64,000 nucleotides of DNA from Macrostomum hystrix. Lineage: Eukaryota > Animalia > Platyhelminthes. The position numbers and the translations under genes were made by a program. Positions 1 to 64,000 of this stretch are shown here, piece by piece; within the stretch, counting starts at the first letter, position 1; every line of letters begins with the position of its first letter. Under the pieces are notes generated by a model, which was given only the letters and a program-made list of their open reading frames with translations, ran no database searches and was not told the DNA's origin. The stretch lies in assembly GCA_950097015.1 (NCBI GenBank), contig CATNEN010000037.1, positions 3,658,001-3,722,000 on the forward strand. Reading direction: 5' to 3'.

Positions 1-474
1 ATAGACAGCATATACACACTATGATTCCTTAATTAATTATATATCTATCTCCTTTTTACATCCAACTCTCTGGTTGGGCTCGCTTAGCTGGAGCATAGCG
101 AATGAGCTGGGCTGACGGGTCGATTAACGGCAAAAAAGGAGGAATCGGATGGGGACTGGCAGCTCGGTCGGATCCTCAATTTAATCGATTGGCTCTGTAT
201 GCAATCCCCACAGCAGTCTGTGTACAAACACACAAACCTGTGCGCGCATATCCTGACGCATCTCTATAAACTGACCTTATCAGTATCTAGAAAGTTTCTA
301 CGATAAGGTGATGCTATTAGTAAATGAAACCAGACAATGCTGTTGTCAAATGAAACGGATTGTTTTAGAATGCTAACAATAGACAGGTAAATAATTTGCG
401 ACTATAATTTAATAGCTGAAATATTAACTGGTTCAGGCGTGAAATAAAACAGGGTGGTGGATAGGGAGAACAGG

Positions 475-990
475 GGAGAGAGGGAGATAGCAGAGGGGAG
501 AGAGGGAGATAGCAGAGGGGAGAGAGGGAGATAGCAGAGGGGAGAGAAGGAGATAGCAGAGGGGAGAGAGGGAGATAGCAGAGGGGAGAGGGAGACAGCA
601 GAGGGAGAGTGAGGGAGATAGCAGAGGGAGAGTGAGGGAGATAGTAGAGGGAGAGTGAGGGAGACAGGAGAGGGAGAGTGAGGGAGATAGCAGAGGGAGA
701 GTGAGGGAGACAGCAGAGGGAGAGTGAGGGAGACAGGAGAGGGAGAGTGAGGGAGATAGCAGAGGGAGAGTGAGGGAGACAGGAGAGGGAGAGTGAGGGA
801 GACAGGAGAGGGAGAGTGAGGGAGATAGCAGAGGGAGAGTGAGGGAGATAGCAGAGGGAGAGTGAGGGAGATAGCAGAGGGAGAGTGATGGAGACAGGAG
901 AGGGATAGTGAGGGAGATAGCAGAGGGAGAGTGAGGGAGACAGGAGAGGGATAGTGAGGGAGATAGCAGAGGGAGAGAGAGGGAAATAGA
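475..990. repeat. Purine-rich 22-23 bp minisatellite (gtgagggagatagcagagggaga)
   Basis: Tandem units read directly; explains the spurious L/S/P-rich minus-strand ORFs 365-1228. Confidence 0.95.
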
Positions 991-1722
991 ACAGAGTAGA
1001 GAGGGAGATAGATACTGTGTAGAGGATAAGTGAGAAGGGAGTAAGAATGGAGCATGAGCTCGTTGATTGAGCAGCAGAAGAGTAGGAGTCAAAGGTTAAG
1101 TAGAAGTAAATGAAGCCCAAAGTAAAGCTAGAGAACAAGACGGACAGGCATAAGAGGGGCTGAAAAATGTCAAGCTTTAGTTTTCCGAAATCAATAAAAA
1201 CAGAGTCACGGAAAGGCCATTGCTCCACTTTAGATAGGCGTTAAAACTTTGAGAGATAAACCCTGACAGGATAGATTAGCAACTAGACCATTAGAGCGCA
1301 GTTCGATAGCACAGATGAATGTATTATTACAACATTGTAAATAATAAGAGGGGTGGCAGCAACTCAAAGCAAGCCATCACCGATAAAAATGCTGCATTTA
1401 GTACTGTTGAAGGCTAGAAATTTTAAAACGGAAAGCGCAATATTTTGAAAAGCACAATTGCAAGTAAACATTGAAAGTCGTGTAAACAAATTAAGGACAT
1501 TTCATAGTACTATGAGTAGAAAAAATGCTTGAAACTATTTAGAAATAGGTGAAAACAGTAGAAAAAATACACTGAAATAATCTTATAGTTTAGCACCGAA
1601 AAATACGAGTTAAAATGAAATAGTAAGCCGTGTTTCCTGTAAAAATTTGCTGCTTACGAGTAAAATACTATAACAAAAATTTACTAAAAGTGCGCCATTG
1701 AGAAATGTTACTTTATTAACAG

Positions 1723-1805
1723 CAGAAGGACCATGGGGTGTTTCAAATCTCCCAAAATATTCAACGAAATCCAGAACACGGGCTAAATACCCCCCTGGTC
1801 TTTCG
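1723..1805. mobile_element. Very short MITE-like element with degenerate terminal inverted repeats
   Basis: Left cagaaggaccatggggtgtttcaaat and right aaatacccccctggtctttcg are imperfect inverted repeats; same TIR type as 29930-30433. Confidence 0.4.
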
Positions 1806-2038
1806 CCAGGTGAAATTATTAAATTATTAAAAACTATTAAATTAGTTAGATTAGAAAAGATGCACTGATAAGTCAGGTGTCATAACCAACAAGGGTGTGA
1901 AATTTTACAATCGATGCCTTATTAGAACTGGAAAATGAAGCTGACACAGGTGCTTAATTGGACAAGGTGTGAAAATTACCACACCCGATAGCGGTTAAAC
2001 TTTCAGAACTGACATCCGCCTTTGAAGATGCCGCAGCG

Positions 2039-5000
2039 TCAATGCCGGGCTCCGATCTCAGCTAGCAGGCCCGGATCGGCAATCAGGTCTTCAACTCCGC
2101 GATCGTCCAGCCGGAGGACGACTCGCGAGGCCCGCGCCTCGGGCGCAGCAGTCAGACGCAGGACGCCAGTGTCGTGCAACGATTGGCAGCAGGAGGGCAG
2201 GTCGTCCGACAGCGGCGCGGGCATTTGCCTGGCGGTGCAGATGTCACGCAGCGCTGACTCCAGCTCACCAATGGTCACCTGGGTAATAATAGTAATAATA
2301 AGAATTGCAGGAGGGCAATTATTGCGAGGAGCCAATTCTGCCCATTTCGCAGACTCCTGAGCACACACACAGGCACACACAGGTGTGTACATCTGCCCTG
2401 ACTTTCTTATCGTCAGGCAGTGAACACTTTCACTGTACCTGTACCCAGGTTGGCCCTCAAGGACGTAAACAGCACGACAAGCCCCCCAAGCCTTCTCTCC
2501 GCGGCTGCGGCCCCAAATGAATGCGGCCTCGCTGCGGAATCGAGCTCAGGGACGCGTTAATCGCTCTACCTACTCACCCCCACAAAACTGAGTAATTGCA
2601 TGGTAAATTGAGCGATTTAGAAAACATATTCTAAAAGTACTTGCGGACATATCCGTTGTTTTAGCCTTCCTCAATAAAGAGAAATGAATAATAGCTCGTA
2701 GAGAATAAGAAAATTACACCTAGAATCTTTGGGTCAGATGTACAGCTGTTCAGTCCGTGGACTGGAGGCAGCTACACTTGACTTCTAGGTCAAAATCCTT
2801 AACACTGGTCTACAAGCTACCGCTGAAAAGACGGCATCCCAAAAAAGAGGGAAAAATATCTAACTAACGACTCACCTGTCGACTTCCCCGCCTACGCAGC
2901 CGCAGTGCCGCAGCCGCAATCAGCCGCAGATGCAGCGGCAGCAGAAGCGGCGCCTGCGCTGCCGGAGCCGACATCGGCGAAGCCTCAGCCGCGGCGCTGG
3001 GCCGCATCGGGGTCAGCGTTAACGGCGAGGCATTGGCTGCACGCAGCGCTTCGCCAACGTGTTTAACAGTGGGCGAACCGTCGGCCAATTCAACAGATCG
3101 CCGGCAGACCTCCAGTAAGCGTCGGGCGTCGCCAGTGCTGGCTGCTACGCGGCCTGCAGCCAGGCGGACGGCGTCGGCGGATTCGGCGGCGGCGGCGGGA
3201 GTCGAGGCCAGCCTGGCGGACACAATGGCCAGTAGCTGGGCTCGACTGTAGGGCGCGAAGTTCAACTGGCGCAGAGAGGCGGGCCGCGCCACTGTGGCCG
3301 AGGCGGGGAACAGGCGGTCGCACAGGGCCAGCGAGTTGGCCACGCCGAGCACCCTCAGCCGGCCGCTTCCGGTCGTGTCGAAACTGTCCGGCCACAGAAA
3401 GATTCGCCTGAGACTGCCGGCGTCGATCTGGTCGATTTCGTCCAGCACAATCGACAAAGACATCGACGAGTTCTTAGGGGAATCTAGGAAATGTTTGATA
3501 GAAGCTTCGGCTAGTTTTAACGGGCCGCCGCCGACACCACCGCCGCCGCCGCTTTTGGTGTCGATTGAGTCGCCGCCAACGACAAGCTCGGCTAGCCTAG
3601 CTGAGAAGGCTCTGGTTGACTCGCCTGTCTCCATGCAGTTGTGCATGATGCAACGAATGCCAGCGGAATGCTGCAGCTGACGAACTGCGGCGGTCACGGC
3701 GGCTGTTTTACCTGCACATTTTTTATAAAGCTTGAGGGATAAAAAATAAAGAATACGATTCCTAATACAAAAATAAATCCATCATACACTAGAAAAAACC
3801 AAAATCCTACACTAGAATAAACCAATCCTACACTAGAATAAACCAATCCTACACTAGAATAAACCAATCCTACACTAGAATAAACCAAAATCCTACACTA
3901 GAATAAACCAAAATCCTACACTAGAATAAACCAATCCTACACTAGAATAAACCAATCCTACACTAGCATAAACCAAAATCCTACACTAGAATAAACCAAT
4001 CCTACACTAGAATAAACCAATCCTACACTAAAATAAACCAATCCTACACTAAAATAAACCAAAATCCTACACTAGAATAAACCAATCCTACACTAGAATA
4101 AACCAATCCTACACTAGAATAAACCAAAATCCTACACTAGAATAAACCAATCCTACACTAGAATAAACCAATCCTACACTAGAATAAACCAATCCTACAC
4201 TAGAATAAACCAATCCTACACTAGAATAAACCAATCCTACACTAAAATAAACCAAAATCCTACACTAGAATAAACCAATCCTACACTAGAATAAACCAAA
4301 ATCCTACACTAGAATAAACACAAATCCTACACTAGAATAAACCAATCCTACACTAGAACAAACCAATCCTACACTAGAATAAACCAAAATCCTACACTAG
4401 AATAAACCAAAATCCTACACTAGAATAAACCAATCCTACACTAGAATAAACCAATCCTACACTAGAATAAACCAAAATCCTACACTATAATAAACCAATC
4501 CTACACTAGAATAAACCAATCCTACACTAGAACAAACCAATCCTACACTAGAATAAACCAATCCTACACTAGAATAAACCAATCCTACACTAGAACACTA
4601 GAACTTGAGGGATAAAAAATAAAGAATACGATTCCTAATACAAAAATAAATCCATCATACACTAGAAAAAACCAAAATCCTACACTAGAATAAACCAATC
4701 CTACACTAGAATAAACCAATCCTACACTAGAATAAACCAATCCTACACTAGAATAAACCAAAATCCTACACTAGAATAAACCAAAATCCTACACTAGAAT
4801 AAACCAATCCTACACTAGAATAAACCAATCCTACACTAGCATAAACCAAAATCCTACACTAGAATAAACCAATCCTACACTAGAATAAACCAATCCTACA
4901 CTAAAATAAACCAATCCTACACTAAAATAAACCAAAATCCTACACTAGAATAAACCAATCCTACACTAGAATAAACCAATCCTACACTAGAATAAACCAA

Positions 5001-8000
5001 AATCCTACACTAGAATAAACCAATCCTACACTAGAATAAACCAAAATCCTACACTAGAATAAACACAAATCCTACACTAGAATAAACCAATCCTACACTA
5101 GAACAAACCAATCCTACACTAGAATAAACCAAAATCCTACACTAGAATAAACCAAAATCCTACACTAGAATAAACCAATCCTACACTAGAATAAACCAAT
5201 CCTACACTAGAATAAACCAAAATCCTACACTAGAATAAACCAATCCTACACTAGAATAAACCAATCCTACACTAGAACAAACCAATCCTACACTAGAATA
5301 AACCAATCCTACACTAGAATAAACCAATCCTACACTAGAACACTAGAACTTGAGGGATAAAAAATAAAGAATACGATTCCTAATACAAAAATAAATCCAT
5401 CATACACTAGAAAAAACCAAAATCCTTCACTAGAATAAACCAATCCTACACTAGAATAAACCAATCCTACACTAGAATAAACCAAAATCCTACACTAGAA
5501 CAAACCAATCCTACACTAGAATAAACCAATCCTACACTAGAATAAACCAAAATCCTACACTAGAATAAACCAAAATCCTACACTAGAATAAACCAGAATA
5601 AACGGACAGTTAGAACAAACCAATCCTACACTAGAATAAACCAATCCTACACTAGAACAAACCAATCCTACACTAGAATAAACCAATCCTACACTAGAAC
5701 AAACCAATCCTACACTAGAATAAACCAATCATACACTAGAATAAACCAGTCCAACACTAGAATAAACCAATCATACACTAGAATAAACCAGTCCAACACT
5801 AGAATAAACCAAAATCCTACACTAGAATAAACCAATCCTACACTAGAATAAACCAGTCCAACACTAGAATAAACCAATCATACACTAGAATAAACCAAAA
5901 TCCTACACTAGAATAAACCAATCCTACTCTAGAATAAACCAATCCTACACTAGAATAAACCAATCCTACACTAGAATAAACCAACCCTACACTAGAATAG
6001 ACCAATCCTACACTAGAATAAACCAATCATACATTAGAATAAACCAAAATCCTACACTAGAATAAACCAATCCTACACTAGAATAAACCAATCCTACACT
6101 AGAATAAACCAATCATACATTAGCATAAACCAAAATCCTACACTAGAATAAACCAATCCTACACTAGAATAAACCAATCCTACACTAGAATAAACTAAAA
6201 TCCTACACTAGAATAAACCAATCCTACACTAGAATAAACCAAAATCCTACACTAGAATAAACCAATCCTACACTAGAATAAACCAAAATCCTACACTAGA
6301 ATAAACCAATCCTACACTAGAATAAACCAATCCTACACTAGAACAAACCAATCCTACACTAGAATAAACCAATCCTACACTAGAATAAACCAATCCTACA
6401 CTAGAAAAAACCAATCCTACACTAGAATAAACCAAAATCCTACACTAGAACACTAGAACTTGAGGGATAAAAAATAAAGAATACGATTCCTAATACAAAA
6501 ATAAATCCATCATACACTAGAAAAAACCAAAATCCTACACTAGAATAAACCAATCCTACACTAGAATAAACCAATCCTACACTAGAATAAACCAAAATCC
6601 TACACTAGAACAAACCAATCCTACACTAGAATAAACCAATCCTACACTAGAATAAACCAAAATCCTACACTAGAATAAACCAATCCTACACTAGAATAAA
6701 CCAGTCCAACACTAGAACAAACCAATCCTACACTAGAATAAACCAATCCTACACTAGAATAAACCAAAATCCTACACTAGAATAAACCAATCCTACACTA
6801 GAATAAACCAATCATACACTAGAATAAACCAATCCTACACTAGAATAAACCAATCCTACTCTAGAATAAACCAATCCTACACTAGAATAAACCAATCCTA
6901 CACTAGAATAAACCAACCCTACACTAGAATAAACCAATCCTACACTAGAATAAACCAATCATACATTAGAATAAACCAAAATCCTACACTAGAATAAACC
7001 AATCCTACACTATAATAAACCAATCATACATTAGCATAAACCAAAATCCTACACTAGAATAAACCAATCCTACACTAGAATAAACCAATCCTACACTAGA
7101 ATAAACCAATCATACATTAGCATAAACCAAAATCCTACACTAGAATAAACCAATCCTACACTAGAATAAACCAATCCTACACTAGAATAAACTAAAATCC
7201 TACACTAGAATAAACCAATCCTACACTAAAATAAACCAAAATCCTACACTAGAATAAACCAATCCTACACTAGAATAAACCAATCCTACACTAGAATAAA
7301 CCAAAATCCTACACTAGAATAAACCAATCCTACACTAGAATAAACCAATCCTACACTAGAATAAACCAATCCTACACTAGAATAAACCAATCCTACACTA
7401 GAATAAACCAATCCTACACTAGAATAAACCAATTCTACACTAGAATACACAATCCTAAACTAGAATAAACCAATCATACACTAGAATAAACCAATCCTAC
7501 ACTAGAACAAACCAATCCTACACTAGCATAAACCAAAATCCTACACTAGAATAAACCAATCCTACACTAGAATAAACCAATCCTACACTAGAATAAACCA
7601 ATCCTACACTAGAATAAACCAATCCTACACTAAAATAAACCAAAATCCTACACTAGAATAAACCAATCCTACACTAGAATAAACCAATCCTACACTAGAA
7701 TAAACCAATCCTACACTAGAATAAACCAATCCTACACTAGAATAAACCAATCCTACACTAGAATAAACAATTCTACACTAGAATACACAATCCTAAACTA
7801 GAATAAACCAATCATACACTAGAATAAACCAATCATGCACTAGAATAAACCAATCATACACTAGAATAAACCAATCATGCACTAGAATAAACCAACTCTA
7901 CACTAGAATAAACCAATTCTACACTAGAATAAACCAATCATACACTAGAATAAACCATTCCAAATAAAGTTGAGCAGACTCAAGCGCACTCACCTGAGCC

Positions 8001-8477
8001 TGGCGGACCGCACACATACAGTACGCTGTGACCAGCGCGACCGCTCAGGAAGCTCTCCAGAGTGTCGAGCTCGGTGTCTCGACCAACCAGACCGTCGCCA
8101 TCATCATCGCCAGGCCTGGCGCTCTGCAGCAGGCGTTTCAATTCCACAGACTGGGCGCTGGCTCGCAATAGCGCTGACCTACGCAGATCGTCGCTCTCGG
8201 CGTCGTTGCAGTTGCTAACGGCCGCGTGGTCCGGGTCTCTATCTTCAGCGCTCGCATTCTCTTTTTCTTGTTCATCTTTCTCTTCGATTGTCTTTTTCTG
8301 CTTCGCCTTCGATTTCTGGCCACTCTTAGCAACCAATGCGCGACTATTTCGTCTCTGCTTAGCAACTGGCGGTGCGCCCGCCATTGCCATGGTTTCAAGT
8401 TCGTTGGCTTCCGAAACTGTAGGCTGCTGCTCTGGCTGAACTGGTCCAAGAATGCTGCTGCGTCTTCTGGTAAGCAT
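2039..8477 (-). CDS. CDC6: Cell division control protein 6 (AAA+ replication licensing factor), 3 exons
   Basis: Exons 8477-7994, 3711-2876, 2278-2039 with GT-AG junctions in matching phase. Walker A GPPGSG|KT is rebuilt across the intron; Walker B IVLDEIDQ, sensor-1 GVANSL, LNFAPYS, GDARRLLEVCRR and a C-terminal winged helix are present. Confidence 0.93.
2285..2580 (-). mobile_element. tRNA-derived SINE family 1 copy (CDC6 intron 2)
   Basis: Minus strand shows a degenerate head with B-box-like gagctcgattcc, a body shared with 10470, 23445, 32818 and 60707, and an (att)n tail. Confidence 0.75.
3800..7950. repeat. 21/23 bp minisatellite (tagaataaaccaatcctacac) filling CDC6 intron 1, with higher-order blocks
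   Basis: Well over a hundred tandem units; a ~75 bp non-repeat segment recurs at 3729, 4602, 5347 and 6457. Confidence 0.97.
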
Positions 8478-8604
8478 GGTGACTGGCTGGACTGCAAGAA
8501 GTCAGTGTTACGATTCAGCTGATGTAGAGAAAGGCCAATTTCGTAAAGAATTTGAGGGCGAAAAAGAAGCTCATATCCTGAAGGATTAAAGAGGCAGAAA
8601 CAGG

Positions 8605-9050
8605 TCAAATCTATGAAGGATCAGGGGCTGGGGAAGAGACTAGATCCCTGAAGGATCAGGGGCTGGGGAAGAGACCAGATCCCTGAAGGATCAGGGGCTG
8701 GGGAAGAGACTAGATCCCTGAAGGATCAGAGGCTGGGGAAGACTGGAAGAGACCAGATCCCTGAAGGATCAGGGGCTGGGGAAGAGACATAATCCCTGAA
8801 GGATCAGGGGCTGGGGAAGGGACCAGATCCCTGAAGGATCAGGGGCTGGGGAAGGGACCAGATCCCTGAAGGATCAGGGGCTGGGGAAGGGACCAGATCC
8901 CTGAAGGATCAGGGGCTGGGGAAGGGACCAGATCCCTGAAGGATCAGGGGCTGGGGAAGGGACCAGATCCCTGAAGGATCAGGGGCTGGGGAAGGGACCA
9001 GATCCCTGAAGGATCAGGGGTTAAGGAAGAGACCAAACCACTGAAGGATC
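8605..9050. repeat. 35 bp minisatellite (agatccctgaaggatcaggggctggggaagggacc) between NGDN and CDC6
   Basis: About 12 tandem units; period measured 8825 to 8860. Confidence 0.95.
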
Positions 9051-9433
9051 ATGGGGTCAGGGAAAAGTATCCATGAATGATTGGGCAATCGGGCAAGTGG
9101 TCGATTGATTGAAGTGTGGTAGGGAAAAAGTTTCTTAGAAAGCTAGCTATAAAACAAAACAAAAATAAGCAACACCAAAGCGTATGTATATTAATCATTA
9201 GCATTCCAATAAAATTAGGCATGAGTGAAATGCAAGGCTTCCAATTGTATTTTTACAACACGTTAGCGTTATACAATGCGTGTAGGAAACATTTTTTGCT
9301 TCGAAATTATAAATGAAGGTCACGGCAACCCTATGATGATCATAATAACTTTATGACACCTTTTGTAACCCAATACCGACCGCAAAAAATACAAACGACA
9401 TTCCTAAAAAGGTGTTCCAGAAAGTCCCGATTC

Positions 9434-10406
9434 CTACTTTTTCTTCTTCTTTCCCCGCTTAGCCAGCTTTCTGGCCAACTTGCCGCGCGGTCCCTTGGCC
9501 CGCCTGGCGCCGCCAGCTCGGTCCTCGTCCAGCCCGGCCGGCAGGATGCTGCCCAGGGTTTCAAAATCGCCGCCGAGTCGCTTGGCGCGCAGCTCCAACT
9601 GGCGCTGTCGCCGACTGACGGATAGCCGGGTCAGGTTGGCCTCCTCGTATCGTCGGCGAGCTTCGGCCTCACGGAGGCGACCTCCGCCAAGGCCGCCGGC
9701 ACCGGCGCGCCTTTCGGACACCTCCAAGGGGGCGTCGTCCATCTGTTGGCGCAGCTCCTCCAGCACGTCTAGTTGAATTGCCCGACGCTTGTCGGCCGAC
9801 TGGCCTTTGGTCTTGCTCCTGCCATCTGCCGAAGTAGTCGACGGTTCGTCGTAGAACATTGGCGTCACCTTCGGCGGCACGTACTTTCCAAACTTGCCCT
9901 GCTGCTGCTGCTGCTTCTTTTTCAATTTGGCTTTCTTCTTAGCTGCTTCCTCGTCATCGTCTTCATCGTCGTCGTCGATTTCCTCTTCGTCGGAGAGTTG
10001 AAAATTTTCCAACCTGGCAGCGGCGGGTTCAGCAGGCGACCCGTTGGAGTCGGCGGAGGCAGCCAGCTGAACCAGGCGATCAATCTGATGCCTGACCCGG
10101 GTCTCCACAGGCCTGGCGCACTCCAGCAGGCTGCGCAGTTCGCAGAGCCGTTCAATGGTGCGCGCGGGTGGCGCCTGGCCGGCTAGACGATCGGCAACGA
10201 GTTGCAGCAGATTGGCTGAGTACAGCTCGAAGGCGCGACATTTCAATGACACCAGGCTGACAGCCTCGGAGGTTGGCTGGCTGAGCCACTGACGACTGGA
10301 CACCAAATTGGCGAGCTCGGCCAGGGAGCCGCTCAGCTGGGTGTACAGCGGCGCGAGCTCGGCGTCCTTGAATTCGGTGGACAGACAGAACTTTGTCGGC
10401 TGTACG
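9434..10406 (-). CDS. NGDN: Neuroguidin / Lcp5 (Sas10/Utp3/C1D family rRNA processing factor); start codon not in this exon
   Basis: SLVSLK..., ERLCELRSLLECARPVETRVRHQIDRLV and YVPPKVTPMFYDE match neuroguidin motifs; acidic middle and basic C-terminus. The ORF-track start at 10546 is a GTG inside a SINE. Confidence 0.85.
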
Positions 10407-10469
10407 CTACACAAATAAGCAAAAGATGCCAAAACAAGAAAGACTTGTTCAAAAACTAACCATTGCCAT

Positions 10470-10715
10470 GGGGGTGAGTGCAAGGGGCTTGACGCGCAAT
10501 TTACACCCTTGAGGACCAACCACCAAGGCACAGTAAGAGTGTACACTGCCTGACGATTAGAAAGTCAAGGCAGATTGATGTACACACCCTGCGTGAGCTT
10601 CTGCTCAGGAGTCAGCGAAATGGGCAGAATTGGCTCCTCGCTGGCTGCGGGCCTAGTGTCACCAAATGATGTGCCATTGCCCGCAGATGTTCTGCAATTA
10701 CTAATTATAAGCTTC
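10470..10715 (+). mobile_element. SINE family 1 copy, internally deleted
   Basis: Shares the gtgtacactgcctgacga..gaaagtca..gcag hairpin, gtcagcgaaatgggcagaattggctcctcgc and gtgtcaccaaatgatgtgccatt with other copies. Confidence 0.7.
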
Positions 10716-11319
10716 ACACCTTCATAAGTCTACAGTACAAGCAAACAAATATTGAAAAAAAAATAGAGACAGGCCACTAAAACGAAGTGCAGTAAATCCG
10801 CACGCAAATAATTCAGTACAAGTTACAATGAGCACAAATATATTTATATATTATAAACTCAGGCGACCAATGTACCTAGCGTGAGACAGAAAGAAAACTT
10901 CAAAATCTGTGGGGTACCGCCTGAAATGAGCGATAGATGCAGCTCGATTATCAGAATTCATCTAGCTTAGCTTACTGTTAATATTGTGGAATCTGTCTTG
11001 TCTATCAATAACATTGGTTCCTACAACTGATTACGAATTAATATTATGAATATTTAAGAAAAACAATAGGACAAAACTAAATTGGTAACTACACAGTATG
11101 GGTAACTAAGCTAAGAATCTTAATACACAGCTAGCCGCAATGGGACTGGACCAGGTCAATAAATAATCCAATCTAATTAGATTTTAGTTAATATTGGATT
11201 TTTTACATCATGACGACGTGACAAATTAGTTACTTTAATTTTTTAATTTAAAAGAAACTGTACTCAGACATCTGTACTGCATTTCCAAGAAACTCAAGTC
11301 CACTCAGGGCTGAATAGGT

Positions 11320-14300
11320 TCAACGATCAACTTCGCCAAATACAACGTCAAGCGTGCCAATGATGGCCACAATGTCAGCCAACATGTGGCCTTTGCCCAT
11401 CTTGTGCAGGCCGGCCAGGTGAGAGAAGCCTGGCGCCTTAATCTTGCACCTGTAGGGCTTGTTGCCGCCGTCGGAGACCAGGTAGACACCGAATTCGCCT
11501 TTGGGCGCCTCGATGGCAGTGTACGTGGCACCAGGCGGCACCTGCGGATTGGTGGGGATCAAATTGACAAAATATCCCATTGTAGAAAAAATCGGCGATC
11601 CAAAAACTAGACAACGAAATTAAAAGAAAAAGAGATCCCGAAAATATCCCATCGAATCAAATAAAACCGAGATCCATAAAATATCCCATCGAATCAAATA
11701 AAACCGAGATCCCTAAAATATCCCATCGAATCATATGAAACAGAGTTCCATAAAATATCCAATCGAATCACATGAAACCGAGTTTCATAAAATACCCCAT
11801 CGAATCAAATGAAACCGGGTTCCATAAAATATCCCATCGAATCATATGAAACCGAGTTTCATAAAATATCCCATCGAATCACATGAAACCGAGTTCCATA
11901 AAATATCCCATCGAATCAAATGAAACCGAGTACCATAAAATATCCCATCGAATCACATGAAACCGAGTTCCATAAAATATCCCATCGAATCACATGAAAC
12001 CGAGTTCCATAAAATATCCCATCGAATCATATGAAACAGAGTTCCATAGAATATCCCATCGAATCACATGAAACCGAGTTCCATAAAATATCCCATCGAA
12101 TCACATGAAACCGAGTTCCATAAAATATCCCATCGAATCATATGAAACCGAGTTCCATAAAATATCCCATCGAATCACAAAAACTAGATGCCTGAAAATA
12201 TCCCATCGAATCAATGAAACCGAGATCCCTAAAAAAATCTCATCGAATCACTGTGGAAGAATTAGCCCTACCTGATAACCCTCAGTAAAGAGCTTGAAAT
12301 GGTGAATAAGTGCCTCCATGGACTCCTTCATTTCGGCCCGACGCGGCGGCACCACTTTGCGATCGTCGACTTTGACTTCGCCTGGGGGCATCTTGTTCAA
12401 GCACTGCTCGATGATGCGCTGCGATTGGCGCATCTCTTCCATGCGGCACAGGTAGCGATCGTAGCAGTCGCCGTTGCGACCAATGGGCACGTCGAATTCG
12501 ACCTTGAACAATGCAGTTTAATGGTAAAACTAGTTTTTTTAGTTTTTTAGCAGATCGGGGAAGGGATTCTGAGGGGATCGGGGAATGGATTCTGAGGGGA
12601 TCAGGGAATGGATTCTGAGGGGATCGGGGAATGGATTCTGAAGAGATCGGGGAATGGAATCTGAGGAGATCGGGGAATGGAATCTGAGGGGACAGTGGAA
12701 GGGATTCTGAGGGGATCGGGGAATGGATTCTGAGGGGATCGGGGAATGGATTCTGAGGGGATCGGGGAATAGATTCTGAGGGGATCGGGGAAGGGATTCT
12801 GAGGGGATCGGGAAAGGGATTCTGAGGGGATCAGGGAATAGATTCTGAGGGGATCGGGGAATGGATTCTGAGGGGATCAGGGAATAGATTCTGAGGGGAT
12901 CGGGGAATGGATTCTGAGAGGATCAGGGAAGAGATTCGGTGATTCGGTGAGTGGATCGGTAAGGGGATTCTGAGGGGATAGTGGAAGGGATTCTGAGGAG
13001 GTAGTGGAAGGGATTCTGAGGGGACAGCGACCACACACAAACCTTATCGTAGGCATCGTAGGGCTGGCTCTTTCGCAGGTCCCAGCAGATGCCGGAGCCG
13101 CGCACCATGACGCCAGAGAAGCCGTAATTGAGCGCGTCCTCGGCGCTAATAACGCCAATATCTTTAGTGCGCTGCACCCAGATTCGATTCTCTGTTAGCA
13201 GATCGTCGACTTCGTCGATTCGCTGAACGAATTTGCGATTCCAATCGTAGATATCTTCCAATAGGCCAACTGGCAGGTCGCGATCAACGCCTCCTGGTCG
13301 GACGTAGGCGGCGTGCATTCTGGCGCCGCTGACGCGCTCGTAGAATTCCATCATCTTCTCGCGCTCCTCGAACATCCAGAAGAATGGCGTCATGGCGCCG
13401 ACGTCAAGGGCGTGGGTGCCGATGCCCATGAGGTGGTTCATGATGCGGGTTAGCTCGCCGAACAGAACACGAATCCATTTGGCTCGCGGTGGCACGTCGA
13501 TGTTGAGCAGTTTCTCAACCGCCAGCGAATAGCACTGCTCGTTGCACATCATTGACACGTAGTCCAGGCGGTCAAAGTAGGGCAGAGCCTTGGAAAATAT
13601 TTTGAAATAAATCAACGATACATTTTTGTAATGAAATAATTCTCCCTGAGGGAGTGAGGGGTCACTGAGCGAGTCATTTGGTCACTGAGCGAGTCATTTG
13701 GTCACTGAGCGAGTCATTTGATCACTGAGCACTGAGCGAGTCATTTGGTCACTGAGCGAGTCATTTGGTCACTGAGTGAGTCCTTTGGTCACTGAGCGAG
13801 TCATTTGGTGACTGAGTGAGTCATTTGGTCACTGAGCGAGTCATTTGGTCACTGAGCGAGTCATTTGGTCACTGAGCGAGTCATTTGGTCACTGAGTGAG
13901 TCATTTGGTCACTGAGTGAGTCATTTGGTCACTGAGTGAGTCCTTTGGTCACTGAGTGAGTCATTTGGTCACTGAGCGAGTCATTTGGTCACTGAGCGAG
14001 TAATTTGGTCACTGAGCGAGTCATTTGGTCACTGAGTGAGTCATTTGGTCACTGAGTGAGTCATTTGGTCACTGAGTGAGTCCTTTGGTCACTGAGCGAG
14101 TCATTTGGTGACTGAGTGAGTCATTTGGTCACTGAGCGAGTCATTTGGTCACTGAGCGAGTCATTTGGTCACTGAATGAGTCATTTGGTCACTGAGCGAG
14201 TCATTTGGTCATTGAGCGAGTCATTTGGTCACTGAGCGAGTCATAGCAAATGTCATTGAACGAGTTAAATAGTCACTCAGTGAGTCACAGGGTTATTTCA

Positions 14301-14840
14301 GCGACTCATAGGATTATTCGGTCATTTATTAATGACACATTATGTCACTCATACGTATGAGCAAATTATCTCTATTTCTTTCATAATGATTAACTCAGCC
14401 TTCGAATCACTAAGCCGGCCAAAGCAAAGAAGACAGCATTTGCTCACCTGCGTATAAGTCTTATACTCGATGAGTTTCTCAGTGGCCCTATGCAGCAGTC
14501 CGATGTGAGGATCGGCGCGGACCACAGTCTCGCCGTCAAGCGTCAGGACCAGGCGCAGTACACCGTGAGCGGCCGGGTGCTGCGGACCAAAATTAATAGT
14601 CATATTTAGCACCTGCTTGTCACGATCCTCAATCATGCCGGTGCGCGGCAGAAACGGCTCCCATTTGCTGGCCCACTTGCGATCGGGGTGAGCGGCCAGC
14701 ATGTACTTTTTGTCCAACTCTCGCCTAGTTGGCATGTACTGTTCGGCATAGCCGCGCAGGCACTGCTGCGACGCGGGAGGGCGCAGCATGGGCGGCAGCA
14801 GTTTGGAGCCGGCTCGGCGGAGCAAAGTGGCGGCCGACAT
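11320..14840 (-). CDS. NDUFS2: NADH:ubiquinone oxidoreductase 49 kDa subunit (complex I), 4 exons
   Basis: Exons 14840-14448, 13588-13043, 12502-12272, 11541-11320, all phase-0 [28 protein letters not shown] and C-terminal [12 protein letters not shown] are present; Arg-rich mitochondrial presequence MSAATLLRR. Confidence 0.97.
11630..12250. repeat. 37 bp minisatellite in NDUFS2 intron 3
   Basis: Unit aaatatcccatcgaatcacatgaaaccgagttccata, period measured 11941 to 11978. Confidence 0.95.
12555..13025. repeat. 23 bp minisatellite in NDUFS2 intron 2
   Basis: Unit ggggaatggattctgaggggatc. Confidence 0.95.
13655..14245. repeat. 20 bp minisatellite in NDUFS2 intron 1
   Basis: Unit gagtcatttggtcactgagc. 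Confidence 0.95.
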
Positions 14841-16609
14841 TTCCGATTGGATGAGAAGGCTGCAAAGCTGCAGGTGAGGGGGCGCATGTGTCAATCTCAG
14901 TTTTGGATAGTAGAAAAATAGTCGATGATAAGCAGTCGATGGTTATCTTACTGAGCTGTACTAAGCAAAGTTAAGAGTAAAATCTTCAAGAACAACAGAA
15001 GACCACTCTTAGAGTGTTGACAGGCTTGTCAAAATTACTATCAATTCATACACAATTATACATTCTAAAAACACATGTAATAATAGCTTTGATTGCACAA
15101 CAGTAAATATAAGTAAAATTAAAAATCAAAGTTGTTAGTAGCCATAAACAAAGTTCTTATAATATGTATACATTTTTTGCAGAGACAAAAACAAATCAAT
15201 GAATTTCTTAAAATCGATCAGGCATAGGAGCAATAGAGAAGACAAGGATTATAAAAGCATTTTACTAGGTTATTGATGCCTAATTTACAAATAATCAATA
15301 AACATGAGAGGGCTGAAGATATTGTACTTATGCTAAAGGAACACTTTTAATATTATTTAAGAGGCTTGCATTGTATGAAGCATAATGAGAGAAACATAGG
15401 ATATTAAATCAGTTTCTTACCTAGAAGGTTATAAAAATAACAACTATCGTGTAGCTGTCAGCTGAGATATATCAAGAGAAAGGAGCAAGAATCTAAAAAC
15501 AGAGCAAGGTAAGAAGTAAAGAAGAACAAAGTCTAAATGTTGTAAAAAAGTTTAGTCTTAAAAAACAGCAAGTTCTGGATTAGCTATAGGCTTAAGCTAA
15601 GGCATAAAAGTATATCTTTTAATGTACTTTATTAGTCATAATCACATAAATGAACAAGTTTAATGCTAGACCTAATACTAGACCTAACATGTTTATATTC
15701 TAAATAGTTATTTATCATCATTATCAATCACAATGCTTCCACTTTGAGTGGTGATATTAACTTTTTGGTATTGATATAAAGACAAAAACTTGGCTGGAAA
15801 TTCCAACTGCACTTATTACCTAGGTAATTGAATTACTGTATACAACTGGCAAATGTGGAAAAATGCTAAATAAGGCATATAAAGGCATAAATGAGCCTAT
15901 ATTTCCTCTCCACTCAGTTATTTCTCTTATTTTATTCTTTCTTTTCTCTCTGATCTTTCCAGCAATTTTACTTTCTTGTCACAATTTCGTGTCTAATATT
16001 TATATTCTATTTTTCTTTGACTTAGCATAAGATCATATCACTTGTAAATTTAGCACACTAGGGCATAATATTATATATTTTAGAACTTACATTATGCTTA
16101 TTTTTTGTTTTTAAATTGCTGAATTTTTGCAGCAGTAGGCCTATGTAGCAATACAATATATAAAAGTAAAAGCACCCATTGCACTAGCACAAGGAAAGTA
16201 AAAAAAGCATTTCATTGAACAATTAGGTTACAAATAAATTTTTAAGTAGCTATAACTCTCTTATTGAATTCATATTCTATTAATTTAAATTAAATCTTAA
16301 ATTTTGATAGATTCTGGCTTGTGCATGACTAATGAGTAGGGCCTAATGTAGTTGGGCTTTATCACTATTTTTTATTACTAGGCCTATTGCAATTACATTT
16401 TACTTGCATTAAATTTTGTTGTATGAAGAATTGTTTGGGATCTTGCAATTAGAAATACTCAGTATTTTCTGGGACAAATCATCCTAGGGTTATCAAAATC
16501 TTTGGGCCCTTTGGCCAGGATATCCCAAGATTGACAGTAGTTTCAGAAGACCAGGATTTTGTAATCCCTACTATCAGTATTGGGTATTGCTATTACATAG
16601 CCCTATGAC

Positions 16610-16908
16610 AGAGGTTGTAGCCTAGTGGTTAGGGTGTCGAACTCACGACTTGAAGGTCGGGGGTTCGATTCCCGACTCCACTGAAACAATTTGTCCTTTA
16701 GCAAGACACTTAAATCTGCATTGCTTCAGTTCACCCAGCTGTTAAGTGGGTACCAGCATCAGCTGGGATAATTGAAGGTGGGTGTGGCGTCCCCCCAGTC
16801 CATGGACTGAACAGCTGTACGCAGCCTTCAGATGCGCCGCGCAATAGCTGCGGCTGTGCTGTCGGCTGCAGGTGTAATCAATTATTATTATAAATTATTA
16901 TTATTATA
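16610..16908 (+). mobile_element. tRNA-derived SINE family 2, full-length, with CORE-like central domain
   Basis: A box tagcctagtgg, B box ggttcgattcc, central ttgtcctttagcaagacacttaaatctgcattgcttcagttcacccagctgttaagtggg, (att)n tail; second copy at 56245. Confidence 0.8.
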
Positions 16909-18948
16909 GCCCTACACATTATTGTGGCCTTGTCTGGTAATCGCTGAGACAACCGAGCTTTTGTACAGCAAATTTATAGGCCAATGCCCTTAGGCCTACC
17001 GCCTACTGCACAGTTTTAGTTGATGATGAACAATTTTACGAATTGTACAGGTTTTTAATCGTTGTCTGTTAATCGAGAAGATTGAAGTCAAGAAGTAGAG
17101 TATAACCTAAAAGTCGCCATCATGTCTTACTTAAGTGTCTGTAGGTCTTGCAATAAAGATAATTTGAATAGTATGTAGCAATACGTAGAATAATATGGTT
17201 CATTCGTTCATTAAAAAGTAGACTTCGGAGAAGTTTAAATTGTATAGCTTTTCTGGGAAATGAAACGTAGAATAAGTGACAATAAGTGAAGAAAAATATC
17301 GAAATAATAAGATAACGCTATTTTTTGTTGCTACGAGTACATGCTTTATATAGTTGTCCTATATTTATAGAAGCAAGTTCTGTTCGAGAAATGATCCTTT
17401 CGCTTAATTTTGAATGCGTGATTTTCACGATCAAATAAAAGATTAATTGACCCACGTGAAATTGTGTCCCGTGTGACACACGCGATAAATTAGCTTAAAT
17501 AATTTGTCCTTAACAAATAATATTCGGGGCGATTCCATGCACCGAAAGAGCCACATAATAAAGTGATTACCCTTAAACAACTCTATCTATAGGAGAATCC
17601 CGAAGGGTTTCTCTATAGTGTTTTCGCTAGAAGTAGGCCACTTGTAGAACCCCTGGGAGATCCTAGGTATATGGATTTTCCATTGGGAATTGCCTTTGAG
17701 ATTGCATTATGATTCTTTCTCATCGCGATTTTCTTTAACTTTCAGACTTTAATTCAAAAGATCCGACGTCGATGATTCCCCTGTTGATAAAATATATATT
17801 CGAAGCCAATACTTTTGTATAATTCTTTTTCCGGTATCTACGCGCCACATGTGTGTAAAAATCGATAATGTAAAATGCGATTTATTTTTATTGCCACAGC
17901 CACGGACCCGCTTCAGGGTACTCTATTTGCATTGGTTTCGGAACTAATAAAGTTAAGACTTTAATTTCACATATTAACGAGTCAACTGAATGAAATGATC
18001 AATGAACTCGTAAGAAGAAATAACCAAAACTTTTGTTGATAAAAGTATAATTTTAATTTTAATTATAGTTAAGTATAAAAGGGTTAAAAGGAGCCATTAG
18101 TTTTACTTGGCAATCGAACAATTAAAACGAAGTCATGAAATCAGTTATAAAAAATCTTCAAAAAGTGAAATCTGCAGTGGTGGTAATATAACTTCGAGAT
18201 TACATTCTAGAAGAAATATTTTAGCTGGATAAGATAGTCGAAGTGTTTTAAAAAATAGATCAGCAGGTACAGTGAAAGACGATAAAATATTGTTGCAGCT
18301 CGTATAATAATACATAGTATTACCATGGTGTAAGCTTTATATATGCAGCTTAAAAGGAAACGAAGAAAATGTTTTGTGAGTCGAGTCGTAAATCAGGTAG
18401 AATATAGAAATATAAGAATTCGGAAAATAATTAAGGAGTTTATTTTGTTTAATTTATAAAACTTATATACGTGATTCGATAAGTGCGTAATAAATTAAAT
18501 ATAGCTAATCATAAATATTTAAAAAGGAAAACAGCTTACAACTGTAACAAGATGCTACTTTTCATGACAGCAGATATACAAGTCATTAGAAGTAGCGAAA
18601 ATTCCTGAGAATAACTCAGGACTCGACAAAAAAAAGAATTTTCTTAGAAGCCCATTATGTCGGACGAATAAAAAATTTTACTGTCCTGGAATGGCTCTTA
18701 AAGACGTTGTAACTAAGAGAGAGCAATATGGAGCACTAATTGATTACCGCGATCAATATCAACGATGATATCGAAATCGACGATTTTTCATTTTTATGAA
18801 AAAAATGTTTTCTTAGGGTTTCTATTTCTTATTTTATTGCTTATTCTGCTCTCTGGTCTCAGCGAGGCATTTTCTTCTACATCATTTTGCCATAGAGGTA
18901 GAATCTGGCTAGTAAGAGACCACATGAAAAACGCGAAAATAGGATGTA

Positions 18949-20370
18949 CACTCAGCAACATTGAAAAGTTTCCACCCTCGCGCAAGTTGTATATTTAGAG
19001 TTTCAAAACTGGTTTTTGTCGCCAGACTTGTGCCATAGACGATTGATGATTTCGTCAACACGCACTTGGGCCATAGAATTCAAAAACTTGGGTCATAGAC
19101 GCCAGACAAGTCGAAGGAAACAGTCACATGGAGCAGACAGCAGCATCTTACAGGAGTCTAAAATCCACGTTCGCAACCGAACGCAATGGTTCGCCAAATG
19201 ACCGACCTGGAACGAGCGCGCGCCATTGGCATGCTGGACGCTGGGATGTCCATCCGAGCTGTTGCTCGCCAAATTGGGCGGTCACACACAGCAATCCGCA
19301 AACTGCAGATCAAGTGCAGAGAAACGGGCAGCGTGGCGCACGCCACGCGCGGCCTGCGGCTAATTATGCGCAGTACAACTAGGAGGGCGGACCGGCGATT
19401 GCTGCGAATGGTAAAGGGAAGCCCCACATTGCCAGCCACCCTGCTACGGCTGATGTGGGCTGAAAGAAGCAGGCGAGGGAATGTCCTGAGCGCCCAAACC
19501 ATCCGACGACGATTGCGGGAGTCGGGGCTGCGATCCCGTAAGATGCGCAAACGGTCACGCCTGACCCCAACCCATGTGGCCAGCCGGGAACAATGGGCAA
19601 TGCAAAGGGTCCACTGGAGGCAGCAGCAGTGGCGGCGAGTGATTTTCACAGATGAGAGCCGCTTTCGATTGTTCCGTGCCGACGGCCGCGCCAGCCGCGC
19701 CAGGAGATGCTGCCGCAGCACGTGCAAAACTCTGAGAGCCAGTCAGCTTCTATTCACGTGTGGGCAGGCATCACAATGCACGCGAAGACGGAGCTCGTGT
19801 TCCTGGATGCGACTGTGACTGCCGAGTCGTACGCCAACCTTCTACAGACGCGCCTGCTGCCCTTCATTGATGCTTCATGTGGTGGCGTGGGGAACTGCGT
19901 CCTCCAAGACGACAACGCCCCACCGCATCGCGCAGCCGCTGGGGCGCATGTGAAGGAGCTGCTGCACCTGCGAACCTTGCGCTGGCCGTCCCGATCACCG
20001 GACATGAATCCCATAGAGCACGTTTGGGATTACCTGAAGCGCTCGATTCGGCGCGACAATCCGCCGCAAAATGTTGCCCAACTGCGCGAATCACTGTCTA
20101 CTGCATGGCAACAACTACCGCAAGATTTTCTGCGACGCCTGGTTCTGGGGATGCCCCGGAGAGTGAGCGCTCTGCTGCGCTATACGCGTTACTGACCCTG
20201 TTCTGGGCGAGTTGTCACCCATGCTCGCGTACTTTGTTTCTTTGCTGTTCCTTTGCTTCGGTCGATTCCGGATTATATATTTGTCTATGGCTCAAACCAC
20301 GAATATCTCCACAGACCAAAACGTTGCCCCTTCGCGCGCTAGGGTGGAAACTTTTCAATGTGGCTGAGTG
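18949..20370 (+). mobile_element. Tc1/mariner DNA transposon (DD34E), 1422 bp
   Basis: 30 bp TIRs cactcagc(a/c)acattgaaaagtttccaccct with one mismatch, flanked by TA at 18947-18948 and 20371-20372. Confidence 0.95.
19186..20195 (+). pseudogene. Tc1 transposase, frameshifted near 19690
   Basis: Frame 1 carries the HTH region and IFTDESRF; frame 2 carries VWAGI, LQDDNAPPH and SPDMNPIEHVW, with 34 residues between D and E. The C-terminus looks shortened (ALLRYTRY). Confidence 0.88.
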
Positions 20371-20658
20371 TAAATATATAGAAACTTCATAGGATCCTTG
20401 AGCTATTCTTCCACAGATCTTGAGTCATGTGTCCTTCAACGAGTACTTTAGTATCCTTAGGCGACTCTCATAGTAGGGAAGTTAATTCATGGGCCAGTCA
20501 TTAGACTGTCTGGAAATTATCAGTCATCTACGAAGTATGAAACCCATGGAAATGAAAGCGAATATCCAAATAATTCTGGGAGACCGGTTGATAAACTCAT
20601 GGTGACTAGCTCACACTGCATGGCTGCGCTTGCTTCAACGAGCTCGCATTGATATCAA

Positions 20659-23600
20659 TTAATCTGCAGGACAAGGCGAAGCAGCTTCATTGTGGCCAGG
20701 CTGCGGCATTCTCAGAATAGCTAGGCGGCGTTTCAGATCGTAGCTAAATAAAGCCACCACGGCTCCGTTGGTGATGCGCACGAAGAACACATCGGTGTGA
20801 GCCACGAATTTGGCGCACTCTCGGCCGGAGTGCCACACACGCATAGTCTGGTCCCGGGAGCCGCTGACCAATGGACTATCTAGGTTGGTGAAGTGACAGC
20901 ATCGGATCTGGAATCGGAACATTGCTCTTTGTTGGGAGAATGGCATCTTAGCATGGACATTGTACACACACGGTTACAGCACTGCCTGCACTTGTAAGTG
21001 GCATTAGATTACATTAGACTTACCCATAGCAGTTTTTTCCCATCAAGCTTTTCCCGTAGCAGTTGCAAAGGCTTTCACAATTGCTTTGCGAAGTAACTCC
21101 GCGGGAAACCATTCATATGTGCGGGAGGAAAGTCTTCGCGAGGAAAGTCTTGGCGAGGAAAGTCTTGGCGCGAAAGCCTCGGCGGGAAAAATCGATCGGA
21201 AATGGAAAAAATCTACAGGAAAAAATGCTACGGAAAGTCTCGCTGCCGTGAATGTTCCTTGCGGGAAAGTTCCTTTGGGAAAATGTGTTGCTGGAAAAGG
21301 ATCGCGGCGGGCAAAGCTCAGCTCCCATTTTCATGTTCCCATTTTGTCAGTTCTCTGGCCAATGAGCCCAAGCAGCTCAGGTCGCAGCCTCACCAGATCC
21401 GTGTGGCCGGCAAGAACCTGCAGGCAGCTGTAGTCCTTCAGCGACCAGATCTTCAGCAGGGTGTCCAGACCGCACGAGGCGAACGCGTCGCCAGCCCGGT
21501 TGACCTTCAGCGCAACTATCTCCATCTCGTGCGCCGATTTGATGATAGTCACGTGATCGAAGCGCAGCACCGAGCCTTCAGAGCGTTGGCGGGCCTCAAG
21601 GCGAGACATTTCCAGCAGGGCAGTCTCGGCATCGGCCGGCTGCGAGTCGAGGCAACAAAGTTTTCGAGTTTTGAGGCAACTTAATTACAAATTGCGTACT
21701 GCAATGCACATAGAAAATATGCAAACGGCACCTCGTGGCTACACTGAGCAGTGGTTCCAAAACTTGTGTACAGCTGTTCAGTCCGTGGACTGCGGAGGCC
21801 ACCCATTCGAGTTTTCTGATACCTTGATGATACCTTGATAGCCACTTTTATTAAGCAATAAGCAAAGGTGTCTTCCGCATGGTCATAATTTTACCTTGGG
21901 TTGAGATTCGAACTCCCGACCTCTCGCTTAGAAGTCCGAAGCTCCAAGTAATAGGGCTTCAAGCTTCCTTGCAATGCAGCAGGCTAATACAAATCTGCAT
22001 TGGATTTGCTAATGAATCTGCACTTTCTCATCTTCAGACAGTCTGCACTCTCATTGTATCTTGGGTGTTTGTCCTCACCGATTCGAACTTAGGTGCCTTA
22101 ATTCTACAGCCAGACGCATTATCGCTCCGCCATTCCCTCCCTCCCTATGTACTTAAATCCTCTAGGATTTTCCGGGATATGCAAGGAAATTCCGCGGAAA
22201 TTCCACGGAAATACATTTCACAAAAATATAATTTCGTTAATAACGAGGTGTTAGGAAACTCAGTACACGCAGTATACTATCTGCAGATAAAAACTCTACA
22301 GTGAAACGTTTCTACGTCCGAAACGAAAGCATTGATAACTATTTGAAGCAAAATTTCTAAGAAAAAATCACCTTCCACAAGCAGATGGATCCATAGAGCA
22401 GGCCGAAGATAGCCATAGACTCGCCAACAAAGACCACACTCTCCTTGCGAGTCAGCACTTTCATGTTGAGTCCCAACGGCTTAGCCAAGCAGACATCTTC
22501 CCGGTCTCCATTGTGATGATGCTCGTCCTGCAGCAGCGACCAGACGTTGATGAAGGTGCGCGGATTGACACCGATAGCGTGCCGAGAATCCGGCGTGAAG
22601 ATCAGGTGCACCGGCGTGCGATCGATGCGCACAGACCTCAGGTAGGCCAGGCTGTCCAGGTTGTACAGGTGGCAGTCGCAGCCGCCAGCCGTGTTGTCGC
22701 TGCGCACTATTAATTGGCTCCGAGTGGCGCGCACACGAGTTCCGCTGTGCCGCAGGGTGGCAATTTGACGCCGTTGGGCCAGGTGAAAAATGCGCACCTG
22801 GGGCCGCTCCCAGGCGCTGGAGTGGACCAGATAGGCGGCATAGCTGTGCGATGGTACAATCCGCACCTGGTGGCCCGGGTTCAAATATCAGTAAAAGCGA
22901 ATTTGTTATTAATAAACATATTTTTCGAAAACAGAGAGACGGAGAGCCAAACGAATCGACTAGAATTTTGAGTAGACATAGTAGAGATGAGAGTAGACTT
23001 AAGAGTAGAAATGATAGTAGAAAGAGTAGAGATGAGAGTACACAAGGTAGGCATAAGAGTAGATAAGGTAGGCATAAAAGTAGAAGATAAGGCCTCACCT
23101 TGCCAATCTTCATGTCGGGAGCCTCGGCCGGATTGAAGAGCTCCGCCTGGGCCGTGACCTGGGCGGATTCCCCGGACACTGTCCAATAGGCGGCTATGCT
23201 TCGATCTAAATAGAACACAACCAGCTGGCCAGGTGAGAGAACGTGCGCCGTGATTACTCGCTTGCGCAACAGATGAAATCCGGTGGCCAGGTTGTCCAGG
23301 TCGCACCGGACTCCAATTTGAGGCGATTGGGGCCGGCCCTGTGTGCCAGTTTAATTCAGTTATGATTATGATGATGACGCAATCACTTCGATAGCCTTCA
23401 TCAAGGATACTGGAGCTTGAACGGCATAGCAACGGTATAGCAACATTCATTTGGGGCGCAGCCCCGGAGAGAAGGCTTGGTGCAGTTTACGCCATTGAGA
23501 GCCAACCTCCAAGGCACAGTGAGTGTACACTGCCGGACAATGAGTAAGTCAGGGCAGATGTACCACCTGTGTGAGCGTGTGCCTGCGTACAGTATCTGTG

Positions 23601-26600
23601 TGCGTGTGTGCTCAGAAGACTAGCCTCCTCGCTGGCTTCGGGTCTAGTGTCACCAAATGTTGTGCCATTAACCGCAGCCTCCCTGCAATTATTATTATTA
23701 TTCCGAACCCTATGCTCGAGTTACACATAGTGACACTTATGGTCACGTGATTTTAAACAGCATAGCAACGGAAGACTTCAATTTAGCTATCTGAAATCAT
23801 CAACAATTGCGCATAGCTTATTTAACTTATTTATAACTTATTTAAGGTACATTAAAATTATGACACAAGCTAATGCTGGTAGCCATGACAACAACCCACC
23901 TAGCAACGTTATTTAATGCAATTCTCACCTGACCGAGCTCCAATCCCTCCCTGTAAACACTGTACATTGTCCCGCCGGCAGCGGAGGCCGTCCAATTAGG
24001 AAAGGCCTTGGACAGATTCCACACCCTCAGCTGCTCGTCGGCCGAGGTTGAGTACAGCCAGCGGCCATCAACCGCCAGCCCGGTGACCAGGCGGGTGTGC
24101 GCGTTGATAAACAGCAGCCGGCGGAGGGTCCTGGCGCACCAGGCCTCCACCTGGCCGTGGGTCACGTAGCCGATGAAGATCACAGTCTCGGCCGCTGCCA
24201 CCCGCAGGCAGGACGGCTCCGGCAGGTCGCTGACGAATCCGATGAACAGAGACAGCGGGCTGGTGTCTGGCGGGCAGGTGAGCAGATCGCGCAAGTAGGC
24301 GATGCGAACCAAACTGCGCTTGGCCTGCGGATGGCATGCTCTGAGAAGTTAACACTGTTTATTATAAAACCCTGCAAGCTTTGCTAATTAACAATAGAAC
24401 TACCAAAGTAAGGGAAATTCCCCCTGACGATTTTTTCGCTGCACCCGAACGGAGCAACGAAAGCACACGAAACTGTTGCGCATATTCTGAAACAATAATC
24501 AAGTCGCCATCTCTTCACTCCGTCGAGATATTCAATGGTTCTGGCCGAACGTCAGATTTTTCCTATAAGCGCTAGTGTATTTCATACGCGCCTATACACG
24601 AATTTGCACTTCGCCTCAGTGCGGCCTTGCCAGGCCTTCAAAATTTATCAGCATGTCACCCGAATGTGCCTGCATCATCTCCGTCTTCGGTTGTCACCTA
24701 CCTTCATCTAGACGGACTGCTGGACCTTCAGGGGCTACAACAGGTGAAACTAGACCACTATGGACACCCTGACGGCAATTTCTCTAATTTCACTGATCAA
24801 GCCTAAATACGAGTATTAGGCGCAGCTCAATCACAGCCCTCGCCTATACTGTCAACCAATCAGTTACCACCCAATGCTGTTAGCCTCGGGCGCTGCCAAA
24901 TAAAATTTTCAGGAGGGGGAGCAGAAATCGACAATTTGGTATAAAAACGGGCGGCAAAATGGTTTGGAAATCCTACTGTCAAAGTAGAACAAATGAGATT
25001 TTTTGTCCTGTAAAGGCGGCTATCAAGTAGAAGATCAAGCAAACCTGCGGATCGTAGCACAGGCAGACTAGCTTTCGCGGCCCGGTTTCCATAGCAACGA
25101 TTCGCGTCGACGGAGTGTGCAGCTCCACCGGCGCCGAGAAGGCGAACTCGATGCGCCGCCTGGAATTGGCGATCGGCGGCGACCGACTCAGGCGCACCGC
25201 CTGCAGGCAGCCGCGGTTGCACGCGAACAGGGCCGCCGCCGGCGGCGCCTGACGGCCGCGGCCGCTGACCACCACGAAGCCGCCGCCGCTGCCGACAGAG
25301 GGCAGCCAAGCAGACGGGCACTTCAGTGCTTGATCGGCTGTCTCAGCGACTGAATCGTCGTTGTCTAACTTCAGCAACTCGATAACAGCGTCTAACTGCT
25401 GCTGCTGTTGCTGCTGCTGATGTGACCCATTAGTTTTGTTTGAAGATGGTGCCACTCTAACGAAGTAACAGTGTTTCAGTTTATACGTTTTTTCAGTAGC
25501 GGGACATTGTGATAAAGCTATAAAGGCAAATTAAGAAATTTTCGTTCTTTCTGGAAAACTATACACGAGGTTAGAGATTTAGAATGAAAGAATACATAAG
25601 GGTGTCAGGAAGAGAAAGCTCGAGAAACTTCGAGAAGAAAAATTTGAGCCCCATTTTGCATAGCTCATGGGATTCTGTAGCCTGAATGCTAAGCACCCTC
25701 ATCCGATAGCAGTACGGAAATCTCTCGTCTGGTAGCAGAAGGGAAATCCCTCGCCTGGTAGCAGAAGGGAAATCCCTCGTCTGGTAGCAGAAGGGAAATC
25801 CCTCGTCTGGTAGCAGAAGGGAAATCCCTCGCCTGGTAGCAGAAGGGAAATCCCTCGCCTGGTAGCAGACGGGAAATTCCTCGTCTGGTAGCAGACGGGA
25901 AATCCCTCGTCTGATAGCAGACGGGAATTTCCTCGTCTGGTAGCAGATGGGAATTTCCTCGTCTGGTAGCAGACGGGAATTTCCTCGTCTGGTAGCAGAT
26001 GGGAATTTCCTCGTCTGGTTTTAATTTTGCGAGAGATTTGGATCTATATTAACGTAATTCTCACCTCGCCGGCTGCTGCATCTGCTGAATCGCCTGGGGC
26101 TGGACGCGTCTGGCAATCAGCGCCCACTGGCCGGCCTCGTCGAGAAAGCAGGCGTCGGCAATCTGGGCGCCGAAGCCGCGCATTCGACGAAGAACCCGGC
26201 CGCCGCTGCCGCCGACTTCGACAAAAAAAATCTTTTGCTTAGTCATAGCTGATTGGCCAATTTTTTATTGGTCACAACCCACCCCTCATCTTCGATTGGT
26301 CAAAACTCTTATCTCCCTTCAGATATTCAGAAGCCAGAATCCGCCCCAAATTTAAAACTGCACACCAGGTTCCACTTGAACCTGTCCATATACAAATAAC
26401 AGCCATAACAGGCACATTGCTCTAATACCTGTCCCAGCCGAGGCGAACTCAACCAGTAGGCAGCCGGATATTTTATCTTCGCACAGCTCGGCCTGACCCA
26501 GACGCACAATACAGCGACGAGCATCGGAGCTGAGGGCGCAGACTCGAATCGGCTGCTGACCATTTGCAGATGACGAAGACGCTATCGAGGCTGCTGACTC

Positions 26601-29600
26601 GGATGGGTCAATCTGGTGAATTTAATGCGGGTAACACAGCTCAAAGTACGAGTAATTTTTTTACAAAAATTAATCAGACTCGGAGGAATTGCTCACGAGC
26701 TGCACCGAGTGCACCATTGCTCCCGTCCAGCTGTCCCAGACTCGGACGCAGCCGGAAATAGTCTGGCACAGGTAGCGATCAGCTGTCATCGAATTAGACG
26801 CCAGCAGCTGCTGAGCCTCAGAGTCGCTAGCCGATGATGCTGACGCAGTCGCATTGAACAGATGATAAACGATCTCGGATTTGTCCAGCTGCCACACTTG
26901 AATAGAGCCGCCCGGAGCGCAGACCACGGCCGTGTCAGAGTTGACGCGCAGCAGCCGACTGACGCCGGCGTGAGCGGCGCTGAGCAGGCCGCGCGGCGGC
27001 GGCAGGCAGGCCAGGTGAGGCACCAGCCGACCAGCGCCTCCAACAGGATCAGTCAACAGGTAGGCTCGAGCATCCAGCAGGAGTTGACGCACCGAGCTGT
27101 ACCGGTCCGACAGCAGGCTGGCATCAAGGCGTCCAATCAGTTCAACAGCGATGGCGGGCGGGTCGTCGCTGGCAACGCCAGCGGCGAGTTTCAGGAGGTC
27201 CTGCACCAGGCGGACCTCAGGGTCGGCTCGGCCCACAGCCTGCGTTTTTTTGAGTCGCTAGATCTTTTAGTTGTTGGGCTGGGCAAAGTTTGGTACATTT
27301 AAGTGTTGAGTGAAATTGTAGAATGGTAGGTGCAGTCGGTAGGTTTCAGTGTCGAGTGGAATGGTAGGTGCAGTTTGGTAGGTTTCAGTGTCGAATGGAA
27401 TGGTAGGTGCAGTCGGTAGGTTTCAGTGTCGAGTGGAATGGTAGGTGCAGTCGGTAGGTTTCAGTGTCGAGTGGAATGGTAGGTGCAGTTTGGTAGGTTT
27501 CAGTGTCGAGTGGAATGGTAGGTGCAGTTTGGTAGGTTTCAGTGTCGAGTAGAATGGTAGGTGCAGTTTGGTAGGTTTCAGTGTCGAGTGGAATGGTAGG
27601 TGCAGTTTGGTAGGTTTCAGTGTCGAGTGGAATGGTAGGTGCAGTTTGGTAGGTTTCAGTGTCGAGTGGAATGGTAGGTGCAGTTTGGCAGGTTTCAGTG
27701 TCGAGTGGAATGGTAGGTGCAGTCGATAGGTTTCAGTGTCGAGTGGAATGGTAGGTGCAGTTTGGTAGGTTTCAGTGTCGAGTAGAATGGTAGGTGCAGT
27801 TTGGTAGGTTTCAGTGTCGAGTGGAATGGTAGGTGCAGTTTGGTAGGTTTCAGTGTCGAGTGGAATGGTAGGTGCAGTTTGGTAGGTTTCAGTGTCGAGT
27901 GGAATGGTAGGTGCAGTTTGGTAGGTTTCAGTGTCGAGTGGAATGGTAGGTGCAGTTTGGTAGGTTTCAGTGTCGAGTAGAATGGTAGGTGCAGTTTGGT
28001 AGGTTTCAGTGTCGAGTGGAATGGTAGGTGCAGTTTGGTAGGTTTCAGTGTCGAGTGGAATGGTAGGTGCAGTTTGGTAGGTTTCAGTGTCGAGTAGAAT
28101 GGTAGGTGCAGTTTGGTAGGTTTCAGTGTCGAGTGGAATGGTAGACTGGTAGGTGCAGTTTGGTAGGTTTCAGTGTCGAGTGGAATGGTAGAATGGTAGG
28201 TGCAGTTTGGTAGGTTTCAGTGTCGAGTGGAATGGTAGGTGCAGTTTGGTAGGTTTCAGTGTCGAGTGGAATGGTAGGTGCAGTTTGGTAGGTTTCAGTG
28301 TCGAGTGGAATGGTAGGTGCAGTTTGGTAGGTTTCAGTGTCGAGTGGAATGGTAGGTGCAGTTTGGTAGGTTTCAGTGTCGAGTGGAATGGTAGGTGCAG
28401 TTTGGTAGGTTTCAGTGTCGAGTGGAATGGTAGGTGCAGTTTGGTAGGTTTCAGTGTCGAGTGGAATGGTAGGTGCAGTTTGGTAGGTTTCAGTGTCGAG
28501 TGGAATGGTAGGTGCAGTTTGGTAGGTTTCAGTGTCGAGTGGAATGGTAGGTGCAGTTTGGTAGGTTTCAGTGTCGAGTGGAATGGTAGGTGCAGTCGGT
28601 AGGTTTCAGTGTCGAGTGGAATGGTAGGTGCAGTCGGTAGGTTTCAGTGTCGAGTGGAATGGTAGGTGCAGTTTGGTAGGTTTCAGTGTCGAGTGGAATG
28701 GTAGGTGCAGTTTGGTAGGTTTCAGTGTCGAGTGGAATGGTAGGTGCAGTTTGGTAGGTGGCAGCCCAGTTAGGCACACCTGGTAATCGGCCATCAGAGC
28801 CTGGTAGCCCATGCCGGTGGCCTTGGCCAGGATCCAGCTCAGGTTGCAGGCGAAGCGCCTCTTGTAGTCGGCCAGCCTCTCCGGCTCAGAGGCGGCGCGG
28901 CCCGGCCTGAGCGAGTCCAGCCTGAGGCGCGGCAGCAGCGCCAGGACTCGAGTGTTGCTAGGCGACACCGGCTGCGGCGTCACCTGCCGATCGGCGTCTC
29001 GGATTGTTAGCGGCGACTTCAGGCGCGACAATGTCAAGGTGCGACGAATGCCGGTCTCGACTGAGAACAGTGCGAATAGGCGATCCGGCAGACCAGGGTC
29101 TGAGGCCACGTACCTGTGAGGATTTGCCAATCCAACTAATCATTGTTAAGACGTGCAAATGATCGTCCCGCTTAGTCTAGCAAAGTCTAGCAAGTCTTAG
29201 TTTATTAGTCTAGCAAAGTCTAGCAAGTCTTAGTTTATTAGTCTAGCAAAGTCTAGCAAGTCTTAGTTTATTAGTCTAGCAAAGTCTAGCAAGTCTTAGT
29301 TTATTAGTCTAGCAAAGTCTAGCAAGTCTTAGTTTATTAGTATAGCAAAGTCTAGCAAGTCTTAGTTTATTAGTATAGCAAAGTCTAGCAAGTCTTAGTT
29401 TATTAGTATAGCAAAGTCTAGCAAGTCTTAGTTTATTAGTATAGCAAAGTCTAGCAAGTCTTAGTTTATTAGTATAGCAAAGGCATCAGCCCTGGATTCC
29501 TGAACTGTTATTTTTGGAGCAGAAAGTGAAGACAGGAAACTCTGTAGCAGTTGCCGCAAATTTCAAAGTCGGCTGTCTCGCACCTGTCATGCGCTGCCTC

Positions 29601-32600
29601 AGTGAACTGCCTGTGAAACCAGCCGAACAACGGCTTGCCGTGGTCCTGCCGCACGCTGATGTACTCGTCAAGGTCGTACTTCAGCCGGGCCCACATAGTT
29701 GGCGGTATGCGCAACACCCCGGGCACTGGCGGACTGTGGAACTGGTACACATCGACCAGGAGATCGTCCTGGCAGGACAGGTAGTCCTCCAATTCGACCT
29801 CGCTGATACCGACACCAACCTGGCTCAGGTAGGTCAGGGGACCAAGGGCCGATCGGACGAACAGCTCTCCGTACCTGCCGGATTTAAAGGAGAATTCAAC
29901 AGCAGTTAGACCACGCTTTCCGTCCGGGGGGGAAGACCCTGGGGTATTTCAAATACACACTGCCTTCTTCTCGATAGCTCCCAAACCGAATGACCGATTT
30001 TTGTGAAAGTACACCATCTGAATTTAAATTTTCTGCCCTTTACGATGAACTGACTTTCAAAGCCGTCCGATCGTTGAGATAATCGGCGATTCTTGTCAAA
30101 GACTCTGTTGACAAGAACATCTACAACTAACATTGCTTTTTACAAATTAAATCAATCCAAAATAGTTACCAATTATAGTAGCAGACATAGTTACATGATG
30201 AAATTTTGTGACCCGAAAAATATGCCCATATTTGTGGTTCTTGCCACCAGACAATACGCCGAGAATCGTTGAACATCTCTACGATGCCGATGTTTTGGGA
30301 TTCTGGAAGTTTTTTAATCTGACAGAGCAGAACATTTTAGTCCGTGTTCAGGATTTTCATAACGGTTGATTGAATATTTTGGGAGACGCAGAAAAAAAAA
30401 TGCGGGTATTTGAAATATCCCGGTGGTCCTTCTACTGTTAATTTGCGATACGCTCGAATTGAATTCCTAAAGTTTGCCCTCTTCAGAGAGGCCATCCTGC
30501 TAAACAACGCCGCGACGTGGACACGACAGCGTCGAAAGCCAGACCCTGCACGGACTCCAAAGTCCGTCCACCAACTTACGCCGGCTGGTCATAACATCCT
30601 GCTGCTCATCTGGCATGGTCAAGCCGAGCTCTCACCTTTTCTCCAGTCCCTCGAACACGTGCTTCACCAGCATCTGCACGCAGTCGTCACCGGGTTGACC
30701 TACTGGCAATCGCGGCTCAGTAAATGATGTCCAGGTTAGCGCCTCTCGCATCAGCACCTTCAGGTAGATCGGCTTCGGGCACATCGCGAACATGTCCAGC
30801 AGGTACTGCTCCTGACTCTCTTGAAGCCGCCTGCCGCGCCTGCTGAGCTTCTTGCGCAACGCCGCCAGCGCAGTGTCGCGCGGCATCGCCGCCACCAATT
30901 CCAGCAGCTCGCAGTCGGGCGGAAATCTAATGTCGGACGCCGGCACTGACGTGAACACCAGGCGGAGGCCGGGCGGGCACACCCGAGGCAGCCAGGCCAG
31001 CGAGTAGGCGCCATCGCGCGGACTCAGCTGATCGAGCGAGTCCAGCAGAAGCAGCAGGCGCTGATTGCTGCCAGGCGCCAGGGGACCCTGGCACAGCGAG
31101 TTCAGGTACTGGGGGAAATACCTGGCGAGAGGGTGTTGGGTTTTTTTGTTGAACAAAAATGAAGAGCACGTATGAGAAAATGTAGATCTGGTAGATTAAG
31201 ATTAAGAAGAACACGGAGAGGAAGATTAAGAAGAACAGGGTGAGGAAGATTAAGAAGAACACGGAGAGGAAGCTTAAGAAGAACACGGAGAGGAAGATTA
31301 ATAAGAACAGGGAGAAGAAAAAGAAGAGACAAAGGATTAACTGGGACAGTTGCATTATGTTTCCGCTAATCCCTTCAGAGCACATCTATTATGGAACCTG
31401 GCTAGCAGAATGGAGCTCGCCGTGGCCTCTTCATCCACTGGCAGGCCGTAGATGAGCTGCAGCTGTTCCAGTAGGCTGCGCAGCAGGTCCCCGATGTGGT
31501 AGCTCATGGCCGATGTGCCCAGATAGCGAAACACGACGCTGACGCCGCTGCCTGGCGGGCACCACTCCTCCGTTGTCATGGTAACGCACTGGGCAAGCAG
31601 AGACGTCTTGCCCATGCCGGAGAGGCCCCGAATGAACAGTGGCCGCTTGGCCCTGCCCGGCTCGTCTAGCAGGTAGCGCTGCAGCCGCGCCAGCTGCTCC
31701 TCCTGGCCGCAGAAGGTCTTGACCTTGTTGACACCCACACGGTGATGACTGAGCACCTCCTGGGCCACGGGTGGCTGCCGTCCCAGCCGGGCCATCTGCA
31801 GCCGGATGAGGCCTCCGACCTCCTCGACAAAGGCGTCGCAGAAGCGTCGGCGATAGTCGCCAACTGAGCCGTCGACTGTGCCGTTGTGCCACGCCACGGA
31901 GTCGAAGCGGCGCACTTTGCGGTTGCCCAGGGCTGGGCCGATCTAGGTTTTTGGGTTCGTTTGAAGGTCACGGGTTTGGAATGTTGCGCAGCTGTTGAGA
32001 CTACCATAGCTGAAACATTCAAGCTGACACATTCAAGCTGACACATTCAAGCTGACACAGTAGAGCGTCACCTCAAAGCTAACCTCATCATTCACAAGCC
32101 GCTCGAGGCGTTCTCGATCTTCTCGTTTAGGCTCCACAAATCGGTCCAGCATCGGTGGCCAACCTTTCTCCTTAGCCGACTCGCCTTCGGCCTCTTTAAC
32201 ATCGACGTCTAGGCGACGAGCTAGACAGGCGGCGGTGCGCCGAGCCGAGTAGCTGTGCACCAGACCGGCTGACACTTCGCGCTCCGTCACCGACTCACTG
32301 TACGCCACCAGCCGCTCTGGGGTTAGCCGACCCGCCTGTCAGAGTTGCGTTGAATATGCGGATTAGAGATTAGAAGAGATTAGGCAACAGCAATTAGGCA
32401 ACATGAGTAACCTACTCACAGAAGTACACGGCTGCACAATGAGCATTTACCTGTGCAAGAAGTCCAGCCGCTCTAACCAATGTCTCACGCAGTCGCCTCG
32501 CCGTGGCGTCCCAGGCGCTGCGGGCGGCGCTTCTCAGCTTAGCATCGGCTGACAGGAAATCTGGCAGGCTGTGCACCACGGGCAGGAGGACCCGGGCTGG

Positions 32601-33907
32601 CGGAAGGCAGTTTTCGTCGCACCGGTACTGGCTTGGTGAGGAGAACCGAAAATCCAAATATTATTTGTCCTTCTCAGGGGGTGAGTGGTAATAAATCAAG
32701 GTCCCTGAGCTAGAATCCGGGTCGTGGTCACTCCATCATTTCATTTAGGGCGCAGCCGCTGTGGAGATGACTTGTGTGTCGTGCAGTTTTACGTCTATGA
32801 GAGGCAAACCACCCTCCAATAATAATAATATTATTAATAATTGAAGGACTGCCGTTGCCAAAGGCATATCATTTGGTGACACTAGACTCGCAGTCAGCAG
32901 TAGGTTATTCTGTCCATTTCGCTGACTCCTGAGCACACATGCACTCAGATCTTGTACGCAGGCATACTCGCACGCAGGTGTGTACAACTGCCCTGACTTT
33001 CTTATCGTCAGGCAGTGTACACTTGCACTGTGCCTTGGAGGTTGGCCCTAAAGGCGTTTATCGCATTGACAAGCCCCCAAGCCTTCTCTCCGCGGCTGCG
33101 CCACAAATGAATGTGGCCTCGCCGTGGAATCGAGCTTAGGGATATTGGTGCGAGTGGCAAATGTGTTAACCGTTCTGTCACTGACCCACCTGCGAACCCC
33201 CACCAAGGCACAATGAGAGTGTACAATGAGAGAGCTGATGCACACACCTGTGTGAGTGTGCCATAGTACGGTATCTATGTGCCTGAGTACTCAAAAGGCA
33301 GAATTTTGCTGGCTGCGGGTATACCGGGATGACAGGCGCAACCTCAAAACCCTGCCAAGTCCGCAGCCCACCTGTTGACCAGTTCAACCTCCGCGGGCTC
33401 CATCACGCTCAGCAGGGCGTCAAATTCGACGGACTGCACCGATTCGGGTGGCCAGCAGCCGCCGCGGCGCTCGCCAATGAAGGCCACAAACGCGGGGCCG
33501 TAGGAGAACTTCAGGCACTGGCGAACCTCGCGCAGGCAGAGCGCCGCCGATGAGTGCTCGTTGACCATCTCCTGCGTGACGCCCCAGCGCAGGTCGACTG
33601 CGGAGAAATCTAGACCCCGATTGGCGCACAGCGACTTTAGCCGGGGAAAGCAGTCCACACTCAGCCAGTTCCGCTCCTCTTTGAAGTCTGTGGGTTTCAA
33701 GACGTTCCGCGATTTTTCCTGAAATAACTTGAACAATTGTCAATTAAACTTACCTGAGAAAGTGGAGCTCAGGAAGATCTTCACAGCATTGGACACGGGC
33801 ACCTGGTGCCTGTCCAAATAGCCACGGAGAATTCTTTGTAAATCCTCATGCGATCCATCCGGATTATCGTGACTGAAGGACGTTTTGCTAAAGTGACAAG
33901 AAAACAT
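20659..33907 (-). CDS. NACHT and WD40-repeat protein (NWD1/NWD2-like STAND ATPase with N-terminal DUF4062-like domain), about 17 exons
   Basis: Exons (approx.): 33907?-33754, 33687-33372, ~32632-32451, 32335-32084, 31942-31398, 31121-30636, 29874-29584, 29113-28780, 27239-26697, 26612-26429, 26215-26065, 25456-25045, 24324-23929, 23338-23099, 22866-22372, 21639-21394, 20907-20659; phases join. Motifs: KIFLSSTFSDFKEER, VDLRWGV, Walker A GLSGMGKT, Walker B LLLDSLDQL, PIYLKV, SEVELEDYLS, and WD repeats (AHTRLVTGL, GHTDLIRCC, SGSRDQTMRVW). Start codon and the exon-3 acceptor are uncertain. Confidence 0.85.
21050..21320. repeat. Degenerate repeat/MITE-like insert (ggaaagtcttggcga x3; inverted ttttcccgtagc/gctacggaaag) in the last NWD intron
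   Basis: Short direct and inverted repeats visible; no coding capacity. Confidence 0.45.
21865..21960 (-). mobile_element. tRNA-like SINE head fragment
   Basis: Minus strand reads cggacttctaagcgagaggtcgggagttcgaatctc then gcggaagacac, similar to the family 2 head and start of body. Confidence 0.5.
22960..23090. repeat. Short degenerate purine-rich repeat (agagtagagatg) in an NWD intron
   Basis: Read directly; explains the L/S-rich middle of ORF 22481-23269. Confidence 0.75.
23445..23702 (+). mobile_element. SINE family 1 copy, 5'-truncated
   Basis: cattcatttggggcgcagcc..., hairpin core, gtgtcaccaaatg and an (att)n tail. Confidence 0.75.
25720..26020. repeat. 26 bp minisatellite in an NWD intron
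   Basis: Unit ctcgtctggtagcagaagggaaatcc. Confidence 0.93.
27320..28760. repeat. 39 bp minisatellite in an NWD intron
   Basis: Unit ggtaggtttcagtgtcgagtggaatggtaggtgcagttt (13-aa period in the spurious ORF). Confidence 0.97.
29175..29482. repeat. 33 bp minisatellite in an NWD intron
   Basis: Unit gtctagcaaagtctagcaagtcttagtttatta, itself built from a duplicated gtctagcaa. Confidence 0.95.
29930..30433. mobile_element. MITE-like element (~500 bp) with ~26 bp imperfect TIRs in an NWD intron
   Basis: Left ggaagaccctggggtatttcaaatac is the inverse of right gtatttgaaatatcccggtggtccttc. Confidence 0.55.
31195..31325. repeat. 24 bp minisatellite in an NWD intron
   Basis: Unit aagattaagaagaacacggagagg, about 5 copies. 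Confidence 0.85.
32818..33195 (-). mobile_element. SINE family 1, near full-length, nested antisense within an older family 1 copy (32755-32817 plus 33196-33330)
   Basis: tRNA-like head ggtgggtcagtgacagaacggtt...aagctcgattcc at the 33195 end and (att)n tail at 32818; flanks are two halves of a plus-oriented copy. Confidence 0.75.
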
Positions 33908-35609
33908 TTGGGATGTAGCTTTCGAATGTCATAGCAGTTTAAAAAAACATCATTTGAAACGTTCAATGAAAACTTACATTTCCATTTTTTAATGGAAACC
34001 ACCAAAATTTATCTACTCAGAATCTACTCATCGTTTGTCTGAAACAACGAAAACGGATTTTTTTTAACGCGCAATAATAAATTTTCTAAACACAATCCTA
34101 GTTGTCATTGACAAAATATTGCTGATTGTTTTCATTTGGCTAACATTACTGAGTTATAAGCTCATATAATATAATAAAATATGCTATATTCCTCATTTGG
34201 ATCCTTAACTGTGAAACTTCAGTGAAAGCATATGAGAATTTTAATTCTATGAAAATTACAGTATTCTTTTACTTATTTTTTTACTTCAAAAAATGTTTTC
34301 TCTATTTTTCTAGAGTTACTCATAATTTTCGTTTCAATAAACAAACCGAACCACACTTAAAGTAAGTTATGACTGACAGAATAGCAACCATTTAGATTCA
34401 TTATATACTTTATTTTCATCTGATTCAACATCTTCCTATGTGTTTTCTTGTTTTATTATTCTTTTTTATTCTTAATAAGAAGATTTTTTCTTTTTTCTTT
34501 TGAGCAGATTTATAAACAAATTCTGCGCATAACATAACCATAACGAAAGTAATTAGACATGCATAAAATCAGACTGTGTGATCAACCAATGCATCATTAT
34601 GAAGGCACTGTGGCAAGTCAAGAAATCAACGAATAGATTAACTCAATGTGACAAATCTTGGTATACATGAAAGTTTAAAAAGATGGCTTAATATGCGCGA
34701 ATAGAAACAGCAGTTACAGTTATAGTATTATTGACTTACAGAGCTGATCATATTTTTAATAAAACAAATATCTCAAGTACAAACAAAAAAATATTTTCTA
34801 ACTAAAATGTGACTTTTAAGTAAGTTGATTTGTTAAAATTTCAAAAGCCGAAACCGGAAATCTCAATTTGAAAGCTAAAAAACGGAAATCAGTCAATCAT
34901 ATTTAAATTAATAAAAACAAAAAGCACAGTTTTTGAGAGGCAAATGTCAGTGAAAAAATAACAATCGAACTTTCCTAGAGCGACAAAACTAAAAAAGCTT
35001 GTGCAAAAAATCTTAAGAAAAATTAAGATTGGCGTGTCCACTTTGAGAAGATCGTTTTTTTAATTACTCGTCAAAATTAAATTATCAAGTTTTGTATAAA
35101 TACATAGACTTGAGTGATGTTCTTTGTGCCAGAATTCATGCAAATTATGACGTAGCATCGATATATGTAATGCATATAAAGAAGAAAGGAAGACTTTCAG
35201 GAAGAAAGAGTACTGAAAAGTTTAAGTCAAATATATTCAGCTTAGAATTTTCTGCTAAGTTAAAATTTCTCGACCTTCTCGAAGAATGATCGTATGAGAA
35301 GCATGCAACGCCATTTTGTTTGCGTAGATGCAACTTCACGAATTTGATTGACGCCTCGAGTCGGGCTTTTATCTTTCGGCAATTGATACAAATGACATTA
35401 AAACTGGCTCACAGTAGTTAGGAGACGAGAATAGACATGAAAAACCCAACGAGGTAAACTGATACTTGATTATTTGATAGATACTTATTGCATGTGGCGA
35501 TGACATAGTGCTAGCTTACTTTAAACAAAGATATAAGAACAGTATACTTTCCAAAGTCTCGCATAGAAGCCCAAAATGTATCCTCGAACACCGGGCATCT
35601 TTTGCGAGT

Positions 35610-37869
35610 TCACACTTGAATCATCATTTGAAATTCCATCAGAGATTGGAAGCCTTCTCTGAAGTACCATACAGCATATGTAGTGCCCGCAGTGCTGCCA
35701 AAGTGATAGATGCCGTTCGGATTGGCCAAACTGCAGCTGCTCTGATACCACCAACCAGCGTAGCCACCCCAATTCACTGAGCAGTGCATTGCAGAGTAGC
35801 CATCGTTGTCAACGTCTCGGGTAGAAAATTTTTGACCTTTAGAATATTCCAGGGCGTCATAAACGAGACTTGACGACTCCTTGACCATCGATTCGTACGT
35901 CATAACGTACCCTGTACTCGCGTTGCCAACATAAAACTTGGAATACTCGGCGTGCCATTCAGTCTCATTCCAAAGCAAGATTTCGACACGCAATGTTGCT
36001 TCCTGCCTGCTTGTTAGCCGATGCAGAAGGTCTAGACCTGAAAAAACTCTGCAAAAGTAGAATTCCTTCTCAATGACCAAATAGAAAACGTGCCACACAG
36101 AATACTAAACCCACCAATCCAAAAGTTGTGCGTGTCTCCGAAGCCATTCACATATGCCTGCCAATAGCGCTGGAAATCACTGTTTCTACAACTGCGCCGA
36201 AGGACTACAACAAAGTTGCGATCACCCCGAGAGACAGTCTTTTTACGAAGAGCCTCAAAGTTCAAGATACCGCTAGTATTTCTTGGGGCTCTCGGCTTGT
36301 CCTTCATCCTAAAAGCGAAGCGGCGCTGGCGGAACTGATATTCGCAATTGTCGTTTAAAAGAAACGATGCCGTCCACTGAAGATCCTTCCAGAAGTTGAC
36401 CGGCTCAGAGCTTAAAACGGAACTAAAAGGAACCAAAAGGTAAAAATTTCCTAGAGGGAAAATAGCCCAACGTTGACAGTCTGCCCAAAAGAGGAATCGG
36501 AAAATTAACCTTACACAAGCAGTTCGCAGGACTCGAATGTGATGCAGTAGGCCCTCAGCTCCGCACTTCTCCGATCAACTGACAGCCTCAGAGGCTCAAA
36601 CCTCCACCTAGATAGTCTGGACGTTACGTGGATGCTCGCGTCCCACAGCTTCATGAATGAGATCGACTCAATCGGCACAGATCCCATTTGAGACCTGACC
36701 GCCGCGATCACAGAGGCATCCTCGACCACCGCGGGCAGTCTCACGTAGTGGCTGCCGAGTGAGAAGTCTCTGAGCAGTTGGAAGTTCGGGCTCGGACACA
36801 GCAGCGGCTCGATCACAAAGTCTCCAGTCTTTCTCCGCCTCTGATGCACATAGGCTGTGCAGTTGTCGAGCTGCACCACTTTGAAGAGCTGGAGGTCGGA
36901 GCAGGACCGCATCGGGGTGGTCCAGGGTCTCTGCATCGACTTGATCGGCAGGAACGGAGCGCGCGCGATGGTTACTGGGAATTCACGCTCGACAGGAGCG
37001 CAGCCCTCGCCAACTCGCATGCTGGCAATAAGGCGCAAGCTGTCAAAGACTTCCGTCTGCTGTTGTGAGATGTATAACCTATATTGATTTTGAAGGAGTA
37101 CTTTCAAGGGTCGTATTATTGGAAATGGGATGAAAACGTTAAGAAACTTTAATTCACCTCTAAGTCATACTACTGCTCTATAAGAAAAATGTGCATTTAA
37201 GAAGTCCAATCTTTTCACTTTTAGCTTTTAAAGAAATAATTCAAGCTCATTTTGTTAAACGACCTTTCATCGGCGAAATCAACAAAGCGAAGCGGAGAAA
37301 TATTATGTCTCGTTTCAAACTTACGCCAGAGCAGGACAGGTAAATTCGTTGCAGATCAGACGCAGGTGGCCAACGAACTCGTTGGGACCCCATAGGAATG
37401 TCGCATTCGTGAACGCAAGGCTCCTGTCGCTGCTCAGTTGAACGCTCGTCACCTCCAGGAACGACACGGACTTTGGCGACAAATGTCCCAGCATCGAGGC
37501 GACCTCCGTGGTGAGATTCTCGTCGATCACATTCACCGGGAAGCTGAAGTAGAACTCGTTGGTCAGCAGGTCGAAGTGGGCGCTGGGACTTGACAGGGCG
37601 CTCTGCTCGGTGATGCAGAATGTGGGCTCCAGCACGAACCTTCCGGCCTTGACCGCGCCCACACGGTGCACGAACACGGGACAGCCGCGGATCGACAGGC
37701 TGGTGACGAAGGACAATTGGCTGATCCCAACGCATCGGCGTTCGTTGTTGGTGATCGAGACGGAGAGCGGCTGGGAGACGGTTTGCGCATCTGCATCGCT
37801 GACAGTTGGTGAGCCTTGGACATGGCTAAGCCAGCAGAAAATAGACAGCAGTGCGAGGTTGAATCGCAT
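35610..37869 (-). CDS. Secreted fibrinogen-related protein A: signal peptide, two unknown repeat domains, fibrinogen C-terminal domain
   Basis: Exons 37869-37325, 37078-36515, 36422-36115, 36037-35610 (intron phases 2, 2, 1). Hydrophobic N-terminus; FReD motifs DFQRYWQAYVNGFG, FWIGLDLLHRLT, KFSTRDVDND, GWWY, ANPNGIY. Confidence 0.85.
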
Positions 37870-39043
37870 TTTTATGGGAAAAGAAGCTGTTGCGCTTCAA
37901 GCTGGCGTAAGCTTGTACGAGCTTGTAGGGAACTTCGTGTGGGTGAGTTAACTCCTCCGCGCTAGACTGAGCTTTTGATTGTTTCAGCAGTTTTAACAAG
38001 TTTTATCTGAAAGTGCGCAGCTCTATGTTGCAATTTTATATTCTACGAGCGTAGCTTATTTATGACGCACAGATCCGAAAATGATCACATAAATGTGCCG
38101 ATGCAAGTTGTTAGAATCAAGATTTCTATTCGAGATAAATGACAATTGATGCGTCGTCAGATTAGAGTGTAAATGACAGTTCTTATTTATACAGAAGTTC
38201 AAGATTATCATGTTTACCGTCTCCTAGATTAAAATGTATATTGCATGAGCCATGTGACTGCAGTGTAGAAGTATCGCCAGCAGAGGCTCCACCTGTTTTA
38301 AATTAATATTTGCAATCCAAGAGTGCACAATAGCGTTCGTAGCAACTTTTTCAGGCAGACATAGGCTTCTGTACTGGACGCCATGCAGGCTATTTGCTAG
38401 TTTTTCGTGACACATGCTGATTATACAATGCGCAGTTCGACGTTCGGAGCTCGAGATGAACTGGTTCTTACATGTACGAGCTTAAATACTCTGTTAGTTA
38501 TCACTTCGAATAAAGTTGTTATATACATTAATGCATAGCCGCCTACCATTTTTTAGAGATCTTGTCCACTATTATCTATTATTACCTGATGGGCATTTGG
38601 CATGGATCGTGAAGCAAAGAGTTATGTTGAGCGAATGATCATGACGACACCAAATCACGTCTCATTCATGTACCTCAGCCTTTTTAGTTAGAAGACGTGA
38701 ATAAATTTTAATATCGTGTATTTTTAATAACGATCAAAAAGGAATCATGTCTCCGAAATCGACACGAAGGATGAAAATTCTATTTGAAAAACTTGTACAA
38801 CCTCCTTTACTGGGGCAGAAAAATCGAGTCGAATTGCTTTGTGTGGCTGAGTTGCGTATTGAATTGACGACGACCAGGTTTGAAGTCATTAGTTTAGGTC
38901 GGAAGAACAGGAAAATATATTGATAAATTTGAAAGTGCATTGCGAAAGTCAATTGCTTTGAATCGATAGACTGACTATTGCAACTCGATGACCAATTTCA
39001 ACACTCACTGTAAATAGCCAGCGGGCGTAACATAAAATTATCG

Positions 39044-41162
39044 TTAAACTTGAATCAGCATTCTAAACTCTTTCAGGGCCTTGAAGCCTTCATTGAAATA
39101 CCAAACTGAGTTGGCCGAGCTAGTGGTTTCAGAAAAACTGTAAACACCTGTGGGATTGGCAGTGCCGCAGCCGGAATACCACCACCCGCCGGAGCCGGCC
39201 CAGCTCTGGGAGCAGTAGCCAGCAGAGGAGTGCCCGTCGTTGTCAACATCTCTCGTCGTAAATTTGTAGCCCTTTGAACTCGCCATGGCATCGTACAGAA
39301 GGCTTGATTTATCACGGATCATTGACGTGTAGTTCATTTTATAACCCGTGCTTACGTTACCGATTGAGAAGCCAGAGTACTCCGCAAACCACTCCGTTTC
39401 GTTCCAGAGAAGCATCTCAACACGTAAGGTTGCATCTTGTGGGTTAGTTAGCCGGTGCATTACTTCAAGGCCTGAAACATACAACAAGCTTCTTCGATTA
39501 TAGGCTCAAAACATAGCATCCTAACAATTGTTGGCAAACAACCTTACCAATCCAGAAGTTTGCCTTATCACCGAAGCCCGCCACATATTGCTCCCAAAAT
39601 AGACTGAAATCGCTGCGCTTGCAGGTGCGTTGCATAACAATAACAAACGTGCGACCAGAACGCTCAACCGTTCTGTTGCGCAGAGCCTCAACCAGCTGCA
39701 GGGATTCGTTTAGTTTTGTGTTTAGTCCAGCTGACCGCTCCCTCTGTCTGAAGACAAATCGACGCCTGTCGTAGTGGAGTTCACAATAGTCACTAAATAG
39801 AAACGAAGCGGTCCATTGTATCTCCTTCCAAAAATTAACAGTCTCAGATTGAAGAACAGATCTAAAATAAAAAATCGGCGTAGTGGTGGCAAGACGGAAA
39901 TTTAGGGTGGCTAAAAATGTAATAGTTTTCGATATCTTACACAAGCAGTTCGCAGGACTCGAGTGTGGTGCAGTAGGCCCTCAGCTCCGCACTTCTCCGA
40001 TCAACTGACAACCTCAGAGACTCAAACCTCCACCTAGATAGTCTGGACGTTACGTGGATGCTCGCGTCCCACAGCTTCATGAATGAGATCGACTCAATCG
40101 ACACAGATCCCATTTGAGACCTGACCGCCGCGATCACAGAGGCATCCTCGACCACCGCGGGCAGTCTCACGTAGTGGCTGCCGAGTGAGAAGTCTCTGAG
40201 CAGTTGGAAGTTCGGGCTCGGACACAGCAGCGGCTCGATCACAAAGTCTCCAGTCTTTCTCCGCCTCTGATGCACATAGGCTGTGCAGTTGTCGAGCTGC
40301 ACCACTTTGAAGAGCTGGAGGTCGGAGCAGGACCGCATCGGGGTGGTCCAGGATCTCTGCATCGACTTGATCGGCAGGAACGGAGCGCGCGCGATGGTTA
40401 CTGGGAAGGTCTGCTTGACGCAACCTTCAACCACTCGCATACTTGCTGTGATACGAATTCCATCGAATACTTCCATGCGGTATTTGGATAAAAACATTCT
40501 AGCGGAGTAGAGAAATGGCGGTTGCTGATTTTTTAGTTAAAAGGATAAAATGCATGATAATACACATACGCTTATACTTGTAAGCTACGACACTCAAACA
40601 AATCTCACGCGAGCGATGGACAAGCGTAGTCGTTGCAGATCAGCCGCAGGTGGCCAACGAACTCGTTGGGACCCCATAGGAATGTCGCATTCGTGAACGC
40701 AAGGCTCCTGTCGCTGCTCAGTTGAACGCTCGTCACCTCCAGGAACGACACGGACTTTGGCGACAAATGTCCCAGCATCGAGGCGACCTCCGTGGTGAGA
40801 TTCTCGTCGATCACATTCACCGGGAAGCTGAAGTAGAACTCGTTGGTCAGCAGGTCGAAGTGGGCGCTGGGACTTGACAGGGCGCTCTGCTCGGTGATGC
40901 AGAATGTGGGCTCCAGCACGAACCTTCCGGCCTTGACCGCGCCCACACGGTGCACGAACACGGGACAGCCGCGGATCGACAGGCTGGTGACGAAAGTCAG
41001 GCCATTGGTTAGGCTGTCAGTGCACCTGCTGCTGTCATACGTGATCGAGCCTAACTGCGACTTAAAAGCACTCGGTTGCGATGAATCTTGATCAACTGGA
41101 GAGCCACTGATACAGCAAATGCAACTGACAACAAGTAGAAAGATGCTAGCTTTGAGACGCAT
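39044..41162 (-). CDS. Secreted fibrinogen-related protein B (paralogue of A)
   Basis: Exons 41162-40609, 40498-39941, 39861-39548, 39471-39044 with the same phases; FWIGLEVMHRLT, KFTTRDVDND, GGWWY. Confidence 0.85.
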
Positions 41163-42316
41163 TTTCTCTTTTTGATCGCCGAGGAGCAGAATATTTTTTA
41201 CTGAATTTTTATGTTTAATATAAATTGTTTCTCCTTTGGCCGTTGATTTTTTGCGAATTACGCTCGTAGAAACAAAATCTGAACGCTTGGTTTCGGGAGG
41301 CAGTCAATGTGAAATAATTTTGTCTTAACTGAAATGGTTTAGATTGTGCTAGCTGATGCTAGAGTTGCTTGGCTGTACTTGACGCTTGCCAACCATAATC
41401 AAGGCTCGAGGCTTGCTGCTTTTGGCGCTGTTTACGTTTGAATGGATTAATCTAATTGACAGGAATTGATTTTATCGAAGCCACCATGACCATCAGAGTC
41501 TAAATTTGCAGCTCAGATGGGTGCAATTGGTTGCTTCAGCTGCTGATATCGCGATAAATATGTTTGTGTAGATGACTTTGCTAGGCAGTGCACCAATGCA
41601 AGGGTTGTTTCGAGTGCTTCGATTGACGCAGATTTGGTGCACTTGGAAAGAGCTTGGAATCACGTGCCGCAACTAGCCAGTTGATGTCTGTAAACTTTGA
41701 TTACTTTGGGCTCATCGACGCTAAAAATAAACTTGTCAGAGATGCACTCCGATATTTGTTGGGCACAACTGATCTGCATATGTTTTTATGTCGGCCTATT
41801 CTCAACAAGTTTGGCGTGTTTTAAAATCAAAACTGTAAACAAGAACCAGATATATATAATTCAATCAAGAGGTAGGAATTACTTTCCATGACGAATAAGA
41901 TGTGAATCGGCCTCTTTCACGTCAATATTATTATCCCAGTAAAACAACATTTAGCATTCGCTTTTTTACTATCTTATATATATATAAATCATTAATTTGA
42001 ATTGCACTTAACAATTTCCTGTAATATGAAGCCTTTGAATTACGGGCTGAACACATTGACACAAAAGTGCTTCAAGAGTAACGTTTGGATTAAAAAGTAG
42101 AATGTAGATTGCAGTGCTTGCGAATTTTGTTCATAAAAATCGATATTAAACAACTGTGGCTCATCAAGTTTGAACAAAGTAGCAAATCTTTTGAGAAACC
42201 AATCGGTTTGGAAAATTGAAATATGGGTTTATCGATTTCTATTGATTTAACAAAATATATAGTTTACTTATATCGAGTTTAGCTCGTATTAAGCGGTTTT
42301 ATACCCCCTTCATCGA

Positions 42317-44901
42317 TCAAAGCTGAACCATCATGCGAAATTCTTTCAGAGATCTGTAGCCCTCTTTGAAATACCAAGAAGAATAGGCAGTGCTAGTCGT
42401 CTGGCCGTAGTAGTAAGGACTGTTGGGAAACGAATTGCCACAACCGCTGGGGTACCACCATCCGCCATTGCCCCCGTGACTTTGCGAGCAGTGACGACCG
42501 GAATAGCCGTCATTGTCAGCGTCCACAGTTGAAAAGTATCCAGTATACAATGAGTTAACTACTAGACTGGATTTGGCCAGCATCATCTCCGAGAAGCTCA
42601 TCAAATATTTGCTGCTAGAATTGCCTACAGTGAATCCAGAGTACATGGCGTACCATTCGGTGTCATTCCACAATAGCATCTCCACGCGCATTGTGGTGCC
42701 CTGCCAACTAGTTAGGCTATGAATGATGTCCAGACCTGCGAGAAAAAGGTTATGAATATAGCTGAAACAAGATGAGTAAAGGAAAACAGAGACAGACAAC
42801 CTATCCAAAAGTTGTGCTCGTCTCCAAAGCCGGCCACGTATTCCTTCCAGGTGCGCTGAAAGTTGCTGGCCCTGCAGCCGCGCTGAGCAATCACTATAAA
42901 AGTTCTTCCGTCTCTAGTGACAGTTCGATTCCGCAAATCCTCCCATGTCCACCGACCGCCAGTTCTCTGCTGCGCCACAACAGTGCCGGTCGCGAGCCGG
43001 TCCTTCATCCGCATTGCAAAGCGCCGCTGCTCAGAACGGAATTCGCAGTCGTCGTCCAGCAGGGAAACGGCGGTCCATTGAATATTCTTCCAGAAGTTCA
43101 CTGGCTCCGTCTTCAGAACGAATCTGACGATAAAAATACAAAAGTTTTACTATCATTACTTCCTGATTCTCTCTTTGTTTGTTTACGCTCGCACGCATTG
43201 TAAATGTACTTTCTCCTATCTCCCAGCTCAATCTGTAAAAATTATTATCGAACCATTCACTTCTCTTTCCTTTCCCTCGTCTCTGATTGGCTAGCTGCTC
43301 GTCTCTGTTTCCTCACCCCTCCTTTTCAACACTAACCCTCTGGCCCGTCCTTATCTCTTGGTTAATGTTTTTGATTCTCGTCGTTGTCTTGAGTGATGGT
43401 TTCGTCAAGCGTACTTCACTGTCTCGTCTCAGTCACTTCGCAGTTTCGTCTAATTCTCATCGTTTTCTATTGAAGGCGTCGTCGCGATTTCGCTCCTGGT
43501 CTCGTCAAAGCGGTCAAAATTCTTCAGGGATTCCTGGACTGCATTGTTAAACCATCTACTCTGTATTGTGAGATTTTCCGAATTTTTTCGCGACATTTTT
43601 CTTCTTTTTTTATATATTTCTACGAGGCGTGATTTTTTTCCCACTGCTCATATTCAATTTTTGGAGTAAATGATTACCGATGCATCACATCAGTGCATCA
43701 CATATGCAAAACTATGACTCACCCAAGCGCTTCACAAGGTGCTTGACTGCTGCAGTAGGCCCTCAGCTCCGCACTTCTCCGATCAACTGACAGCCTCAGA
43801 GGCTCGAACCTCCACCTAGATAGTCTGGACGTTACGTGGATGCTCGCGTCCCACAGCTTCATGAATGAGATCGACTCGATCGACACAGATCCCATTTGAG
43901 ACCTGACCGCCGCGATCACAGAGGCATCCTCGACCACCGCGGGCAGTCTCACGTAGTGGCTGCCGAGTGAGAAGTCTCTGAGCAGTTGGAAGTTCGGGCT
44001 CGGACACAGCAGCGGCTCGATCACAAAGTCTCCAGTCTTTCTCCGCCTCTGATGCACATAGGCTGTGCAGTTGTCGAGTTGCACCACTTTGAAGAGCTGG
44101 AGGTCGGAGCAGGACCGCATCGGGGTGGTCCAGGATCTCTGCATCGACTTGATCGGCAGGAAGGAAGCGCGCGCGATGGTTACTGGGAATTCACGCTCGA
44201 CAGGAGCGCAGCCCTCGCCAACTCGCATGCTGGCCTTGAGGCGCATGTTTTGAAAGGCTTCTGTTTGCCCCTTTGCCAGATAAAGCCTACAATAATGTAA
44301 GAGCTATACTTAGAAATTCGTCACTGAGCTTTTACAAGTCACGTATGCCGACTCACTTCAGTGACTGGCATTCAAATCCTGAGCACACCAGGCGCAGGTG
44401 GCCAACGAACTCGGTGGGACCCCATAGGAATGTCGCATTCGTGAACGCAAGGCTCCTGTCGCTGCTCAGTTGAACGCTCGTCACCTCCAGGAAAGACACG
44501 GACTTTGGCGACAAATGTCCCAGCATCGAGGCGACCTCCGTGGTGAGATTCTCGTCGATCACATTCACCGGGAAGCTGAAGTAGAACTCGTTGGTCAGCA
44601 GGTCGAAGTGGGCGCTGGGACTTGACAGGGCGCTCTGCTCGGTGATGCAGAATGTGGGCTCCAGCACGAACCTTCCGGCCTTGACCGCGCCCACACGGTG
44701 CACGAACACGGGACAGCCGCGGATCGACAGGCTGGTGACGAAGGACAATGTGTCTGAGGAGTTCATACCACAGAACATCCGATCGTCTGTGATTTGATTA
44801 GGCCAGGTTTCAGATACATTCCCTGTTTGCCCGTCGGCCGAGGAGCCAGTGCCAACAGCGCACAGAACTATTAGAGAATAGCAAAACTGCAGTAGAAGCA
44901 T
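42317..44901 (-). CDS. Secreted fibrinogen-related protein C (paralogue of A)
   Basis: Exons 44901-44357, 44286-43723, 43123-42801, 42735-42317 with the same phases; FWIGLDIIHSLT, FSTVDADND, GGWWY. Confidence 0.85.
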
Positions 44902-45119
44902 TCTTCTGTATGTAGAAATTCACGAATCTATCTCGCGCACAGTAGCATTAGTATTTGATTTATACTGTTCACACTGCCCAGCACAGCGCAGTCTGGTCAC
45001 AATATTTTGTCAAGTTTAACACGAAACCTCCAGCAAAACTGCAATTAGAACCCAGCAGATATCATAGCCAAGGATCACACTTGGCAGCTAAGCGAGCTGC
45101 CAAACAAAATGCCAAGTCT

Positions 45120-45565
45120 TTATATAGATTCTAGTGCATTCACTAAAGCTGTTGTTTACTAGGAGCTGAGCGCCACATGTGTAAGTAAATTTCTATTATG
45201 AGGCTCAATTATTCTACCCAAAGTAAAATAACAATAACTCAAGATGTCTCAGGGCTTAATATAGATAAACTAATGCCAATCAGTCACAGTTGGTTCTTTC
45301 TTAATTTAAAACTAAGAAATTAATAACTCCATAGAAGTAAGACTAGTGTGAGTATTTCATAGGCTTTTGATTAAAGTCCGTTTACAGTTGCGCTAGAACT
45401 CGCAGTTTTGCCAATATTGATAAATGCGATTTGATAAATGTGAGATAGTAAGAATTAGGTGAAGTGTTAGGCTAGGTGTCGCAATTAACGCGGCTTTTCA
45501 ACTACGCTCGCAGCTTTGAGCTAACCCGCGGCATTTGAGGAAGAAAGAAAAGCTGATACCTTTCC
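45120..45565. repeat. Dispersed non-coding repeat, copy 1 (copy 2 at about 46740-47250)
   Basis: Shared anchors in the same order: ttctagtgcattcac, taatgccaatcagt, ggcttttgattaaagtccgtt, gttaggctaggtgtcg, ggaagaaaga.aagctgatacc. Confidence 0.75.
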
Positions 45566-46739
45566 TGATGGAATGTAGCATTTATATATCGATGTTGATT
45601 GAGACTCACTCTCAAGGAAATCTAGTGATGCGTTTAATCACTGAACCGGTGCAGAATGTTATTCGTTCTTCATTGTGATACTCGTACAATAGATAAGGTT
45701 GAACGCGATAAACTGTTCTAAAGATTTCTGATCGCCATAATAGCGTAACTATTAGAAAAAAGTGACCGTCCCCGAGACCGCGGTACAGCTCGTATATTTA
45801 CAAAAAACTGGACCTCTCCGTGCGGCACAGGCGTTTTTGCGTTGATGCGCATTTTGATGCAGCTTGCCAGCGTGCATCGGTAGCTGCTTTTCGATGCCAG
45901 CTCGTACCCACAGTGTGACACCCGAGCGGAGCAGCTCATCTTTTACCGATCGTATTGTTTTTTTCCACCTAAGTCAAATGAAAAATACTAATTTAGTGCC
46001 AAAGTTAAGCAAGAATAAATTCAAACATTTTATGTACTTTATTATTGACCACTTACATTTTATTTCTATGAGAAATACATCACACATCACAGTATTTGAG
46101 GTCAAGGTCTGAGGCTTGAGGTCGTTTACGACAGACTTTCGTTGTTCGACACCAATTGCCCACGGCTCGTACTATAATTACAAGACAGTAATATGACATG
46201 CAAAACATCCTTCCTTTTGCGTTGGGTCATTGGTTTACATTTATATTAAACTAATCGTAGTTCAACAACTGTGATTTTGTACGTAGTATCAACGAGTAAA
46301 AAACTACAGATCCTTTAGTTGCAACGACTTTCTGTACATTTACACAATAAATTTACTAGTCTTAACTTGCAGTATTTCTTTAGTCTTGTCCACAGGAATT
46401 TGGCGTCAGCACAGTTTTCACTTCGAGGGAAATAGTCAGCGGCACAATATTTCTTTACATTTGATAATTAGGCAAGGCTGGAGCGGTCTCGCCCAGGACC
46501 GCCACCAACATGATCATTCCCCGATGGTCTGATCCGGTCTTCAGTCTCAAGCAGTTCAGAATGCACTCAGATAAATCGTATTAGTCTTCCTGTTTACTTG
46601 CTGGCAGATAGTTTCTAGTGGTTTACGCTCGTAGACCAACAGAGTCCGAGAGCGATATCGATCGAGCGAGATGAGCCTCCTGCTTTTCATAACATCCAAC
46701 GATTCCAACGATTTTCCAACGAAATAATCCAGCGTATGG

Positions 46740-47250
46740 TGTCTATAATGTTCTATTCTAGTGCATTCACGAAATTTGTTGTATACTTTACTGCGCCAAG
46801 TGTGTAATGAAAATGACGGCTCGTATAGCTCGTATATAACAAGACTGCATAATTCTCCTCAAAGAACAAAAACAGCCGATAAGAAAGGATTGTTGTCTTG
46901 CTTATGTCACTGGATATGGCTTCTTGAGTATAGTATAATATAAAAAAATTAATGCCAATCAGTGACACTATTATTTCTTAGATTAAAAAAACTTTAAATT
47001 ACTAACGCCATAATAGCAAAACAAGGATTTCATTGGCTTTTGATTAAAGTCCGTTGACGGATGCGCTAGAATCCGCAGTTTTAGCTTAATATAGCAAATA
47101 TTGGTAAATGCGATTAACAGAGCTTGCAAGAATTAGGTAACACAAGTTAGCTCATCAATGAACAGTTAGGCTAGGTGTCGGAATTAATGCGGCCTTTTAA
47201 CTAGCTTCAGGTAACCCGGCATTTAAGGAAGAAAGATAAGCTGATACCAG
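46740..47250. repeat. Dispersed non-coding repeat, copy 2
   Basis: Collinear with 45120-45565. Confidence 0.75.
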
Positions 47251-47336
47251 GATGAAGGAATGAAAAAGTCTGAACGCGATGAACTGCAGGTTGTTCTGAA
47301 TATGTTTGAGCGTCATCATGAATAATAAGCCGAGTG

Positions 47337-50300
47337 CTAGCGACCCAGGCGCGAAAGCCGACGCTGCCGCAGCTCCTCCTCGGACATTGCGGTTGCCGAA
47401 CGCGAGGACGGTGGCCGCGGCGACGCGACCGGCTCCTCCTGGAACACTCGGTCGGCTTGACGATCCTCGCGACTGGCGCCGTCGTTCCAGCATCGGTAGA
47501 ATTGACGTCGACCGTCGCCCAGAATGCCGCTAAACAATGGCTCCATGATGTGGCGCAGGGGGCCTTTGACGTAGGCCAAGCCGACTAGGATACCAGCCAG
47601 ATGACCTGGGTTTTAGGTAACCGGGTGTGCTTAACTAGACAGAAAAACATTATAAAGTTATTCAGCCATGAATCACCGGTGGGTAGTCCTGAAGGATCAG
47701 GCAAAAAGCCTTTAAACACAGGTGGAATCAGAGGAAAACAAATAAATAAACTCATTGGCAGAGCAACTCACCAATGAACGAAGCATTCGGCGTCAGGAGT
47801 TGAATGATGACCAGCTCCGCCCACACGGTCAGTCGAGAGTGCACAGGCAGGAAGCCCATGACGTATGTGATCCCGGGCGGCATGTTGTATGTGGTCAGGA
47901 CCTTGAGTGCAAAGATTACACCTGAAATGTAATAGCTGGAAACATTCAACTGCGAAGATGAGACACAGGAGAGATGAGACACGGGAGAGATGAGACACGG
48001 GAGAGATGAGACACAGGAGAGATGAGACACGGGAGAGATAAGACACGGGAGAGATAAGACACAGGAGAGATAAGACACGGGAGAGATAAGACACAGGAGA
48101 GATAAGACACGGGAGAGATAAGACACAGGAGAGATAAGACACGGGAGAGATGAGACACGGGAGAGATGAGACACAGGAGAGATGAGACACGGGAGAGATG
48201 AGACACGGGAGAGATGAGACACGGGAGAGATGAGACACAGGAGAGATGAGACACGGGAGAGATGAGACACATGAGAGATGAGACACAGGAGAGCTGAGAC
48301 ACAGGAGAGATGAGACACGGGAGAGATGAGACACGGGAGAGATGAGACACGGGAGAGATGAGACACAGGAGAGATGAGACACGGGAGAGATGAGACACAG
48401 GAGAGATGAGACACGGGAGAGATAAGACACGGGAGAGATAAGACACAGGAGAGATAAGACACGGGAGAGATAAGACACAGGAGAGATAAGACACGGGAGA
48501 GATAAGACACAGGAGAGATAAGACACGGGAGAGATGAGACACGGGAGAGATGAGACACGGGAGAGATGAGACACAGGAGAGATGAGACACATGAGAGATG
48601 AGACACAGGAGAGCTGAGACACAGGAGAGATGAGACACGGGAGAGATGAGACACGGGAGAGATGAGACACGGGAGAGATGAGACACAGGAGAGATGAGAC
48701 ACGGGAGAGATGAGACACGGGAGAGATGAGACACGGGAGAGATGAGACACGGGAGAGATGAGACACAGGAGAGATGAGACACGGGAGAGATGAGACACAT
48801 GAGAGATGAGACACAGGAGAGCTGAGACACGGGAGAGATGAGACACGGGAGAGATGAGACACAGGAGAGATGAGACACGGGAGAGATAAGACACGGGAGA
48901 GATGAGACACGGGAGAGATGAGACACGGGAGAGATAAGACACGGGAAAGATAAGACACGGGAGAGATGAGACACGGGAGAGATGAGACACAGGAGAGATG
49001 AGACACAGGAGAGATGAGACACGGGAGAGATGAGACACGGGAGAGATGAGACACGGGAGAGATGAGACACGGGAGAGATGAGACACGGGAGAGATGAGAC
49101 AAGGGAGATATGAGACAAACGAGAGACGAGACAAGGGAGAGATGAGACAAACGAGAGACGAGACAAGGGAGAGATGAGACACGGGAGAGATGAGACACAG
49201 GAGAGATGAGACACGGGAGAGATGAGACACATGAGAGATGAGACACAGGAGAGATGAGACACGGGAGAGATGAGACACGGGAGAGATGAGACACAGGAGA
49301 GATGAGACACGGGAGAGATAAGACACGGGAGAGATGAGACAAACGAGAGACGAGACAAGGGAGAGATGAGACACGGGAGAGATGAGACACAGGAGAGATG
49401 AGACACGGGAGAGATGAGACACATGAGAGATGAGACACAGGAGAGATGAGACACGGGAGAGATGAGACACGGGAGAGATGAGACACAGGAGAGATGAGAC
49501 ACGGGAGAGATAAGACACGGGAGAGATGAGACACGGGAGAGATGAGACACGGGAGAGATGAGACACGGGAGAGATGAGACACAGGAGAGATAAGACACAG
49601 GAGAGATGAGACACGGGAGAGATAAGACACAGGAGAGATAAGACACGGGAGAGATGAGACACGGGAGAGATGAGACACGGGAGAGATGAGACACGGGAGA
49701 GATGAGACACGGGAGAGATAAGACACGGGAGAGATGAGACACGGGAGAGATGAGACACGGGAGAGATGAGACACGGGAGAGATAAGACACGGGAGAGATG
49801 AGACACGGGATAGAGGAGACAGCGGAGGGATATATATTAGCTAGCGGGCCAAAGAGAGAACCTTAAAGACGAGAGCGGACCGCATGAACTGTAAATATAT
49901 GAGATAAGGGATAGATGAGACATAGAAGAGATGACGGGGAGATGAAGAGACACAGGAGAGATTAGGAACGGGAGAGATGAGACAGGGGAGAGATGAGACA
50001 CATGAGAGATAAGACACAGCAGAGATGAGACAGGGTGTGAAATTATGGGTTCTGAGACGAGTAAGTTAGGAGTAGAAAACAAGCACGCATTCATTAGCGT
50101 CCGCGCAGTCATATTTATTGTACTAGTACGACTCAATGGCTGACTCAGCATTGTTAGGAGATTAGGGGTGGGTGCTACAGCGCCTTGCATCAGTGAGAGA
50201 AAGTAAGCATTGGAAATCTAAAAAAACAGCACAGTGGGGTGACATGGGTGCACGTGAACTATAGCCATGCAGATAGCAAATAGCGAGTATTGAAATGACA

Positions 50301-51277
50301 ATAACTAGCTGTTATAGAGTGGCGCGCAATTTTGCTAAGCCATCCGACACAGGGGAAAGGTGAGACAGGGGAGACATGATACAGGGGAAAGATGGAACAG
50401 GATACTGTAGGTGTCGGAAGGGGCAACGGGCCGGATTTTGGAGCTTCGACGGCCGCATCTGGCCCGCGGGCTGGACTTTGCCGACCCCCCTGGACTTTGC
50501 TTTAGAAGCTCCACTCCGCCTTGTTAAAGGTCAGTAAGACTGAGACGATGCAGACATATGATTGACAAGATGATGGAATTTGAACGATTGACAAAGCTAC
50601 CTTGAGATGCAAAACGGAATGCGTTACCGCTAATAGGGAAAATGTACCTTCTGTCAAAATCATTGAATTTCTGGACGTTCTAGAGAATATAGCAACTTAA
50701 TTCATGTTTCAGAGGATGCGCAACAAAAAGTCTGTGCTCTAGAATTTCGTGTGCCTTCATTGCTACCATCAGGCGACCACTGAAACGCGTGAAAAAAAAT
50801 AGCTCGGTATTCCTACCGGTGGTCAAACTAACCAGAGAATCCCACAGCGCAGTCGCTCAGGTAATGCGCTGCACGGCCTTCAAAGAGTGCCTCTGCAGCA
50901 AAGGCCAGTGCCACCTCAACGCAGTTAATCAGAGGCGCAAACACAGCAATGAGAATTAAAAAATAGGGCGATCCCATCATACGCTCCAGGGTGCGACCCT
51001 TCCACAGGAATGAGACCATATTGTAGTACAGGTGGAAATCGTCCGCGTGATAAAATGCGCCAAGGATTAGACGCAGGTAGTCGCGCCGGTAATACACTGT
51101 CACTGGGGAGACACAGACTTTGTCCAGGCTCATGTCCATGCCGGGCACTAGGCCCATGTAGAGAGCAGCCTGGCCCAGTATTAGCGACAGAGTGACAGGT
51201 GGCACAGGGCCAGCCTGGGATAGCTCTGCAGCCAATAGCAGCAGGCCAAGGAAGCTGCGACTACCACGATTGCGAGA
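47337..51277 (-). CDS. RHBDD1: Rhomboid domain-containing protein 1 (RHBDL4) intramembrane serine protease; no ATG in first coding exon
   Basis: Exons 51277-50833, 47921-47772, 47605-47337. Motifs PPVTL, HADDFHLYYNM, LWKGRTLER, catalytic GFS|G, F.G|HLAG and C-terminal EEELRQRRLSRL. Confidence 0.93.
47955..49810. repeat. 16 bp minisatellite (gagagatgagacacgg) in RHBDD1 intron 1
   Basis: More than 100 tandem units; explains the three 600+ aa spurious ORFs. Confidence 0.97.
50408..50492. mobile_element. Degenerate hAT (Charlie/Buster-like) terminus or mini-MITE
   Basis: tggcccgcgggctggactttgccgacccccctg resembles the typical 3' end of Charlie/Buster-type hATs (from recall); left taggtgtcggaag is a weak inverse. 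Confidence 0.4.
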
Positions 51278-53388
51278 CTGCAATCACAGTTAAGGGCCAG
51301 GGTATTGCACAGAAATGAGCAACGAGAAAACGAATTAACAACAAACACTATTAGGCTTTGTATAGGCTATCAACAAAGTAAGCAGTGTGGTACTAGCTAA
51401 TGTCTTTCAGAATCTTACATTTTTATGTAAGAATTACATTCTTAAATCTTACCTTTGTACCCTACTAAAAGACAGCTTAGAATTTGTGGACAACATCTAT
51501 AAAGAGATCGATAAAGGACAAAATATAAATATTTTTATATTTCTTACAATTATTTCTTACATAATAGTTTTTAAGAATTAAATATTAGATTGGCAATAAG
51601 ATTGACCATATTAGATTTACAAGACACCTAATGCCATATGGTCAATTAAAGATTTCTTTATCAACAAACCCTTAATACACTTTGTTATTCTTCCTTTATT
51701 TTTTAGAAAATGCTCATGATTACAGTGAAATTTATCTAGAAATAGAAATATGTTAAAATGATTAATAAAAAGTAGAAACTTGAAATATACTCCTGACCTA
51801 GCTAGCTTCTAGAATGCAAAGTACAGGGGAAACAAAGTACAAAGTAAAGTACAGGTAATATACAGCAAAAACCAGGTTTTATTATAAAATTTTTGTTAGC
51901 TTAATTTTGCACATTCTATTTAATGCAGCTAATTTGTAAACTGGGTAGGTAGGCCTAGCTATATTTCGCTGGCATAGGCCTACTCCATAGGCTTAATCAT
52001 TAGCCAAAAACTTAGCAGAATCGTCTAAGATCTTGGGCTAGATCATATACAAACTGTAGTTACATTTTACTTTAACAAAACCTCACTTTTGGCTTAAGCA
52101 AACCATCGGATTCCTTCATCAGTTTCAGAATTTTTCTTAGTAAAATAGACAAACATACTTATTTTTTTGTAAACAAAGTCACAATATAATTGGTTCAGAA
52201 CATTTCAGTGCAAGTATATTAGCTATTTAGCTATTAAGTAGTTGTTTGGTGTATATTGGAAGATAAATTTTAACTAACTAACTACTGTTTAGGCTTTGAA
52301 TCCACCGGTGAATTTAGTAGTTAGCTCGAACGTCACGTACGTGCAGCTTAAAAGTAAACTGTGTCGCGAAGCACACGTTGGTTAGTTTACAAACAGGCGT
52401 CATCACAAAAGAAGCAGTATTTTTTTCTTTAAAAAATACCATTAGCTGCCGTAAGTATTTTATTAAATATTGTTTTAACTTACAATGTTTTCAAATTTAT
52501 CAATGGACGAGTGAATCTGCGAGCGAATTTTGTTAATATTTTAAAGTTTTGTTAGCTCTTTCCTACGGATTTGATATAGGAATTCAGACCTTTTTTTCAA
52601 CGGATTGTTGCTTATGCTTACCGTGTCTGTTCGCAGCGTGGTAGAAGCTGTCTGAAGATACGCGATCGATTCATATTTTTTATGAATATTTTTGTTTAGA
52701 AAGCTAATAATCATAATCATTGTCTAATAATCATAAATGAATTTTTTTCAATGAGTTTTGACTTCAATCATTTTAAATCACTCTAAAGAAATGTAGCTGA
52801 TAGTATTCTTTATAAAAAATAGCGTGTTTAAATGTTCCGCTGCATGATCGCAAAATCAGCGAAAAAAACTCCAGAACTAATGACTGATTTTATTACATGC
52901 ATGTAATCAATTCTTCCATAAAATGTTTTTACATGCTATTATAGCTGATACTGTGTTAATCAAGATCGAGCAGTCACTTAATAATGTTTCTTATAGTTTA
53001 GCTAGTAAAAAAGATCGAAGTAAAATAAGAGTTAGATCAATTTTCGCTTACGATTTTAAGTACTTATAATAGTGAGATGCGGTTCAAAATAATTTCTGGT
53101 AATGGCTTTCTTAATGGAAAAATTACTATTTTTATAACACATTGAATACTGTAAAGTTTTAGATGCTATTAAAGCTTTAGCGAAATATAATAAAACTTGT
53201 AGATTATATGCCATTTATATAATAACCAAATTTATATAGATTAAATATATACAATTTAACATTAGGCTTGAAATCATAGACTTTATTACATTGTTCTGTG
53301 CTGAAAAGCGACCATTCGTTATTTCTGTTAACACTAAAAGTATCATTTAGTCCATAAAAGCGACGTTTCCCGCGTTGCAGCCGCTTCC

Positions 53389-56300
53389 ATGTCTCTCTTC
53401 AAAGCCAGAGACTGGTGGCGCTGCCAGTGCGGCTCTGGAGAAGAGTTTGACAATGGCTGCTTAGCAACTGGTCGCCTACTGCAGGACCTGCAGCAGTTTG
53501 TTGTGATTGGCAGCCACTCAGGCATACTTCGCATCTTTAAGCCAACAAAAGGTGACACCACAGGTACAGAGAGCACCTGCCTAGAAAAAGATCTACGCGG
53601 GCCAATTCTAGCTGTCGCCATCGGCAGTCTGATCTCGGAAGGCCGCGGTCTGGCTGTGCTACACGACCGCAAGCTCGCTGTGTACAGCCTCAGCTGCACC
53701 CAGGGTCACTCCAGCGGCGGCTCATCCTACTCACTGCGCCTTGCCTACGAGCACAGCCTGAAGAAGAGCGGCTTCAATCTCTGCTGCGGCTCCTTTGGCA
53801 AAGTTGAACGGCGCGACTTTCTCGCCGTCCAGCATCTGGACGCAGCGATTTCCGTATTTGAACAGGAGAGCTTCTCCTTCATCCGCTACTTGCCTAACGC
53901 TGTGCTGCCCGGCCCGATTGTCTACATGCCCGCCAGCGACATCTTCGTGACTGGGAACTCAGCTCGGGTTGTCGAGGCCTACAAATACAATTCACTGGCT
54001 GTTGCAACCGACGCTCAAGACGATCCTAAGGTAAGTCGATGCTTTCTAACTATGAAATTAACTTTAAAATATCTTAGTCATCTGTGTTTCGTGTTTTTGA
54101 TAATAGAATCAGAAATTTCTGTCATTATACTGAAAGTTCTCACATTGGGACATTCGCTCCGCTGTCAGTGTGTGCGCTTAAGATGCCGATGAACTCGACC
54201 GCGAACTTGCCTACATGTGTCGTATACAGGTCGACTACGACTGGCTACCTACCTAGTTCGCAGTACCCAGTACATGCACCCAAGTAGCTCAGCACTTAAA
54301 TGATGCAAACTCTTTTCGCATTCAGGCACGCCGCGTTAAGCACGAATGGGTTCACAACTCAGGCGAACTGGTGCTAGACATTCGCGCCTGGCCACGCCAG
54401 GAGGCCCTGCTGGTGCTGAACTACCGCTCCGTGCTGTGCCTCTCGGAGGCGGCCGGCCAGCCCAAGTGGACGCTGCGCTTCGAGGTGCCACCGGCGGCAA
54501 TTCTGCCTCTGACCGCCAACTGGCTGGTGGCCAGCAGCACCGGACAGCTGCTGGTGCTGCGTGACAATGAGCTCCTGTGGGGCGCGCAGCACAGCGCCAC
54601 CCCGGTGCAGCTGCAGCTGGTCACAGCAGGCCAGACTGAGGGTCTGATTGTTGCGCTCACCGACAGTGGCAGATGTGACGCTCTCTACCTGGGAACAGAT
54701 CCCAGTTTGCCAATCATGAATCCTAGTTCGGCGTTTCGCGACCTGGACGTGGCACGACTTGACGGCGAGCTGCGCGCCATTCAAGGCCGCATCCGACAGG
54801 CCACCAGCGGCGCAGCCCTGCCAGCCGTGAAGGAGACGGCCGACCTTCATCTGTCATTTCACGTGGCAGCTTCGTCGCGGCCAGTCGGTGCCATGCCCGA
54901 GGTTTCGGTGACAATTCAGGTGAGACGCAGACGCACTTCTTAGCTGAATCCATTGGTTAGTCCTAAAAAATTCCTTGAATAAAAAACGCCATTCTCTCCA
55001 ATGTCGCAGGGTCGCACCAAGTCGCACATCCAGGAGGTGCAGCTGTGCCTACAGCCGCCGCATCCCATACAGGTGTCTCAGTCTCGCCTGACCTTCTCAT
55101 TCGTGGATTCCTCGCATCCGCTGGAAGCCGATGTGCGGTTCTCAGTTGGCCCTACTAACTTTCCCTGCTCCCCAGCTAGCCTGCAGGTTGCGGTAATCGC
55201 CACCTTCACCAGCACCGCCGGTTCGCCAAAATGCGTCCAGTTCGTCATTCACCTGCCCTTCTCGGCCTGCATTCGACCGGTGCTGCCAGAGAAGCAGGCG
55301 CGATGCAAGCTTACTCTGGAATTCAACAAGTCGCCGGTGCCGTTGGACCAACTGTTTCCCGAGCTGCAAATCCCCGAATTGGAGCCCGGCGGACAGGTAT
55401 GAACCCTAGACTTGCATCGTAGCAATTAGAGCAAAATCTAAGCCCATCTGCGTCCTTTTAGCAAGCTATTAAATTCCTCAGGCTTCAGCTCACCTAGTTC
55501 TAAAATCGGTATCAGCAATTGCTGTGCGGTCAATGGACTGTACAACTGTACACAGCCTTTGCATGGGCCACGCAATAGCAGCGGCTGTTACCACTTAATC
55601 TACTAAACATCAAGGTGTCACACAAGTGTGTGCATGTTTGTTTGTGTTTTGTGTGTGTGTGTGGATTTGACTGACAACCGTGGGTTGAAAACAGAATGTC
55701 AAGTGTTGTGAACTATGATAGTCTTAAGGTTAAAATTGGGTGTTTAGAGGTCATCTACCCATGAGATAAAATATAATTTTTGTTGCCATCCTGGCACAGG
55801 CGGTCGCGTTCCGCTACTTGCCCGAGAGTCCAACGGTGACCATTGTGGCCTCCCAGACGACCAGCAAGTACCGACTGCAAGGCGAAAGCCTAGATCAGCT
55901 GACTCTGCCCCTCCGCGAATTGCGTCAACGCCTGCGCGGTCACAATGGCGACGGGCTGAGCTGCAGCCTAGCCTGCCCGCTGCCGCTGCCGGACTATTGC
56001 GAACTGGTGGACTGGTACTGGGACTGCCGACAGCGGGTGGCCAGCCTGGATACTCAGCTGGAGCAGAAGGCGGCTCAGTTCAGGTGAGAATAATACTCGG
56101 AATGTGGCGCCTCCCCAAGCATTTCATTGACTGAACAAATGCACACAGCCTTTGGGTGCGCCGCACACTAGCTGTGGCTGTGCCACTGTCTGTACAAGTG
56201 GCACATACATCTCGATTTTATCTAGACCTCTAGTTTACTCTAGCGAGGGTTGTTGCGTAGCCTAGTGGTTAGAGTGTCGGACTTACGACTTGAAGGCCGG

Positions 56301-57539
56301 GGTTCGATTCCCGACTCCACTGGAACAATTTGTGTCCTTTAGCAAGAGACTTGACTCTGCGTTACTTCAGTCCACCCAGCTGTTCAGTCTCACCAGTCAA
56401 TGGACTGAACAGCCGTACGCAGCTTTCCGTTGCACCCCGCAATAGCTGCGGCTGTGCTGCCGGCTAAGTCAAACATCTGAAGGTCATTGCCTGTCTTGAC
56501 CCAGGCTGCTACATCGTTCTCACTGATTGTAACTCAAACCGTGTTTTTACAGGGCAGTGCAAAAGCGCCTACTGGCCAAGTTCAAGGACAAGACCGCTGG
56601 GCCGCTGCAGAGCCTCGACCTGTTGCTAGAGAGCGCCGGCGAGCAGGCGATGTCGCTAGCCGAGGAGGCCGAAATTGCTCGACAGGCTCTGCGGGCCGCC
56701 GGGCAGCGAGTGTGCACCGCGGGGGCCGCCCTGGCCGAACTGCTCCAGCTGGCCGGGCCGGCTGAGCAGCTCTCCAGCGTGCTCAGCGATCAGCTGGACG
56801 ACTTTCCCGAGTGCGGCATCGCCGAACAACTGGATGCCGCGCTGACCCACCTGCTGCGCACTGGGTTGGGCAGGTCCGGGGCGAAGGTAAGATTGGGTCT
56901 TTTGAATCACGGGACGTGATGACGTCATCACATCGCATCCGACTCAAGTACCAAAGAAGCCCTGATTGTGTAGACTGTCAGGCTGAGCCTCAGGTATTCC
57001 TTGCCAGCGCAAATTACCATTAAGCCTTTATTGCTTGCCAGGACGCCATGGTCAGCGGCACCGGCCGCCTCGAGCCAGCCAAGGATGTCGGCAAGCTGAA
57101 GAAGCACGCCCAGATGTTGTGCGAGAAGCTGGCCAGAGGTGCCACCATCGCGCCGCTGCCGACGCCAGGAGCGGCTGCCGCCGCATCGGCCGCAGCCGCC
57201 GCCGCAGCCGCGATTGCACCGACGGCGTCGCTGCCAGTCATTCGTGAGCCCGACGGCGGAGGCGGCATCGGCAGAGGTGGCGCTCCGTCCTCGGAGGACT
57301 TTCTGAACGGCTCGTTGAACGCCAGTCAGCAGTTCATGAGTCCGCGCGCCCTGGACTCCAGTCGGAAGCAAAAGCACAAGAAGAAGAAGAAGCAGAAACA
57401 GAAGCATCGTGATAGGGAGGCCGATGAGGAGGTTGAGGGCGACCGTCAATCAGCGCGTCCTGATTATCCACCCCGGGAGCTGGAGAGAGCTTCTGCTCTC
57501 CTGGCACCTGCGTCTGAGTCAGCCGGCTTCTATGACTGA
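53389..57539 (+). CDS. BBS9: Bardet-Biedl syndrome 9 / PTHB1 (BBSome core subunit), 6 exons
   Basis: Exons 53389-54030, 54326-54919, 55010-55396, 55800-56083, 56553-56886, 57042-57539. N-terminus MSLFKARDWW; also LYLGTDPS, QFR|AVQKRLLAKFKDKT and KLKKHAQMLCEKL. Confidence 0.96.
56245..56465 (+). mobile_element. SINE family 2 copy in BBS9 intron 4
   Basis: tagcctagtggttag..ggttcgattcccgactccac, CORE-like tgtcctttagcaagagacttga..cagtccacccagctg, and 3' gcaatagctgcggctgtgctg; further 3' fragments at about 55520-55590 and 56100-56190. Confidence 0.78.
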
Positions 57540-57939
57540 GAAAACGGGAGCAGATTCTGTGGGCTTGTGAACTCTGCGAGGGCAAAAAAAAGAAATAACT
57601 TTTGCAGAATCCGAAATCAAGGGTATCTGCGAATAGGCCCAATAATCATGCATCTTAATCCCCAGATCCTTACCCAGACTTATTTCTGGATTCCTAAATT
57701 TCCTGATGCTGTTACCAGTTCTTCTGAAATCCTTGGTCCAGAATTCAGGATTTTCATTTTTATTTTACGAGTACTAAGTCGGATCTCTGGAATTTAGTTT
57801 CAGAACAAAAAATTCCTCAATTACTTAAATTAGACTAAGGCTACCAGAAGCGAGATTCGTAGAATTCGAAAAATTCGTAGAATCTCAGTTAAGAAGCTTA
57901 GAACCCCGATTCACTTAAAAAAATCCTGATTTATATTGC

Positions 57940-58325
57940 CAGAATCCCGATTTGGATACCTAGAATCCCAATTCAGATTCCTAGAATCCCAATTCAGATT
58001 CCTAGAATCCCGATTCAGATTCCTAGAATCCCGATTCAGATTCCTAGAATCCCGATTCAGATTCCTAGAATCCCGATTCAGATTCCTAGAATCCCGATTC
58101 AGATTCCTAGAATCCCGATTCAGATTCCTAGAATCCCGATTCAGATTCCTAGAATCGTGATTCAGATTCCTAGAATCCCGATTCAGATTCCTAGAATCTC
58201 GATTCAGATTCCTAGAATCCCGATTTGGATTCCTAGAATCGCGATTCAGATTCCTAGAATCCCGATTCAGATTCCTAGAATCCCGATTCAGATTCCTAGA
58301 ATCCCGATTCAGATTACTAGAATCT
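57940..58325. repeat. 21 bp minisatellite (attcctagaatcccgattcag) downstream of BBS9
   Basis: About 17 tandem units. Confidence 0.95.
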
Positions 58326-60015
58326 GGATTATATTTGTTTAAAAATGCATGCCCCTTGCTTGATCTCGCACCAAAACTCACAGTCTCACTTGGCCTCTAT
58401 TTTTATCCGTCCTGTAATAGTGCTTTGCAATTCCAACTTTAAGTAAATCGTTGTCTGTGTTTTACTTTTCAGATTTATTGATGGAAAATTCATTTCTGTT
58501 TGCGGCGAATTTTTAACCTTTTTGCTTTTCTAACGAAATACGAGTATATATTGAGAAATACTTTTCGACTGGTCGGGTTTCTTTCATAAATTTCTTAGGA
58601 ATTATATGTACCGCTTCGTAAAAAGTACAGTCAGGCAAACTTAGTTAACATGAATTAGTTTAGTCAGTGTATACTGCAAATACTGCACTTTCACAAACTT
58701 TCCGTTACTGCTTAGTTAATGTGATTAAAAATATATTGTAAAACTCTAGCAAAATATTATAATCAGTAGCTCACCGTACTATCTATAGTAGTCTAATTTG
58801 CGTGGAGCAATTTATATAGTACAAACTTAGTGCTTCTCGATGCCGCGACAGACAAAATGAATTCGTTGAATTAATTGTTAACAATAATAATTGATAGTCT
58901 GTCAGACTAACGAATTCTGTTGTGCCACTGTTCTGTCACGTCCCTGTTGCGTCTATTGTTCGTTTTACTTACTTTTTAAACGAGAGTATATTTTGAAGTC
59001 CTTTATTAAATATATATTCTTGTAAAGATTCACAGAATCTTGCTATACTTACTACTTGAATAAGTTGGTATATAATGTTTTTAGTTGTCTGAAACAGTCT
59101 TCGTTCGCTTGTGGAAATGTGAAACTCGGGAATGCATTTTTTTTAATCGAAGTTTACATTGGCGTGAGGTGGGTGCTTGCACGCGGCTGGAGGCTGGAGC
59201 TTAACTCGGGAATGAATTTTTTTAATCGAAGTTCTATGATGAAACTTTAAATTTAATTATGCACAAATCAATTAGAATAGTTTATTGAATCAACGAGTTG
59301 ATAACATATTTAAAACAAATCACCAAGCTCCATGATTGAAATGACCAATTACTGAATAATAAATGTTTTCAGTTCAAAATAATCTCATAACATATGTGAG
59401 CCGTGAACAGCTGTTCTGAACTGAAAATTACAACAAGAATATAAAAACAAGCGAAAGCCACTATTAAAGCGTTATGCTGAAATTCGCTTAATATTTCATG
59501 GAATAATGAATACAGTCCGAATACCCAGAATATGTACTCGACTACTCGTAATAATGTGAGACTAAAATAATACGAAGAACAGAGCCTTCATAGGAGGCGT
59601 AGGAGCATACTATTGGACACCAAGCTCGCAGCCAATGAGAGCGCAGTAACGTACGAAGTAGACGATCGGTTAGAGGTGGGTGCAGGAGTGAGTTGGGTGT
59701 TTGCACATTGGCGTGAGGTGGGTGCTTGCACATTGGCGTGAGGTGGGTGCTTGCACGCGGCTGGAGAAGGAATGGTGGATAATTTTTCGTTCACCAGTAT
59801 AAATTATCTTGTACTTGCATCTGAACGCCTATGAGATCTGGTAGTTGCACAGGCTGATCACTTCATAGCCGCTTAGTACTCGTAGACTTCAACGCGCTTA
59901 AAAAGTTTGATGACTAGGGCTTAGGCCCAGAGGAGATTACATTAGCGGTATTGCGAAATGATAGCTATCAGTTATCAGCCTATGAGTCTTGTGAGTCAAT
60001 GAATCGAAAGAACAT

Positions 60016-61066
60016 TTAACACCACAGCGGCCACCAGAGGAACGGCGAGAACAGCAGTGCACCGGCTGCGAAGCCTAAGGCGGCGTCGCCTGCGCAGCAC
60101 GATCGACAGCCGTAGCAGCTATGCCGGTGGCAGAACGGCGGCCTGCCATCTTCGTACACAACAATCGTGTTTCCGTCCGGGTGGTAGATCACCCTAGCTG
60201 GCACATTGTAGCCATTCTCTACGTAGACCACTCGCTGTGACTGGTACTGTCCCTGGTTAACTGGCTGGCCATAGCCGCTGGCGTACTGGTGCTGACTGTA
60301 GGCAGGCGGCGGCGGCGGCTGCTGGTACTGCCTGTACTGCTGATGCTGCCGCGGCGGCGGAGCGGACGCCGGTCGCGCATGGCGCACCTCTTCCAGCGTG
60401 CACAGCCAGGCGTCGGCGTCGTCGGCATCGTCGGCACAGAAGCGCCAGGTCTTGTCCGGAGTAGCCAAAGCGAACAGTGCATTGGGCGAGCGACCATCGG
60501 GCGGATCGACGCGGCAGGCTTCGCCTCGCGTTGTGCCACGAACCTCCACGGGGATGCAGATGGTCTCTTCGGCAAGCAGTTTGTCCGGAGATTCGAAGTA
60601 TTTTAGGTCGCCATTGGCATAGATGACTGCCCAGCATTTCTTCCAGCGGTGAAGGACGCCACCTATGGAAATATTCAAGCAAACTGTAATCAGGTATGCA
60701 TGCTGGGAGGGACTGAGCGGTCTAAAATAGCGTTTGCCTCTCGCACCAAGGTGCCTGAGCTCGATTCCGCGGCGAGACCAAGGCTTGTGGGCTTGTCGTG
60801 CAATTTACGACCTAGAGGGCCAACCTCCAAGGCGCAGTGAGAGTGTACACTGCCTGACGATTTTCGGCTTAGTCTATTGGCAAATCACATTTTTGAGGCC
60901 ACGATGAGTACTTTTGTCAGGCCAGATTGAATCTCAAACTTTATGGGATACTCAAAGTAGCTAATAAAAATATCCTTACTTCAACAAAAAACTTACTTTG
61001 CCGAAGCAGCCACCCAGCTTTCATAATCTGGAAGTCTTGACTAGTGCCAGCTCCAGCGCTTGCCAT
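60016..61066 (-). CDS. PLEKHB2: Pleckstrin homology domain-containing family B (evectin-like) protein, 2 exons
   Basis: Exon 1 61066-60997 (MASAGAGTSQDFQIMKAGWLLRQ, below ORF-track threshold) joins exon 2 60662-60016 to give KAGWLLRQSGVLHRWKKCW PH domain, a Pro/Gln/Tyr-rich region and a C-terminal hydrophobic anchor (GFAAGALLFSPFLWW). B1 versus B2 assignment is uncertain. Confidence 0.85.
60707..60862 (+). mobile_element. SINE family 1 copy, 3'-truncated, in PLEKHB intron
   Basis: tRNA-like head gggagggactgagcggtctaaa...gagctcgattcc followed by body up to gtgtacactgcctgacgat. Confidence 0.7.
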
Positions 61067-61979
61067 GATATTAGACGAATTCAATTGAACGTATCGACTA
61101 AAACTAAAATTCCAACCAAAATAACAAACGTTTGCTGACTTTAAAAGCTTGAGTCTGCTTGACTTAACAAGGCAGAAGAAATTAAGAGTCAGCTAGCTTT
61201 GACTATACAGCTAAATATGAAATGTTATCGCGATATTGTACAGTGTGTTGAACCGGGGTACAGGGGTACAGGGGTAGGAAGGAATTCTAGAACGTTCTAT
61301 CTCTCTCGCCTCAGAGAGTGATCAATAAGCGCGAGCTCGCGTACACGAGCTAAAAATAGAACATTCTAATGTCATGTGACTTCGGTTTGGCCATCCTGTT
61401 CTTTCGTTTGAATGTACAAGTGTGTCGCGTGCAATTTTTGGAGGGTAGGAGAGGCAACGAAGAAAACCAACTCAATTTTACTACTTTTAAGTAATAAGTG
61501 TACTCATAAATGCTCAACTTAACGTTAAGAAAACGTAGCATGTTGATACTCCATATTATGATTTATGAACCGCGTATCAACCTAAACGTTCCACGCTCTC
61601 ATGTGGAATATCATAGCTCGTGCAACAAGTACATATGTTCTAATTGCTAGCGTGTATATTAGATGTTTTATTTTAGTTGTTCAGAGACCAAGCACTGCCT
61701 AAAATCGATAAAAAAATACGCATTGTTCTCATGTTTATCGACCTTTATAAACTGCTTTCTTTGGGAAAATGACATGCAAAACTAAATTCTCCAGTCTCAA
61801 CTCTCCCATCTCAACTCTGAGATTCTCACTTTCATGCGAACTCACTAATGTCTCATGTTACATTAGCATGTTTTATGTCTTATCTCTCCCTGTTTCTCAT
61901 CTCTCCCATGTCTCATCTCTCTACGTCTCATCTCTTTCACGTCTCACCCCCTAATATCTCATCTATTCATGCTGTGTCT

Positions 61980-64000
61980 CATCTCTCCCCTGTCTAACCT
62001 CTCCCCTGTCTCACCTTTCCCATGTCTTACATTTCCCTTGTCTCATCTCTCCCTTGTCTCATCTCTCCCTTGTCTCATCTCTCCCTTGTCTCATCTCTCC
62101 CTTGTCTCATCTCTCCCTTGTCTCATCTCTCCCTTGTCTCATCTCTCCCTTGTCTCATCTCTCCCTTGTCTCATCTCTCTCTTGTCTCATCTCTCCCTTG
62201 TCTCATCTCTCCCTTGTCTCATCTCTCCTGTGTATTCTCTCTCCCCTGTCTTATCTCTCCCTTGTCTCATCTCTCCCGTGTCTCATCTCTCCTTTGTCTC
62301 ATCTCTCCCCTGTCTCATCTCTCCCGTGTCTCATCTCTCGTTTGTCTCATATCTCCCTTGTCTCATCTCTCCTGTGTATTATCTCTCCCCTGTCTCATCT
62401 CTCCTGTGTCTCATCTCTCCCGTGTCTCATCTCTCCCTTGTCTCGTCTCTCTTTTGTCTCATCTCTCCTGTGTATTATCTCTCCCCTTTCTCATCTCTCC
62501 CGTGTCTCATCTCTCCTTTGTCTCATCTCTCCCTTGTCTCATCTCTCCTGTGTATTATCTCTCCCCTGTCTCATCTCTCCCCTTTCTCATCTCTCCCGTG
62601 TCTCATCTCTCCTTTGTCTCATCTCTCCCCTGTCTCATCTCTCCCGTGTCTCATCTCTCCCCTGTCTCATCTTTCCCGTGTCTCATCTCTCGTTTGTATC
62701 ATCTCTCCCGTGTCTCATCTCTCCCCTGTCTCATCTTTCCCGTGTCTCATCTCTCGTTTGTATCATCTCTCCCGTGTCTCATCTCTCCCCTGTCTCATCT
62801 CTCCTTTGTCTCATCTCTCCCCTGTCTCATCTCTCCCCTGTCTCATCTCTCGTTTGTCTCATATCTCCCTTGTCTCATCTCTCCTGTGTATTATCTCTCC
62901 CCTGTCTCATCTCTCCTGTGTCTCATCTCTCCCGTGTCTCATCTCTCCCTTGTCTCGTCTCTCTTTTGTCTCATCTCTCCTGTGTATTATCTCTCCCCTG
63001 TCTCATCTCTCCCGTGTCTCATCTCTCCCTTGTCTCGTCTCTCTTTTGTCTCATCTCTCCTGTGTATTATCTCTCCCCTGTCTCATCTCTCCTGTGTCTC
63101 ATCTCTCCTGTGTCTCATCTCTCCCTTGTCTCGTCTCTCTTTTGTCTCATCTCTCCTGTGTATTATCTCTCCCCTTTCTCATCTCTCCCGTGTCTCATCT
63201 CTCCTTTGTCTCATCTCTCCCTTGTCTCATCTCTCCTGTGTATTATCTCTCCCCTGTCTCATCTCTCCCCTTTCTCATCTCTCCCCTGTCTCATCTCTCC
63301 TGTGTCTCATCTCTCCTGTGTCTCATCTCTCCCTTGTCTCGTCTCTCTTTTGTCTCATCTCTCCTGTGTATTATCTCTCCCCTTTCTCATCTCTCCCGTG
63401 TCTCATCTCTCCTTTGTCTCATCTCTCCCTTGTCTCATCTCTCCTGTGTATTATCTCTCCCCTGTCTCATCTCTCCCCTTTCTCATCTCTCCCCTGTCTC
63501 ATCTCTCCTGTGTCTCATCTCTCCTGTGTCTCATCTCTCCCTTGTCTCGTCTCTCTTTTGTCTCATCTCTCCTGTGTATTATCTCTCCCCTGTCTCATCT
63601 CTCCCCTTTCTCATCTCTCCCGTGTCCCATCTCTCCTTTGTCTCATCTCTCCCCTGTCTCATCTCTCCTGTGTATTATCTCTCCCCTGTCTCATCTCTCC
63701 CGTGTCTCATCTCTCCCTTGTCTCATCTCTCCCGTGTCTCATCTCTCCCCTTTCTCATCTCTCCCGTGTCTCATCTCTCCTTTGTCTCATCTCTCCCCTG
63801 TCTCATCTCTCCTGTGTATTATCTCTCCCCTGTCTCATCTCTCCCGTGTCTCATCTATCCCTTGTCTCATCTCCCCCCTGTCTCATGTCTCCCCTGTCTC
63901 ATCTATCCCTTGTCTCATCTCCCCCCTGTCTCATGTCTCCCCTGTCTCATCTCTCCCCTGTCTTATCTCTCCCCTGTCTTATGTCTCCCATGTCTTTCCC
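61980..64000. repeat. 16 bp pyrimidine-rich minisatellite (tgtctcatctctcccc), same family as 47955-49810 but inverted; runs off the window
   Basis: Reverse complement of gagagatgagacacgg units, with higher-order variants containing tgtgtattatctctcc. Confidence 0.96.

Follow-up and report, generated by a model that had tools for sequence, protein, structure and literature searches.

Tandem paralogues of immune-type receptors may evolve in concert over restricted regions of the gene, as has been described for Siglec-11/16 (PMC5701461), Siglec-5/14 (PMC4042635) and the CEACAMs (PMC2832619). Mosaic divergence under interlocus gene conversion has been modelled on HMA4 of Arabidopsis halleri (bioRxiv 10.1101/2025.10.29.685298) and reviewed more generally (PMC3924837). 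In the FREPs of Biomphalaria, the Ig domains vary more than the better conserved fibrinogen domain (PMC7588048), and gene conversion has been reported for the family that comprises FREPs and CREPs (PMC7588048, PMC12074976). Here we describe a cluster of three genes of the flatworm Macrostomum hystrix in which two segments lying inside exons are nearly identical among old paralogues. A preliminary description of this DNA knew of no earlier account of such an architecture; to take the pattern as undescribed would be too strong given the receptors listed above. The novelty lies in the gene family and in its unnamed domain, the process itself being already known.

A tandem cluster of fibrinogen-domain genes

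The window (the whole 64-kb stretch of DNA that was analysed) contains three tandem minus-strand genes, A, B and C, with four exons each.

35610..37869, minus strand: gene A, 614 aa, from open reading frames (stop codon 35610-35612); exons E1 37325-37869, E2 36515-37078, E3 36115-36422, E4 35610-36037
39044..41162, minus strand: gene B, 617 aa, from open reading frames; exons E1 40609-41162, E2 39941-40498, E3 39548-39861, E4 39044-39471
42317..44901, minus strand: gene C, 616 aa, from open reading frames and frame-keeping GT..AG sites; exons E1 44357-44901, E2 43723-44286, E3 42801-43123, E4 42317-42735

All three genes are transcribed, as indicated by RNA contigs, which also confirmed splicing. 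In gene A, spliced RNA contigs of two studies show 3/3 introns as GT..AG joints, and the exon lengths add up to a multiple of 3. For gene B, introns 2 and 3 and a poly(A) tail (poly(A) site at ~38627) were present in RNA contigs, and the acceptor of intron 1 was placed by sequence and reading frame. The introns of gene C are predicted from sequence, and the gene C-specific stretches adjoining the cores described below appear as loose ends in DNA and RNA contigs.

The predicted proteins consist of a signal peptide, two domains that we call D1 and D2, and a C-terminal fibrinogen-related domain. They appear to be secreted, and the A, B and C translations have no hydrophobic C-terminal segment, their frames stopping where the fibrinogen domain stops. 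Exons E3 and E4 of gene A scored above the Pfam gathering threshold for Fibrinogen_C (PF00147), with E values of 2.9e-21 and 4e-21 for the last exon of A and B, respectively (profile positions 77-218 of 221), and 4e-5 for the third exon (positions 36-80). The domain is divergent, its best solved relative being angiopoietin-1 (E 2e-11, last exon), with which the DVDNDG motif (a D-x-D-x-D Ca-site, DADNDG in gene C) and two cysteines line up at the level of sequence alignment. The three proteins are putative lectins. Gly-X-Y repeats were absent from the translations of exons 1 to 3, the Pfam search gave no collagen match, and neither a coiled-coil nor a collagen-like region was found in the three proteins.

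D1 and D2 are copies of one alpha/beta domain, which is unnamed, restricted to this lineage and has conserved cysteines. They were modelled with pLDDT values of 85 (core 1 / D1) and 84 (core 2 / D2). All proteins in which we located the domain are of the Macrostomum type and have it joined to a fibrinogen or a C-type lectin head, with 5 to 6 copies ahead of the C-type lectin head in some relatives. Protein and fold searches, for which single exons or database-returned proteins served as queries, gave no credible fold for the D2 model (Foldseek against PDB, best E of 0.096; VIA-align against 48,161 chains, best Z of 4.7). The exons had no Pfam match to the Ig family, nor did the D2 model match an Ig fold; a language-model atlas search returned weak, meaningless matches (0.85 or lower), and a word search with a full-length M. 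lignano protein returned only M. lignano copies. A word-based search with exon 1 alone gave no match, as expected from its length limits, since complete relatives exceed the exon threefold in length.

Two homogenised cores in two Macrostomum genomes

The near-identity proposed in the preliminary description was confirmed to the base for two segments, one in exon 1 and one in exon 2, which in the structure models match the confidently folded portion of each D domain.

37361..37710, minus strand: core 1 of gene A, encoding the D1 folded body (model residues ~35-152)
40645..40994, minus strand: core 1 of gene B, by sequence comparison
44393..44742, minus strand: core 1 of gene C, by sequence comparison
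36544..36981, minus strand: core 2 of gene A, encoding the D2 folded body
39970..40407, minus strand: core 2 of gene B, by sequence comparison
43752..44189, minus strand: core 2 of gene C, by sequence comparison

Core 1 (350 bp) is identical between A and B at 350/350 positions and differs at 2 sites in C, and core 2 (438 bp) differs at 4 sites between A and B and at 7 in both A/C and B/C. Besides these, no further core copies exist in the 64-kb window. Sliding-window identity and dS showed that synonymous sites share in the identity, as had been claimed, with a core dS of 0.009 to 0.049 among the three genes (0.012 to 0.023 for core 1 alone) and saturated silent sites elsewhere (pS of 0.65 to 0.93), bar short pairwise tract extensions at the head of exon 2 in A/C and at its tail in A/B. 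The divergence reported for the remaining sequence was also found: in 50-nt windows, the signal peptides, N-terminal segments and introns are down to 22-55% identity, the fibrinogen-domain exons share 49-62% of their residues, and neither introns nor intergenic DNA can be aligned. With exon borders fixed through spliced RNA contigs, both edges of core 1 and, in each gene pair, at least one edge of core 2 fall in mid-exon. In exon 1 of A and B, a 350-nt identical run next to 92 differences gives log10 P <= -39 under uniform placement.

In gene A, near-identity around core 2 continues in the 5' direction to ~37052 with C and in the 3' direction up to the splice donor (36515) with B, and derived sites in core 2 conflict in the partition that they support (AB|C at 36670 and 36598, BC|A at 36927). 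Such pair-specific edges and conflicting sites indicate that several conversion events took place. GC3 is 0.75 to 0.87 in the cores, 0.58 to 0.78 in neighbouring genes and lower in the fibrinogen-domain exons than in the cores. GC-biased conversion was considered as added support and given little weight, the core values being judged within the range of neighbouring genes; the few polarised new core mutations run from G/C to A/T.

One genome, the independently assembled Macrostomum lignano GCA_002269645.1, was used for comparison. It contains a syntenic locus with a rhomboid gene, C', B', A' and a NACHT gene in the same order as in the window, the flanking genes sharing 79-90% protein identity with those of M. 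hystrix. This locus may be the orthologous cluster or an old homeologue, and either serves to compare the grouping of cores and heads. The same two blocks are present there, 98-100% identical within the cluster and ~80% (70-91%) identical to the cores of the window, so that within the tracts each gene resembles its paralogues more than its orthologue. Maximum likelihood trees of core 1 and core 2 were split by genome with 100/100 support, while the E3 and E4 trees paired orthologues (C-C' with 100/98 and 99/97, A-A' with 88/89 and 93/95, B-B' with weak support). The 10 to 11 codon tails adjoining the cores likewise retain orthologue-specific states, C with C'. The pairing of A with A' and of C with C' in E3, E4 and the tails places the split of A, B and C before that of the two genomes. 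This grouping, cores by genome and fibrinogen-domain exons by orthologue, is what the preliminary description had predicted, and it strongly supports the localised gene conversion proposed there. Together with silent sites homogenised by more than one event, it constitutes partial concerted evolution.

Core dS is 0.5 to 0.8 between genomes and 0.01 to 0.06 within a genome. The cores thus diverge between genomes and stay identical within each, which means that their sequence is free to change and that the copies change together; purifying selection alone is insufficient, as had been argued. Between-genome dN is 0.10 to 0.13 in the cores and 0.17 to 0.32 in the fibrinogen-domain exons. No rate difference was inferred from the lower between-genome dS of the cores relative to these exons, as pS is near saturation (0.37 to 0.50) and GC3 skewed. 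The core edges are nearly alike in both genomes, though not identical, and in M. lignano the A'/B' tract starts at the ATG, includes intron 1 and ends together with core 2. Sequencing runs under the labels of other organisms were uninformative as cross-species data, their contigs being 99-100% identical to the window.

Probable gene conversion and alternative readings

We consider it very likely that the cores are homogenised by recurrent interlocus gene conversion, in a segment-specific concerted evolution among old tandem paralogues. Non-allelic conversion would repeatedly copy short tracts among A, B and C, confined to the two segments that correspond to the folded bodies of D1 and D2, the slowest-evolving parts of the proteins. 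Because of this confinement, these segments would evolve in concert (~99-100% identical including silent sites), with signal peptides, linkers, short domain tails, introns and fibrinogen-domain exons evolving independently. The sharp mid-exon edges would be the limit of convertible homology, tracts halting at fast-evolving, unalignable sequence, so that identity sustains conversion and divergence blocks it; we infer that the edges are due to such a heterology barrier. The homogenisation itself is shown by the data, as are its recurrence and its action on the same two segments in the second Macrostomum genome.

Near-perfect repeats of 350 to 440 bp are prone to homogenisation by short-read polishing, and the best DNA run, with 94% of the words, is possibly the assembled sample itself. 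However, that the loci truly differ in their cores and were collapsed or cross-polished to one consensus in all three is highly improbable, and an assembly artefact is largely refuted. In that run the core contigs had depths of 198 and 236 compared to 63-75 for unique flanks (~3.0x and 3.4x, contig depth not being strict copy number), no core variants were present beyond those that distinguish A, B and C (rare variants being dropped from contigs), and loose ends at the borders of the cores matched B and C only. Logan contigs end at the core edges, and the identity of each copy's interior rests on depth and the lack of alternative contigs. Spliced RNA contigs from two studies have the core sequences as in the window, in RNA contigs of a separate 2020 study the core has this sequence too and is linked through overlaps of 30 nt to flanks specific for A, B and C, and the independent M. 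lignano assembly shows the same two homogenised blocks with its own sequence. Extreme purifying selection on the nucleotides themselves (an antisense ORF, RNA structure or small-RNA target), without copying between genes, could be suggested by the high core GC3 and by the long antisense ORFs over both cores in all three copies. Yet such ORFs are an expected product of GC3-rich coding sequence, the cores differ by ~20% between genomes, and nucleotide constraint alone cannot yield the by-genome trees, leaving this reading hardly any credibility. The tandem position, similar size and single exon plan of A, B and C would also suit a very recent whole-gene duplication followed by ultra-fast divergence of all but the cores, but the orthologue pairing of E3, E4 and tails and the saturation of silent sites between genomes refute it, and introns and intergenic DNA are unalignable; its probability is negligible.

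Gene conversion being the preferred explanation, core homogeneity may plausibly be selected for or a passive by-product, both compatible with the data. An adaptive version, in which D1-D2 are kept identical for co-assembly or for one docking partner and selection against conversion keeps functionally distinct heads apart, is possible but rather unlikely in our judgement. The homogenisation of the same two segments with nearly the same edges in both genomes would favour it, as would the 5- to 6-fold repetition of the D domain before a C-type lectin head, expected of a scaffold module that is paired with various lectin heads; by analogy, the region-limited conversion of vertebrate paired receptors has been read as adaptive (PMC5701461, PMC4042635). 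Nonetheless, a passive model suffices, in which the slowest segments stay convertible and heterology halts the tracts; the lowest dN in the cores is consistent with it, and the edges are similar rather than identical across the two genomes. The fuller proposal, that identity is selected in a shared assembly or docking module of the paralogues, and perhaps of their C-type-lectin relatives, forming mixed oligomers or engaging a common effector with different heads, is speculative and more doubtful. If true, flatworms would have a combinatorial recognition system of their own, based on a domain whose fold is unknown and maintained by gene conversion. The constant module with variable heads of the preliminary description is a plausible candidate reading, in which the module may act in oligomerisation or as an effector. 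The diversified ligand-binding heads of the preliminary description were not borne out: the fibrinogen domains are old conserved paralogues with recognisable orthologues in both genomes and no signal of diversifying selection.

Significance and comparison with described systems

The cluster is an unusually clean natural case, with two intra-exonic blocks identical among three old paralogues, base-sharp edges, and independent maintenance of the same blocks in two Macrostomum genomes with otherwise saturated silent sites. It offers a good system to measure how long conversion tracts are, what barrier heterology poses to them and how homogenisation is balanced against functional divergence, and transgenesis methods are established in M. 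lignano. It also reveals an undescribed flatworm family of putatively secreted lectin-type proteins based on a lineage-restricted domain without recognisable fold. The family provides candidates for flatworm innate recognition, for which, to our knowledge, molecular data are almost absent. On the practical side, identical cores will confuse short-read expression counts and orthology calls, and the M. lignano annotation already holds a chimeric gene model produced by them.

As in Siglecs and CEACAMs, neighbouring paralogues of an immune-type lectin or adhesion family would be partly homogenised by conversion, repeatedly and in several lineages, and the remainder diverges. There, however, homogenisation affects the N-terminal Ig domains, which bind the ligand, and divergence the activating or inhibitory signalling tail, whereas in A, B and C a non-lectin module is homogenised and the lectin-type domain diverged. 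Unlike Siglec-5/14, the flatworm proteins appear to be secreted and have no membrane or signalling part, and thus no opposing tails. The HMA4 mosaic model shares with our cluster the tandem copies, the homogenised blocks adjoining diverged ones and the interplay of conversion, divergence and selection, although it concerns another kingdom and gene type, and A, B and C are far older (saturated silent sites), with the same blocks in two species. Ficolins, tachylectin-5 and other fibrinogen-domain lectins resemble our proteins in the C-terminal fibrinogen-related domain, with its D-x-D-x-D motif and cysteine pair, and in having N-terminal to it a non-lectin part, which may function in assembly; A, B and C differ from them by the lack of a collagen-like or coiled-coil region and by a divergent fibrinogen domain with putative sugar binding. 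A similar overall plan is that of snail FREPs and CREPs (PMC7588048, PMC12074976), which are secreted, as A, B and C appear to be. In both, a C-terminal fibrinogen-related domain comes after one or two non-lectin domains, and the N-terminal module type is also paired with a C-type lectin head. The N-terminal domains of A, B and C are nevertheless not of the immunoglobulin type (no Pfam or fold match), and the polarity is the opposite of that in snail FREPs, the N-terminal modules being conserved and the fibrinogen domain diverged.

Layout and transcription of the fibrinogen-domain gene cluster

The three four-exon genes of the cluster, designated A, B and C, lie in tandem. A direct-repeat scan recovered two three-copy repeat families with 93-100% identity and a spacing of 3.3-3.8 kb, and sliding-window alignment of the three units resolved two abrupt-edged blocks of 98-100% identity between flanks of 20-55%. 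No extra copy of core 1, core 2 or the fibrinogen-domain exon was found within the 64-kb window.

Organization of the cluster and other features of the window
35610-44901, minus strand: three tandem genes, A, B and C
Exon 1 of A, B and C: signal peptide, variable N-terminal stretch, core 1, variable 11-codon tail
Exon 2 of A, B and C: variable head, core 2, 10-codon tail
Exons 3 and 4 of A, B and C: divergent fibrinogen-related domain (Pfam PF00147; exon 4, E 3e-21)
3772-7961, 27321-28759, 47956-50032, 61876-63995 and others: minisatellite arrays
19186-20392: Tc1/mariner-type transposase ORFs (HTH_Tnp_Tc3_2, E 2.5e-12)
16611-16680: tRNA gene

The coding sequences comprise 614 (A), 617 (B) and 616 (C) codons, with every exon sum divisible by three. 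Sequence searches were run on single exons rather than on joined gene models. The nearest solved relatives of the fibrinogen domain are those of angiopoietin, tenascin and ficolin (E about 1e-11). Contigs of public sequencing runs were aligned to positions 35400-39960, where spliced contigs supported the three gene A introns (246, 92 and 77 nt) and gene B introns 2 and 3, each with GT..AG joints, and placed the poly(A) site of gene B at approximately 38627. Spliced contigs were present in three runs labeled "DNA?" or unknown (X2, X4 and X9), with a poly(A) tail in X2, and these runs behave as RNA-seq. Contigs from X2 and X9, which carry the organism codes B and C, were 99-100% identical to the window, so that the different labels reflect no diverged species at this locus. 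From the core edges, the RNA contigs run on into sequence specific to genes B and C, indicating that all three genes are transcribed.

Long minisatellite arrays abound in the window, with units of 16-48 nt, as many as 194 copies and, in several arrays, extreme strand skew; the one at 47956-50032 is located between the cluster and a rhomboid gene. The ORFs adjoining gene A (33344-33736 and 30632-31915) show 85-90% protein identity in the corresponding block of Macrostomum lignano and include, immediately next to the lectin genes, a NACHT/AAA_16 ATPase gene that possibly marks an innate-immunity neighborhood.

Concerted evolution of the two cores

On recount, the core coordinates and difference counts of the preliminary description were matched exactly. 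Core 1 is identical between A and B at 350/350 positions and has two differences in C, while core 2 (438 nt) has four differences between A and B and seven each for A/C and B/C. Among the three genes, dS in the cores was 0.009-0.049 (Nei-Gojobori, per segment); silent sites were saturated (pS of 0.65-0.93) in the signal peptide and N terminus, the exon tails and exons 3 and 4, except for pair-specific tract extensions in the exon 2 head (A/C) and the exon 2 tail (A/B). In exon 1 of A and B, a 350-nt run free of differences lies amid 92 differences (log10 P <= -39 under uniform placement). The identity of the cores thus exceeds ordinary conservation.

A profile of both copies of the encoded domain, searched against 1.84 billion representative proteins, gave only 13 matches, 2 of them spurious repeat proteins. 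The top match (P0001, [quoted passage not shown]) maps to contig NIVC01000142.1 of GCA_002269645.1, the Mlig_3_7 assembly (PMC5730564, PMC11641670). The gene order at this locus (L001) is the same as in the window: rhomboid, the fibrinogen-domain genes C', B' and A', then a conserved ORF and the NACHT/AAA gene. The flanking genes share 79-90% protein identity with those of the window. The window is nevertheless distinct from the Mlig_3_7 sequence, since noncoding DNA is unalignable and identity in the coding cores is only about 80%. Within L001, both blocks are again 98-100% identical among A', B' and C'.

As annotated, P0001 (598 aa) is a chimeric model joining exon 1 of B' to exons 2-4 of A' (L001:10001-16012), with the remainder of B' annotated separately as P0016, an error of gene calling that probably stems from the near-identity of the cores. 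In this contig, the final exon of A' (L001:15632-16059) spans two frames, with a frameshift after "...NFVVG"; the P0014 copy, from a different M. lignano contig, is intact. The frameshift is either an indel of the assembly or a defect of one copy in the neopolyploid genome.

Maximum likelihood trees separated the two genomes in core 1 and in core 2 (support of 100/100), whereas those of exons 3 and 4 joined C with C' (100/98 and 99/97) and A with A' (88/89 and 93/95), the B-B' pairing being weak. This is the pattern expected of concerted evolution restricted to the cores, and it upholds the localized gene conversion proposed in the preliminary description by the sister-species comparison put forward there (cores grouping by genome, fibrinogen exons by orthologue). 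Core dS was 0.5-0.8 between genomes versus 0.01-0.06 within one genome, which means that the sequence is free to change and that the copies change together in each genome. Both nucleotide-level constraint on the cores and recent duplication of the three genes were rejected on these grounds.

It is very improbable that the near-identity of the cores was created by the assembly. In one clear DNA run, the core 2 and core 1 contigs had depths of 198 and 236 compared to 63-75 for unique flanks (about 3.0x and 3.4x), although contig depth does not strictly give copy number and the run may come from the sample used for the assembly. Its variant letters were only the known differences among A, B and C, and the loose contig ends at the core edges matched B and C only. 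In addition, RNA contigs from another study agree with the cores, and the independent assembly of a second species has the same architecture.

The evidence best supports recurrent interlocus gene conversion that is restricted to the cores. Approximately 70 nt extra 5' of core 2 are common to A and C and absent from B, and the 3' part of exon 2, as far as the splice donor, is common to A and B and absent from C. When core 2 differences were polarized with L001, derived states were shared by A and B at 36670 and 36598 and by B and C at 36927. These partitions are incompatible inside 440 bp, and conversion among the three genes involved more than one event. The A'/B' tract of M. lignano is far longer: it begins at the start codon, takes in intron 1 and ends with core 2. 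The short tails adjoining the cores retain orthologue-specific states (C with C'), indicating roughly constant edge positions since the divergence of the two genomes. Conversion would be limited to the two most constrained segments, with tracts stopping where alignable homology stops. Between genomes, dN was 0.10-0.13 in the cores versus 0.17-0.32 in the fibrinogen-domain exons. Core identity may also be selected for, as a shared assembly or docking module, but we consider this less likely than not. The idea of "diversifying" heads found no support, the fibrinogen domains being diverged but conserved paralogues.

The domain encoded by the cores

Exons 1 and 2 each encode a copy of the same domain, D1 and D2, and the two copies are paralogous (28% identity, E 3e-9). 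The domain, in which cysteines are conserved and a Glu-Pro motif is invariant, matched no Pfam family. AlphaFold models of D2 and D1, built from a domain alignment of 25-27 sequences, were confident, with pLDDT values of 84 and 85 and pTM values of 0.73 and 0.72, respectively, and have an identical order of alpha/beta elements. In both, the core corresponds to the part folded at high confidence, confidence is low for the variable N-terminal stretch, and the variable tail forms the final short helix. For the D2 model, no fold relative was found with Foldseek against the PDB (best E of 0.096) or with VIA-align over 48,161 chains (best Z of 4.7).

In true relatives, one or two copies of the domain precede a fibrinogen domain, or five to six copies precede a C-type lectin domain. 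The latter tandem arrangement is seen in P0002 (1462 aa, from a transcriptome contig of run SRR30276812), P0004 (1285 aa) and locus L002. Fibrinogen heads are therefore not the only partners of the module, which looks like a scaffold joined to different lectin heads.

Comparison with known receptor families

The preliminary description regarded the architecture as undescribed, which was overstated. Region-limited concerted evolution of neighboring immune-type receptor genes is known for Siglec-11/16 (PMC5701461), Siglec-5/14 (PMC4042635) and CEACAMs (PMC2832619), and models exist for mosaic divergence among tandem paralogues that are subject to conversion (bioRxiv 10.1101/2025.10.29.685298; PMC3924837). 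Our literature search turned up nothing published on fibrinogen-domain genes of Macrostomum or on their gene conversion. Compared to the Siglec and CEACAM receptors, A, B and C belong to a different family, their proteins are predicted to be secreted, and the polarity differs, since here the lectin-type domain escapes conversion. Snail proteins combining Ig with fibrinogen or C-type lectin domains offer a functional parallel to the unnamed domain with its different lectin heads, but A, B and C fall outside that family because the unnamed domain is not Ig-like. In snail FREPs, conservation is higher in the fibrinogen domain (PMC7588048). The cluster is thus a very clean case of a known evolutionary pattern in an undescribed, lineage-specific lectin family.
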